From assembly GCA_964351815.1 (NCBI GenBank), contig CAYGPH010000001.1:30460-78942 (forward strand): DNA of 48,483 bases. The letters are read 5' to 3'. Below the pieces are notes generated by a model. The model ran no database searches. It worked only from the letters and a program-made list of their open reading frames with translations, and was not told where the DNA came from. Made by a program: the position numbers and the translations under genes. Positions 1 through 48,483 of this stretch are shown in pieces (the first letter of the stretch is position 1; the number at the start of each line of letters is the position of its first letter). The DNA is from an uncultured Verrucomicrobiales bacterium (GTDB lineage: Bacteria > Pseudomonadota > Alphaproteobacteria > Paracaedibacterales > CAITNM01).

Positions 1-82
1 AAAACATTGTTGTCAGATTGTTTTTTAAAAAATCATGTAAAATTATCTTTGGGTAAAAAAAAGCATTACTTGTTGCAAAAAA

Positions 83-113
83 AAGATTCCTAAAAAAATA
101 GGAATCTTTTTTT
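83..113. terminator. Hairpin flanked by A- and T-tracts (bidirectional intrinsic-terminator shape)
   Basis: aagattcct (83-91) is the exact reverse complement of aggaatctt (100-108). An A-run lies on the left and a T-run at 107-113 on the right. It sits just before the hook-operon promoter. Confidence 0.5.
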
Positions 114-190
114 AAAAGCATTGTATATTTTATAACTTAACATCTTAACCCACATCAAAATTTTAAAAATATTGCAACTTTATAATTTTT

Positions 191-206
191 TGGCATAACT
201 TTTGCT
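191..206 (+). promoter_or_regulatory. Candidate sigma-54 (-24/-12) promoter for fliK-flgD-flgE
   Basis: TGGCAT-aactt-TTGCT. GG (192-193) and GC (204-205) are separated by exactly 10 nt, matching TGGCAC-N5-TTGCW. It lies 35 nt upstream of the GTG at 240. Confidence 0.5.
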
Positions 207-239
207 TAATGAACCATAGAAAAACAATTTGTAATCTTC

Positions 240-1259
240 GTGGCAACGGTTCATTCGCATCAGGCTTATTCACAAACAAAGGTAGCGCAAAAAGCAGCGC
301 AAATTGCCCGTGATCAGCATTTGCGCCAGGATAATACAAACTTCAAGCTTCAACAGCAGAACCACCTTACTTTACCACCGTCAGTTCAGGAAAAGCCCCA
401 GGCTGCTGTTTGGGAAAACTTTAGTGAATACTTAAAAGGTAATGCACAGTCATCGGTGAATACTTTTCATGCTAATGCCATGGCTTTTAAAACGAACGCA
501 TTAGAACATCGGTTTTCACCCGGTAATAATATTGAAGAACAATTATTGAACACAAAAACTAGTACTGATGAAAAAAACACAGGTTTAGGCCAAAAAGTTC
601 AAGATAACAGCCAGATTAGACCTGTGGTGAATCAGCAAAAAGCCTTTCAAAATATGCTCCCCTTAAGTGATGTATTAATGCAAAGCCAAAATACAGGTGT
701 AATTACTAAGGGTACGCGCCAGGGCCAAACGCAACAATTTAAGCCTGTACAAAGCCAGATAAATCCGCACACAAGGGTAGAGCTTGATGCTTTTTCCCTA
801 GGGCTTGTCCAGGCTGTCAAAAGTAGTTCTTCCCAAAATTCCCAAACACAACAAGGTTTTGATTCATCTGAAGATGGTTTTGAATCTGATATCATGTTGC
901 GAAAAATTCCAGCTGATTCGCACACGGCAGAATTAGCATCAACCAATAAAGCAGATACTGTAAAAAAGCGCGAAGAGCTTGAAAGTATGAAAATGGTTGT
1001 GCAACAGTTCCAACAACAACTAAAGGCAAAACATCCACAAATTACTGTGGCTGTTCCTCACCCTGATGGCTTATTAGATATTAAGGTATTGTTTCAAAGT
1101 CAGAATAATTTAAGGGTTCTCTTTTCTGCCTCTAAACCAGAACTTATTCAACGTTTAGCACAGGAACAAAGTGATTTAGTTAAAGTTGCAACAAAGCATG
1201 GATACATCCTTGAACAGCAAAATATGAATTTTTCAATTTTAACACCCCATAAAACTTAA
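240..1259 (+). CDS. fliK: Flagellar hook-length control protein FliK-like (GTG start)
   Basis: Q/N/S-rich 339-aa ORF directly upstream of flgD-flgE. The C-terminal ~90 aa (ITVAVPHPDGLLDIKVLFQSQNNLRVLFSASKPELIQRLAQEQSDLVKVATKHGY) resembles the FliK C-terminal domain pattern. The call is largely positional. Confidence 0.55.
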   Translation: MATVHSHQAYSQTKVAQKAAQIARDQHLRQDNTNFKLQQQNHLTLPPSVQEKPQAAVWENFSEYLKGNAQSSVNTFHANAMAFKTNALEHRFSPGNNIEEQLLNTKTSTDEKNTGLGQKVQDNSQIRPVVNQQKAFQNMLPLSDVLMQSQNTGVITKGTRQGQTQQFKPVQSQINPHTRVELDAFSLGLVQAVKSSSSQNSQTQQGFDSSEDGFESDIMLRKIPADSHTAELASTNKADTVKKREELESMKMVVQQFQQQLKAKHPQITVAVPHPDGLLDIKVLFQSQNNLRVLFSASKPELIQRLAQEQSDLVKVATKHGYILEQQNMNFSILTPHKT

Positions 1260-1277
1260 TAACCTTAGGAGAATACA

Positions 1278-2084
1278 ATGCCCCAAACAACACCCGTTGG
1301 CCAAAGGAATATCGCAACCCTTATAGGTGCTAGTGAATATAAACCGAAAAGCAATGTCGACCAGGCTATTAGTCCTTCTAAAGTAAGTGACAACCCCAAT
1401 AGTATTCATCAATTTCGGGATGAAAATCCTACGGCAAAAGAAATTCGTAAGAATATGGAAGGAATGCGAACGGTAATGATTACCTATGCAAAAAATCGTG
1501 TGCCATTAGGGGAAGATAAGTTTAACAGTAGCGATATGTTTCGAAACATAATAGATATGCTTAAGGCATCGGAAAATATGCATTTGGTGATGATGCAGCA
1601 GCAACAAAATGAGCTTAGTCAACAGCAGCTATACGTGGATATGAACAAAAATATTAGTGATCATGGTTTTGATGGCTTAATTGCCGATGAATCTATCGAT
1701 TTTGATGGTGAGAATGCTACAAAATTTGCCCTTATGGTACCAAAAGATATATCTGCCTTAGAAATTATAGTTGGTAATGAAGCAGGGCGTGCCGTTAATT
1801 CCTATGTTATAGAAAATCCTACCCATGGGCTTTTGGAAAAACAATGGGATGGTTTAAATGATGAAAATGAAAAAGTTTCAGCTGGAAAATACAGGGTTCA
1901 CGCCCATTATCGTGATCAAGATGATGATTTAGTTCCCATAGAAGTCTATACGCGGAATGTTGTCGATGAACTCCGTTACCTTGACCTTGATAAAGGTGGG
2001 CAGCCTGTATACTACAGTAAAGGAAAACCCGTGAAGAATATCATTGCTACATATGCAAAAAATGCTGTAACAACAAGGGGATAA
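1278..2084 (+). CDS. flgD: Flagellar hook capping/assembly protein FlgD
   Basis: An aggaga RBS lies upstream of the ATG. The C-terminal Ig-like FlgD signature is KQWDGLNDENEKVSAGKYRV (canonical WDGkD.nG..l..G.Y). The gene lies between fliK and flgE. Confidence 0.65.
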   Translation: MPQTTPVGQRNIATLIGASEYKPKSNVDQAISPSKVSDNPNSIHQFRDENPTAKEIRKNMEGMRTVMITYAKNRVPLGEDKFNSSDMFRNIIDMLKASENMHLVMMQQQQNELSQQQLYVDMNKNISDHGFDGLIADESIDFDGENATKFALMVPKDISALEIIVGNEAGRAVNSYVIENPTHGLLEKQWDGLNDENEKVSAGKYRVHAHYRDQDDDLVPIEVYTRNVVDELRYLDLDKGGQPVYYSKGKPVKNIIATYAKNAVTTRG

Positions 2085-2087
2085 GTT

Positions 2088-3413
2088 ATGACCTCTAGTA
2101 TTAATACGTCACTTAATCGCGATGCTGTAGCTTTAATTCAACTTGCTGCTGCTACAGGCGATACAGCCCATAACTTAGCAGCGGAACAAACCATAGCAGG
2201 CAGGGAACGTGAAACCTTTTTGGCTATGTACCACTCTAGAAGTCGGTCAGATGCACCTGGGCATTTAGATGGGGCAACGCGTTATCATATTCGTGGTGCA
2301 GGTGCGCCAATGCAATCGGGTGTGAATACCCATTTAGCTTTGGGGGGAGAAGCGAGCTTTTTTCCAGTATATGGCCAAAATGATAATACGAATTTGCAAA
2401 TGACCCGCATTGGTTCATTTTCAAGAAATAATAATAACGAATATGAAAACCACTTTGGTATGCGTTTAGGCTATATTCCCGTTGCTAGTGATGGAAGTTT
2501 CCCAGCAACAGTTAGTGCAACAGATTTTCAAGTGCTAAATGCACAAGCATTATCTTCAGCAAGCCAACCGACTACGACTATTGAATGTCGTGCAGGATTA
2601 AATGGTAATATTGGCGATGTTGTTACTAAAGGGCATAATGTCTACGATTCATCGGGCACACCAAGAACCCTTATTCATAATTTTGAGCGCGTGAGCACAG
2701 CCGTTGCGAATACCCAGCTTTGGCGGGTTTCCGTTCATCCACCAACGGGTTCAACGGTTACAAATTATTTAAGCCCTACAGCACCTTTAACAGATGCACT
2801 ATTCATTGAATTTGCCAGCAATGGTAAGCCTACGCGCTACTTACTTGGAGACCCAGCAGGCGCACACACAGTTTTAGCAGACTCTTCAAACAATACAAAG
2901 CCAGTTATTGATTTAACCTGGCCAGTGGGAAGTGGTGCAGGTAATTCAACTTTTTCTTTAGATTACGGTGATCCTGAATCAACAACGGGGCTTATTACCA
3001 TTGCTTCTGGTCAATCACGCTTGCAAGTTAAAAGTGATGGTTATCCAGCTGGCGAATTTGTTGATCTTGATGTTGCAAAAGATGGTACCCTTACGGCTCG
3101 CTTTGACAATGGCCCAGCCCGCGTTATTGGTAAAATTGCCGTAGGTATGGTCAACAACCCGGATGGAATGAATCTATCTGAAAATGGAGTATTATCCCCA
3201 TTTGCACCAAAATCAGGAGATTTATTTTTTCGTTACCTAGGCAGCGGCAATGTTGGTGAGGTGTCATCTGGTGCCCTTGAGGGAGCAACAGTTGAAGTGA
3301 TCCGCGAGATGTCTAAGATGATTACCCGAGAACAGCAGTTCAACAACATTGCTACTTCTGCGAATACAAAAGTACGCATGTGGAATGCCATAAACACTAT
3401 TAATCGTGGTTAA
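2088..3413 (+). CDS. flgE: Flagellar hook protein FlgE (divergent)
   Basis: Contains HLALGGEASFFPV...TRIGSFSRNNNNEYENHFGMRLGY (cf. DLAI.G.GFF.V...YTR.G.F) and DGYPAGEFVDLDVAKDGTLTARFDNGPARVIGKIAVGMVNNPDGM. The C-terminal rod/hook motif is SGALEGATVEVIREMSKMITREQQFNNIA. It follows flgD. Confidence 0.8.
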   Translation: MTSSINTSLNRDAVALIQLAAATGDTAHNLAAEQTIAGRERETFLAMYHSRSRSDAPGHLDGATRYHIRGAGAPMQSGVNTHLALGGEASFFPVYGQNDNTNLQMTRIGSFSRNNNNEYENHFGMRLGYIPVASDGSFPATVSATDFQVLNAQALSSASQPTTTIECRAGLNGNIGDVVTKGHNVYDSSGTPRTLIHNFERVSTAVANTQLWRVSVHPPTGSTVTNYLSPTAPLTDALFIEFASNGKPTRYLLGDPAGAHTVLADSSNNTKPVIDLTWPVGSGAGNSTFSLDYGDPESTTGLITIASGQSRLQVKSDGYPAGEFVDLDVAKDGTLTARFDNGPARVIGKIAVGMVNNPDGMNLSENGVLSPFAPKSGDLFFRYLGSGNVGEVSSGALEGATVEVIREMSKMITREQQFNNIATSANTKVRMWNAINTINRG

Positions 3414-4185
3414 TTTTTAGTGCGTCTCTTTTTTTATAATACAGTTCAAAGAGCTTAGCTTCTTTCATGAAAACATAAAATGCAACAACTTGTGCATGAA
3501 TAAAACCTTGCCAGCCATTGAGAAAATATCGTTTTAAAAAATACATTTTAATAAAATTAAACATTGGTAGTAAAAGTAAGCGTAGGAATTTAGGTTTTTT
3601 GTTTTGGGAAAGTTTGTATTCTGCGGCTAGGGAAGAATAAACATTATTTTTTTCAACAAGCTTGGAAATGGAATCTAAACCATGATGAATAATTAACCCC
3701 TTAATATCCTCAACTTGCCCTTTGATTACAATCGATTCATGCACTAAACGTTGCGTGTCATAGTGCCCTTGCGATTTTTTAAAAAAACGTAATTTTTTGT
3801 TATGCTTGGTTAAAGGATGAAAAGGTTTACCAATAAACACCTCACATAGGGGGGTTCGAAACCCGTTAGATGTTTGTTTTTCCGATATTATACGAACTAT
3901 TTCGTCTTTAAAGGTTTGGTTAATTTCTTCGTCGGCATCAAGATTTAATACCCATTCTTTGGTGCATAAGCTTAAGGCAAAAGACTTTTGTTTAGCAAAG
4001 CCCTGCCAAGGGTGGTTGTGAATATGAACATTGCTAAAAGTTTTTGCAATTTCTAAAGTTTTATCAGTACTTCCACTATCGACAAGAATTACCTCTGCAA
4101 AGTTTTCTATATTTTTAAGTAGCCTAGGAATATGCTTTTCTTCATTAAAACAAATAATATAAACGGAACAATCAATTACGCGCAT
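3400..4185 (-). CDS. Family 2 (GT-A) glycosyltransferase
   Basis: Contains VYIICFNEEKHIPRLLKNI...VILVDSGSTDKT and the DxD motif LNLDADEEI. Its 3' end overlaps the flgE 3' end by 14 nt (convergent). Confidence 0.8.
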   Translation of the reverse strand: MRVIDCSVYIICFNEEKHIPRLLKNIENFAEVILVDSGSTDKTLEIAKTFSNVHIHNHPWQGFAKQKSFALSLCTKEWVLNLDADEEINQTFKDEIVRIISEKQTSNGFRTPLCEVFIGKPFHPLTKHNKKLRFFKKSQGHYDTQRLVHESIVIKGQVEDIKGLIIHHGLDSISKLVEKNNVYSSLAAEYKLSQNKKPKFLRLLLLPMFNFIKMYFLKRYFLNGWQGFIHAQVVAFYVFMKEAKLFELYYKKRDALKINHD

Positions 4186-4211
4186 AGAAGCTTGTTACCT
4201 TAACTTTTGTT

Positions 4212-6122
4212 CTAAAATAAATCTTGGAACCATCGGCCAACTTTTGCAAAAAAACTAGTTTGAGTATCAGCTGCGTCTTGGTCTGCAGGCGTTTGCGTTC
4301 CTTGATCTTTATCATTTGTAGTATTTGGTGACCAAGCTAATGCAATCACATTACTTCCTACTTCGGGATTAATTTTTGGATGTTGCATTTTATCCACCCA
4401 ATAGGCCCAACGGTCTTTGTTATCATAAAACATCAATACCTGGTAATACATGTTACATATGTAGCGATCAAAAATTCTAGCATTTACGATTAAATCTTCA
4501 ATGTTACGACTGTTTGCTAGCCGTTTTGCTAAGGTGTCTGCGGTTTTATCACTAAGACCCATATAATTACTACTACCTGGCACATTTGCTGTGTCAGTAC
4601 CAAAAAAGTAAACTTGTTCATTACCGGGGGAATTACTATTCGCCCAAGTATGAATTATCATGTCAAAATCCCTATCATTTACACGGTTTTCGTATTGAGT
4701 CGTTTCTATATATTTTGCTTTTAGGGTAATACCTACCTTTTTTAAGGTTTTTCCAAAGGATAATACAATTTTTTCAAGCTTTGGATCCTTATACATAAGT
4801 TCCAGTTCAAGTTTTTCTCCCTTGTCATTGATGCATATCCCATCTTTAATTTGCCAACCTGCTTCAGAAAGTAAACGCTGGGCCTGGGATAGGTTTTCCC
4901 TTAATAGGTTAGGGGTAGATGTATCAGGGATTTCGTAGCCATCAAGTATCATTTGTTGATAGGGATAACCAATTTCTTTCTCATAAAGTTTTAGTGTTTC
5001 TTTTGCGCCTATATCGGCAGGGCCACTATGTGCAAGATTTGTATTTGCAAACAAACTGCCTGCGGGCTTCATTTCCCCAGAAAACACCATACGATTAATT
5101 GTATCGAAATCAAAGCTTATGCTAATAGCTTTTCTTACCTTAGGATCCTTAAAAATTGGCTTTTTCATGTTATAAATAATACTTCGCACGGCTACAGGTC
5201 TTTTATGTTCAAGATCAACCTTTTTTACCTTACCGCTTGTTAAAGCATTAAACTTATAGGCTGATTGCCAATGGGTAGGGTTTGTTTCAAAGTAAACATC
5301 GAATTCACCGGCAGTGAAAGCCTGAAACTGGGCTTGGGTCGTTTTATAGTAATCAATTTTAATATTATCAAAATTGTACTTCCCTTTTTGCGTAGGGTGT
5401 TCCTTAGCCCAGTAGTTTTTAACCCTTTCATAAACAATGGTGCGGCCAGGGATAATTTCTTTAATTTTGTAAGGTCCTGAACCAATAATTTGGTTTTTAG
5501 GTGAAGTTGAAAAAGTTGAAATTTCTTTTCCGCGTAATTGGTACGAAGGCAGCGGCCGGCACAGGGCTAGGTTAAAAGGTAGTTCAGGGTTAAAGGTACC
5601 ATTTTCTTCAGGTTTCAAATATAGGGTAATAGTATGTTCATCTGGCGTTTCTATGCGCGAAATTTTACTGTAATAGTTACGATAAACTGGCAAGCCATGT
5701 TTTGCTAGATGTTCATAGGTAAATTGTACATCATAAGATGTAATCGGATTACCATCGTGAAAGCGTGCTGCTTTGTTAATTTTAAACGTAACCGAACTAG
5801 CGTTATGGGCAATTTCAACGGACTCTGCAACCAAACCGTACAGGGCAAAAGGTTCTTCTGGGTTTCGGTACATTAAAGGTGCAAAGCAGATGTTAAGCAT
5901 ACCTTGGGCTTTAATTCCTTTAATAGAATGGGGATTTGCCGTATCAAATGTACCAATAGTTGCAAGGGTCAATTGCCCGCCTTTGGGTGCATTTGGATTA
6001 GCGTAGGAAAAATTGGTGAAATCCACACTATACTTTGGGGCACTAAACCTTGCCATTGCATGGGAATATTCTGCACTTATTTGCGTTGCAATACTAATTA
6101 CAATTATGAAAAAAATACGCAT
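4212..6122 (-). CDS. ABC transporter substrate-binding protein, family 5 (YejA/OppA-like), orphan
   Basis: Has a signal peptide, the motif YANPNAPKGGQLTLATIGTFDTANP, and a length and pattern typical of YejA-type SBPs. No permease or ATPase gene is adjacent. Confidence 0.8.
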   Translation of the reverse strand: MRIFFIIVISIATQISAEYSHAMARFSAPKYSVDFTNFSYANPNAPKGGQLTLATIGTFDTANPHSIKGIKAQGMLNICFAPLMYRNPEEPFALYGLVAESVEIAHNASSVTFKINKAARFHDGNPITSYDVQFTYEHLAKHGLPVYRNYYSKISRIETPDEHTITLYLKPEENGTFNPELPFNLALCRPLPSYQLRGKEISTFSTSPKNQIIGSGPYKIKEIIPGRTIVYERVKNYWAKEHPTQKGKYNFDNIKIDYYKTTQAQFQAFTAGEFDVYFETNPTHWQSAYKFNALTSGKVKKVDLEHKRPVAVRSIIYNMKKPIFKDPKVRKAISISFDFDTINRMVFSGEMKPAGSLFANTNLAHSGPADIGAKETLKLYEKEIGYPYQQMILDGYEIPDTSTPNLLRENLSQAQRLLSEAGWQIKDGICINDKGEKLELELMYKDPKLEKIVLSFGKTLKKVGITLKAKYIETTQYENRVNDRDFDMIIHTWANSNSPGNEQVYFFGTDTANVPGSSNYMGLSDKTADTLAKRLANSRNIEDLIVNARIFDRYICNMYYQVLMFYDNKDRWAYWVDKMQHPKINPEVGSNVIALAWSPNTTNDKDQGTQTPADQDAADTQTSFFAKVGRWFQDLF

Positions 6123-6274
6123 GGGGAATATATTATTTTTAGATATATTGATAAATTAACTTCTTTTTTAACAAAATACCACCGTTTAAATAAAAATTAG
6201 TTGTTTATTTTCTTGCAATTTATATTTTTGTTTATTATGTAATAAATATAATTTCAAAAACAGATGTTAATAAT

Positions 6275-7423
6275 ATGAAAAAAATTTGTTTCACTTTTAT
6301 CGTTGCATGTAGTTTTAACCTTTTTGCTAGCCAAACGGATATAGATGATTTTATCAATGACGTAAGCCAAGGTGCTCCAACTTATGGTGGGAAGCAATCA
6401 AGCCTAGAAGTTTGTTTAAGGAAAAACACCACTTCAGAAAATTATAGTGCTGTAAAAAGCGTGTACGAACAACTGCCTGATTATTTAAAGACTAGTAAAA
6501 TTAAAAAACATTGTTTATATTCCGGTCTTCTAGAAACTGTGTTTCAAGCTCTAGAACATGATGCAACAGATAAATTAGATAGTATCATTAAATCCTTACC
6601 CCAGAAATACAATGATCTTTCAAACGTACTTAGTTTGTTTAATAATTATAATAGGATTGATATTAATGAATTTTTGATAACAGTTGAAGGTAAGTTAAAA
6701 GATTTAACATCTACCTTAAAGCAACGACCTTCAGCGTATTATGCTACACAACAACGATCTGTTCTAAGTTTGCAACAATTATGGTTTAATCATAGCCCAA
6801 TAGTAAAATTATTCCAGGGTAGGTTTGGCAAAATACCCAATAATAGCTATGCCCAAATACTATATCGTTTAACCTCTAAATCAACTACTATCACACAAGC
6901 TAAAAGGCGACAGTTTTTCGATATGCTTGAAAAACACTTGGAATTTATCGATCATTATATGCTCTTTGAAAGTTTTTTTGATGCTGTAATGTTGATACCC
7001 TACTTTCAGGAAGACGGTTCAACTTATGGAGAAAGGCAATATTTAAATCTTTGTCAAACAATAGATGGTATATGTAAATACATTGCTGAATCTGGTTATA
7101 ACCCTAACTTTACTGATTTAAGAATTCGTATTCTTGAGCGTTGCAATACGTTAACTAACGGCCATTGTGAAAGTAAGGAATTTTTAAGACTTTATCGAAA
7201 GTTTACAGACAGTGTAGAATTTTCTTGCACAAGTAGGTCTTTAATTATTAGAGATTGTTTTACCTTGTTAACAGCTATTGAACCAAAAAAACTACTTTTT
7301 GCGGAAAATATAGTTGACCACAACCCAGAACTTTTAAAGGATCTTTACAAAAATACTTTTTATCTTGAAAACCCTCAAACAGTTACTTTTATTAGTATGT
7401 GCAATGGTTTACAAGCACAGTAA
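6275..7423 (+). CDS. Hypothetical secreted Cys-rich protein (ORFan)
   Basis: Clear ORF with signal peptide MKKICFTFIVACSFNLFASQ. About 11 Cys are spread through an otherwise helical-looking sequence. I recognise no family. Confidence 0.6.
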   Translation: MKKICFTFIVACSFNLFASQTDIDDFINDVSQGAPTYGGKQSSLEVCLRKNTTSENYSAVKSVYEQLPDYLKTSKIKKHCLYSGLLETVFQALEHDATDKLDSIIKSLPQKYNDLSNVLSLFNNYNRIDINEFLITVEGKLKDLTSTLKQRPSAYYATQQRSVLSLQQLWFNHSPIVKLFQGRFGKIPNNSYAQILYRLTSKSTTITQAKRRQFFDMLEKHLEFIDHYMLFESFFDAVMLIPYFQEDGSTYGERQYLNLCQTIDGICKYIAESGYNPNFTDLRIRILERCNTLTNGHCESKEFLRLYRKFTDSVEFSCTSRSLIIRDCFTLLTAIEPKKLLFAENIVDHNPELLKDLYKNTFYLENPQTVTFISMCNGLQAQ

Positions 7424-7448
7424 GTTGTTGCCCGAAACATAAGCAGGG

Positions 7449-7511
7449 ATTTGAAGCTATTTCTTTTAACGTTTTACGAACCCCCCACTTCGTAATTTTT
7501 AGGCTTCAAAT
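7449..7511 (+). terminator. Nested hairpin / intrinsic terminator after the 6275-7423 gene
   Basis: Inner stem ttacgaa (7474-7480) pairs with ttcgtaa (7489-7495) and is followed by TTTTT (7496-7500). Outer stem atttgaagc (7449-7457) pairs with gcttcaaat (7503-7511). Confidence 0.55.
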
Positions 7512-7575
7512 TAACCTGAAAAAAAAGATATATTCTGCTAGTATCTGAATAATTTATATAACTGCTGAAAAAGTT

Positions 7576-8886
7576 GTGTTTTTAAATACGAATACCCAGG
7601 TTCCTTTAACGGTTAGCCAACTTTCAAACCAAATAAAAATAACCGTTGAATCAACCTTTCAGCAGGTTGAAGTTCAAGGGGAAATATCTGGTTTTAAACG
7701 CCATAGTTCTGGCCATAGCTATTTTGCCTTAAAAGATTCTGAAAGTGTACTAGATTGTGTAATGTGGCGTGGCACACCTTTAAACATACAACCCTGCGAT
7801 GGTATGGAAGTTGTGGCCCAAGGAAAAATAACCACCTATGGTGGGCGTTCAAAATATCAAATGGTTGTTAAATCACTTACCCATGCAGGCGAAGGTGCAC
7901 TTTTAAAACTTTTAGAGGAACGAAAAAAAGCTTTCCTTGCGGAAGGATTGTTTCAAAATCAGCGGCCCTTACCAAAGTTCCCATCAGTAATTGGAGTGAT
8001 AACTTCTGAAACCGGAGCTGTTATTCAAGATATACTTCACCGCCTAAGGGAACGTTTTCCCTGTACCGTTAAGCTTGTGCCAGTGGCTGTTCAAGGTGAA
8101 GCAGCTGCAGCGCAAATTGCTAAGGCAATTTATATTTTACAAGATGCCTCCCATAAAATAGATGTGATTATTGTTGCACGGGGTGGTGGTAGCCTTGAAG
8201 ACCTTTGGGCATTTAATGAAGAAGTTGTTGTTAGAGCCGTTGCAGCTTCAGCTATTCCGGTTGTTTCAGCGGTTGGTCATGAAACAGATACAACATTAAT
8301 TGATTATGCTGCAGATTTACGTGCTCCCACGCCGACTGCCGCAGCAGAGCTATGCACACCTGATCGTGTACAAATTTTAAGCCTTTTAAATCAGCAGGAA
8401 AACATTTTGTTACAGGGTAATCAACGGTTGTTTGAACGCCATAGGCTTTTGTTAGGCAACTTAATCCAACGTATGCCAGATTTACCGGCAATTGTTTATG
8501 ATAAAAGTCAGCGGCTAGATGAACGCTCAAGCCGTCTGCAGCGTATTATAGAACATCAATTGAACATGAAAAATCATAAGGTCATAGCCCAAAAATTATT
8601 ACCCCCAAGGCAGCAGTTACGCCAGTGCTCTGCAAATTTTCTAACACTACAAAGTGCCTTAAGCCGATCCATTGCCCAGTACCTAAAAAAGCAACAAGAT
8701 GCTGTAAAATGGTCAGCAATGATGCTAAGCCAGAACTCCTATCAACGTTCATTAGATCGTGGGTTTAGCCTAGTCCGCGTTGCCGGAAAACCAATTAAAA
8801 CTGCAGCAGCATTGCAAATGGCAGATATTGCCGATATTCAATTAAGTGATGGAAAAGTGACAGTTAGGCCTGTTGATAAGCAGTAA
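7576..8886 (+). CDS. xseA: Exodeoxyribonuclease VII large subunit (GTG start)
   Basis: N-terminus PLTVSQLSNQIKITVESTFQQVEVQGEISGFKRHSSGHSYFALKD, then IIVARGGGSLEDLWAFNEE and SAVGHETDTTLIDYAADLRAPTPTAAAE. Confidence 0.92.
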   Translation: MFLNTNTQVPLTVSQLSNQIKITVESTFQQVEVQGEISGFKRHSSGHSYFALKDSESVLDCVMWRGTPLNIQPCDGMEVVAQGKITTYGGRSKYQMVVKSLTHAGEGALLKLLEERKKAFLAEGLFQNQRPLPKFPSVIGVITSETGAVIQDILHRLRERFPCTVKLVPVAVQGEAAAAQIAKAIYILQDASHKIDVIIVARGGGSLEDLWAFNEEVVVRAVAASAIPVVSAVGHETDTTLIDYAADLRAPTPTAAAELCTPDRVQILSLLNQQENILLQGNQRLFERHRLLLGNLIQRMPDLPAIVYDKSQRLDERSSRLQRIIEHQLNMKNHKVIAQKLLPPRQQLRQCSANFLTLQSALSRSIAQYLKKQQDAVKWSAMMLSQNSYQRSLDRGFSLVRVAGKPIKTAAALQMADIADIQLSDGKVTVRPVDKQ

Positions 8887-9712
8887 TAGCGCCCATCAAA
8901 TGGTTTTGTGGGCCAAGGTGCGCATATTCATTATCTTTAAAAAAACTTAGTAATGAATTAGTTTTGTTTAGGTGTTTTGCAGGAGATTCAGTAACTTTTC
9001 TGTAGGCATAAATTACGCAAAGCTGTTCAAGTAACTTGGCATCATCACAAGATTTTAGTATTTTTTGAATGTTTTCCTTGCAAGTTGTAAGGTCATTTTT
9101 CAATTCAAACAATTGGTTAATTTGATCAACTAATTTGTAACCTCCATAGGTTTTTAGTTTTTCTACTAAACCAGCGTTTCCATTCGCATAAATAATGAGA
9201 TCGCGATGATCAGGATGTATTTCCAAGATTTCTGCTAAAGGAGCAGGGTAAACTGGAATAACTTTAAGCCTGGATTGAATGGTTGGTAATACGCGATGGC
9301 GTAAGTGGCAGATACATAAGAAAAATGTATTTTCTGGTGGCTCTTCTAAAACTTTTAAAAGCGCATTTCCTGCTGCAGGACTTAGTTTATCAAGGGAATT
9401 AATGATTATAACTCGTCCCCCATGAACGGCATGCTTTTGGATACTGTCTTGCAGTTTTCGAATAGCATCAATAGTAATTATTTGCTCATTGTTATCAATT
9501 AAAAAATAATCCGGATAAACCCCAGAATCCACTTGGGTTTCAAGAATAGATAGCGGAAGACTTTTGTTTTTTTTTGCTAAAAATAAAATTGCAACTTTTT
9601 TTGCAAAATTAAACTTTCCAGTGCCTTCTGATCCAGTGAGCATGAATGCGCCCGAAGTATTTTTTTCTATAAGTTGAAAAAGATTTGCTGCTTGATTTGC
9701 GTTTATTGCCAT
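8864..9712 (-). CDS. holB: DNA polymerase III delta-prime subunit
   Basis: Clamp-loader pattern: GSEGTGKFNFAKK, NALLKVLEEPPENTFF, PTIQSRLKV. It lies directly downstream of rne, and its 3' end overlaps the xseA 3' end by 23 nt. Confidence 0.8.
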   Translation of the reverse strand: MAINANQAANLFQLIEKNTSGAFMLTGSEGTGKFNFAKKVAILFLAKKNKSLPLSILETQVDSGVYPDYFLIDNNEQIITIDAIRKLQDSIQKHAVHGGRVIIINSLDKLSPAAGNALLKVLEEPPENTFFLCICHLRHRVLPTIQSRLKVIPVYPAPLAEILEIHPDHRDLIIYANGNAGLVEKLKTYGGYKLVDQINQLFELKNDLTTCKENIQKILKSCDDAKLLEQLCVIYAYRKVTESPAKHLNKTNSLLSFFKDNEYAHLGPQNHLMGAITAYQQA

Positions 9713-9722
9713 ATTTCAAGCT

Positions 9723-11807
9723 CTAATCAAGCAGACGCCTTAGCCAGCCTTTTTTTTGTTGAGGCTTTTTTTTTTCAGGCTCTACGGTGTTGGCAGGTTT
9801 TTCAACTTTATCTGGTTTTGTATTCACCCTGTGGGGGGTGATTTTTTTTTCACCCGTGTGGTTTTTTTGTGGAATTTTTGCAGCCTGATTTGGCTGTTTG
9901 TTTTCTTGTTCTTTTGCAGGCTTTTCTTGCTGGGTATTATTAGTATCAATACTTGTCACAGCTTGTTTTTCTTGCATTTTCTTAAAGTTATTGCGCCGCC
10001 TATTTCTAGATTTTTTTTGCGGCTGATCTTTAATTTCCGTTGCAGCAGTTACCGTTATGTTGCCCTGGTTTGTTGGCTTTAACTCTGGTGTTTTTTCTAT
10101 TACAGGCGCATTATTGGGTGCAGTGTCTTGATCAGCCGGTGCTTTATTACTTTTAACTTTGCGGCGATTTTTTCTATTGTTTAATGCTTTCGTTTTTTCT
10201 TCTACTTTTTCAAGTTTCTTTTCAAGCCCATGAATCGTAAAAAAAGGATGCTGGGTAATAATTTCAGTGGCAAAATTCAAACGTATTGTATATTTATCTT
10301 CTAATTTTACAATGTCGCGGCGATAGGTGTTTAATAAAACATCACGTGTGCTTGGATTTAGCCCAATGGTTAAATTTTCTTTTTTTAAATCCTTAAGTAC
10401 TATTTCAAGTTCACGGAGCAATTGTCGAGCAATTGAATCATCAGAACGTTGGTTACCAGTGCCATGACAGTGTTCGCATGGTTTACTATGGCTATCAAAA
10501 AAGCTGGGGCGTAAACGTTGGCGTGAGACCTCTAGTAAGCCAAACTGGCTGATATGATTCATTTGTACACGGGCACGATCATCCTTTATGGATTCACGAA
10601 ATTTTTGTTCCACTTTTTGGACATGGCGTCCATCATCCATATCTATAAAATCGATAACAAGCAGGCCCGATAAATCCCGCAGGCGCATTTGCTTTGCTAC
10701 CTCTACGGCAGCTTCTAAGTTGGTCTTTAAAGCTGTATCGTTAATATGGCGTTCGCGCGTGGCCTTACCGGAGTTCACATCAATAGCCACTAATGCTTCC
10801 GTATGATTAATAACTAATGATCCACCTGAGGGTAAGGACACAACTGGTTGCATCATTTCACTAATTTGGTCTTCCACCTTATGGGCAATTAGTATTGGCT
10901 GGCTTTCTTTGTATTGCTTAATACGTTTTGCGTGGCTGGGAACAAGTTTTTTAATAAAATCTTTAGCTTTTTTGTATGCTTCTTCGCCTTCAACAAGCAC
11001 TTCATCTATGTCTGAACGGTAGGTATCACGCAAGGTGCGCTTAATAATATCACCCTCTTCATAAATCATGCATGGTGCTACAGAATCAAGGGTTTTCTTG
11101 CGCAGATCTTCCCATAGGTTTATTAAGTAATCATAGTCCCTTTTTATTTCGGTTTTGTTACGTTCCTGGCCCGCTGTACGTACAATAACTGCCATGTTAT
11201 TTGGTATGTTTAACTCGCTAAGGATGTTTTTTAAGCGCTTACGATCTTTTTCGTTCTGAACTTTACGGGAAATGCCACCACCACTGCGGCCGGCATTAGG
11301 CATCAACACGCAATATCTTCCGGGTAAGGATAAAAAGGTGGTTAGGGCAGCACCTTTTGAGCCACGCTGTTCCTTCACAACTTGAACAAGCAAAATTTGG
11401 CGATTCTGCACAACTTCTTGAATTTTGTAGCGATAGCGCTTTTTGGTTGTATTTGAGGTTTTTGCTTTGTTTTGTTCTTCGTCAAGATCTTTTTCTTCTT
11501 CGGGATCAATATCTTCAATATCTTCGCTGGCTAATTCTGCTTCTAGTTCTTGGCGGTCAGCAATGGGTATACGATAGTAATCGGGATGAATCTCGGTAAA
11601 GGGTAAAAACCCATGACGATCCTCGCCATACTCCACAAATGCTGCTTGCAAAGATGGTTCTATACGTACTATTTTTGCAAGGTAAATGTTACTTTTTATT
11701 AATTTACGGTCGTGGGTTTCGATATCTAGGTGATTCAGTTTGCCATTCTCTATTATGGCAACGCGGGTTTCTTGCGGGTGAACCGCATCGATTATTAGTT
11801 GCTTCAT
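9723..11807 (-). CDS. rne: Ribonuclease E (RNase E/G family with basic C-terminal tail)
   Basis: N-terminal S1-like region (NIYLAKIVRIEPSLQAAFVEYG), catalytic core (GLLVIDFIDM), Zn-link CEHCHGTG, and a K/P/Q-rich low-complexity C-terminus. Confidence 0.92.
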   Translation of the reverse strand: MKQLIIDAVHPQETRVAIIENGKLNHLDIETHDRKLIKSNIYLAKIVRIEPSLQAAFVEYGEDRHGFLPFTEIHPDYYRIPIADRQELEAELASEDIEDIDPEEEKDLDEEQNKAKTSNTTKKRYRYKIQEVVQNRQILLVQVVKEQRGSKGAALTTFLSLPGRYCVLMPNAGRSGGGISRKVQNEKDRKRLKNILSELNIPNNMAVIVRTAGQERNKTEIKRDYDYLINLWEDLRKKTLDSVAPCMIYEEGDIIKRTLRDTYRSDIDEVLVEGEEAYKKAKDFIKKLVPSHAKRIKQYKESQPILIAHKVEDQISEMMQPVVSLPSGGSLVINHTEALVAIDVNSGKATRERHINDTALKTNLEAAVEVAKQMRLRDLSGLLVIDFIDMDDGRHVQKVEQKFRESIKDDRARVQMNHISQFGLLEVSRQRLRPSFFDSHSKPCEHCHGTGNQRSDDSIARQLLRELEIVLKDLKKENLTIGLNPSTRDVLLNTYRRDIVKLEDKYTIRLNFATEIITQHPFFTIHGLEKKLEKVEEKTKALNNRKNRRKVKSNKAPADQDTAPNNAPVIEKTPELKPTNQGNITVTAATEIKDQPQKKSRNRRRNNFKKMQEKQAVTSIDTNNTQQEKPAKEQENKQPNQAAKIPQKNHTGEKKITPHRVNTKPDKVEKPANTVEPEKKKPQQKKGWLRRLLD

Positions 11808-11960
11808 TGCTTAAACTCCAAAAAAATACAGGGTAAAGTGCCATAGCACCTTCATTTTGTTCATTCACTGTGATTATTTAATCACAGTTAGCCATGGAAA
11901 AGCAAGGGGATTTAGAAAAATTTACGTAATATTTGAACAAATTTAAACGACAACTAACAT

Positions 11961-11992
11961 AAAAAAAACAAGTACAAAGACCTGGTTTTTTT
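11961..11992 (-). terminator. Weak intrinsic terminator downstream of the 12027-12554 paralog
   Basis: The minus-strand RNA forms caggu/acuug (with one G-U pair) followed by a U-run (plus-strand A-run 11961-11968). It is part of the duplicated 3' flank. Confidence 0.4.
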
Positions 11993-12026
11993 AAATCTTA
12001 TATCTTATAAATAAATTGAAGATAGT

Positions 12027-12554
12027 CTAACTTTTTATGCCTGCAGCCTTTTTAAACTTTGCAATGAACTTAGCAATTTGGTCTTGGAAATCATTGCCAA
12101 AATTACCATTTGTGTCTGTAAATTTTAGGGCAAGAACAGGGGCACCTTTTCTATATGAAACATCACCGTCGGCTTCTAAAGCAACTTCTTTATTATTATA
12201 AGTAAAGCTTGCATAAGCTTTTGCTACTGATCCCCCCTTAACATTGGAACCTACGATCTTACCATTTTTATCCATCTTTAAAGTTCCATTTGAAGTAAAT
12301 TTAGCATCGGCTAAATTAATAATTTCTTTATTTGCAATTATGAAATTTCGCATGGTGCTTATAAATAAAGGTGCAGTTTTATGAGCTATATCCATAAAGG
12401 TTAGCATTTCTTCAATCCTAGCTTCATCCGCAACAGGTGGAAGTGTAAAGGTTAGAGTATTTGTTTCTTCATCATAACTAACATAAACGTTGCTATTTGC
12501 ATGGATTTGGTTCGCTGCGAGTATGAAACAGCAAATTGTAAGAAGTTTTTTCAT
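12027..12554 (-). CDS. Hypothetical small secreted protein, paralog 1
   Basis: Start placed at MKKLLTICCFILAANQIHA (ATG at 12554) by analogy with paralog 2. Shared blocks with 12739-13281 include FTSNG/FTSSS, GGS.AKA.ASFTYN, GDVSYRKGA and KFKKAAGI.S. Confidence 0.7.
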   Translation of the reverse strand: MKKLLTICCFILAANQIHANSNVYVSYDEETNTLTFTLPPVADEARIEEMLTFMDIAHKTAPLFISTMRNFIIANKEIINLADAKFTSNGTLKMDKNGKIVGSNVKGGSVAKAYASFTYNNKEVALEADGDVSYRKGAPVLALKFTDTNGNFGNDFQDQIAKFIAKFKKAAGIKS

Positions 12555-12672
12555 AGGATATCCATATTTATAAAAATTCATTAAACTACTATATAAGTTT
12601 AGATATAACAAGTATTGTTTGTCTACTTAAATAAAAAATTAACTTTAAAACAACTTTTGCTTCAACTAACAT

Positions 12673-12704
12673 AAAAAAACCAAGTGCAAAGACCTGGTTT
12701 TTTT
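12673..12704 (-). terminator. Intrinsic terminator downstream of the 12739-13281 paralog
   Basis: The minus-strand RNA forms ccaggu-cuuugc-acuugg followed by U7 (plus-strand stems at 12680-12685 and 12692-12697, A-run at 12673-12679). Confidence 0.5.
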
Positions 12705-12738
12705 AAATCTTAAATCTTATAAATAAATTGAAGCTAGT

Positions 12739-13281
12739 CTAACTTGTTATGCCTGCAGCTTTTTTAAAATCTTTAACGAATGCAGAAATTTGGCTTTGTA
12801 GTTCTTCGCTAAAAGTACTTTTTTTGTCTTTAAATTTTAGGGTAAGAATAAGGGCACCTTTTCTATATGAAACATCACCGTGTGCTATTAAATCAACCCC
12901 CTTTTGATTATAAGTAAAGCTTGCATTAGCTTTTGCATGTGATCCACCCTTACCTGTTGCTTTAATTTTTCCTTTATCATCCGTGATTAACTCTGAACTT
13001 GAAGTAAATTTTGCATTGGCAAAATCAATCTCATTATCTTTACTTTTGGTAATTATGAAAGTTTTCATGGTAGTTATAAATAGGGGCGTAGCTTTAGAAG
13101 CTAAATCCATAAAACTAAGCACTTCAGTAAGTGTTGATTCTTGAGCAGCAGGTGTTAATGTGAGTGTTACGGTGTTATTATTTTGAGCAATTGTAACTTG
13201 AGATGCTGGATCAACTGTGTTGCTAGGATGGATTTGGTTTACTGCGAGTATAAAACAGCAAATTGTTAAAATTTTTTTCAT
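12739..13281 (-). CDS. Hypothetical small secreted protein, paralog 2
   Basis: Signal peptide MKKILTICCFILAVNQIHP. It is collinear with paralog 1, with roughly half of residues identical by eye. Confidence 0.7.
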   Translation of the reverse strand: MKKILTICCFILAVNQIHPSNTVDPASQVTIAQNNNTVTLTLTPAAQESTLTEVLSFMDLASKATPLFITTMKTFIITKSKDNEIDFANAKFTSSSELITDDKGKIKATGKGGSHAKANASFTYNQKGVDLIAHGDVSYRKGALILTLKFKDKKSTFSEELQSQISAFVKDFKKAAGITS

Positions 13282-13346
13282 TGTGCATTCCTTTTTTGTA
13301 AAAATTAATTAAATTACAATATAATTGTAAGTATAATAAATTTACC

Positions 13347-14660
13347 GTGTCTATAAAAAAAATCATGTTGTGTAAAACTTTTTATTTTTTCTGTTTGCTG
13401 GTTGTTACTAATTCGGTTTGTGCCCAGCAACATGCGTCTGAATCAGTAGCATACGACAGCATTTTGTTGTCAAAAAAAGTTATTCCTAGTGTGGTTAAAG
13501 TATATGCTTACCGTAATCAGCATGAATTACTTGTGCCCTTTGATGATGACTTTTTAGAAAAATTTTTTTTTGGTAAATCTTCTCAAGTAGTGCCACCGGA
13601 ACAACAATCAAGCGGTACAGGTTTTATTATTGAAAGCAACGCAGACGACAGTATCATTGTGACTTGCAACCATGTGGTCCATGGCAGCAATAAAATAGAG
13701 GTTGGTTTAAATAATAATCAAGTGCTAGAAGCAGAACTTTTATACGCTGATAGCAATGATGATATTGCTTTTTTAAAAATTAAAAAACATGACCTTCCCG
13801 CTTTGGAAGCAGAAAATAGGCCCTTAAACTTAGGTTCACCAATATTAATTGCTGGTAATATTTTTGGCCATAATCATATCAGTGTTTTTCCAGGATTTGT
13901 TTCGAATTTACAAAAATCCTTAGGAGACAAAATTGTTATTGAAACTGACACAAGTATAGGTCCTGGGGCATCTGGAGGGCCATTGGTGAATGCTTTTGGT
14001 AACGTTGCTGGTATGGCCTTTGCCGTGTTATCTAAGGTTGGTGTGGTAAGTTATTCTGTGCCCATAAGCTTAATAGACTATCATTACCGTACGGGTGTTT
14101 TAGGACAAGAAAAAGCTTGGTGGGGTATTGAAGTTCAGCAGCTTACTCCTGATATTGCAGAGGCTAAGGGATTAAAAGGCTTTAATGGTGTAATTGTAAC
14201 AGCTGTGGATAAAAAATCACCCTTATCCAACATGCTGAAAGTCGGAGACGTTATTACAGCGGTTGATGGTAAACCTATTTCTTCACCTGTAGAATTCTAT
14301 TTTTATGAAAAAATTTCGCTTATAACGCAGGATGTTAACTTAAATATACTTAAGGGTGATCATAAAAAAGAAATTATTTTTAAGCCCATTAAAGCCTTAA
14401 AACAAAAAAATACTGTTCTTGCTGGAAAAAACAATATTGCAAAGGGTGCTGTTTTTGAAGAAAGTAAGCATGGTGTTGTTGTGGAAAAAAGCTCGGAAAG
14501 TGGGGTTTTTCAAAAGGGAGACTTGGTTCTTAGCGTAAATGGCGTGAAAATTCTAAAACCACAAGATATAGAATTAGCATTCAACAGTAATACCCATGGG
14601 TATAGCGTAACTTTAAACCGTGGTGGTGGCATAATTACCCAACAGGTTATGGGGTATTAA
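13347..14660 (+). CDS. HtrA/DegP-family (S1C) serine protease with PDZ domain
   Basis: Signal peptide present. Catalytic triad contexts are TCNHVVHG (His), DDIAFLKIK (Asp) and TDTSIGPGASGGPLVN (Ser). A PDZ-like C-terminal half follows (GVIVTAVDKKSPLSNMLKVGDVITAVDGKPI). Confidence 0.88.
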   Translation: MSIKKIMLCKTFYFFCLLVVTNSVCAQQHASESVAYDSILLSKKVIPSVVKVYAYRNQHELLVPFDDDFLEKFFFGKSSQVVPPEQQSSGTGFIIESNADDSIIVTCNHVVHGSNKIEVGLNNNQVLEAELLYADSNDDIAFLKIKKHDLPALEAENRPLNLGSPILIAGNIFGHNHISVFPGFVSNLQKSLGDKIVIETDTSIGPGASGGPLVNAFGNVAGMAFAVLSKVGVVSYSVPISLIDYHYRTGVLGQEKAWWGIEVQQLTPDIAEAKGLKGFNGVIVTAVDKKSPLSNMLKVGDVITAVDGKPISSPVEFYFYEKISLITQDVNLNILKGDHKKEIIFKPIKALKQKNTVLAGKNNIAKGAVFEESKHGVVVEKSSESGVFQKGDLVLSVNGVKILKPQDIELAFNSNTHGYSVTLNRGGGIITQQVMGY

Positions 14661-14668
14661 AAAGTATT

Positions 14669-15556
14669 TTAAGCTTTTTCAAAAATACTACTTACTATTT
14701 TTAAAACGTTGTTAAAGGTAAGTTCACCTATATCCTTATGGGGATTAAATTCAACAAGTTCAAAGGCAATACATTTTCGATCATAATAGATACTTTTAAT
14801 AGATTCACTGGAATCATTAAAATCTAAACCGTTTTCAACCGGAGTTCCCGTACCAGGCATGTGTTTGGGGTCTAAACCATCAATATCAAAACTAATGCCA
14901 TATTGTGCATGGGCTTTGCGAAATTCTTTTAGTTTTTCCGATAGCTTAAAAATATTATTTTTTTTACAAAAATTTACGTTGACCTGTAAGCGTTTTAAAA
15001 GTTCTGCCTCACCAATTTCATAATCACGAATCCCATATTGATGAAACTGCTTATGCGAATATGCAGGGGGATTATTACTTAGGTTTATATAGGCCTTGTC
15101 ACCATAGCCCATGAGCGCTGCCACAGGCATTCCATGGGGGTTGTTTGAAGGCGATGTTTCGTATGTGTGTGCATCCATATGGGCATCAATCCAGGCAATA
15201 TGAACATTTTCTTTGCCTGCATTTCGAACACCATTCCATGTACCCATTGCCTGAGCATGATCACCACCAAAAATGATAGGAAAACGGTTTTTTCTTATGG
15301 CATTTTCAACGGTATACGATAGCCATCGGCAATTGTCCAGGCAACCTTGGTAGCGTATTTTTGGATCCAATGTTTGGCTATCTTCCACAGGCGTTTCATG
15401 GTGCCAGTAACTATAAAAGACTTCTACGTTAGTTTGTATGGGGCTGATAACATTATTAATAAGGTTACGGCTTAATAAGTAGCCTGGGCCATCTGCCGTG
15501 CGCATGTCGCCTGCGCCCCAACCTGAGCCGTTGAAAATAACCGTTATTGGCCGCAT
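14669..15556 (-). CDS. Arginase-family ureohydrolase (arginase/agmatinase/formiminoglutamase)
   Basis: Metal-site motifs: FGGDHAQAMG (GGDH), IAWIDAHMDAHT (DAHxD), NPHGMPVA, SFDIDGLDP, GTGTPVENGL. The start overlaps the gltX stop by 13 nt. Confidence 0.82.
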   Translation of the reverse strand: MRPITVIFNGSGWGAGDMRTADGPGYLLSRNLINNVISPIQTNVEVFYSYWHHETPVEDSQTLDPKIRYQGCLDNCRWLSYTVENAIRKNRFPIIFGGDHAQAMGTWNGVRNAGKENVHIAWIDAHMDAHTYETSPSNNPHGMPVAALMGYGDKAYINLSNNPPAYSHKQFHQYGIRDYEIGEAELLKRLQVNVNFCKKNNIFKLSEKLKEFRKAHAQYGISFDIDGLDPKHMPGTGTPVENGLDFNDSSESIKSIYYDRKCIAFELVEFNPHKDIGELTFNNVLKIVSSIFEKA

Positions 15557-16884
15557 CTAGCTTGTATTACATTGTAGTGGATTAATGGTAGCAAGTTTGG
15601 CATTTCAGGTCCACGATCTTTGCCAGTTAAAAGTTGTCTTAGGGGTTGAAACAAGTTCTTACCCTTTAATCCTGTTGATTCTTTTATGGCGTTTGTCCAT
15701 GTTTGCCAACTTTCAAGGGTTAAAGGGGCGGATGGCAAATGTTTAGATGCTGCATTTTTATAATTTAAATCACCATTTTTTCCTGGGCAATAGGAAGAAT
15801 CAAAAAATATTTTTTCCCATTCAACAACATCATCTAAAGTTTCAATATTCTCTTTAATTAAATCCCACTGTGCTTGTGATATTTCGCTGCATCCAATATT
15901 TGTTAAACGGTTTTTGACTTCGCTAAACGGCATACTTAAATACAATTTATGGTTAAGCTGTGAAAGATCTTTAATTGAAAATTTTGGAGGCGTTCGACTA
16001 AAATGAGCCAGATCAAAACCTGTTACTAAATCTTGAATGTTTAACAAAGGTTCTACCGGCATGCTTGTGCCTAAACGGGCTAATAAACTATTTATCGCCA
16101 TCGGCTCTATCCCTTTTGCTTTCATATCATTAAGGCTTAAGCTGCCTATACGTTTTGATAGGGGCCTGCCATCTTCATCCATTAATAAACTTGTGTGCGC
16201 GAATTCAAGGGGGTAGGGTGCGCCGTGGACTGCTTCAAAAAGTTGTATTTGTGTAGCTGTATTCGTAACATGATCTTCACCACGAACAATGTGCGTGATA
16301 TTAAAATCAATATCATCAACAACCGAACACAAACTATATAAAAATTGCCCATCGGCGCGTATCAGTACCGGGTCACTAATTTGGGCAGCATCAAAGCTTA
16401 CGTCTCCACGAATAAGATCATGCCATTTAATAGTTTCGTGTTTTAATTTAAAACGCCAATGGGGTTTGCGACCTTCTTTTTCGTAAGTTCGAACTTGTTC
16501 TGTTGTTAATTCTAGGCTAGCCCTATCGTATACTGGTGGTAGTTTTTTCGTAAGCAAGCGTTTACGTTTAAATTCTAGTTCTTCAGTTGTTTCGTAGCAG
16601 GGGTAAAGCCAGTTTTTTTCAATAAGCTTATCCCTAACTTCTATGTATTTATCAAAGCGTTCAGATTGACGAAACGTTTCATGGTATTCAATACCAAGCC
16701 ATTCTAAATCTTTGAAAATTGCATCTTCATACCTTTTTTTCGACCGTTCATTATCGGTATCATCGATACGTAAAATAAATTTTCCATTATTTTTTTTGCT
16801 AAACAGGTAATTAATAATTGCTGCTCGGGCGTTTCCAATATGTAAATATCCCGTGGGTGAGGGTGCAAAACGTAAACAAACCAT
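15544..16884 (-). CDS. gltX: Glutamate--tRNA ligase
   Basis: RFAPSPTGYLHIGNARAAI (HIGH motif), a KMSKS-like PLSKRIGS, and a C-terminal anticodon-binding region. Confidence 0.93.
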   Translation of the reverse strand: MVCLRFAPSPTGYLHIGNARAAIINYLFSKKNNGKFILRIDDTDNERSKKRYEDAIFKDLEWLGIEYHETFRQSERFDKYIEVRDKLIEKNWLYPCYETTEELEFKRKRLLTKKLPPVYDRASLELTTEQVRTYEKEGRKPHWRFKLKHETIKWHDLIRGDVSFDAAQISDPVLIRADGQFLYSLCSVVDDIDFNITHIVRGEDHVTNTATQIQLFEAVHGAPYPLEFAHTSLLMDEDGRPLSKRIGSLSLNDMKAKGIEPMAINSLLARLGTSMPVEPLLNIQDLVTGFDLAHFSRTPPKFSIKDLSQLNHKLYLSMPFSEVKNRLTNIGCSEISQAQWDLIKENIETLDDVVEWEKIFFDSSYCPGKNGDLNYKNAASKHLPSAPLTLESWQTWTNAIKESTGLKGKNLFQPLRQLLTGKDRGPEMPNLLPLIHYNVIQARCGQ

Positions 16885-16953
16885 AGTTTAATATTTATAA
16901 CTTATACAGATTTAAGATTTTAGTATAATCTATCACGCTTTACTTGACTACGT

Positions 16954-17547
16954 TTAGCCACCAAAGTCTTGATGATTTATTTTTTCTTGTATACTGGGTG
17001 ATGGGCGGAATTTTTTTTGTTTGATATGAATTGGTGTGTAAACGTTAAAGTTTTTTGGTAATTCATCGGCTATGGGTTTATTGACTGGCGTACCATTAAC
17101 GACAGCCATCTGACTAGGTTGAAATTGAAACTCTTCTGGGCTTTGGTCTTGTGATGTGGGCTTATTTAAACTGGCACCAACAAAAAATCCCCCCAGAAAA
17201 AATACACAGCCTAAGAACATAAAAGATGCGATTAAGCTAAAAATAATTGTTTTATTCATAGTAAATGTAAATTGCTCCGTAATATATTCATTATAAAGTT
17301 GTTGCCATAAACTGCTAGATTCTATTTTTCTATGTACTTGGTTGCCTTGGTGCAGTGGTATGGCCATAGGCCCGTGGTAAAACCTTGCAACATTTTGCCT
17401 TACGGGTATGCGTTGCTTATGAACGCTATGATTGTCATTAAATGCTGTTGGTAGGTTGTGGTTCGGTGGTGTGTAAGGCAGGTGTGCGTATGTGTGCCGC
17501 TGTTGGTCGGTATTGTATTGTTGACTGGTAAATCTGGCGGCGTACAT
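16954..17547 (-). CDS. Hypothetical single-pass membrane protein
   Basis: H/Q/N/P-rich N-terminal 95 aa, then one TM helix (IIFSLIASFMFLGCVFFLGGFFVGA). An internal start at MNKTII is possible. No family recognised. Confidence 0.45.
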   Translation of the reverse strand: MYAARFTSQQYNTDQQRHTYAHLPYTPPNHNLPTAFNDNHSVHKQRIPVRQNVARFYHGPMAIPLHQGNQVHRKIESSSLWQQLYNEYITEQFTFTMNKTIIFSLIASFMFLGCVFFLGGFFVGASLNKPTSQDQSPEEFQFQPSQMAVVNGTPVNKPIADELPKNFNVYTPIHIKQKKFRPSPSIQEKINHQDFGG

Positions 17548-17693
17548 AGGGAAAAATAAATAATTAATTTTTAATTAAAATTTTATCTTAAAAAAGGCAA
17601 AAAAGCGATATGATTTTTTTGAAAGCTGTTCCTAAAGAAGAATTTACCTACTTTCATAAAAGGATAGCAAAATTTAAAGTATTTTAAATGTAT

Positions 17694-17718
17694 GTAATTT
17701 AAATTATATTTAAATTAC
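17694..17718. promoter_or_regulatory. Perfect 11-bp inverted repeat with 3-bp spacer (candidate operator)
   Basis: gtaatttaaat (17694-17704), spacer tat, atttaaattac (17708-17718). It ends 22 nt before the ATG at 17741. A further ATTTAAA/TTTAAAT half-site pair lies at about 17672-17689. Confidence 0.4.
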
Positions 17719-17740
17719 TTTTAAAATTGGTGAGCTTCGA

Positions 17741-18343
17741 ATGAGTAAGACACTTCGACTTGTTTTAATATTCATTATTGCTGTGTTTTGCTGGTTTAGT
17801 TTAGGGGTAAGGTATTATTTTCAGGAAAAAATTGTGGCAATTTCCAATAGTTTCTACGATGTAGCGAAAGATTATGGTGATGGTTTACAGCTTCGTAATT
17901 ACCATACTATGAACACAAGCAGTGTTAAATTAGAAGGTGATAGGCAAGAAACCTTAAAGCAAGGTTTTCAAATGAACAAGGATTATATCTTTGGCGAAAA
18001 CAAAAGTGGCTTAAATATTCCCATGACATCACCCGTGTTACAAAAAAAACTTGATGAAAAGTATTGGTGGGTAGCATTTGTGATGCCTTTAACCATAAAA
18101 ACAGATGATCTACCACAGCCAAAATCTGATAAGGTAATATTAGGTGTTATTGAGCCTTTTAAAGCTTTGTCATACCAGTTTTTAACAGCTCAGGAACCAA
18201 ATTTTGAAGCTGCAAGTGAAAAAATAAAGTTCATAGCTGATTCACACAAGCTTAAGCTTGCCGACACACCGTATTTAGCTTATTACAGCCCACCATGGGA
18301 AATCGTGAAAAAATATGAATTAATTTGGCAATTAGAAAACTAG
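17741..18343 (+). CDS. SOUL heme-binding family protein (membrane-anchored or secreted)
   Basis: Contains GFQMNKDYIFGENKSGLNIPMTSPVLQ, WWVAFVMPL, DDLPQPKSDKVILGVIEPFKALSYQF and YLAYYSPPW..., matching the SOUL/HBP pattern (YI.G.N..g..I.MT.PV ... M.F.mP ... P.P.d..V). Confidence 0.7.
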   Translation: MSKTLRLVLIFIIAVFCWFSLGVRYYFQEKIVAISNSFYDVAKDYGDGLQLRNYHTMNTSSVKLEGDRQETLKQGFQMNKDYIFGENKSGLNIPMTSPVLQKKLDEKYWWVAFVMPLTIKTDDLPQPKSDKVILGVIEPFKALSYQFLTAQEPNFEAASEKIKFIADSHKLKLADTPYLAYYSPPWEIVKKYELIWQLEN

Positions 18344-19053
18344 TTATACCCGTAACGTGGTGCAGCGTTTTGAGGGTAGGTCGCTGTATTCTGAGGATAA
18401 TTAGGATAAGGGGCATATCGTTGATTAGGCTGGGTATTATAGTTATTGTAAGTGCTTGAATTATATGTGCTAGGCTTTTGTGGTGCACGATTGGGATTTC
18501 CATTATTACTATAACGTGGATTATAATTATTTTTACTTCTGTTATCACCTTGGGTTCTTCTAGGGTTGTAATTGTTGTATTCTTCATCCTCATTGTTAGA
18601 ATCACTATACCTGGGCTGCCTGTTATAACGGTCATCTGACAGTCTGAATTCTTCTTCTTTTTGTAATTCCATTTGTTGGCGCTTGTGTTCTGCAATAAGT
18701 TCAGGATCTAAGGGTTTAGGTCTTTTTCCATTTAACATTGCCTCTATTCTATCTAAACGTTCATTGATTAAGCGTTCTATATCTTTGATTAAGCGTTCTA
18801 TATCTTTTAATATTTCCACTAAATTGGTGTTTGAATCGTTAGTTGAATCTTCTGATTTACTTGAATCGCCCTTTAATTTTTTTGTAGCTTGGCCTATTAA
18901 CCCCTTAAGGTCAGAAAAATCTATACCTTTACTTGCGCCATCTGCAACAGCTTGATCTTCTCCCGAAGGGAGCGCACCAAGGTCTTTTAAAAAGTTTGAT
19001 GCGTTAGCATTGCTTGCGCATAAAAAGATCAATGTTAAAAATATATTTTGCAT
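18340..19053 (-). CDS. Hypothetical secreted protein with coiled-coil middle and N/Y/P/Q-rich C-terminal tail
   Basis: Signal peptide MQNIFLTLIFLCASNANA. The tail reads NNYNPRYSNNGNPNRAPQKPSTYNSSTYNNYNTQPNQRYAPYPNYPQNTATYPQN. Its stop shares the palindrome CTAG (18340-18343) with the stop of the convergent SOUL gene. Confidence 0.6.
   Translation of the reverse strand: MQNIFLTLIFLCASNANASNFLKDLGALPSGEDQAVADGASKGIDFSDLKGLIGQATKKLKGDSSKSEDSTNDSNTNLVEILKDIERLIKDIERLINERLDRIEAMLNGKRPKPLDPELIAEHKRQQMELQKEEEFRLSDDRYNRQPRYSDSNNEDEEYNNYNPRRTQGDNRSKNNYNPRYSNNGNPNRAPQKPSTYNSSTYNNYNTQPNQRYAPYPNYPQNTATYPQNAAPRYGYN
18766..18807 (-). repeat. Perfect 21-bp in-frame tandem duplication (x2)
   Basis: gattaagcgttctatatcttt at 18766-18786 is repeated exactly at 18787-18807. 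It encodes KDIERLI-KDIERLI. Confidence 0.95.
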
Positions 19054-19154
19054 AACTGTTGGCCGTAATTACTTAAAATCCACAGTATCAATAAAATATA
19101 AATTTTTAGTTAAATTAAGTTAGTATTAGTTAGGTTTTTTTTTTAGTATGTTAA

Positions 19155-20120
19155 TTGCAAATTAGAAAATTAGGTTTTCCTGTGAAATATTTCTTAAGTA
19201 TCGTCTGTGCAATTGCGCTTAATGCTGCAAATGAAGAAAATGTTAATCATGAGGATGGTTTACCACTAACGGCCAGCTGGGTTGTGGTTGGTGATCCAAA
19301 TGCAACACTTATGAGCCCACCTGCTGATGAAAAATTTGTTCCTGAAGATTATTTTTTATCTTCAGAATCAGCCATTGATAAATCAACTTTAGCAATGGAA
19401 TATTATAAAAATAAATGGTGGGTGCTTTCGCCATTGTTAGAAGCAAAAAGTGTAAGCCTATCAATGATTTGGTCGCGGCCCTTAATTGCAAGCGTTAATA
19501 CTATACATTCCCATTGTGGTTGGAACCATAAGATGCATACACCTTTGGTTGATTTTTTTAGGGCTTTTCCAAGCCAAGAGCATTTAAACATAGGGCTGAA
19601 CACATTAAATCAACTGTTAAACCGGCTTGATGAAAAAAGTTCTTTAAAAGATAATCTTACAAAAAATATGCTAAGCATAGTTAAGACGATGGAGAATCAA
19701 TATAGTGATTCTGTGATTGGGCAGCCTATAAGTTGGTATAATCGCCTTAAAATTTGGTTGCACGGAGACAGGGAACAACTTTTACGCATTACTTGGCATC
19801 TTGAGAATACAAAAATAATGGTAGAAAAAGTTATTGCTAATCATCAGCTTGATAAAGTCTGTATTTTTTTTGATTTTCTTAGGTTGTATGATTTTTATAA
19901 TCTTTTACCGGCAGAAAAGAATTATTTTCAGGCTTTCTTAAAACTTAATCAAGCACAGCAGGTTCAGTTACTTAGCTTTATGAAGGATCAAGAAAGAGAA
20001 AGTTTTGCAAATGTTGAAGACTTTTTAAAAGAAGTTGAAAGTCATGGAACAGATGAAGAAATAGCGAATAAACTCAATAGTTTAACGCTAAAACATAGTG
20101 ATCTTGATGATCTTGATTAG
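19155..20120 (+). CDS. Hypothetical protein (probable signal peptide), ORFan
   Basis: Long clean ORF with TTG start; an alternative GTG lies at 19182 (VKYFLSIVCAIALNAANE). It has a His/Cys cluster IHSHCGWNHKMH and an acidic C-terminus. No family recognised. Confidence 0.5.
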   Translation: MQIRKLGFPVKYFLSIVCAIALNAANEENVNHEDGLPLTASWVVVGDPNATLMSPPADEKFVPEDYFLSSESAIDKSTLAMEYYKNKWWVLSPLLEAKSVSLSMIWSRPLIASVNTIHSHCGWNHKMHTPLVDFFRAFPSQEHLNIGLNTLNQLLNRLDEKSSLKDNLTKNMLSIVKTMENQYSDSVIGQPISWYNRLKIWLHGDREQLLRITWHLENTKIMVEKVIANHQLDKVCIFFDFLRLYDFYNLLPAEKNYFQAFLKLNQAQQVQLLSFMKDQERESFANVEDFLKEVESHGTDEEIANKLNSLTLKHSDLDDLD

Positions 20121-20129
20121 GAATAGGTT

Positions 20130-20357
20130 ATGAAAGCAGCAAAATATCAGTTGGAAGAAAACAAAAACTACGCATGGTGTTCTTGCGGCTTAAGTAAAAA
20201 AAATCCTTTTTGTGATGGTTCCCATAATAAAATTTCAGAAGGTGAAGAAAAAAAACAATCCTTAAAATTTAAGGTGGAAAAGACGGGCGAATACATGCTG
20301 TGTATGTGTAAAAAAACACAATCACCACCTTTTGCAAAAGATTGTGTATGTGCTTAA
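20130..20357 (+). CDS. CDGSH iron-sulfur domain protein
   Basis: One canonical motif, CSCGLSKKNPFCDGSH. A second, degenerate half (CMCKKTQSPPFAKDCVCA) lacks CDGSH. Confidence 0.8.
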   Translation: MKAAKYQLEENKNYAWCSCGLSKKNPFCDGSHNKISEGEEKKQSLKFKVEKTGEYMLCMCKKTQSPPFAKDCVCA

Positions 20358-20382
20358 TGGTTTTTTCTAAAAAATATATACC

Positions 20383-20733
20383 ATGCCAAAGGTGATTGAT
20401 GAAAATGACTTTAAACTTGGGGCAGCTTTAAGGATTAAGCGAAAAAGTGCAGGGCTATCTTTGCAAAATTTAGCACTTGAATTAGGTGTTTCTGCACAGC
20501 AGCTTAGTAAGTATGAAAAAGGCCAAAACCGTGTAACGGTTAATATGCTTAAAAAAATTGAAGAAACCCTAGAAAATTTTCGAAAAAAACATGAAGGAAT
20601 GTATAGCTTTAATGATTCTCTAGGTAATTATAGTTCTTTAAAGGATTCTGCAGCTGATTTAACTGTTGATCAACAATTAAGTATTGAATTGAAAAACCTT
20701 AATGACGATCAAAAAAAACTACTACTAAAACTT

Positions 20734-20754
<21 letters not shown>
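20383..20754 (+). CDS. XRE-family helix-turn-helix transcriptional regulator
   Basis: LGAALRIKRKSAGLSLQNLALELGVSAQQLSKYEKGQNRVTVNML is a typical Cro/C1 HTH. Confidence 0.8.
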
Positions 20755-22340
<1,586 letters not shown>

Positions 22341-22420
22341 TTATCTGTAGTCAAGGTCGATGATGGGATTTGTATGTTTTTCTTTTACAATATGAAAAAT
22401 TTAAACCAGAGGTTTTAAAA

Positions 22421-22603
22421 ATGGATCCGAAAAGAGAGCTTAAAAAACTATATTTAATGGCCTTTCAGGAAAATGACATAAGTTCATGCATCAAAATTGT
22501 CAAAATGCTATTTGATGTTGAAATAAAGACAAATCCTTCAGAGCCAAAAGAATTTTCCCAGCAAGATTTAAAAGTTTTTTTGAAAAAATTAAAGAAAAAA
22601 TAA
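22421..22603 (+). CDS. Small hypothetical basic protein (60 aa)
   Basis: ATG at 22421 is preceded by GAGG 8 nt upstream. The longer TTG-started ORF-track version seems less likely. No homology recognised. Confidence 0.35.
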   Translation: MDPKRELKKLYLMAFQENDISSCIKIVKMLFDVEIKTNPSEPKEFSQQDLKVFLKKLKKK

Positions 22604-22692
22604 CCTATTCGCATATTCATTCCATAAAGGTATGACTTTTATTCTAACTTTTTGTATTCTAGCTTCAGGAAAAAATAAAGAAAAAACTATCA

Positions 22693-23791
22693 ATGAAAGC
22701 AGAATATTCAGATTTTTTTATAAGTATTGATGAATCTTTAGCCATTTTACGGAGGTTCCTTTGACCATGGTAAGGTTGATCAGCGTTTAGCAGAATTACA
22801 ACTCGCTGCGAATGACCCAGATTTGTGGAATGATCCACAGGCTGCACAAAAAACTTTACAGGAAAAAGAAAAGCTACAGCAAAGTGTAAAGCAATATAAG
22901 GATTTTGCCAGCCAAACCGAAGATTTAAAAGATCTTATCGAATTATGTGAGACTGAAGAAGATCACATTGCTGAAGCAGAAGCTTTTCAAGAATTGCAAT
23001 CTTTAAAAGTTCAGGTGAAAGATGCAGAACTTGCTAGTTTATTAAATGGCGAAGCAGATGATTGTCATGCTTTTTTAGAAGTTAATGCCGGAGCTGGTGG
23101 AACTGAATCTCAGGATTGGGCTGAAATGCTGGTACGAATGTATGGGCGATGGGCAGAAAAGCGTGGTTTTAAAACAGAAGTTATTGATCGAAATCCAGGT
23201 GAAGAAGCTGGCATTAAATCGATGACTATCAAAATTTCTGGTTTTCAAGCCTATGGCTGGTTAAAAAGTGAATCTGGTGTGCATCGGTTGGTGCGTATTT
23301 CTCCCTTTGATTCTAATGCACGGCGCCATACAAGTTTTGCATCTATTTGGGTTTATCCAGAAATAGACGATCGTATTGAAATTGCCATTGAAGATAAAGA
23401 TATTCGCATAGATACCTACCGTGCTTCTGGTGCAGGTGGTCAGCACGTTAATAAAACCGAAAGTGCTATACGTATAACTCATTTACCTACAAAAATTGTT
23501 GTACAATGCCAGAACGATCGTTCCCAGCACAGGAACAAAGCCCAAGCCATGAGCATGTTAAAGGCGCGTTTGTATGAATATGAACTGCGCCAGCGTGAAG
23601 CAGCCGCATCCGTAAATGAACCTAAAGGTGATATAGGTTGGGGGCATCAAATTCGTTCGTATGTTATGCAGCCATACCAATTGGTTAAAGATACAAGAAC
23701 GAAGGTGGAAAAAGGAAATACACAAGCCGTGCTCGACGGTGATCTTGATGATTTTTTACGTGCTAGCCTTGCGGATAAAATTAATTGTTGA
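22693..23791 (+). CDS. prfB: Peptide chain release factor 2, requires programmed +1 frameshift at 22759-22764
   Basis: Frame 1 is ATG(22693)...CGG AGG TTC CTT TGA. Shifting +1 at CTT-T-GAC joins the 22823 ORF frame (22763 and 22823 are in phase). The SPF tripeptide (RISPFDS) and GGQ (SGAGGQHVNKTES) are present. Confidence 0.93.
22751..22765 (+). promoter_or_regulatory. prfB +1 frameshift signal (internal SD-like GGAGG + CUU UGA C)
   Basis: ggaggttcctttgac: an SD-like element sits 3 nt before the slippery CTT, followed by an in-frame TGA and then C, as in the E. coli prfB autoregulatory site. Confidence 0.9.
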
Positions 23792-23979
23792 AACAACAAT
23801 TAGCGTATTACATATTTGGAATAAACATATATGAATAAGGGAATATGCGTTATTTTATACTTTGTTTGTCAATAATATTTTTACAAACGCTTTTTTTACA
23901 TGGTGCAGAAGGTCAACAGTTCTTAGCAACTTCAAAAGCAAAGTTACTTTTTTGCGCCAATTTTTTGCAAAACCTGCTC

Positions 23980-24165
23980 TTACGCAATGGAAAGAACAAT
24001 AACTTTAAGTCTTTCATCTTGAGTTAAGATATTGGCCTCAGCTGAAAGTAAGTTATCAACAAAAGTAATAGCACTAACATCAGTTTCTAGGAATTTATGA
24101 CACAAATTACTCCCTACAAAACCCGCACCATCAATAATAAGAACATTCTTATTTGAAAAGTTTAT
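23980..24165 (-). pseudogene. Remnant of the N-terminus of an NAD-dependent sugar-nucleotide epimerase/dehydratase
   Basis: The minus strand reads KNVLIIDGAGFVGSNLCHKFLETDVSAITFVDNLLSAEANILTQDERLKVIVLSIA* (Rossmann GxxGxxG with the first G changed to D). There is no ATG, it stops after 56 codons, and the rest of the gene is missing before prfB. Confidence 0.6.
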
Positions 24166-24182
24166 GCTAATCCTTTATTTCT

Positions 24183-24356
24183 TTACAAATGGGTAAACGT
24201 TTCTTCAACACCATATTCCTTGTCATAGCCAATTGTTTGTTTTACTCTATCCACAAGTCCTACCTTAGTTTTCCAACCAAAATCATTATCTGTTTGGATG
24301 CAGAATTGAATAAGCATCATCCGACTCTCTGCTATTACTTTGATTCTCAGGAAAAT
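24183..24356 (-). pseudogene. Remnant of the C-terminus of an epimerase/dehydratase-type gene
   Basis: The minus strand reads ...IQTDNDFGWKTKVGLVDRVKQTIGYDKEYGVEETFTHL* (cf. the canonical C-terminal LGW.P...leeGl..t..wy). It is bounded upstream by TGA at 24357-24359, and no upstream body is left. Confidence 0.55.
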
Positions 24357-24739
24357 TCATTGAGCCAGGTTCTTAGCCTAGGAATAAGCACGCCTAATAC
24401 TTCATTTTAAAGGACAATTACTTTGTTCTAAAGTATAATTTCATGAAGTAGTTATGCATATTGATCCTGTTTTGAATAAGAAATCAGCAGTTTAATAGAT
24501 AACGCTCACAAAAAGTCCACTATATCTACGAATGAATATGAGCACCAACCTTGTGTAAAGGTCTTATATTATTGTATAAGTTTTGGATTTTTTTATTTAT
24601 GGTGAATGATAAACGACCCAAAGGATATAAGAAAAATCCCAGAAAACCAGAATTTTATTATTAAACTTTAGCAAGAAAGAAATAAAGTACTAAATAGTAT
24701 ATAAATTAAGGGTCTTTGCAATCACGCTTTTTATAAGGA

Positions 24740-24775
24740 TATAATATAACCCAGCCTAAGCCGGGTTATATTATA
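24740..24775. terminator. Strong hairpin downstream of the BI-1 gene
   Basis: tataatataaccc (24740-24752) pairs with gggttatattata (24763-24775), with two extra GC pairs inside the loop. It lies 40 nt past the stop of the 24815-25525 gene. Confidence 0.5.
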
Positions 24776-24814
24776 AAAGTCGGATTTAATTTTTTTTCTA
24801 GGGTCCTTTGTCCC

Positions 24815-25525
24815 TTAACGGCGATCGCCAAATAAATTTAGCAAGGCCAAGAACATATTTAAGAAACTTAGATATAGCTTTAAGGCACCAATGATTGATT
24901 TTTTCATAGTTGTTTCATGGGAATCTGCCTCATAGTAAAGTTCCTTGATCATCTGTGTATCATAGGCTGTTAGGCCTGTAAAAATAAGCACAGTAAAAAT
25001 AGAAATTGCAAAATCTAAAGCAGAACTTTGCATGAACATGTTAACCACACATGCAATGATAATACCGATAACACCCATGAATAAAAAACCACCAAAACGG
25101 CTTAAATCTGTATTTGTGGTGTATCCATATAAGCTTGTACCAAGGAACATGCCTGCTGTGATGAAAAACACTTTAAATATGCTTGTGCCCGTATAAATAA
25201 TAAATATACTGGCAATGCTTATACCCACAAGGGCGCTGTACACCATGAATGTGCCATAGGCGGTCGATGCGCTCATTTTATTAATGCGTGCACTTAGGTA
25301 AAATACCATTGCCAGTGGAGCAAAAATAAAAACATACATTAACGGTGAACCGAAAATAATGTTCATCAAAGTTACAGATTGTGATACAAAATAGGCAAAT
25401 CCACCGGTAATGGTTAAACCCATAGCCATAATGCTGTAAACCCTAAGCATGTGGGTGCGTAAACCCTTATCGATATCATAGGATCGGGCTGATGTCCGCT
25501 GAATAGGATCGTAATTGTCTGACAT
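24815..25525 (-). CDS. BAX inhibitor-1/YccA family membrane protein
   Basis: Seven hydrophobic segments. N-terminus LRTHMLRVYSIMAMGL and C-terminus GALKLYLSFLNMFLALLNLFG are typical of the family. Confidence 0.85.
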   Translation of the reverse strand: MSDNYDPIQRTSARSYDIDKGLRTHMLRVYSIMAMGLTITGGFAYFVSQSVTLMNIIFGSPLMYVFIFAPLAMVFYLSARINKMSASTAYGTFMVYSALVGISIASIFIIYTGTSIFKVFFITAGMFLGTSLYGYTTNTDLSRFGGFLFMGVIGIIIACVVNMFMQSSALDFAISIFTVLIFTGLTAYDTQMIKELYYEADSHETTMKKSIIGALKLYLSFLNMFLALLNLFGDRR

Positions 25526-25611
25526 AATATTCTCCTTGAAAAAAATATATTCCTATTATAGCAAAATATACCCGACTTTCACAAGAATTTATACAACAAA
25601 AGGCCATTAAT

Positions 25612-25654
25612 AAAAAAACATCTGCATAATTCTTTTTGGTAAATTACACAGATG
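25612..25654 (-). terminator. Intrinsic terminator after the 25718-26455 gene
   Basis: The minus-strand RNA forms a stem catctgtgtaatt/aattatgcagatg (13 bp, 2 mismatches) followed by U7 (plus-strand A-run 25612-25618). Confidence 0.55.
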
Positions 25655-25717
25655 CTTTGTTATATTTTTCTATAGAAAACAACAAATCTTTAAGATTTTT
25701 CTTAAATACTGAAATTA

Positions 25718-26455
25718 TTATCTTCTACCTGCCTGAAACTTTTTATAGTCTTCCACTTCTTCTTCAAGTTCATTAATTCTTTGCGCATTTTTGACTGGCA
25801 TTTGTTTAAGGCGTTCTAAATGGGTAGCCATAAAGCTGTAATCTTGTTTAGTTTGTTGGCGCTTCATATATATTTTTTCAAGTTCTTCTAGCGTAGTAGC
25901 TGATGCATGTAATTCTTCAAGGCGCCTAATTAAGTCATTTTTATCTATTCCTTGACCTGTTAAAGGCTTGTCATACAAGCAAAGACTTTCAAACTGTTCA
26001 TAGACATTTAAAACCTTCATAAGATTATCTATATTTCGTGCGATATTAAAAAGCTGCCTAAGCTTTTCTTGTACTACGTTTGAATTAATTACTGTTTCTG
26101 GCATGGGGTTTTTTTTCAGGAATTTATTCCATTCGTTAAAAACGGTAACGACACCATCAGGATCAAGCGTGTTTTCTAATAATCTTAAAAAAGCCTTTTC
26201 TACGGTTTTCAAATCTATAGCTGGATTTTTTTCATATGCATCGACAATCCTGTGTTTTGCTGCGGTCAAGTTTGCTCCTGAATATGATCGGTCAAAATTT
26301 ACAGGAAAAACTGCGAAAATGCCTGTGTTTTGTTTTGGTGAAGAGCGGGCGGCCATTGCCTTAAGCATTTCTGGAGTGTATGTTCCTTGCGCAGCGGCAA
26401 ACAAAGTTGTTGTTGATAGCAAAGAAGCTGCTATAAATACTGATAATCTTTTCAT
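25718..26455 (-). CDS. Hypothetical secreted protein, ORFan
   Basis: Signal peptide MKRLSVFIAASLLSTTTLFAAAQG, with a helical or coiled-coil-like remainder. No family recognised. Confidence 0.6.
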   Translation of the reverse strand: MKRLSVFIAASLLSTTTLFAAAQGTYTPEMLKAMAARSSPKQNTGIFAVFPVNFDRSYSGANLTAAKHRIVDAYEKNPAIDLKTVEKAFLRLLENTLDPDGVVTVFNEWNKFLKKNPMPETVINSNVVQEKLRQLFNIARNIDNLMKVLNVYEQFESLCLYDKPLTGQGIDKNDLIRRLEELHASATTLEELEKIYMKRQQTKQDYSFMATHLERLKQMPVKNAQRINELEEEVEDYKKFQAGRR

Positions 26456-26600
26456 TTTTTGTCCCTTTAAAATGGATTTTCTATTTTATAGAAATCTACA
26501 AACATAAATAAATATAAATTAATAAGTACTAAAAAAGTATTAACCTAAAATTTAAAATTAATTTTTTTAAAAATACTTAGTGTGAAAGAAAAAAGGCTTC

Positions 26601-27009
26601 TTACATTTTAACAGATGCCAAAACGATCCCTTGTTTTGCCAGGATATCAGCACGTTCATTACCTTCTATGCCGCTGTGGGCTTCTACCCATTGCCAGGTT
26701 ATTTCACGATCTTCATTTAAGAAATCCAATTCCTCCCAAAGATCCTTATTTTTCACGTCACTGTTTGCCGCTGTACGCCAGTTATTTTTTTTCCAGGTTT
26801 TTATCCAGCTTGTGATACCATCGCGCACATAGCGACTATCCGTATAAAGCGTAACATTTAAATGATAGGGAATGTTCTGCAAGCCTTTAATGCATGCTAG
26901 CAACTCCATACGGTTATTTGTGGTGTTAGATGCACCACCATACAATTCCATAGAATCGTTTTCAAAGCCCTAACCACCTGGATAGGGGAAACTATAAATG
27001 GTATTTCAT
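26601..27009 (-). pseudogene. rnhA: Ribonuclease HI, disrupted (frameshift after the start, deletion of the DGS catalytic segment, in-frame TAG)
   Basis: The 116-aa ORF carries TTNNRMEL, YTDSRYV, WKKNNWRTA and GNERADILA but lacks the N-terminal strand. Upstream in the same frame: *NTIYSFPYPGG*GFENDSMELYGG, where TAG (26970-26972) replaces the Trp of PGGWG. The ATG at 27009 is in another frame (MKYHL*). Confidence 0.8.
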
Positions 27010-27120
27010 TTAGCACCTAATCTTGTCTGATATGTTATGAACAAGTACAGTTTATATCATGTGTTTGCACCAATTTTATCGCTCTGCTAGGTTGATGCAT
27101 AAAATTACAAAATTAACTGT

Positions 27121-27690
27121 ATGGATACGTTCATAGAATTTATTAAAGAATGGGGATATTGGGCCGTTTTTCTTGGTGCCATAGTAGAGGGTGAATCCGT
27201 TATTCTTACGGCATCTGCCTTAGCAGCCCTTGACTATATGAATATATATAAGGTTGCAACCATTGCTTTTTTCACAACGCTTATTGTTGACCAGTTAACC
27301 TATTTTGTTGGCCGTTATTACGGTCCTGCGTTTTTCAAAAAATTCCCAAAAATGCGCCAGAAAGCTGATAAGGCTTTTCAGTTGCTTAGGCGCTATGATA
27401 CGTGGTTTATTCTTACCTTTCGCTTTGTATATGGCGTAAGAACCATTAGCCCCATTGTCATTGGTTCAGCAGGTATTCCCCCAAGCCGTTATATTCCCCT
27501 AAACTTTATAGCAGCAGTTATTTGGACAGTGGTTAGTTGCTATGCTGGTTATTCCATGGGTAATACCATTGAACATTTAATGGAAAATGTTGAACTGGTT
27601 AAAACCTATGTTATGTGGGGAACGATAATTCTTGCAGCCTTAGTTATTGCGTATTTTGTCTTTCGCAAAAGAAAAGTTGAAAAGATATAA
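27121..27690 (+). CDS. DedA family membrane protein
   Basis: Contains WGYWAVFLGAIVEGESVILTA and RFVYGVRTISPIVIGSAG, typical of the DedA/VTT domain. Confidence 0.85.
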   Translation: MDTFIEFIKEWGYWAVFLGAIVEGESVILTASALAALDYMNIYKVATIAFFTTLIVDQLTYFVGRYYGPAFFKKFPKMRQKADKAFQLLRRYDTWFILTFRFVYGVRTISPIVIGSAGIPPSRYIPLNFIAAVIWTVVSCYAGYSMGNTIEHLMENVELVKTYVMWGTIILAALVIAYFVFRKRKVEKI

Positions 27691-27751
27691 ACCCATAGTG
27701 AAAATGAAAAAAGTTTTCTATAATTAATCAACTGAAAGTAGGCGATCTCAT

Positions 27752-28051
27752 ATGTTTTTATTAAACCCTTTATTGCGCGTTTTACACGAAGCACTAAGTT
27801 TATACCAAATGGCTGTTGTTATTTATATCATTCTTCTGCTGTTACAGCAGTTCGGTATAATCAATAGTTATAATGTTGTTGTAAGTAGTGTAAGTAATTT
27901 TCTAAACGCTATAATTGATCCCGCATTAAAACAGATTCGAAGGGTGCTTCCCTCCATTGCTGGATGGGACCTTTCACCGATTGTTTTGGTGTTTGCCATT
28001 CACTTTGTCCAATATTTACTCTTGGAAATTTTAAAACAAACCCTATCTTAA
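27752..28051 (+). CDS. YggT family membrane protein
   Basis: About 99 aa with two TM helices. The motif PALKQIRRVLPSIAGWDLSPIV matches the YggT pattern (P.l.p.R...P..gg.D.SP.v). Confidence 0.75.
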   Translation: MFLLNPLLRVLHEALSLYQMAVVIYIILLLLQQFGIINSYNVVVSSVSNFLNAIIDPALKQIRRVLPSIAGWDLSPIVLVFAIHFVQYLLLEILKQTLS

Positions 28052-28086
28052 AATGATACGACAAAAAAAACGTGAGAAAACCCTAA

Positions 28087-28482
28087 ATGATTGATTTATA
28101 TTTACCGGAAAAAGCACCATCGCACCGGCAACAAAAAGTTGCTGAGGAAGTAAAGTATATTGTTGCTGAATTGATGCGAGATGATAATTTGCCCCTTACT
28201 AGGGTTGATGAGGTTCTTCTAAAACCTAATGCACCGATTACAATAACCCGGGTTGATATTTCACCTGATTTACGTCATGCAACCGTATACGCCATGCCTT
28301 TAGGTGGAATTGACCAAGATAAAATGGAAAAGTACCTTAAGGAAAATGCCTGGTATATAAAAACTTACGTGGCTAAAAATTTAAAAACGCGCATTAGCCC
28401 AAGGTTAACCTTTAAACTTGATTTACAATTTGCTGATCATGAGCGTATAAATAAACTTCTTGGGAAAAATATTCCTAATTAA
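28087..28482 (+). CDS. rbfA: Ribosome-binding factor A
   Basis: Contains RQQKVAEEVKYIVAELM, ITITRVDISPDLRHATVY and PRLTFKLD. Confidence 0.88.
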   Translation: MIDLYLPEKAPSHRQQKVAEEVKYIVAELMRDDNLPLTRVDEVLLKPNAPITITRVDISPDLRHATVYAMPLGGIDQDKMEKYLKENAWYIKTYVAKNLKTRISPRLTFKLDLQFADHERINKLLGKNIPN

Positions 28483-29452
28483 CAACAATTTTTGTTTGCT
28501 CAGGCGGATCACCAGCAAGCCATGTGTTAAAACCTAACCCTTGCTTTCCATTTAGGGTTGTTGCTTGGTTGTCGTCATTTTTCAGCCTCAGGCATAAGCT
28601 AACCTTTGGTAAAGTCCCTAAATATTGCCTAAGGGATTTTTTTAATAGGGTGTAGGTAGAACCCCCAAGCTTAGGATTTTTAAAAGGTACAAAGTGTTTT
28701 ATTTGTTCAAAACTTAAGTTATCAGCTAGCAAATCAAATCCAGCATTTTGGTCCCAGGTTCCAGTACCTAATATGAGTGATTGACCAAGCACATTATGTT
28801 TTTCCTGCCTAGTACAAAGGTAACTACCATCTGTATTGGGGGCACGTTTCCAAGATCCTTGATGCGGCATTACCTGAAACGTTATGTTCGTAAGGCCGTT
28901 TAACATTAACAGCAATCCTTGCAAAGACCTACTTTGCCGCCACAAACAATCAAAAAATAGGGCCTGTTGTTTGACACTACTTAGCTGGTAACCACTTAGG
29001 TATCGCATAACAACCCCTGCGGGAGAATGGTAGGATTTTTTATGGGATAAATGTGGAAAGCGCTTTGCTTGAAAAAGATGATACAAAGCCATTAAACGAT
29101 GGTGAAAAACATCTAAAAAAGCCATCATAGCCGTATCTTTAGCTTTTAAACGTTCTAAAATAAGCTCTTTAAAAGGCTCTGGTAAGGGTGCATTTAAGTT
29201 TACCAAAGAAAAAATATTACTACTTAATTTTGGCCGTCCAGTTTTCATTAATTGCAAAGATTCAATTACAGTGCTACTTGGGGATGTTTCAGGGTGGGCA
29301 ACAACCTTAATCACATCCCGATGGGGATCTATATTTTTCCCAAACCTTGGGTTTAATGGCCGCATGGTTTCAAGCAAATAAATAAGCTGATGTATATCTA
29401 GCTGCTGGGGTTCATGAATAATTTTTTGTAAAAGGCTATATTTTTTTGTCAT
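28475..29452 (-). CDS. tssG: Type VI secretion system baseplate subunit TssG (ImpH/VasB family)
   Basis: The N-terminus LLQKIIHEPQQLDIHQLIYLLETMRP...FGKNIDPHRDVIKVVAHPETSPSSTVIESL matches the TssG pattern (p..fdFfQa.rlLE ... G....p..e.vrf...psl.Fp.sev). The size of 325 aa fits, and the gene lies 10 nt downstream of tssF. Confidence 0.8.
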   Translation of the reverse strand: MTKKYSLLQKIIHEPQQLDIHQLIYLLETMRPLNPRFGKNIDPHRDVIKVVAHPETSPSSTVIESLQLMKTGRPKLSSNIFSLVNLNAPLPEPFKELILERLKAKDTAMMAFLDVFHHRLMALYHLFQAKRFPHLSHKKSYHSPAGVVMRYLSGYQLSSVKQQALFFDCLWRQSRSLQGLLLMLNGLTNITFQVMPHQGSWKRAPNTDGSYLCTRQEKHNVLGQSLILGTGTWDQNAGFDLLADNLSFEQIKHFVPFKNPKLGGSTYTLLKKSLRQYLGTLPKVSLCLRLKNDDNQATTLNGKQGLGFNTWLAGDPPEQTKIVVN

Positions 29453-29462
29453 TTTATTGTGA

Positions 29463-31262
29463 TTATAGGGTTATAAGTGTTCCGGGTTTGAAGGCAAAAG
29501 TATACTTAAGGTCAGGACTGTCTGGATCTTCAACTGTTAGTTCAATGAACCGTTGCCAATCGACCAATTGACTAAAGTAATGTTGTAATATGCTTGCAAA
29601 AATAGTGTTTGAACCGCCGTTAGTTGAATGCAAATCTATTTGTAATTCAACATTAAACCCTTCAACATAACCTTTCCAGGCAATTTCTCCGAACCTTCGT
29701 GTTTGTGGGGAAATATTTAAGTTATGTAAATCACGCGTAAGTTGATGGCTTTTGCCAGGGTAACGATTAAGAAAAATCTCTGCTAGGGCTTTGATATGTT
29801 TTAAACCATCACTGCCATTAACGGTGCCTATATAATTGTTTGCTAGCTGGCTTATGGTTAACCAAAGGGTGTCTCCATCTTCAGGGCTATAGGCTTGTGG
29901 CACAGGTTTTTTGATAAGTTTAAAACGGTGGGCTGCAATTTTTTCTTCAGGCTCAAAAACTGTGTTTTCCGTTAGTTCATTGGCTAAATAGCGATTTGTG
30001 CAGGTAATTTCTGCAACGGCCACAACATCCTTATTTCGGGCAGGATGAAACGCATGGTCTATAAAGGAAACAAACATATCTGTTCCAGGGCTTCCCCTTA
30101 ATAAAGCTGGGCGCCTTTTAGCGTACCAAAAACAGTTTTTTTCTTGATCAAAATCTAAGCGACTGTAAAAAGGTAAATAGTTTACTGTTTTTTGTGTTGC
30201 GTCTTCTAACCCAGAAATTGAGTTAATAGCGTATATTTCCGTTGTGCGTTCCCGCCTGGTGTCAGGAATTAAGCGATAATGCACCTGCTGATGGTCGATA
30301 CGTAAAGGATCGGATGGTTTGTTAAACAAATTAATAATTGGTGTGCAAAAAAGTTGTAATTGATCAATTCCTGCGCCAGCATTTTGCCACAAATTTGTAT
30401 CCTTAAGGGAAATAATTAAACGCAAGGTTTTTTTGTTGTTTGCAGACGCAATAGCTTCATGAAGGCCAGTGAAGCGAAGGAAGAAAAACTTTTCTGGACA
30501 ATGGAAATATTCTTGTAATAGGGCAAAGCTATGGTGATTTTGGGGTTCAAGGGGTAAACCTACTTCCTCACGGCTTAATCCAACCTGTTCTATCTGACCA
30601 GCCGGAAAAATATTATTATGCTCATCAGCAACATAAACGCCCGTATTTAAACACAACAGGGTCTGTAGGGCCGCATTCGCTTTTACCCAATCGTTGCCCA
30701 TAAAAAAAACAAGGTTTGTTAGGTTTAATTTTTGTAAATCTTCCTGGCAGCTTAGGGTGATTTCAAGTACTGCTTGATCAGAAAAATTATTATTTTTTGC
30801 CGTATAATTTTCATGGATAATGGCATTTTCTACTTGAATTGGCCAAACCATTACATCGTAAACTGTGCGAAAACGGCATTGTAATTGTTCTTGGCTTCTT
30901 GCCAATAGTTTTGTGCCCTTGGGTACCAATACGCCTTTACCCTTAGCAAATTGAACTGATTTCTTATCAATTTGGCTAATCGCCATTGATGGTGTTGGTC
31001 GTACTAAGTGGGGGTATAAAACATTTAATAAGGCCTGGGCTGTTTCCGGGTGGTGATCATCAAGGGTTTTGGATAACCTGGCGGTTAAATAAGCAAAAGA
31101 TTCCAATAAACGTTCAACGTGTGGGTCCGAAGATTCTGTTTCACTGTAATCTAGCCGGTGAGCAATTTTAGGATGTTGTTTAGCAAAGTCACGGCCTGCA
31201 TTGCGCAAGTATGCCATTTCTTCTTGATAATAAGCAACTAAACTGCCATCAACCTTGGCCAT
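29463..31262 (-). CDS. tssF: Type VI secretion system baseplate subunit TssF (ImpG/VasA family)
   Basis: LVAYYQEEMAYLRNAGRDFAKQHPKIAHRLDYSETESSDPHVERLLESFAYLTARLSKTLDDHHPETAQALLNVLYPHLVRPTPSM is a near-textbook TssF N-terminus. At 599 aa it is full length. Confidence 0.9.
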   Translation of the reverse strand: MAKVDGSLVAYYQEEMAYLRNAGRDFAKQHPKIAHRLDYSETESSDPHVERLLESFAYLTARLSKTLDDHHPETAQALLNVLYPHLVRPTPSMAISQIDKKSVQFAKGKGVLVPKGTKLLARSQEQLQCRFRTVYDVMVWPIQVENAIIHENYTAKNNNFSDQAVLEITLSCQEDLQKLNLTNLVFFMGNDWVKANAALQTLLCLNTGVYVADEHNNIFPAGQIEQVGLSREEVGLPLEPQNHHSFALLQEYFHCPEKFFFLRFTGLHEAIASANNKKTLRLIISLKDTNLWQNAGAGIDQLQLFCTPIINLFNKPSDPLRIDHQQVHYRLIPDTRRERTTEIYAINSISGLEDATQKTVNYLPFYSRLDFDQEKNCFWYAKRRPALLRGSPGTDMFVSFIDHAFHPARNKDVVAVAEITCTNRYLANELTENTVFEPEEKIAAHRFKLIKKPVPQAYSPEDGDTLWLTISQLANNYIGTVNGSDGLKHIKALAEIFLNRYPGKSHQLTRDLHNLNISPQTRRFGEIAWKGYVEGFNVELQIDLHSTNGGSNTIFASILQHYFSQLVDWQRFIELTVEDPDSPDLKYTFAFKPGTLITL

Positions 31263-31306
31263 GGGATATTTTTTTTAAACTTTAACAAAAATTTTAGCAG
31301 TTATTC

Positions 31307-31348
31307 TCTCCAAGACTCAAGTAAGATAATCCACTTGGTTCTTGGAGA
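31307..31348 (-). promoter_or_regulatory. Imperfect long hairpin in the tssF upstream/leader region
   Basis: tctccaaga (31307-31315) pairs with tcttggaga (31340-31348), and the inner pair is caagt (31318-31322) with acttg (31333-31337). It lies 45-86 nt upstream of the tssF ATG. Confidence 0.3.
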
Positions 31349-31557
31349 AACTAATTAGCATGTTAGGCTAGCATGTATTTTAATGCATATTGTTTCTAAT
31401 AACACATTTCAAGGGGACTGCAGTGGCTAAAACCAAAGTCATCTTTCACGTTGTCGCCAAAATATTCTGGATCTTCAGGTTTTTCATGGTCACTGGGTTG
31501 ATAATTTTCGTTTATGGACCCTTTGCAAGTGCTTGTTGGGCTATTTTGATTCTTTTG

Positions 31558-31851
31558 TCAAAAAATGGATATGCGTTTTGTTGTAGAATTAAAATCTGAT
31601 AAACTCGGGTAACGTTGAATTTTTAACTTATTATTCCTCTCAGTTAAAAGCCCGGTATTCCTTTTTTCTTCTTCAAGAAAAGAAGAACACGTTCCAATTG
31701 AACCATCTTTTACCACCGGACAATGCATGGAAATTGCTTGGGTATTTTGCAGTTGTAAGGGTTTATCCAAACTTCCGGGGATTTCTTTTCCGGTAATCAC
31801 GCTTAGCAAACTGGTAACAAAAAGAAACATGAAATACTTTGAAAACTGCAT
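31558..31851 (-). CDS. Small hypothetical secreted protein (97 aa from MQFSKYF)
   Basis: Signal peptide MQFSKYFMFLFVTSLLSVITG and two Cys. It is co-oriented with and upstream of tssF but shows no resemblance to TssE/gp25. Confidence 0.45.
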   Translation of the reverse strand: MQFSKYFMFLFVTSLLSVITGKEIPGSLDKPLQLQNTQAISMHCPVVKDGSIGTCSSFLEEEKRNTGLLTERNNKLKIQRYPSLSDFNSTTKRISIF

Positions 31852-32016
31852 TTTTTTTATTTCCACTATTAATACCTTAATGTTTGACTCTTCTAACAAT
31901 TAACTAAAGTTTCTTTCTTAATAATGGGTTAATTGTAAATGATTTGTTCCAATACCTCGCCTTTTATTTTTAGCTTAGCTAATATGGGCCAAAATTAAGA
32001 AACTTATTTTTCCTTT

Positions 32017-34722
32017 ATGACCCTGCATCTTGTTGATGGTTCTGGCTACATCTTTCGTGCTTACTATGCACTGCCACCTTTATCTACTCCAGAGGGTGTT
32101 CCAGCTGGTGCCGTTTACGGATTTACGAACATGCTACTGCGGCTTATGGAATCCGTTAAAGATGATCGACTGCTTGTCGTTTTTGATGCTGGACGACAAA
32201 ACTTTCGGCATAATTTATATCCTGACTATAAAGCAAATCGCGCTAGTCCCCCCGAAGATTTGATTCCACAGTTTTCACTTATTCGTGAAGCCTGTAATGC
32301 ATTAGGTGTCCCATGCCTCGAAATTCCTGGTTTTGAAGCTGATGATATTATCGCAACAATGTCTGTTAGGGCCAGTGCCGAAAATCAAAAAACACGAATT
32401 ATTTCAGGCGATAAAGACCTCATGCAATTGCTTAATCAGCAGGTGGAAATGTTTGATCCTGTCAAAAATAAACCTGTGGATGCGGAAGTTATTTTTAATA
32501 AGTTTGGTGTTACAGCCGATAAGGTAATAGAAGTTCAAGCCTTATGTGGTGATAGTTCAGATAACATTCCGGGTGTTCCTGGAATTGGTCCTAAAACAGC
32601 TGCAGAGCTTATTCATACCTTTGGTGATGTTGAAACCCTTTTAGCAAAAGCTGCCACAGAGATTAAGCAACCTAAACGACGCCAAAGTTTGATTGATAAC
32701 CGTGAACTTGCCCTAATTTCCAAACAATTAGTGACCTTAAAAACTGATGTGCCTTTGCCATATGGTATAAGCAGCATACCTGATGTAAAAACAGATTTCA
32801 CACAATTGCATAGTTTTTTAGACCGCATGGGGTTTAAAAGTTTAAGCAAGCGTTTGCAGCAAAAAGGCATGGGTGGGCATGAACCATTATTAAGTGCTAC
32901 TCAACAAGTTGTAAAGCAACAAATTGAATCCATTTGTATTACCGATGAAGCGACTTTAAAAAAGTGGTTGTTAGATGTTGAAAAAACCGGACTATTGGTT
33001 ATAGATGTGGAAACGACCGGCCTAAACACGCGTACTGCTGATTTGGTTGGAATTAGCCTTGGTGTTAAGCTAAATACCCTATGGCAAGGTGCCTATATTC
33101 CCGTTGGGCATAAAACAGAAAGCCAACAATTACCCCTTGCTTTGGTCAAAACCCATTTAAAAAAATTACTTTTAAACCACCAGATTACCAAAATTGGTCA
33201 TAACCTTAAATTCGATATGGCTATCCTTGAACGCTATGGCTTACCGATTAAAAGCTTACAAGATACCATGTTACTATCCTATTGTTTGTATGCAGGATTG
33301 CACGGTCATAGCATGGATGAATTATCTGAACGTTACTTAAATTATAAGCCGATTGGATTTAAGGAGGTTGCCGGTATTGGAAAAAAACAAGTGACATTTG
33401 ATGAGGTTGATTTGGAAAAAGCAACCCAGTATGCGGGTGAAGATGCTGTTATTACAGGAAAATTATATGATTTTCTGCAGCCTCAACTAGTCGAAAAACA
33501 AGTGAATCAAATATATTACACCGTAGAACGCCCTTTAATTCCTGTAATACAATCTATGGAAAAGATTGGTGTAAAAGTTGATCGTGAAAGTTTAGAAAAT
33601 ATCGGTAAAAGTTTTCTAGCCCAAATTACAGATCTTGAAAATGAAATTATTGGCTTAGCGGGAGAGGAATTTAACGTGGCATCACCGAAGCAGTTAGGTG
33701 AAATTCTATTTGATAAGCTTGGTCTTCCTAAGCCAAAAAAAACAAAAACTGGCACCTATGCAACCGATACCAAGGTGTTGGAAGATCTGGCAAATCAGGG
33801 TTACGCCATTGCTGATAAACTTATTGCATGGCGGGGGTTAAGCAAACTTTATTCGACCTATGTAGAGGGTTTACTAGAAGCCCAAGATTCCATTACCCAA
33901 AGGGTTCATACTTGCTATTCAATGGTTGGCGCTGCAACGGGTCGTTTATCATCATCTGACCCGAACTTGCAAAATATTCCTGTTCGAACGAATGATGGCC
34001 AAAAAATTCGTAAAGCTTTTATAGCAGATCAGGGTTATACGCTTTATAGCCTAGACTATTCACAAATTGAATTACGCCTTTTGGCTCACTTTGCAGATGT
34101 TCCAACACTGCAACAAGCTTTTGTTGATGGTCAAGATATTCATAAGATTACTGCTATGGAAGTGTTCCATAAAACTGAAAGGGAAATGACACAAGAATTG
34201 CGCCGGCAAGCCAAGGCGATCAACTTTGGTATCATCTACGGCATCAGTAATTTTGGTCTTGCCAAACAATTGCAATGCAGCAATGGCGAAGCTCAAGATA
34301 TTATTCGTCATTACTTTGAAAAATACCCAGGTATTCAAGCCTATATGGAAGCCTATAAGGAATATGCATCCCACCATGGTTATGTGAAAACCCTGTTTAA
34401 TCGACGTGTACATTTACCCTTCATTAAGGATCGTAATTATAATTTACGCAACTTTGCTGAACGCCAAGCCATTAATGCACCTTTACAGGGCAGCAACGCA
34501 GATATTATTAAAGTTGCTATGGCAAAAGTATTTGATTTTTTAAAAGACAAAAAAACCCGCATGCTGTTACAAGTGCACGATGAATTAATTTTTGAAGTGC
34601 CAGAAGAGGAAATAACTACAGTGCCACAACAACTGCAAACAATTATGCAGGGAATTACCCAACTTAAAGTACCGTTAAAGGTTGATATAGGTTGTGGCCC
34701 CAATTGGCATGCAGCCCATTAA
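32017..34722 (+). CDS. polA: DNA polymerase I
   Basis: 5'-nuclease N-terminus (LHLVDGSGYIFRAYYA), 3'-5' exo block (VIDVETTGL), and Pol motifs DYSQIELRLLAH and LLQVHDELIFEV. Confidence 0.97.
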   Translation: MTLHLVDGSGYIFRAYYALPPLSTPEGVPAGAVYGFTNMLLRLMESVKDDRLLVVFDAGRQNFRHNLYPDYKANRASPPEDLIPQFSLIREACNALGVPCLEIPGFEADDIIATMSVRASAENQKTRIISGDKDLMQLLNQQVEMFDPVKNKPVDAEVIFNKFGVTADKVIEVQALCGDSSDNIPGVPGIGPKTAAELIHTFGDVETLLAKAATEIKQPKRRQSLIDNRELALISKQLVTLKTDVPLPYGISSIPDVKTDFTQLHSFLDRMGFKSLSKRLQQKGMGGHEPLLSATQQVVKQQIESICITDEATLKKWLLDVEKTGLLVIDVETTGLNTRTADLVGISLGVKLNTLWQGAYIPVGHKTESQQLPLALVKTHLKKLLLNHQITKIGHNLKFDMAILERYGLPIKSLQDTMLLSYCLYAGLHGHSMDELSERYLNYKPIGFKEVAGIGKKQVTFDEVDLEKATQYAGEDAVITGKLYDFLQPQLVEKQVNQIYYTVERPLIPVIQSMEKIGVKVDRESLENIGKSFLAQITDLENEIIGLAGEEFNVASPKQLGEILFDKLGLPKPKKTKTGTYATDTKVLEDLANQGYAIADKLIAWRGLSKLYSTYVEGLLEAQDSITQRVHTCYSMVGAATGRLSSSDPNLQNIPVRTNDGQKIRKAFIADQGYTLYSLDYSQIELRLLAHFADVPTLQQAFVDGQDIHKITAMEVFHKTEREMTQELRRQAKAINFGIIYGISNFGLAKQLQCSNGEAQDIIRHYFEKYPGIQAYMEAYKEYASHHGYVKTLFNRRVHLPFIKDRNYNLRNFAERQAINAPLQGSNADIIKVAMAKVFDFLKDKKTRMLLQVHDELIFEVPEEEITTVPQQLQTIMQGITQLKVPLKVDIGCGPNWHAAH

Positions 34723-34725
34723 ACA

Positions 34726-35880
34726 ATGCCAGAATCATTCCTACCATCAGTTGCGCCAACCCAAGCCTATGCATTATATATTCATTGGCCCTTTTGTGCT
34801 TCAAAATGTCCATATTGCGATTTTAATAGCCATGTACGTAAATCATACGATGAAAAAGCCTGGACAGATGCCATTATTGCAGAAATTAATCAGGCTTTTA
34901 TAACATTTTCTCCAAAGGAAATTAGTAGCATTTTTTTTGGTGGCGGAACACCATCGTTAATGGCGGTAGAATCGGTGGAAGCTATTTTGCTTGCCATTGA
35001 CCGCGCTTATCCCTTAAGTACTATTCCAGAAATTACCTTAGAAGCTAATCCAGGTTCCGTAGAAAATGCAAAATTAAAGGGTTTTCGTAAGGCAGGGGTG
35101 AATCGGTTATCCATAGGTGTGCAAAGTTTTGATCAAAAGCGGCTTGCATTTCTTGGCCGTAAGCACAGTGTAATAGAAGCCAGGCAAGCCCTTGAACTTG
35201 CATATAAAACCTTTGGTCGTGTCAGCTTTGATTTAATCTATGCAACCCCTCAGCAAGATTTAAAAGCTTGGGAAGCAGAATTAACCAGTGCTTTAAGCAT
35301 TTATGATCCTGATCACCTTTCTCTTTATCAACTAACGATAGAACCAAATACGGTTTTTCAAGAACGGGTTGCCCGGGGGGATTTTATGGTACCTAACGAC
35401 GATTTAGCAGCAAGATTTTATCAATTAACGGCTGATATAGTTGCTGATAAAGGCCTTAAGGCTTACGAGGTTTCTAACTACGCAAGGCTAGGGCAAGAAT
35501 GTTTGCATAATTTAAGTTATTGGTGTTATCAGCCCTATATTGGTATAGGGCCAGGGGCCCATGGTAGACCAGGTATTGATGGGCAAACTTTTGCCACGAC
35601 CCAAACAAAAGTTCCAGAAAAATGGTTAAAGGCTGAACAGGGTAAGCGTTATTTAGAATATCATGCCCTAACCCATGAACAACAGCAGCGAGAATCACTT
35701 ATTATGGGTTTGCGTAGCACAAGGGGTGTGGTTTGGCCCTATACTGAGATGAATCGCGTTCACCAGCTTGTAAATCATAAATTACTAATGTTAGATAATC
35801 AAAACCAGAAAATTCTGCTTAAGCCCACTGACAAAGGCTTGCTAATGGTAGAGGGAATGCTGAATTACCTTCTAAATTAG
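34726..35880 (+). CDS. hemW: Radical SAM heme chaperone HemW (HemN-like, oxygen-independent coproporphyrinogen oxidase family)
   Basis: Contains YIHWPFCASKCPYCDFNS (CxxxCxxC) and IFFGGGTPSL. At 384 aa, the length fits HemW/YggW rather than HemN. Confidence 0.85.
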   Translation: MPESFLPSVAPTQAYALYIHWPFCASKCPYCDFNSHVRKSYDEKAWTDAIIAEINQAFITFSPKEISSIFFGGGTPSLMAVESVEAILLAIDRAYPLSTIPEITLEANPGSVENAKLKGFRKAGVNRLSIGVQSFDQKRLAFLGRKHSVIEARQALELAYKTFGRVSFDLIYATPQQDLKAWEAELTSALSIYDPDHLSLYQLTIEPNTVFQERVARGDFMVPNDDLAARFYQLTADIVADKGLKAYEVSNYARLGQECLHNLSYWCYQPYIGIGPGAHGRPGIDGQTFATTQTKVPEKWLKAEQGKRYLEYHALTHEQQQRESLIMGLRSTRGVVWPYTEMNRVHQLVNHKLLMLDNQNQKILLKPTDKGLLMVEGMLNYLLN

Positions 35881-35910
35881 GTCAATAAAAACATATTCGA
35901 ATTTCGCAAA

Positions 35911-35965
35911 CTTAATCTTCAACCCCTTTGCATAAAAAAATTGCTTTAGGAGGTTAAAGATTAAG
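35911..35965. terminator. Long-stem hairpin between convergent hemW and the 36004-37089 gene
   Basis: cttaatcttcaacc (35911-35924) pairs with ggttaaagattaag (35952-35965): 14 bp with 1 mismatch and a loop of about 27 nt. Confidence 0.35.
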
Positions 35966-36003
35966 AATTGAAATGTTTACCTAGGGCTAGGTTAATTAAT
36001 AGC

Positions 36004-37089
36004 TTAAAAATTAAAAAAGCTCGGAAATTTAGGCATTGGTCTCATTTTAGGCATTGGTCTCATTTCACGCACAGGTCTCATTTCACGCCTAGGCAAAGCT
36101 GCTCCATTAAGAAAAAATCCTGAAGATTGTCTGCTTGATAAGAATTGCTGATGTGAAGCAACACCATTTATTGTTCTTGTGGTGCTACTGTTGTATGATT
36201 CGGAATGAGTCCATGCCATTATGATGGGTAAATTGTCTTGTAACGTTGCATCTGCTTGTAACGCTGGTGCTGCTACTTGTAAAGTTTGAGCTACCTGTAA
36301 CGTTGGAGCTGCTTGTAACGCTGGTGCTACTTGCGCAGGAGCTGCTTGTAACGTCGGAGTTAGTTGTATGGATGTGCGCATATAACTTAAAATACTATTT
36401 ATTTCTCCCTTATTTTTTTCCTTAGAATCTTGTTTTAAACATTCCCATTTAAAACCTTTAAGCGGGCTATTTTTACTTGCAAAACACTCAAGGGGTCTCT
36501 GGTTAAAGCTTTTGACAGAAAGTAAAATTAAATGAAAGACAAAATCATCAACGTTTTCGTATGTGCTATCTAAAAGTTGCATAGAAAAGTCACCATCCGA
36601 ATTTCTTGCACTATTGCTTTTTTTCACAAAGCTGCACATTTCATTTTCTATTTCTTGCAATGTCATTTTTGAGGATGAGATCGACATAGAGTCATCTGAA
36701 CTAAATTTGCTATCTATAGTTGATAAAATTATCGCTGCAAACACCTTTTTTTTAAGTTTTTTATTTTCAATAGAAGAAAACAGTCTGATTGACATATTTT
36801 GATTAATATACTCTGGCAAAGAAACAAGTTGCAAAATTTCATTTTCTACCTGGTAACTTTTAAAAAATTCTGCAGGTGTTTTTTCATTGTCGTTTTTATC
36901 ATCATGCGGGATGCACGTGTTAATTTTTAACGCATAATCTTGAAGAGCTTGATCATTTTGAAATATTGGTGCAAATTTTGTGAATTCACTTTCCTGTCTA
37001 TATTCGTTTTTTTGAATGCCTGCTGCATTAAGGGCGCATAAGCACATAACAAGAAGGGTCAAATATTTTTTTGGATCTTTATAAAACAT
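36004..37089 (-). CDS. Hypothetical secreted protein, paralog A (repeat-rich C-terminus)
   Basis: Signal peptide present. The central region is collinear with paralog B (KTPAEFFKSYQVENEILQLVSLPEY, KKLKKK, MTLQEIENEMC, CFASKNSPLKGFKWECLK). The C-terminus is made of A/P/LQ repeats and MRP repeats. Confidence 0.7.
   Translation of the reverse strand: MFYKDPKKYLTLLVMCLCALNAAGIQKNEYRQESEFTKFAPIFQNDQALQDYALKINTCIPHDDKNDNEKTPAEFFKSYQVENEILQLVSLPEYINQNMSIRLFSSIENKKLKKKVFAAIILSTIDSKFSSDDSMSISSSKMTLQEIENEMCSFVKKSNSARNSDGDFSMQLLDSTYENVDDFVFHLILLSVKSFNQRPLECFASKNSPLKGFKWECLKQDSKEKNKGEINSILSYMRTSIQLTPTLQAAPAQVAPALQAAPTLQVAQTLQVAAPALQADATLQDNLPIIMAWTHSESYNSSTTRTINGVASHQQFLSSRQSSGFFLNGAALPRREMRPVREMRPMPKMRPMPKFPSFFNF
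36031..36093 (-). repeat. 18-bp in-frame tandem repeat, about 3.5 units
   Basis: Units are aggcattggtctcatttt (36031-36048), aggcattggtctcatttc (36049-36066), acgcacaggtctcatttc (36067-36084) and a partial unit. They encode REMRPV-REMRPM-PKMRPM-PKF. Confidence 0.9.
36237..36365 (-). repeat. Degenerate in-frame repeats containing cttgtaacg (LQ codons)
   Basis: The motif (c)ttgtaa(c/a)g recurs at about 36237, 36255, 36275, 36294, 36311 and 36344. It encodes PTLQAAPAQVAPALQAAPTLQVAQTLQVAAPALQADATLQ. Confidence 0.8.
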
Positions 37090-37171
37090 AATTAAACTTT
37101 GATTGATTAACTATCACCTATATAAGTATTAGAAAAATGATTGTCAACGTTTAAGCAATATAAATTATGAA

Positions 37172-37529
37172 CTATTTTTTTTGTTCATACTTTTTATTCT
37201 TAAGAATAGGCGCTATAGCCAATAGGCAAAGACCATATAAAAGTATTAAGCATCCGAACCAAAAGAAAACAATCAGTGGCTTGTATAAAAATTCTGCACA
37301 CCAATGGCCATCATGGTTTGTGTAAATCACGGCATGGATTTGGTGAAAGCCAAAAGTGCGCCAATCTCCTTGGTGTTTAACGATGTTATTAACATTAAAA
37401 AATTGACGATTTGGACTTAGCAAACGTTTAAAATCATCGAGCTGAAAATGTATCATTTCTCCGTCAAAACCAGGCCCTTTAACGCTTTTGTGATCTCTTA
37501 TAACAATCGAATGGTTTGCAAAGGTTATT
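37172..37529 (-). pseudogene. Duplicated fragment of the ccmF 3' end (last ~115 codons) with a different C-terminal tail
   Basis: The 94-aa ORF MIHFQLDDFKRLLSPNRQFF...LLAIA is identical to the end of the 38706-40385 protein. Homology continues upstream (FANHSIVIRDHKSVKGPGFDGE vs FANHLITIKDHKSVKGPGFDGE) without a start codon. Confidence 0.85.
37212..37496. repeat. 285-bp direct repeat, copy 2 (identical to 38728-39012)
   Basis: Base-by-base comparison by hand found no mismatch over 285 bp. The next ~33 bp (37497-37529 vs 39013-39045) show about 8 mismatches, after which similarity is lost. Confidence 0.9.
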
Positions 37530-37658
37530 AAATTTTATAATTTTAATCTTCAATACCTTTTCAGAAATAATTACGTAAGGTATGGAATACTTTTAAGCTA
37601 TTTAATAAAAATCTTCAGCCTTAGCTTTTTTTTTGGATAGTTTTTTTTAAAAAAAAAA

Positions 37659-38621
37659 TTAAGACGCAGCTTCCCTATAGGTGATAACGAAAGTTAGTCC
37701 CCTAAATTTTGTTTTGTATTTTTCTGAGAGCTTTCCATTTACTGGAAAATGTGGATTAGTCTTTCCATTTTCAAAAAATTCTTTTACGTCGAAGTCGTAA
37801 CTTCGTCCTGAAATTACTGTTTCTCCGCTATTAGTTTTTTCTACACAATGTGCTGTTCCGACAAGATTAGCTTCACGGCATTTATGTTTAAGCATTAAAC
37901 ATAAAATATTAGTTTTTATACCTTCAGGATTTGCTTTTAAGTCTTTCCATTTAAAATCTTTCAGCAAGCTTGTTTCACTTGCAAAAGATTGAATAGGGTT
38001 ATTATTAATCTTTGTAGGAGAAATATAAATTAAATGTAACACGAGATCATGAATACTATCGTAGGTCCTGCTAATCAATGGTTCTGCAGTCGTATTTTCA
38101 TGGTTACTAGCATGTATGCACTTTGGATCTCCAAAAATGCATATTGCATTCTCTATTTCTTGTAATGTTAATTGTGATGAAAGAATTTTTATTGCATCTT
38201 CGTTGCTGAAAACTGAACTAATGCTTGATAGAATAAATGCTGCTAGCGCTTTCTTTTTTAGATTTTTATTTTGAATTATGTCAAAAAGTCTATATAAAAT
38301 TTCTGGTTTTCTATATTCAGGTAAAGTTACAAGTTGCAAAATTTCTTTTTCTGCCTTGTAACTTTTAAAAAATTCTGTAGGGGTTTTTTGTTCGCTAGTT
38401 TTGTCGTGAAGAGGAATACAATCGTTAATTTCCGATAAATAATTTACTAAACTTAAACCATTTTTAAATACTTCCTTATCACCATGGAATTCTGGGTAAT
38501 TATCTGTTAAGGCCATCATACCAGAATTTTTGTCTACCAGCTCTTCAGCAGCCTTAAGGTAAAAAAAACTAAAGCATAAAAACAGCAAACTTAAATGCTT
38601 TTTCTTGCAGATACATATCAT
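37659..38621 (-). CDS. Hypothetical secreted protein, paralog B (unique C-terminal module)
   Basis: Signal peptide present. The central region is collinear with paralog A (KTPTEFFKSYKAEKEILQLVTLPEY, KNLKKK, LTLQEIENAIC, SFASETSLLKDFKWKDLK). The C-terminal ~90 aa are unrelated to paralog A. Confidence 0.7.
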   Translation of the reverse strand: MICICKKKHLSLLFLCFSFFYLKAAEELVDKNSGMMALTDNYPEFHGDKEVFKNGLSLVNYLSEINDCIPLHDKTSEQKTPTEFFKSYKAEKEILQLVTLPEYRKPEILYRLFDIIQNKNLKKKALAAFILSSISSVFSNEDAIKILSSQLTLQEIENAICIFGDPKCIHASNHENTTAEPLISRTYDSIHDLVLHLIYISPTKINNNPIQSFASETSLLKDFKWKDLKANPEGIKTNILCLMLKHKCREANLVGTAHCVEKTNSGETVISGRSYDFDVKEFFENGKTNPHFPVNGKLSEKYKTKFRGLTFVITYREAAS

Positions 38622-38705
38622 TTTATTTTTTTAAGTAAGTTAAAGTTACAATAAAGTCTACTGTATACATCTAAAAAATATTTACAATGTTTTTTGTATT
38701 ATTTC

Positions 38706-40385
38706 TTATTTAATTTTAAACCTATCGGCTATAGCCAATAGGCAAAGACCATATAAAAGTATTAAGCATCCGAACCAAAAGAAAACAATCAGTGGCTTGT
38801 ATAAAAATTCTGCACACCAATGGCCATCATGGTTTGTGTAAATCACGGCATGGATTTGGTGAAAGCCAAAAGTGCGCCAATCTCCTTGGTGTTTAACGAT
38901 GTTATTAACATTAAAAAATTGACGATTTGGACTTAGCAAACGTTTAAAATCATCGAGCTGAAAATGTATCATTTCTCCGTCAAAACCAGGCCCTTTAACG
39001 CTTTTGTGATCTTTTATAGTAATCAAATGATTCGCAAATGCTATTGTTTCATTTGGGTGCAAGGGAAAATTTTCGGTTTCACTATATTTTTGTGTGTAGG
39101 TTCCAAAAATAAGCATTATTCCAACCCCCATGTGGGCTATGGCAAAGGGTTTTTTATAAAAATAACTTACTTTGACAGTGCTTATAATTAACCACAAACC
39201 AATAATTACGGCTAAGTTTAAACGTATACCAAAATATTTTTGCAGCATAAGTTGCCATAAAAGGGTTAAAGTAACAGCTAAAATAAAATCAAAAACTTTT
39301 CGCCTATTTATTTTTAAAACTGGTGCAAGACTTGCAAACCCAAGCCCCAATGCAATAAGTGGCATCAGGTTTTGGTTATAAAAATTTTCCGTAATGTGAA
39401 TATTTATGTTAAAAATCATCACCATTAGGCTTGTGAATAATATAATTAAAAGTGCAAGAAAGCCTAAGCTTGCATAACTTCTTCCCTTCACCTGAAGTTT
39501 TTTTTTGAAATTTAGCCAGATAGCTAAAGTTAACAATAAAATAATAAATCCATAGGCCATAAGCCAAATCATATGATTATTATCATTGGCAAAACTATGA
39601 ACGGAGGTTAATAAGTTTGAACGTGCTAAAATCATGGATAGAACTACCATGGGGTAGCTTAGCAACGAATAAAATTGCATAAGGGAATAATTATCTTTTG
39701 CATGGATTGCGGCTGCAACCATAAGCCAGGGTAGTAACGCCAGTATTTCAACAGGATCCCAGAACCAGTAGCCGCCCCAGCCAAGTTCTCCGTAAGCCCA
39801 AAAAGCCCCTAATATAATTCCTAAGGTTAGGAAAAAAAAACTGAATTGTAATATTTTTCTTAAAACCCCATAAGGAAAATAAAAACTACCTGCCCAAGCA
39901 AGGCTACATAAAATTTGCCCAAGATATAAAATAGGGGGGTGAATTGCTAACAAATTATGCTGTAAAGCAGGGTTAAAAGCGTGGTCTTTTAACACGCTAG
40001 ATGTAGAAATTACGAATGGGTTAGCCATGAAAAACGTGTAGCTATACAAAGCGATGATATTAAAAGCTAATATGGATTTCACAGTAATATTCTTCACAGA
40101 ATATGCAGCTACAGCAAGCATAGTAAGAAACAAGAAAAGCGACCCACTATGATCGGACCATATGCTGCCTATGCGGTAAATCATTGGTGTTCCAATGGTA
40201 AGGTGATCATGAACATGGGAAAGGGAAGTTAATAAGAAAATATGGCTGTAGGCAAAATATCCAAAAAGCAAAAAAATAATGATCAAGCCAATGTTGATAA
40301 ACTTTTTCTTCCAAAGTATTCCCAATCCAAGGCAAAAAATTGCGCCAAATTGTATACTATCAAGCAAAATGCCAAGCAAAGTCAT
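38706..40385 (-). CDS. ccmF: Cytochrome c-type biogenesis heme lyase subunit CcmF
   Basis: WWD motif WAYGELGWGGYWFWDPVE. Also YRIGSIWSDHSGSLFLF (cf. WG.HEGS.LLW). Multi-pass membrane protein of 559 aa. Confidence 0.88.
   Translation of the reverse strand: MTLLGILLDSIQFGAIFCLGLGILWKKKFINIGLIIIFLLFGYFAYSHIFLLTSLSHVHDHLTIGTPMIYRIGSIWSDHSGSLFLFLTMLAVAAYSVKNITVKSILAFNIIALYSYTFFMANPFVISTSSVLKDHAFNPALQHNLLAIHPPILYLGQILCSLAWAGSFYFPYGVLRKILQFSFFFLTLGIILGAFWAYGELGWGGYWFWDPVEILALLPWLMVAAAIHAKDNYSLMQFYSLLSYPMVVLSMILARSNLLTSVHSFANDNNHMIWLMAYGFIILLLTLAIWLNFKKKLQVKGRSYASLGFLALLIILFTSLMVMIFNINIHITENFYNQNLMPLIALGLGFASLAPVLKINRRKVFDFILAVTLTLLWQLMLQKYFGIRLNLAVIIGLWLIISTVKVSYFYKKPFAIAHMGVGIMLIFGTYTQKYSETENFPLHPNETIAFANHLITIKDHKSVKGPGFDGEMIHFQLDDFKRLLSPNRQFFNVNNIVKHQGDWRTFGFHQIHAVIYTNHDGHWCAEFLYKPLIVFFWFGCLILLYGLCLLAIADRFKIK
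38728..39012. repeat. 285-bp direct repeat, copy 1 (inside the ccmF 3' end)
   Basis: Identical to 37212-37496. The offset is 1516 bp. Confidence 0.9.
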
Positions 40386-40399
40386 TATTTTTTGTTAGT

Positions 40400-41536
40400 T
40401 TATAAAGCCAATTGTGGCATTTGGGCTAGCAGGTGGCTATAAATTTTTGTAAGTTTTTCCAAATCTTTGAGGGTTACATATTCATCAACCTTATGGGCCA
40501 TGGAATTACAAAGGCCAAGCTCAATAACAGGGCACAGCTTTTGAATAAACCGAGCATCGGATGTGCCACCCTCAGTGTTAATAATTGTTTTTTTACCAGT
40601 TACATTTTCAACACTTCTTTGAACAAATGAACTCCAGGTGTTGCCTCCCTTACTTAAAAATGGATGCGCACTGTGTTCAAAGGTGAATTCAAAAATGATA
40701 CCCGTATGCTGAATTTCCACCTTCTGACCTGCGGTTAAAAATAGCATTTCTAGGCTGCTTGCGGTGTGTTCCGTATTATAGCGAACATTAACCCTTGCGT
40801 TGGCTAAACCAGGGATTACATTATTGACGCTATTGGGAATATCCACTTGAATGATTTCAAGGTTACTGGGGTCAAAAAATTGATTTCCATTATCCAAGGG
40901 GGCTGCTCTTAAAGATTGAAGCAATTCAATCATAGCTGTTGCAGCACTTGAAGCTAAGTCAGGGTAAGCCACGTGACCTTGAACACCTTTTGCGGAAATA
41001 TAGGCAGTCATACTGCCACGTCTGCCATTTTTTATAACATCACCAACATTTTTCCGTGCTGTGGGTTCACCAACAAGGGCAAAATCTGGTGTAATATTAT
41101 TTTGCATTAACCATGGGATCATTGCTTTTACCCCATTTTTGGCCGATCCTTCTTCATCTGTTGTAAGCAAAACACTTACGGTAAAGGCGGGTTTAGTTTG
41201 CTCTAAAGCTTCAAGAAAACAGGCTATTGCCCCTTTCATATCAACGGCGCCACGACCGTAAATTCTGCCACTTTTTTCCATTGCCACAAAAGGGTTACTT
41301 TGCCAGCCTTCTCCGGGTGGTACAACATCTACATGGCCAACAAAACAAATATGTGGCGCTTCCCCATGCTTAATAGCAAACAGATTATGCGTATCATTAA
41401 TCGTAATTATTTCTGTTGAAAAGTTTAATGCTGTTAACATTTCTGCTATGTACTGCAGGCAATCTAAACCTTTAGGTGTAACACTATCATATGAAATCAG
41501 TTGTTTTAAAATTTCTCGAGCGCTATAGATATACAT
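40400..41536 (-). CDS. dapE: Succinyl-diaminopimelate desuccinylase (M20 peptidase)
   Basis: Contains LISYDSVTP, FVGHVDVVPPG, GRGAVDMKG and LLTTDEEG, and is adjacent to dapD. Confidence 0.9.
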   Translation of the reverse strand: MYIYSAREILKQLISYDSVTPKGLDCLQYIAEMLTALNFSTEIITINDTHNLFAIKHGEAPHICFVGHVDVVPPGEGWQSNPFVAMEKSGRIYGRGAVDMKGAIACFLEALEQTKPAFTVSVLLTTDEEGSAKNGVKAMIPWLMQNNITPDFALVGEPTARKNVGDVIKNGRRGSMTAYISAKGVQGHVAYPDLASSAATAMIELLQSLRAAPLDNGNQFFDPSNLEIIQVDIPNSVNNVIPGLANARVNVRYNTEHTASSLEMLFLTAGQKVEIQHTGIIFEFTFEHSAHPFLSKGGNTWSSFVQRSVENVTGKKTIINTEGGTSDARFIQKLCPVIELGLCNSMAHKVDEYVTLKDLEKLTKIYSHLLAQMPQLAL

Positions 41537-41556
41537 AAAATTTGATGGGCCTTTGC

Positions 41557-42369
41557 CTAGGTTTCTTCGCGTAAAATATTATTAATAGATGTTTTGGATC
41601 TGGTTTTTTCATCGACTTGCTTTACGATAACCGCACAGCTTAAGTGTATACCATTTTTTGATGGAAGCGAACCTGGGACGACAACACTATAGGCTGGTAC
41701 TTTGCCATAGAGAATTTCACCGGTTTCCCGGTTATAAATTTTTGTCGATGCGCCTAAAAATACGCCCATACTAATAACGGATCCTTCTTCTACAATAACA
41801 CCTTCAGCTATTTCTGAACGGGCACCAATAAAGCAATTATCTTCAATAATCACGGGGTTGGCTTGCAAGGGTTCCAAGACACCACCAATTCCAGCACCAC
41901 CAGATATATGACAATTCTTTCCGATTTGCGCACAGGCACCAACCGTTGCCCAAGTATCTATCATTGTGCCACTATCCACATAAGCACCGATATTTATAAA
42001 GCTTGGCATTAACACGGTATTTGGGGCGATAAAAGATCCATGGCGTACAATTGCCCCTGGTACCATTCGTACTTTAATTTTTTCAAAATCATTCTGTGTC
42101 CAGTTAGCTGTTTTTAAAGGCACCTTATCAAAAAAAGGTGAGGGTGTTGCAGGAATTAATGCGTTTTTTTGCGTGCGAAAGGAAAGCAAAATTGCTTTTT
42201 TATAAATTTCGTTAACATGCCAGTTTTTATTTATTTTTTCTGCAACGCGAATAACCCCACTATCTAAATCTTGCAGAATTTTTTCTATAAGTTTTTCACA
42301 TTCGTTGCTAAGTTGATTTTGGCTTGCAAAAGCATCTTCAATAATTTGCTGTTCGTTTATAGATAACAT
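41557..42369 (-). CDS. dapD: 2,3,4,5-tetrahydropyridine-2,6-dicarboxylate N-succinyltransferase
   Basis: Start set at [14 protein letters not shown] (ATG at 42369). Contains [20 protein letters not shown] and hexapeptide repeats. The 20-aa extension in the ORF track has no support. Confidence 0.9.
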
Positions 42370-42479
42370 TATAGTATTTTTTGATTTGAATCTAAATCTT
42401 ATTGAATAAGTAAACGTGGTTAGGGTCAAGTTTTAATTGGTTTTATGCGATATTATTTAAGTAATTGCCTTTTTACGAA

Positions 42480-42956
42480 TTAGGCAATAGCCTTATGATG
42501 TTCATAAAGATGTGTGGGTTTTTGCCATGTGGGCCAGCCATCATGCAGATCATTCAGGTATACTTCTATCTTACTAACTTGCACAAGCATTTGTTTGTCG
42601 TGGGAAAAAATAAGCTTTAGTTCGTAACCTTTTTTTGCCTTTGAAACATCTATGTGTAAAAGGTTTAACATATTATCCCTTGGTTTTGAATCCTTAGGAA
42701 ACTGATGAAACCCACGGTTCATTACGTGTGTGACATGGCAAAACAAAAGACCCATATTAGCCCGGCAGTATAACGGTGTTCCCATATGTGAACTTTGATG
42801 ATTCCAGCAAAATCGGTTCACCAGTAAAGAAAAAGTATTTTTTTCATATACCATGGCTGATATGGGGCAAATACCTTCTTTCAACTGCAGGCTAATGTGG
42901 TAGAGATCTTCTTCCGACTTAGCTAATACTTTTATTTTTTTATGATTGGGTAACAT
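42480..42956 (-). CDS. Conserved alphaproteobacterial protein, DUF2948-like
   Basis: [45 protein letters not shown] resembles the DUF2948 N-terminal pattern (L.L.A.D.eDL.v.Sa..QDAv....dm.y.......f.l..NRF.WE). Called from memory of the family. Confidence 0.5.
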
Positions 42957-43026
42957 TTTTGAATCTGTGCATCAGCGTTTGAACATGCTAGATTTAATTA
43001 TTGGACAACAAAAATATAAAGGCAAC

Positions 43027-43950
43027 ATGCTTGTGAAAAAAAATATCATTGATCAGGAAAATCAAGAGTTTGAAAGCTTCTCTACAAAGCGAGCTACGGT
43101 TTTTGAACTTGAAGAAATTCTTTATGAGCCCATAAAGGTTCTTGATCATGGTTTCATTCGTGTTGTCGATTATATGGGGAACGATAATGCTATCGTGCAA
43201 TCTGCCAGAGTTTCGTACGGTAAGGGTACAAAAAAGCTTAGCCAGGATCAGGGTTTAATTAATTATTTAATGCGCCATTGGCATACAACACCCTTTGAAA
43301 TGTGTGAATTAAAACTGCATGTAAAGCTGCCTATGTTTGTTGCTAGACAATGGATTCGCCATCGTACAGCAAATGTGAATGAATATTCTGCGCGGTATTC
43401 TATTTTGGATAAGGAATTTTATATTCCCAAACATCAGCAGTTAGCTGCGCAGTCTACTGAGAATAAACAGGGTAGGGGGCAGCTAATAGAAGGTGCTGAA
43501 GCAGAAAATGTTTTGGAACTTCTAAAACGCGATGCTGCGCAAGCCTATGACACTTATGAATACTTACTTAATGAAGGAGACAACCGCGACGAATCGCGTT
43601 CCAGTTTATCGCGGGAACTTGCAAGAATGAATCTTCCCGTTAATTATTATACCCAGTGGTATTGGAAAATTGATTTGCATAACCTTATGCATTTTGTGCG
43701 CTTGCGTGCAGACCACCATGCGCAATACGAAATTCAGGCCTATGCTAAAATTTTACAGGATATCATGCAACGATGGGTCCCCATGGCCTATGCTGCTTTT
43801 TTAGATTATCGACAAAATTCTGCTCAGCTTTCCGGTAAAATGGTAACTGTTTTAAAACGTATGCTAAAGGGAGAGCAAGTGTCTCAGGCAGATAGTGATT
43901 TAACAACCAGGGAATGGCAAGAAATGCAGGGTATAATTCATGACAGTTAG
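43027..43950 (+). CDS. thyX: FAD-dependent thymidylate synthase ThyX
   Basis: ThyX motif [14 protein letters not shown] (RHR-X7-S), plus [19 protein letters not shown] and [24 protein letters not shown]. The start is uncertain: the ORF opens at 42946, and ATG 43027 gives a conventional N-terminus. Confidence 0.88.
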
Positions 43951-45664
43951 TAATACACTTATCAACATTTTTTCCATAGCAATAGCATTGTGCACCGTTG
44001 CCTGTGAAAAAAAAGAAAGTAAATCACAACAGCATACTTCTGAAAACCTTTTAGAAGAACCTACGAAAAGCCAAAATACCCAAATCGAAACGGCGAATGA
44101 AAATCTGTTTCAGCAAGAAAATTCCCATGAAGTTACCTTTAAAAAAACAACGGATACTCTAAATTTACCCACACCACAACAAGTTGAAACCCTAAAACTT
44201 TTGTTACAAAGTACCGATCTTGATGTTAATAGTAATACGGTGAAACAGGCCCTTGAAGAATCAAGCTTAGCCTCCCTGTTTGTTTATCAATTCTATAAGG
44301 AATTTATTTTGTATTTACAAAATCCTGAGAAAGGCGAACAGCGGGCGCAAACTTACTTAAACTTTTTATCTAAAGCTGTGCTTGATAAGGGACTAGGTAT
44401 GATGGACCTTGATCAATCACCAGATGCAGAAAAACCGCTAAATCTTTTCTTGCAATACATAGGACATATTTCTTTTTACATTATTGCAAATAACAAACAA
44501 CTTTTTCCCTATACCATTCCACCTTGGGTTGTAAAAATGTATCCCAAGGTTACTGCTCATCGCCTCGGACGCAATCATGCAGAGTTATCATACACAGGGT
44601 TCGTAAAAAGCCCTTCCTTTCAAATTTTAAATACCTTTTTAAATGAAGCTATTCAACCCGGTGAACTGCCAAGCTACGCTACAAATTTTTTTGGTACCCA
44701 TCAATTTGATCTTGATGCATCACGTGAAACAGCTAAGGGTATGTTAAATTTTTACCCCATGGGTTTGATAGATAAAGATGATCCCACAACAATTGTTTCA
44801 GAAACCAAAAAAAATATACTTATTTGGGCAAGTCTTGGGGTTTACAATGCCCAGCTTTACAACCAGTTTAATCTACATTTTCAGGGAATTCTAAAGGATT
44901 ACCAAAAACATACTTTGGAAATACATGGTGATTTGGATGAAAAAATTTTGAAAGCTGCTTTCTATAACTATATTGCTTATTATTTTATTACCCATGAACC
45001 CATAGCTAGTGTTTTCCTTTATAAGCAATCTGATTTTACAAAAGCGAACATTGAAAAAGCCCTCCATTTACAGCAAAAAGCCCTTGGAGAAGTGCATTCA
45101 GATTCAAAAACATTTTATAATGAAATACTATGCCGTGCTATAACCCTTGGTGTAGATTTGGAAATTATTGAATGGCTTATAGATACAAAAAAGGCAGATA
45201 TAAATTATGCTTTCTTTGATGAAACACCCCTAATGCGGGCTTGCGACAAACCTAATATTTTGAAGTTTCTTTTGCAAAAAAAAACCAAGGTAGACCAAAC
45301 AAACACCTTCGGTAAAACGGCCTTATTTTATGCTATTCAATATGGAAATTTGGATACGGTAAAATTAATTGTAGAAGCAGGTGCAAATGTAAATGCCAAA
45401 ATTTATTCCCTCGATAAATTAAAAAAACTTGCCTTCGACTTTAGTTCAAAAAAACCAGGGCCGATTGTTTTGCTTGAACAGGTGGCAGACTTTACGCCAT
45501 CCATTTATGCAAAACGTTATGCCACCATTGATGTGCAAAATTATTTGCAGAAAAAAAATGCAAACGATGGTAAAATTGATGCAGAACGTGTGAAAAAATG
45601 GCTGAGTTTTAAGGATGGGCATACGATTCATAATGCTCCTGCTGAGCCTGGTACTACACCTTAG
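43940..45664 (+). CDS. Ankyrin-repeat protein with N-terminal signal/possible lipoprotein sequence
   Basis: N-terminus [21 protein letters not shown] repeats near the C-terminus: [60 protein letters not shown]. The ATG overlaps the thyX stop by 11 nt. Confidence 0.8.
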
Positions 45665-46313
45665 TTTATTTTATCCTCCGCCACTTTTTTCAATATCTGA
45701 AAAGCATAATATTTGGCGTTTTCGTGAAAAAATTGACCCTGCAGATATCCATACTGGCTTGCTGTATCGCCAACGGCTTTTAACTGCAGCGTTTGAACTT
45801 AACATGCCAATTAAATATGAAGGTCGCGAAACAAGCGCTTTACACCTAAAAAAAGATCATGATAAAAAAGTACAAAATTCTTACGAGACTTTTATTGCAT
45901 CGCGGGAAAAACTTGCCAAAGACTTACTTGGAAAAAAATACAAGGGAACAATCATTGATCAATGTATTGTGCGGCCATATGGTTTTTTTTGTATTTTGAC
46001 AGAGAAACTGGGCCAAGATTTAACAAAGAAGAGTATAAACATACATATTATTCCACCAAAGGGACATGATTTTGTGCCAGTTATTATTGAATGGGCAAAA
46101 CCAACATTATACCTAGGAGATTTGACCCTTTATACCAATCAAGAATACAAGGGTTATAATGAACAATATAAGATATTTTTTTCATGGTTTGAAAAGCTTG
46201 TCTACTTAAGAACCACTTTTAAATTCATTTTGGTTAATGTGTTACTTCAAGAAACCGACCTAGAAACAGAAATAGAAGAATCAGATGATGCAATTGATGA
46301 TTCTTTTGTCTAG
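45615..46313 (+). CDS. Hypothetical protein with hydrophobic N-terminus and acidic C-terminus, ORFan
   Basis: The ORF overlaps the ankyrin gene end. An alternative start lies at 45633 ([13 protein letters not shown]). No family recognised. Confidence 0.5.
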   Translation: MGIRFIMLLLSLVLHLSLFYPPPLFSISEKHNIWRFREKIDPADIHTGLLYRQRLLTAAFELNMPIKYEGRETSALHLKKDHDKKVQNSYETFIASREKLAKDLLGKKYKGTIIDQCIVRPYGFFCILTEKLGQDLTKKSINIHIIPPKGHDFVPVIIEWAKPTLYLGDLTLYTNQEYKGYNEQYKIFFSWFEKLVYLRTTFKFILVNVLLQETDLETEIEESDDAIDDSFV

Positions 46314-46386
46314 CTTTTCTTATGCAACCTATATCACCAATTATTTTTTCTCGCTATTATCTGTAATGGATTAGAAAAGAATTCCT

Positions 46387-47565
46387 TTGGTGTTTGAAAG
46401 CATAAAGCCTTACTGTAAGAATAGTAAAGATTTAAGCATAGTAAGTGCTTATGCAGCCGTTTCCCTATGGGGAATGGCATCGTTAATGGTTTTTTCCCTA
46501 TTACCAATTTTTTTACGTGATGAAGTAGGTGTGACCCATACCTATTTAGGTTTTCTTGAAGGTTCTGCCATTTTTATTGCTTTGCTTGCAAAAGCATTTA
46601 GTGGATTCCTAACGGATTTATGCAAAACGCGCCGGCGCTTTATTTTAATTGGTGGTTTTGGAACCCTAATTACGAAGCCACTTTTTGCCTTTGCCTTTAC
46701 ACCGCTTATGGTTTTTTTAACGCGAAGTGCCGATCGTTTTTTTAAAGGCGTTCGTTCCAGTCCACTAGATGCCTATATCGCTGATATGACATCAAAAAAA
46801 ATACGCGGCCAAATGTTTGGCTTAAAATTTTCCCTAAAAACACTAGGAAACGTTTTTGGTGGCTTATTAGCATCGGGTTTGATTATGCTAACGGGAAGTT
46901 ACCGATTAGTGTTTTTACTAGCTATATTGCCTGCACTATTAGCGTTTTATCTTATCTATCGTTTTCTTGAAGATCCAAAAACAATACACAACTATCGTAA
47001 ACTTTCCTGGCGGGCACTTAAACGTTTTCCAAAGCTTTATTGGTTGTTACTAGGCTGTGTATTCCTTCTTATGCAGGCTAGATTTAGTGAAGCTTTTTTA
47101 ACCCTGCGTGCTGCTGATCTTGGGTATTCAATAGCTAGCTTGCCCTTACTCATTATGGGATACGATATCATAGCGGTTTTTTCATCTTACCCTAGTGGTA
47201 TCATTGCTGATCGCTTAGGGCGCTTACCAATTGTTATTGTGGGGATGGTTATTCTCGCCATTGCGAATATTTTGCTAATACTTGCCCCATCTCCTCACCT
47301 TGTGTTTTTTGCTATTATTTTATGTGGACTCCATATCGGCCTTACCCATGGGGTGCTTTCAGCTATTATTTCTGTGCAAGCGCCAAGCTACATGCGTGGT
47401 ACCGCCTTTGCCTTATACTATTTAACGGTTGGTTTTAGTGTTTTTATAGCAAATATTATGGCAGGTTTCATGGCTGATTTTATCGCGGCTGGGCCTTTTT
47501 ATTACGGCTGTTTCTTTTCCATTCTTGCGGCACTTAGTTTGACATGGCTTAGTAAGGGCCGGTAA
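46387..47565 (+). CDS. MFS transporter
   Basis: About 12 hydrophobic segments, with motif-A-like loops GFLTDLCKTRRRFILIG and GIIADRLGRLPIVIVG. TTG or GTG start. Confidence 0.85.
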   Translation: MVFESIKPYCKNSKDLSIVSAYAAVSLWGMASLMVFSLLPIFLRDEVGVTHTYLGFLEGSAIFIALLAKAFSGFLTDLCKTRRRFILIGGFGTLITKPLFAFAFTPLMVFLTRSADRFFKGVRSSPLDAYIADMTSKKIRGQMFGLKFSLKTLGNVFGGLLASGLIMLTGSYRLVFLLAILPALLAFYLIYRFLEDPKTIHNYRKLSWRALKRFPKLYWLLLGCVFLLMQARFSEAFLTLRAADLGYSIASLPLLIMGYDIIAVFSSYPSGIIADRLGRLPIVIVGMVILAIANILLILAPSPHLVFFAIILCGLHIGLTHGVLSAIISVQAPSYMRGTAFALYYLTVGFSVFIANIMAGFMADFIAAGPFYYGCFFSILAALSLTWLSKGR

Positions 47566-48458
47566 TGATTCTTAGGTTAGCATTGTGTGCAAAAAATTAT
47601 CTTGGAAACAACAATTATGGTGCACTGCTTATTGTATTGGCAACGTTTACAGCTGCTACCACAAGCAGTTTGAACCATAGTATTCAAAATATACCAGCCA
47701 TGGAGATTTTGTTTTTCAAGTGCGCCATGGGTTTGGTTACCTTAAGTTTGTATTACTGTCGGCATTTTTTAAAGCTTTTTCACACGACCATTATTAAATA
47801 CCATGCTTTTAAGGGCCTGGTAGGTAGCCTAGGCAACTGGGCTTGGATTTTGTCCCTACAGTTTTTACCCCTTGCTGAAGCATCATCCCTTTCAACGACA
47901 AGCGCTTTCTTCACAAGCCTTATGGGTATAGTACTGTATAAGGAACCCTTTCATAGGAAAGCCTGGTTGGCCATTGCCATGGGTTTTTTGGGGGCAATTA
48001 TTATTTTGCATCCTTCCCAAGTAATATTTTCATGGTATATTATGCTGCCGTTATTTTCGGCGTTTTGTTTTTCCATATCATCGGTACTGGTTAAAAGTAT
48101 ACGTCCGTTCGATAGTGCCCAAACGACATTAATTTACCTATTAAGCTTTATGGCATTATTTTCTGTGTTAAGTACCCTTATAACCCCATGGGTTATGCCT
48201 AATAAAATTGAGCTTATCAAAATGTTGATAACCGGAATAAGCTATTTGCTTTCCCAAGTTTGCTTAATAGAGGCCTACACCTATGCCTTAACCAGCTTTA
48301 TAGCGCCCTTTAAGTTCGTGCGTTTTCCCCTAAGCATTTTAACTGGGGTATTATTTTTTACAGAAATCCCACCAATTTCAACCCTAGTTGGTGGCGGTAT
48401 TATTTTGTTAGGGTACCTATGGCTGCTAAGGGCAAAGAAAAAGACAAAACGTTCATAA
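47565..48458 (+). CDS. EamA/DMT-family transporter
   Basis: About 10 TM segments in a two-EamA-repeat architecture. The ATG overlaps the MFS stop (TAATG). Confidence 0.8.
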   Translation: MILRLALCAKNYLGNNNYGALLIVLATFTAATTSSLNHSIQNIPAMEILFFKCAMGLVTLSLYYCRHFLKLFHTTIIKYHAFKGLVGSLGNWAWILSLQFLPLAEASSLSTTSAFFTSLMGIVLYKEPFHRKAWLAIAMGFLGAIIILHPSQVIFSWYIMLPLFSAFCFSISSVLVKSIRPFDSAQTTLIYLLSFMALFSVLSTLITPWVMPNKIELIKMLITGISYLLSQVCLIEAYTYALTSFIAPFKFVRFPLSILTGVLFFTEIPPISTLVGGGIILLGYLWLLRAKKKTKRS

Positions 48459-48483
48459 TAAAAAACCCTCCCGGTATAAGGGG

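Follow-up and report, generated by a model that had tools for sequence, protein, structure and literature searches.

Why should two genes for the baseplate of a type VI secretion system (T6SS), tssF and tssG, stand together among housekeeping genes with no other part of the machine beside them? The question is raised by the stretch of DNA analysed here (48,483 nucleotides, hereafter the window), which has a GC content of 0.366, carries DUF2948, flagellar and ankyrin genes, and in which no rRNA or tRNA gene was found. The initial annotation had placed the pair between rbfA and polA, a position that was corroborated by the identification of both neighbours, and the features concerned are the following:

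28087-28482, forward strand: rbfA, convergent with tssG, whose stop it overlaps by 8 nt
28475-29452, reverse strand: tssG, 325 aa, T6SS baseplate wedge subunit present in one copy per wedge (PF06996)
29453-29462, reverse strand: spacer between the tssF stop and the tssG start, 10 nt, TCACAATAAA, read directly from the sequence
29463-31262, reverse strand: tssF, 599 aa, T6SS baseplate wedge subunit present in two copies in the solved wedge of EAEC (PF05947)
31263-31557, reverse strand: intergenic region upstream of tssF, with one sigma-70-like match as a candidate promoter only
32017-34722, forward strand: polA, divergent from tssF

Both genes proved to be what they had been called. TssF matched the Pfam profile T6SS_TssF with an E-value of 6.3e-149 (497.8 bits, profile positions 4-596 of 608), and TssG matched T6SS_TssG with an E-value of 5.3e-47 (161 bits, positions 1-303 of 304), scores well above the respective cut-offs of 25 and 24.6 bits; a failure of these profiles to hit the ORFs had been named beforehand as grounds for abandoning the assignment. 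Residues 7-581 of TssF also aligned to residues 4-571 of the TssF chain of enteroaggregative Escherichia coli (EAEC; 6GIY_A/6GJ1/6N38) with an E-value of 9.6e-41, and TssG gave a weak match to 6giy_C (9.5e-4) restricted to residues 17-130. The motif DPHVERLLESFAYLTARL was confirmed in the tssF product. Translation of tssF ends at a TAA, exactly 10 nt downstream of which lies the ATG of tssG. Thus, the ORF coordinates, the Pfam matches and the sequence itself agree with the earlier description of two full-length genes 10 nt apart, and tssF and tssG form an intact, full-length two-gene unit. Their common strand and short gap suggest that they are co-transcribed. A consensus scan returned a sigma-70-like match (TTGAGT-18-TAAAAT with a TG, 31320-31291) 29 nt 5' of the tssF ATG; this candidate promoter is weak evidence, since matches of this type are no commoner upstream of tssF than in shuffled sequence (6 found, 12.7 expected).

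The isolation of the pair within the window was likewise borne out. No other T6SS component was detected by Pfam scans of ORFs of at least 100 aa (excluding shadow ORFs, which overlap identified genes in another frame or on the other strand), by phmmer searches in which two complete reference sets of T6SS proteins were compared with all ORFs of at least 50 aa, or by 15 component HMMs derived from canonical clusters and run against all ORFs of at least 40 aa (E≤0.1). The small gene upstream of tssF, orf97, was considered as a hidden TssE or TssJ and rejected, having no Pfam match, no component-HMM match and no homologue in any of the relative loci.

For this lineage, the expectation that tssF and tssG should not occur by themselves did not survive comparison with the literature and with related genomes. 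Midha et al. (2021; PMC8163844) describe an isolated [tssG-tssF] module that is conserved across Bodocaedibacteraceae, Paracaedibacteraceae and Caedimonadaceae. The supplement of that study assigns CPBP_00125/126 to TssF/G, 00258 to TssE, 00352-355 to YwqK/VgrG, 00933-937 to TssJ-like/K/L/M/A and 00985-987 to TssB/C/Hcp, and all of these genes are covered by RNA-seq reads. Other papers report that the T6SS is kept in almost all sequenced Holosporineae genomes, with the exception of Holospora. The same layout recurred among 80 loci from related species representatives, in which flanks of up to 10 kb were inspected: in 45 of them tssFG had no tssE, sheath, tube or membrane-complex gene nearby, the pair being alone in 38 (counting L058, where only tssF is present, at a contig end) and accompanied only by vgrG(-ywqK) in seven. 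Nearly all of these separated loci are of low GC (0.34-0.54, mostly 0.36-0.45). The remaining 35 show clustering of the canonical type, mostly in high-GC free-living taxa, with the order tssK-L-M-A-B-C-hcp-E-F-G-(H)-vgrG-ywqK wherever the contig was long enough. In L002, L004 and L005, the last on a 1.68 Mb contig of P. symbiosus, tssFG likewise stands alone among housekeeping genes, and in the Holosporales MAG GCA_977971875.1 tssFG (~16.7-19.5 kb) and vgrG (161.6-163.8 kb) lie on one contig with ~142 kb between them, each flanked by housekeeping genes. Because a lone tssF-tssG is the normal published layout in protist symbionts of Holosporales type, the pair in the window is an ordinary new example of a known arrangement and not a new apparatus.

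The ancestry of the two proteins agrees with this placement. The closest homologues of TssF (43-46% identity) come from MAGs of Holosporales type labelled Ca. Finniella or Odyssella, followed at 36-39% by Ca. Paracaedibacter symbiosus, Ca. Odyssella thessalonicensis and Holosporales MAGs, and TssG is 32-38% identical to its nearest known sequences. Among the top ~98 named TssF matches, all but one belong to Holosporales, Paracaedibacteraceae, Odyssella or unclassified Alphaproteobacteria; the exception, at rank 73, is a MAG labelled Nitrospinae, and sequences from other phyla begin at about rank 99. GTDB loci agree, with TssF and TssG grouping with Holosporales/Paracaedibacteraceae sequences. 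That the genome itself may be of Holosporales type has indirect support from its DUF2948, flagellar and ankyrin genes, from its GC content, from flank orthologues with identities of 79% for prfB (Holosporales UBA11393), 65-66% for thyX and 53% for gltX (Ca. Finniella MAG), and from the best tetranucleotide matches of the window, which are loci of Holosporales type. At a deeper level, both proteins scored better against the P. aeruginosa H3 type than against the R. etli type, and tssFG descends from an H3-like T6SS(i) cluster that is still contiguous in free-living relatives of Rhodospirillales type.

Very probably, then, tssF-tssG is one module of a T6SS whose core genes are distributed over several loci, in the layout of Holosporales/Paracaedibacteraceae. 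Among the three options left by the initial annotation, the scattered symbiont T6SS is thereby supported by the published layout and by the 45 separated loci, and recruitment to an undescribed apparatus finds no support. The baseplate wedge has the stoichiometry (TssK3)2-(TssF)2-TssG-TssE. On the strength of this arrangement, known from EAEC, the products of the pair are predicted to form the (TssF)2(TssG)1 core of each wedge, which would assemble in trans with TssE, TssK, VgrG, TssBC/Hcp and TssLM(A) encoded elsewhere on the chromosome; we infer that these remaining modules are present in this genome. The assembled machine may deliver effectors into a eukaryotic host or into competitors. Rearrangement of the symbiont genome would have broken up the operon but left intact small modules whose products interact directly.

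Candidates for the missing modules were sought in metagenomic data. The contigs of the Logan assembly of ERR3534985 end at the ends of the window and gave no extension of the locus, and the set of species-representative genomes does not contain this one. With the group-A VgrG (L010) as bait, no VgrG from this sample was found among the candidates checked: those with the identity expected for this organism trace to different samples or assemblies (P0151, SRR22387790; P0152, ERZ1066127; P0153, ERZ650264; P0228, SRR13490892), and P0148 and P0150 are proteins of NCBI MAGs, probably the ones from which L039 and L024 derive. The orphan VgrG P0210 (GCA_964442815.1) was judged not to come from the same genome, with a tetranucleotide correlation of r=0.41 to the window, compared with 0.95 for pieces within it. 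A scan of metagenome contigs with an AT-biased TssC motif yielded 57 loci of unproven taxonomy, including a low-GC tssB-tssC-hcp locus (L135) and a locus with hcp-tssC-tssB-tssA-tssM-tssL-tssK and no tssEFG (L098). None carried the composition signature of the window (best r over all loci, 0.89). A homology search with TssC was uninformative because the protein is too conserved, its best 120 matches spanning mixed phyla at 73-78% identity.

It is unlikely, if conceivable, that the pair is a relic, the last and functionless part of a T6SS otherwise lost in a deep-branching lineage and not yet pseudogenised. Loss of the system does occur in the order, as Holospora is reported to lack it, and the absence of a VgrG of the same sample among the matches checked is in keeping with such a loss; that negative, however, extends over the window and the metagenomic matches checked. 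Erosion is also visible nearby, where rnhA has a degraded 5' end and in-frame stops, whereas the ORFs of tssF and tssG, in a genome of 37% GC, run uninterrupted through 599 and 325 codons. The window proteins are the most divergent and retain the fewest conserved columns among the sequences compared (79 for TssF, 71 for TssG). Their mean identity to canonical homologues is 33.7% for TssF and 24.6% for TssG, compared with 36.8% and 30.7% in group A, and conserved-column retention in relatives is 91-100% for TssF and 83-100% for TssG. Rapid evolution of the lineage, or selection that has relaxed to some degree, could account for this divergence. Nevertheless, TssF keeps 83 of the 98 columns (85%) that are at least 90% conserved in 78 relatives, and TssG keeps 28 of 35 (80%), whereas matches at variable columns amount to 20% and 15%, so that retention is four- to fivefold higher at conserved positions; of the 15 conserved residues that have changed in TssF, about 11 are conservative replacements. 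Nor is the divergence greater than that of adjacent transporter genes, since TssF is 43-45% identical to its counterparts in group-A genomes, a level rated about equal to that of the MFS (46-47%) and EamA (57%) transporters next to it, compared against those genomes. The dN/dS comparison proposed in the initial annotation was informative for a sister clade with the lone pair, which is under strong purifying selection (omega of 0.04-0.09 for tssF and 0.05-0.13 for tssG); saturation of dS between the window and its closest relatives (pS 0.75-0.86) precludes an omega value for the window lineage. Taken together, the pair looks maintained.

A maintained pair might also do without a complete canonical T6SS, either as the last functional remnant working with reduced or non-canonical partners or through co-option elsewhere. 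We regard this as improbable; if true, it would be a natural minimal-baseplate experiment. Less probable again is the specific proposal that the TssF-TssG core serves another contractile or adhesive apparatus (eCIS, phage-tail-like or undescribed) in which the other T6SS core proteins have no part. The lack of further T6SS genes in the 48 kb is compatible with it, and in reviews the T6SS of Holosporales is termed 'probably non-standard' or 'reduced'. However, no sheath, tube, gp25-like, spike or other phage-tail/eCIS Pfam family was found in the window ORFs scanned, the same lone pair is known from genomes encoding all the other T6SS core genes, and TssF and TssG fall phylogenetically within ordinary H3-like T6SS(i) clusters. 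No conserved unknown partner gene adjoins tssFG across the relatives, and orf97 is an orphan.

That the pair owes its position to a chimera in the assembly or to DNA inserted recently by horizontal transfer is effectively refuted: no evidence for either was found at tssFG, the independent Logan assembly of ERR3534985 gives identical junctions on both sides (radical-SAM gene-polA-orf97-tssF-tssG-rbfA-yggT-dedA) and so argues against misassembly, the GC content equals that of the flanks, the 12-kb piece with tssFG correlates with the rest of the window at r=0.95 in tetranucleotide composition, mobile-element genes, tRNA and repeats are absent from the flanks, and relatives share the arrangement. 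The two genes are native to the low-GC host genome. In relatives, thyX or DUF2948 lies immediately 5' of tssF in L037/L058 and L031/L041, and rbfA is found downstream of tssFG in L041; in the window rbfA abuts tssG, and DUF2948-thyX lies 11 kb off. These shared neighbours indicate that the location of tssFG among housekeeping genes is old and stable.

As a discovery, the scattered T6SS module described here carries little weight, since it adds one deep-branching lineage to the Holosporales-type symbionts known to have such modules. The map of 35 canonical-type and 45 separated loci takes an observation published for a few named genomes and broadens it to dozens of MAGs, and it shows that the F-G pair is the unit that survives fragmentation, which is consistent with an obligate, direct partnership of TssF and TssG in the wedge. 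Scattered systems will be overlooked or wrongly labelled by locus-based T6SS callers, and 'incomplete T6SS' calls in such genomes should therefore not be taken as decay.

Three known systems bear comparison with the locus. With the EAEC Sci-1 TssKFGE wedge (6GIY, 6GJ1, 6N38) it shares TssF from end to end and the N-terminal region of TssG, at low sequence identity, the complex of the window being a prediction from sequence. The H3-like T6SS(i) clusters (L045-L087, P. aeruginosa H3-T6SS and L007, a set covering free-living Rhodospirillales, Acidobacteriota, Nitrospirales and P. aeruginosa) encode homologous TssF and TssG (30-35% and ~25% identity, respectively) within 20-25 kb, with contiguous tssE-tssF-tssG, tssBC-hcp upstream and (tssH)-vgrG downstream, whereas the window keeps only the F-G linkage; their vgrG-ywqK(-DUF4280) association recurs in modules of Holosporales type. 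The dispersed Holosporales-type T6SS (PMC8163844) differs in that the window lineage is a deep branch (TssF 43-46%, TssG 32-38%) with the most divergent proteins, that rbfA and polA are not the immediate neighbours in most relatives, and that the system of the window organism is known here from tssF-tssG alone. It nevertheless shares with the window the isolated [tssG-tssF] among housekeeping genes with no adjoining tssE, a low-GC, probably alphaproteobacterial genome of symbiont type with an ankyrin protein and flagellar genes, and TssF and TssG sequences that cluster together with those of these lineages.

As the initial annotation had proposed, two full-length ORFs of 599 and 325 aa lie 10 nt apart between rbfA and polA, and both were matched by the TssF and TssG family models over nearly the complete profiles. 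The features of this region are the following:

28087-28482, + strand: rbfA, convergent with tssG
28475-29452, - strand: tssG, 325 aa; Pfam T6SS_TssG (PF06996), E 5.3e-47, profile positions 1-303 of 304
29463-31262, - strand: tssF, 599 aa; Pfam T6SS_TssF (PF05947), E 6.3e-149, profile positions 4-596 of 608
31558-31851, - strand: orphan ORF, 97 aa, directly upstream of tssF; signal-peptide-like N-terminus
32017-34722, + strand: polA, divergent from tssF

The tssF/tssG spacer, as read from the sequence, is TCACAATAAA. From end to end, the window TssF matched its counterpart in the solved EAEC TssKFGE wedge (6GIY/6GJ1/6N38; E 9.6e-41), and TssG gave a weak match to 6giy_C in the N-terminal third (E 9.5e-4). 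The 3' ends of tssG and rbfA share 8 nt (28475-28482), and no terminator-like hairpin was found between them. The sole content of the 755-nt gap separating tssF from polA is the orphan ORF, for which gene calling on the Logan contig of ERR3534985, the run whose assembly contains the same locus, also predicted a gene; it showed neither a Pfam nor a T6SS HMM match, and the roughly 50 related loci compared lacked a homologue. A sigma-70-like match 29 nt upstream of tssF is weak and not above chance.

The claim that the 48 kb hold no other T6SS gene was upheld by Pfam (ORFs of at least 100 aa, shadows of identified genes left out), by phmmer with the entire protein sets of two annotated clusters taken as references (R. 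etli pRetNXC12e, and a P. aeruginosa cluster of the H3 type) against all window ORFs of at least 50 aa, and by 15 custom HMMs made from canonical clusters (TssA, B, C, E, H, J-like, K, L, M, Hcp, VgrG, YwqK, DUF4280, TagF and TagJ) against all window ORFs of at least 40 aa at E<=0.1. Outside tssFG the window is housekeeping, comprising flgD/flgE, a glycosyltransferase, an SBP_bac_5 binding protein, xseA, holB, rne, htrA, an arginase-family gene, gltX, a SOUL protein, an HTH regulator, eno, prfB, Bax1-I, rnhA, dedA, yggT, rbfA, polA, a radical-SAM gene, ccmF, dapE, dapD, DUF2948, thyX, an ankyrin-repeat protein, and MFS and EamA transporters.

Several of these genes deserve comment. The RF2 gene prfB (22693-23791, +) carries a classical programmed +1 frameshift: its ORF0 of 23 codons (MKAEY...LRRFL) terminates with CTT TGA (22759-22764), and from 22763 the main frame continues (DHGKVDQRL...). 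The rnhA gene (26601-27120, -) matches only positions 38-140 of the 141-position RNase_H profile, with two stop codons in the upstream in-frame sequence and an unrecognisable N-terminal catalytic region. The gene has probably been truncated or become a 5'-eroded pseudogene, and this loss of the 5' end to in-frame stops therefore indicates that the genome is eroding in places. Ankyrin-repeat proteins are eukaryote-like and typical of intracellular symbionts, and the one found here (43940-45664, +; 574 aa, Ank_2 E 2.5e-16) is a plausible secreted effector candidate. Two adjacent ORFs without family assignment (36004-37089, -, 361 aa; 37659-38621, -, 320 aa) may encode lineage-specific effectors; the former gave a very weak, below-threshold match to Josephin (deubiquitinase; E 0.048). 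Pfam matches were also absent from ORFs 240-1259, 6275-7423, 12027-12611, 12739-13281, 16954-17547, 18340-19053, 19155-20120, 25718-26455 and 45615-46313.

Sequence comparisons point to a probable Holosporales-type alphaproteobacterium as the source. The 185,579 species representatives compared do not include the window genome. The closest TssF homologues, only 43-46% identical, form a MAG clade (group A) that includes freshwater MAGs labelled Ca. Finniella/Odyssella, followed at 34-39% by Holosporales MAGs, Ca. Odyssella thessalonicensis, Ca. Paracaedibacter symbiosus and Paracaedibacteraceae MAGs. Identities of other window genes were 79% for prfB (Holosporales UBA11393), 65-66% for thyX (two Holosporales-type MAGs), 53% for gltX (a Ca. 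Finniella MAG), and 46-47% and 57% for the MFS and EamA transporters (group A). The best composition matches were Holosporales-type loci throughout, and neither rRNA nor marker genes were found in the window.

The initial annotation had considered a lone tssF-tssG pair unexpected, a view overturned by the relatives and by published genomes. The pair also stood alone amid housekeeping genes in all of the first three relatives examined (one contig of group A, one Holosporales MAG, and Ca. P. symbiosus on its 1.68 Mb scaffold). When all T6SS components were mapped in 80 loci from species representatives, with flanks of up to 10 kb per side, canonical-type clustering was found in 35, mostly from high-GC free-living taxa (Azospirillum, Insolitispirillum, Stellaceae, Geminicoccaceae, Acidobacteriota, Nitrospirales), with the full order tssK-L-M-A-B-C-hcp-E-F-G-(H)-vgrG-ywqK-DUF4280 in long contigs, whereas the remaining 45 (GC 0.34-0.54, mostly 0.36-0.45) had tssFG without tssE, tssBC, hcp or tssK-L-M-A alongside within these flanks. 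The pair was entirely alone in 38 of the 45 (L058 shows tssF only, at a contig end), and vgrG(-ywqK) shared the locus in seven, its position ranging from immediately after tssG (L070) to roughly 8 kb upstream. This distribution suggests that the symbiont lineage fragmented an ancestral H3-like cluster while keeping F and G together. An intermediate arrangement, tssF-G-H-vgrG-ywqK-DUF4280-tssJ, on a low-GC contig of Alphaproteobacteria bacterium 43-37 (L082:4266-15127; counted with the 35) is possibly a snapshot of this break-up.

Other features of the compared loci were recorded. In the closest clade (group-A loci L009, L010, L011, L055, L016 and L023, and L002:1-9932), about 8 kb separate tssFG from a vgrG-ywqK module upstream. 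The interval in L002 encodes two large family-less proteins (781 and 837 aa), and two patatin-like phospholipases are encoded close by, all candidate T6SS effectors. Modules complementary to tssFG occur on two low-GC metagenome contigs, which carry hcp-tssC-tssB-tssA-tssM-tssL-tssK without tssEFG (L098:1413-12562) and tssB-tssC-hcp alone (L135:54-2771). Among the MAGs of L038, L041, L058, L059 and L084, several with a Holosporales-type lone tssFG (GC 0.37-0.42) are called Patescibacteria or Verrucomicrobiales, names that probably stem from faulty binning or taxonomy in public records; L059 and L084, where tssE-F-G is visible, may likewise be mislabelled as Bacteroidetes and Ignavibacteria.

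Against 78 TssF and 70 TssG relatives, the window TssF kept 83 of the 98 columns conserved at 90% or more (85%) and matched the majority residue at 20% of variable columns; the values for TssG were 28 of 35 (80%) and 15%. Approximately 11 of the 15 changes at conserved TssF residues were conservative (F58Y, L139V, F302L, L450I, L478I, L496I, R530K, F532Y, N570Q, W589F, A96S). Both proteins diverge more than any other in the set, relatives keeping 91-100% (TssF) and 83-100% (TssG) of conserved columns; compared with three group-A genomes, TssF identity (43-45%) is roughly level with that of the MFS (46-47%) and EamA (57%) genes. The dN/dS comparison proposed initially revealed strong constraint in group A, also with a lone pair (NG86 omega 0.04-0.09 for tssF and 0.05-0.13 for tssG); on the window branch omega is beyond measurement because dS against the nearest relatives is saturated. 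The high divergence, together with partner modules not found among the candidates checked, would fit a relic of a lost T6SS, but both genes are intact, conserved columns show position-specific constraint and the sister clade is under low omega, making a relic unlikely.

The Logan contigs of ERR3534985 end where the window ends. No VgrG of this organism was found among the candidates checked from VgrG baits, all from other samples, and one candidate contig tested by composition was judged not to belong to the same genome (tetranucleotide r=0.41 versus the window). TssC was too conserved for sorting by lineage. Phylogenetic bracketing would place tssBC-hcp, tssK-L-M-A, tssE and vgrG in the window genome, and maintenance of tssFG without the rest of the machine is quite improbable. 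Co-option into another apparatus is more improbable still: the missing linked T6SS genes might suggest it, but no partner genes and no eCIS or phage families lie nearby, and genomes encoding a complete T6SS show this layout too. Assembly artefact or horizontal transfer has a negligible probability, being refuted by the identical gene order across both junctions in the independent Logan assembly, the flat GC across the region and the tetranucleotide signature of the 12-kb segment with tssFG, which equals that of the rest of the window (r=0.95). The two genes, of the TssF and TssG families, are adjacent, intact and on the same strand, native to the genome and in a lineage-typical arrangement.

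In four Holosporales-type MAGs (L037/L058 and L031/L041), the immediate upstream neighbour of tssF is thyX or DUF2948, and in L041 rbfA is downstream of tssG. In the window rbfA adjoins tssG and DUF2948-thyX (42480-43950) is 11 kb off. Because these neighbours are shared with relatives, tssFG seems to have been long seated in a housekeeping neighbourhood. The retained rbfA and the distant DUF2948-thyX of the window suggest an ancestral DUF2948/thyX-tssFG-rbfA order later split by rearrangement.

As one module of a scattered T6SS, by analogy with the solved EAEC wedge (6GIY/6N38) and published Holosporales gene sets, tssF and tssG would be co-transcribed and their products would form (TssF)2-TssG, to which TssE and two trimers of TssK, from genes at other loci, would be added. 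Six of these wedges would encircle the VgrG hub, and the baseplate would dock on TssJLM and nucleate the Hcp tube and TssBC sheath. Assembly does not require the genes to be linked, and the modules outlasting fragmentation are directly interacting protein sets (F-G, B-C-Hcp, K-L-M-A, VgrG-YwqK).

Such dispersal is tabled in the supplement on the complete genome of Ca. Bodocaedibacter vickermanii, each T6SS gene with RNA-seq reads (Midha et al., PMC8163844):

T6SS genes of Ca. B. vickermanii with RNA-seq reads (Midha et al., PMC8163844)
CPBP_00125 / 00126: TssF / TssG
CPBP_00258: TssE
CPBP_00352-00355: YwqK / VgrG
CPBP_00933-00937: TssJ-like / K / L / M / A
CPBP_00985-00987: TssB / C / Hcp

Later papers describe the T6SS as conserved in almost all sequenced Holosporineae genomes, Holospora excepted, and as 'reduced but potentially functional' and 'probably non-standard'. 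Dispersal was confirmed independently in Holosporales MAG GCA_977971875.1: on one 306-kb contig, tssFG (about 16.7-19.5 kb) and vgrG (161.6-163.8 kb) each lie amid housekeeping genes. The lone-pair layout is already published; the initial observation was correct and its explanation is ordinary, the window pair being, as judged from sequence, a new, deep-branching member of the known Holosporales-type dispersed T6SS class.

Follow-up and report, generated by a model that had tools for sequence, protein, structure and literature searches.

How does a dead 3' fragment of a gene stay identical to its live parent within a duplication that has otherwise diverged to saturation? This question is raised by a locus in a 48,483-nucleotide stretch of DNA (hereafter, the window), in which the end of the haem lyase subunit gene ccmF occurs twice as a direct repeat, with an orphan gene for a putative secreted protein lying between the two copies.

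Anatomy of the ccmF locus

The features that make up the locus are listed here in minus-strand order, with window coordinates.

38706..40385, minus strand: ccmF, an intact but divergent CcmF/NrfE-family haem lyase subunit of 559 aa (Pfam PF01578 and PF16327)
39013..39046, minus strand: counterpart, in intact ccmF, of the eroded fragment edge (codons ~447-458); apparent proximal breakpoint of the original duplication at ~39046
38728..39012, minus strand: repeat copy inside ccmF, from the third base of codon 458 to the second base of codon 553; exact match to 37212-37496
37659..38621, minus strand: paralog B, a 320-aa orphan with a signal-peptide-like N-terminus (MICICKKKHLSLLFLCFSFFYLKA/AEE), from sequence reading
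37531..37581, minus strand: conserved ~50-nt element downstream of paralog B (repeat family D5), its end abutting the ccmF fragment at the ~37530 junction
37497..37530, minus strand: eroded edge on the 5' side of the ccmF fragment, matching ccmF 39013-39046 at 74%, with the ccmF frame retained (ITFANHSIVIRDH versus IAFANHLITIKDH)
37212..37496, minus strand: repeat copy in the ccmF 3' fragment (37172-37530), the apparently homogenised tract; exact match to ccmF
37172..37456, minus strand: 94-aa ORF in the fragment, starting at the equivalent of CcmF Met472 and ending in LLAIAPILKNKKYEQKK and a stop
37119..37147, minus strand: candidate promoter for paralog A, with TTGACA and TATATA separated by 17 nt, 30 nt before the ATG, from sequence alone
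36004..37089, minus strand: paralog A, a 361-aa orphan with a signal-peptide-like N-terminus (MFYKDPKKYLTLLVMCLCALNA/AG), from sequence reading
35900..35951, minus strand: second copy of the ~50-nt element, following paralog A and lying ~20 nt from the hemW stop codon (hemW is convergent); the duplicated unit ends distally here

The ccmF product scores 72.5 bits against PF01578 (Cytochrom_C_asm, WWD; cut-off 29.9) and 62.3 bits against PF16327 (CcmF_C; cut-off 28.7), falls below the cut-off of NCBIfam TIGR00353 (164 bits versus 569), and carries the Trp-rich motif WGGYWFWDPVE (WGGxWFWDPVE) together with H149, H228, H263, and H418, all of which are invariant or nearly so in homologue alignments. 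It is a very divergent and short (559 aa) member of the CcmF family. The repeat copy inside the gene encodes the periplasmic C-terminal domain and the last transmembrane helix, which is conserved CcmF_C sequence, and its low-coordinate end lies 7 codons short of the stop codon, where the conserved part of the CcmF coding sequence ends, such that the end of the tract coincides with the end of family conservation. ccmF belongs to a dapD-dapE-ccmF transcription unit.

On the minus strand, ccmF is followed by paralog B, the ~50-nt element, the ccmF 3' fragment, paralog A, and the second copy of the element, in agreement with the layout of ccmF, paralog B, fragment, and paralog A proposed in a first-pass annotation of this DNA. 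The anatomy is that of an old tandem duplication, in each unit of which the orphan signal-peptide gene is flanked by the 3' end of ccmF and by the downstream element. The two units are adjacent and in the same orientation, and they meet at a novel junction, 37530/37531, where the element copy, whose last base is 37531, is immediately followed by ccmF-derived sequence from 37530 on. The elements at 37531-37581 and 35900-35951 align locally with a score of 21, versus 9.9 +/- 1.6 for shuffled sequences (0/2000), and the distal one lies beside hemW, the convergent neighbour gene identified by NCBIfam search. The ORF of the fragment matches Pfam CcmF_C at profile positions 250-318 of 323, and an in-frame TAA (37535-37537) lies just upstream of the eroded edge. 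Between the ccmF ends and the paralog starts, similarity between the units has been lost below detection.

Paralogs A and B are 45% identical over 225 aa, and their 204-codon core, 64% identical at the nucleotide level, has a dN of 0.44, a saturated dS of 1.35, and a dN/dS of ~0.33, with 8 of 23 four-fold sites identical. Both genes are under purifying selection. The duplication is old, and most of the unit has diverged to saturation; the earlier claim of an old tandem duplication is thus borne out by the 45% paralog identity, the saturated dS, the second element pair that marks the junction, and the presence of that junction in an independent assembly (see below). The C-terminus of paralog A is repeat-rich, with 18-nt tandem arrays at 36028-36083 and 36237-36368, and is unrelated to paralog B. 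Read by eye, the N-terminus of paralog B consists of KKKH, LSLLFLCFSFFYL, and LKA/A and that of paralog A of KDPKK, YLTLLVMCLCAL, and LNA/A, with no lipobox in either; from this reading of the N-termini, both are putative secreted proteins. Neither matched a Pfam or NCBIfam family, paralog B matched only itself among 5.8e9 and 1.84e9 proteins, the paralog family was found in this genome alone in large protein collections, and tblastn found no additional members in the window. The protein collection contains ccmF and paralog B of this contig but not paralog A (361 aa). A sub-threshold match of the paralogs to Josephin (E 0.048) was rejected because they lack a Cys where the catalytic one should align. 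For the conserved core, AlphaFold gave an all-alpha model of moderate confidence (pLDDT 62.5, pTM 0.62) that matched no fold in the PDB (best E 2.1). The candidate promoter of paralog A was missed by the consensus scan because the scan demanded T at position 6 of the -10 hexamer. These orphan signal-peptide proteins may be the more interesting biology of the locus.

A 285-bp tract of identity within diverged units

Base-by-base comparison showed that 37212-37496 and 38728-39012 form a single exact run of 285 bp at an offset of 1516, as had been claimed, with 0/285 differences in the sequence as assembled, in which one collapsed node may underlie both copies. Repeated 31-mers in the window are confined to these two copies. 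On the high-coordinate side, 37497-37530 matches 39013-39046 at 25 of 34 positions (74%), with a Smith-Waterman score of 18 against 7.8 +/- 1.3 for shuffled sequences (0/2000), and similarity ends there; a flank of ~33 bp at about 75% identity, with nothing beyond it, had been described in the first-pass annotation. On the low-coordinate side, the ccmF tail and the intergenic DNA showed no significant similarity, the observed score being reached in 196/2000 shuffles. Identities in the flanks of the tract are 53-74%, and the homology that extends beyond the tract, namely the 74% edge, the paralog core (64% at the nucleotide level), and the downstream element, pre-existed the tract and is older than it.

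GENECONV detects conversion as unusually long identical runs (PMC3924818). A permutation of this type, along the lines proposed earlier for the locus, was run on the columns of the unit-to-unit alignment, and the longest identical run in 10000 trials was no longer than 42, against the 285 observed (0/10000); the second-longest real run is 20 bp. Even with a background identity of 95%, the probability of 285 consecutive matches is ~4e-7. The column permutation excludes a chance origin of the run, and the tract has the property that GENECONV looks for, an identical run far above the divergence of the remaining alignment. The 74% edge is itself above the neutral expectation for the duplication, as earlier conversions with variable end points would predict.

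Zero differences would also be expected if, with no conversion involved, 285 bp of ccmF had been placed before paralog A by a very recent second duplication or by patch repair. We consider such an event very improbable, as it leaves unexplained both the adjacent in-frame 34-bp edge at 74% and the position of the tract exactly where the old duplication predicts the fragment.

Integrative elements generate attL and attR duplications of the 3' end of their target gene, and direct repeats of a gene 3' end around inserted DNA are their classic footprint. The ccmF locus resembles them in having identical direct 3'-end repeats around an extra gene, between which recombination would excise a circle, and paralog B might accordingly be carried on a small element targeting the ccmF 3' end, with the repeats representing attL and attR. 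We regard an integrated cassette as most improbable. No integrase or recombinase lies between or beside the repeats, where the neighbours are ccmF, paralog A, and hemW; the sole cargo is paralog B, which has no family match and is homologous to paralog A just beyond the repeat; and the duplication extends to the downstream element. The composition is not foreign (GC 0.31 inside versus 0.31-0.35 in the neighbouring kilobases), a ccmF end of foreign origin would diverge uniformly and not at 100% and then 74% across the fragment edge, and the 1.2-kb unit was not found in unrelated genomes or with an integrase in large protein collections.

The fragment retains an ATG and a stop, as noted earlier: the 94-aa ORF at 37172-37456 is intact and in frame, with GGAG 2-3 nt upstream of the ATG, and its peptide could possibly be made as a stand-alone protein. 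It is nevertheless scarcely credible that selection keeps the tract, whether as a functional 94-aa membrane-anchored CcmF C-terminal peptide or as a regulatory or promoter block for paralog A. Constraint on a protein or a promoter would not fix every synonymous site, and the start codon corresponds to an internal CcmF Met that the intact gene has as well, such that both ATG and GGAG are simply internal CcmF sequence. The promoter and terminator scan gave signals at chance level, with none above chance for the 94-aa ORF and no minus-strand promoter-like site in the tract, and the ORF was not found in the public protein collection.

The repeat in an independent assembly

Two contigs, L083 and L084, from the Logan assembly of run ERR3534985 (k=31) were compared with the window. 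The Logan contigs are 100% identical to the window. L084 stops within the ccmF copy of the repeat, 30 nt in. L083 has a length of 1546 bp, equal to the 1516-bp unit plus k-1 (30), and covers paralog B, the element behind it, the diverged edge of 34 bp, and the repeat; its first 30 nt equal its last 30 nt, making it a closed k=31 cycle. Together, these contents mean that the reads include the duplication junction as well as both left-hand contexts of the repeat, and, because an independent contig holds the unique duplication junction, the tandem layout is not an invention of the assembler. The first-pass annotation had raised the possibility of an artefact from a collapsed or expanded repeat, against which the junction in L083 speaks; the junction of the repeat with the second tail (37211/37212), on the paralog A side, is missing from the contigs. 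L083 continues uninterrupted from the repeat's 3' end into the ccmF tail, and since it reads through the repeat unbranched, the edge leading to the second tail and paralog A must be absent or pruned in Logan.

A closed cycle with no branch toward paralog A could also arise if the true chromosome read ccmF, repeat, and paralog A and the 1516-bp unit came from a circular or amplified molecule, or from a co-assembled strain, and had been threaded in, as a tandem unit and a chromosome with an excised circle are indistinguishable in a de Bruijn graph. Such an arrangement is unlikely. The diverged 34-bp ccmF-derived edge joined to the paralog B element is a junction that only a duplication makes, and the reads contain it; a circle of 1.5 kb that lacks replication and integration genes would not last at chromosomal coverage; and a two-allele model predicts that DNA downstream of paralog B should join hemW, not the ccmF fragment. 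Moreover, Logan has another break at 36281, a position without any repeated 31-mer in the window, and missing k-mers, due to low coverage or strain variation, are therefore an available explanation for the absent edge as well.

De Bruijn assemblers write a collapsed repeat node out twice and pop small bubbles, and for this reason the zero mismatches describe the assembled sequence, not independently verified copies. There is a small chance that the repeat is real but imperfect (e.g., 97-99%), one consensus having been emitted twice, and the single repeat node in the Logan graph, common to two left-hand contexts, fits such known assembler behaviour. Conversion would still be the cause, only older or rarer, and the conclusion would change in degree and not in kind, since 98% over 285 bp is still far above the 53-74% of the flanks. 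Of the earlier description of the repeat as perfectly identical, exactness in the assembled sequence thus stands, and a few site differences between the real copies are possible, given a collapsed node and popped bubbles.

RecA-type crossover between the ccmF-end repeats might act as a switch, reversibly deleting or amplifying the 1516-bp unit, and the closed 1546-bp contig, with no exit to paralog A, would then reflect extra copies or excised circles and not a gap in coverage. We put the chance of this as slight. If it were true, cells would differ in the presence of paralog B and in which orphan protein sits behind dapD-dapE-ccmF. Both alternative tails claimed earlier were read, DRFKIK past the last transmembrane helix of CcmF and PILKNKKYEQKK in the fragment, each followed by a stop. 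Judging from the repeat sequence, recombination between the copies could possibly delete paralog B or swap the ccmF tail; the swap would probably be neutral, because the residues of CcmF that follow the last membrane helix are not conserved across the family. The repeat would be a hotspot for deletion or amplification of paralog B and a site where short-read assemblies of the host will break or mis-join.

Proposed gene conversion and related systems

An ancient tandem duplication followed by recurrent interlocus gene conversion between ccmF and the fragment is probably the best explanation for the locus. The duplicated segment began within ccmF, at codon ~447 (window ~39046), took in the orphan gene, and reached to the element just before the convergent hemW end, and nearly all of the duplicated DNA has diverged to saturation, except for the 285-bp stretch of the fragment that is identical, or nearly so, to ccmF. 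Homologous recombination between the direct copies, within a chromosome or between sister chromosomes, could account for this exception by repeated non-reciprocal copying, although we infer its mechanism, direction, and recurrence. As a point against it, no recombination genes were seen within the window. Fragment mutations converted into ccmF would be purged, because ccmF is under purifying selection, and conversions in the reverse direction would erase the decay of the fragment; through this purging and erasure the dead fragment would therefore track the live ccmF. The tract is bounded on both sides by loss of homology, and the eroded 34-bp edge at 74% was probably left by an older, longer conversion. 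In the literature, the rate of conversion drops sharply at ~80% identity, and conversion tracts average roughly tens to hundreds of base pairs in length (PMC3924818).

In the first-pass annotation, gene conversion was said to be active here. An old duplication with a sharply bounded, homogenised tract is backed by all of the tests run, whereas present activity is drawn from one genome. The best non-self CcmF homologue in the protein search is 37% identical, the nearest clade consists of proteins of 560-618 aa at 31-37% identity, a profile scan for CcmF relatives gave only matches of 24-30% identity, and a search of genome contigs with CcmF found no related strain. Because no relative closer than 37% CcmF identity was found, the case for conversion is a single-genome one. 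The locus of the relative P0003 (L001/L002) lacks both synteny and a homologue of the paralogs. The host is a poorly sampled proteobacterium, probably host-associated. No Rfam family and no tRNA were found in the window. As a separate observation, the host genome carries T6SS, flagellar, and ankyrin-repeat genes.

The locus provides a fully delimited example of a dead gene fragment apparently held identical to its live parent by conversion, within a duplication whose neutral sites are saturated. A literature search found no paper on partial duplication of ccmF in bacteria. Within the window itself, a second tandem pair of signal-peptide orphan genes (12027-12611 and 12739-13281) offers a comparison. 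Like the ccmF locus, it is a tandem duplication of a signal-peptide gene specific to the lineage, and identity varies along its unit (82% over 300 nt versus 72-73% elsewhere), but it contains neither a perfect tract nor a captured part of a housekeeping gene.

Silent partial copies serve as donors for segmental gene conversion in the Neisseria pilS/pilE system, the Anaplasma msp2 pseudogenes, and Borrelia vls. Like these, the ccmF locus has a truncated copy near a full-length expressed gene, with exchange by conversion. The pilS/pilE, msp2, and vls copies are, however, kept different from each other and generate variation in surface antigens, whereas the ccmF copies are identical, encode part of a haem lyase, and generate no variation. 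By analogy, the locus may work through the same recombination pathway as the silent-donor systems, but it is not one of them. Its closer counterpart is the interlocus conversion that underlies concerted evolution of duplicated bacterial genes, as in tufA/tufB of Salmonella, with which it shares non-reciprocal copying and a long identical run of a few hundred base pairs inside diverged duplicates, bounded by loss of homology. It differs from conversion of the tufA/tufB type in that the partner of ccmF is a non-functional 3' fragment of a housekeeping gene and not a second functional copy, and in that the contrast is extreme, with 100% identity inside the tract versus saturation outside. The ccmF locus is thus an ordinary, clean case of gene conversion and not a new system or mechanism.

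Layout of the ccmF locus and its direct repeat

On the minus strand, the locus runs dapD, dapE, ccmF, paralog B, a ccmF-derived fragment, and paralog A, followed by the convergent gene hemW.

Genes at the locus
41557-42429, minus strand: dapD
40400-41536, minus strand: dapE
38706-40385, minus strand: ccmF (559 aa)
37659-38621, minus strand: paralog B (320 aa)
37172-37530, minus strand: ccmF-derived fragment
36004-37089, minus strand: paralog A (361 aa)
34726-35880, plus strand: hemW, convergent

The ccmF product scores above both Pfam models (Cytochrom_C_asm and CcmF_C) and retains the Trp-rich motif and four conserved histidines. It is nonetheless a very divergent family member, reaching 164 bits against TIGR00353 (cut-off, 569) and 37% identity to its best non-self homologue. 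The nearest named CcmF relatives, from Paracaedibacteraceae and alphaproteobacterial MAGs, are ~30% identical. Homopolymers (T9, T8, and A10) at 37620-37660, directly 3' of the paralog B stop codon, are potentially slippage-prone.

Comparison of the window with itself at an offset of 1516 showed that 37212-37496, in the fragment, and 38728-39012, in ccmF, form a single unbroken identical run of 285 bp. A repeat finder gave the same pair, and a k-mer count over the whole 48,483-bp window confined repeated 31-mers to these two stretches. The coordinates and zero mismatches given in the first-pass annotation are thus borne out in the assembled window, as is the flank that it described as ~75% identical for ~33 bp: 37497-37530 and 39013-39046 match at 25/34 positions (74%), and similarity is gone beyond. 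On the low-coordinate side, identity falls immediately to alignment noise. This end of the tract lies in the Ala codon closing the final membrane helix, 7 codons ahead of the ccmF stop, and CcmF family conservation ceases exactly there in the family alignment.

Tandem duplication and the orphan paralogs

Alignment of the two units (37531-39080 against 35880-37530, both minus strand) showed that they hold their parts in identical order.

Correspondence between the two units
ccmF codons ~447-458: 74% identical
285-bp tract: 100% identical
ccmF tail and intergenic DNA: 53%, not significant (score reached by 196/2000 shuffles)
Conserved core of the paralogs: 64% nucleotide identity
C-terminal parts of the paralogs: unrelated
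~50-nt element 3' of each paralog (37531-37581 and 35900-35951): score 21 versus 9.9 +/- 1.6 (0/2000 shuffles)

The element copy behind paralog B ends at 37531, abutting the first ccmF-derived base, 37530; a tandem duplication should leave just such a novel junction. The unit that was duplicated extended from ~39046, inside ccmF, to ~35900, just short of the hemW end.

The proteins encoded by paralogs A and B are 45% identical over their first ~225 residues, with no similarity beyond. Read by eye, both N termini open with a basic segment that leads through a hydrophobic one to an L-x-A|A site, and we regard them as candidate Sec signal peptides. Across the 204 codons of the conserved core, dN is 0.44 and dS is 1.35 (Nei-Gojobori); the dN/dS of ~0.33 indicates that selection maintains both paralogs, and the synonymous sites are saturated, since agreement at four-fold sites within identical codon families is down to 8/23. 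The family is a strict orphan. A search of 1.84 billion representative proteins matched paralog B to itself alone. The core is predicted to form an all-alpha domain (pLDDT 62.5), and the model had no PDB match. Neither exact look-ups with two start sites nor an HMM search found paralog A in a 15-billion-protein collection that does contain ccmF and paralog B of the same 78,942-bp contig. Paralog A carries two in-frame arrays of 18-nt tandem repeats (36028-36083 and 36237-36368), encoding hexapeptides of the (M/V)RP(M/V)(P/R)(K/E) and (A/T)(P/L)(A/T)LQ(A/V) types.

A second tandem orphan pair lies at 11932-13312 (ORFs 12027-12611 and 12739-13281, minus strand). Its products, without a Pfam family, have signal-peptide-like N termini and are 54% identical; the genes match unevenly, at 82% of nucleotides across a 300-nt stretch of the 5' ends and at 72-73% elsewhere. 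In prfB (release factor 2; 22693-23791, plus strand), a 23-codon ORF ending CTT TGA C at 22759-22765, the classical programmed +1 frameshift site, precedes the main ORF in the +1 frame. The window also contains tssG and tssF (Type VI secretion baseplate; 28475-31262, minus strand), an ankyrin-repeat protein gene (43940-45664, plus strand), and flagellar hook genes (FlgD and FlgE-like; 1278-3413, plus strand). Together with 36.6% GC and many orphan genes, these features suggest a host-associated, probably protist-associated, proteobacterium.

An independent assembly of the locus

Three contigs of an independent Logan assembly (run ERR3534985), retrieved by looking up exact proteins, all match the window with no mismatch.

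Logan contigs in window coordinates
38983-48483: L084, stops 30 nt into the repeat
37467-39012: L083, 1546 bp (the 1516-bp unit plus 30), first 30 nt identical to last 30 nt
26914-36281: L085

The ends of L083 and L084 are the pattern of a k=31 de Bruijn graph in which two different sequences enter one repeat. The reads therefore hold both the join of ccmF to the repeat and the chain running from paralog B through the element and the 34-bp diverged edge into the repeat. Repeat expansion did not invent the duplication junction, which is genuine sequence. Such assemblers emit a collapsed repeat node twice and pop small bubbles, so that the count of 0 mismatches is in part a product of the method, and the repeat could conceal a few copy-specific SNPs. 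L083 crosses the 3' boundary of the repeat unbroken and enters DRFKIK, the tail of ccmF itself; the branch to the fragment's own C-terminal tail and paralog A is thus missing or pruned in Logan, and the 37211|37212 junction comes from the window assembly alone. The lost branch is plausibly due to k-mers missing from this 31%-GC region through low coverage or repeat-number variation. The Logan copy of paralog A is truncated by a contig end. The end of L085 at 36281 falls inside the second 18-nt array, where no window 31-mer is repeated, and might stem from heterogeneity in repeat number or from a gap in coverage. Position 1 of L084 is the last base of the window, 48483, which suggests that the window ends at the end of its source contig, a break common to two assemblies.

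Probable gene conversion between ccmF and its fragment

The probability of 285 straight matches is ~5e-38 at 74% identity and ~4e-7 even at 95%. When alignment columns were permuted (GENECONV-style), the longest run was at most 42 in 10000 trials, versus 285 observed, and the next-longest real identical run between the units is 20. Given these odds and the saturated paralog background, the tract is not residual similarity; selection on protein or promoter is unable to fix every synonymous position, which argues that it was copied recently. Typical conversion tracts are tens to hundreds of base pairs, and conversion efficiency drops steeply as identity nears 80% (PMC3924818). The 34-bp edge (74%) is better conserved than expected for neutral DNA of this duplication and is most simply explained as what a previous conversion of slightly greater length left behind. 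Overall, we consider it likely that, after the old tandem duplication, ccmF and its fragment went through at least one round of non-reciprocal homologous copying. Purifying selection on the live gene would have made ccmF the effective donor, and decayed homology at both ends would have confined the tract. Genome and protein searches found no relatives for evolutionary comparison of the locus.

The first-pass annotation had also proposed that crossover between the repeats would excise paralog B and exchange the ccmF tail. As a matter of sequence this is right: 1516 bp including paralog B would be deleted, and ccmF would end ...LLAIAPILKNKKYEQKK*. The exchange is probably neutral, because the CcmF tail shows no conservation and is basic in every homologue. 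The 94-aa ORF noted in the fragment is present, its ATG and nearby GGAG being ordinary internal CcmF sequence; a scan gave no promoter or terminator signals above chance for it, and its product was not found in a public protein collection.

The ccmF-end repeats resemble the attL/attR sites of an integrative element on the surface only. The locus does not have the defining features of such an element: there is no integrase, the cargo, paralog B, is a paralog of the neighboring gene, the bracketed DNA is native in composition, and the ccmF fragment has a diverged edge. The ccmF/fragment pair behaves like bacterial duplicates under classical concerted evolution, and it probably shares its pathway with the silent-cassette systems pilS and msp2. 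Unlike in those systems, however, the two copies do not differ from each other and ccmF encodes a haem lyase, so the pair is no variation system. The phenomenon is already known, and the locus is a new, unusually clean instance of it.
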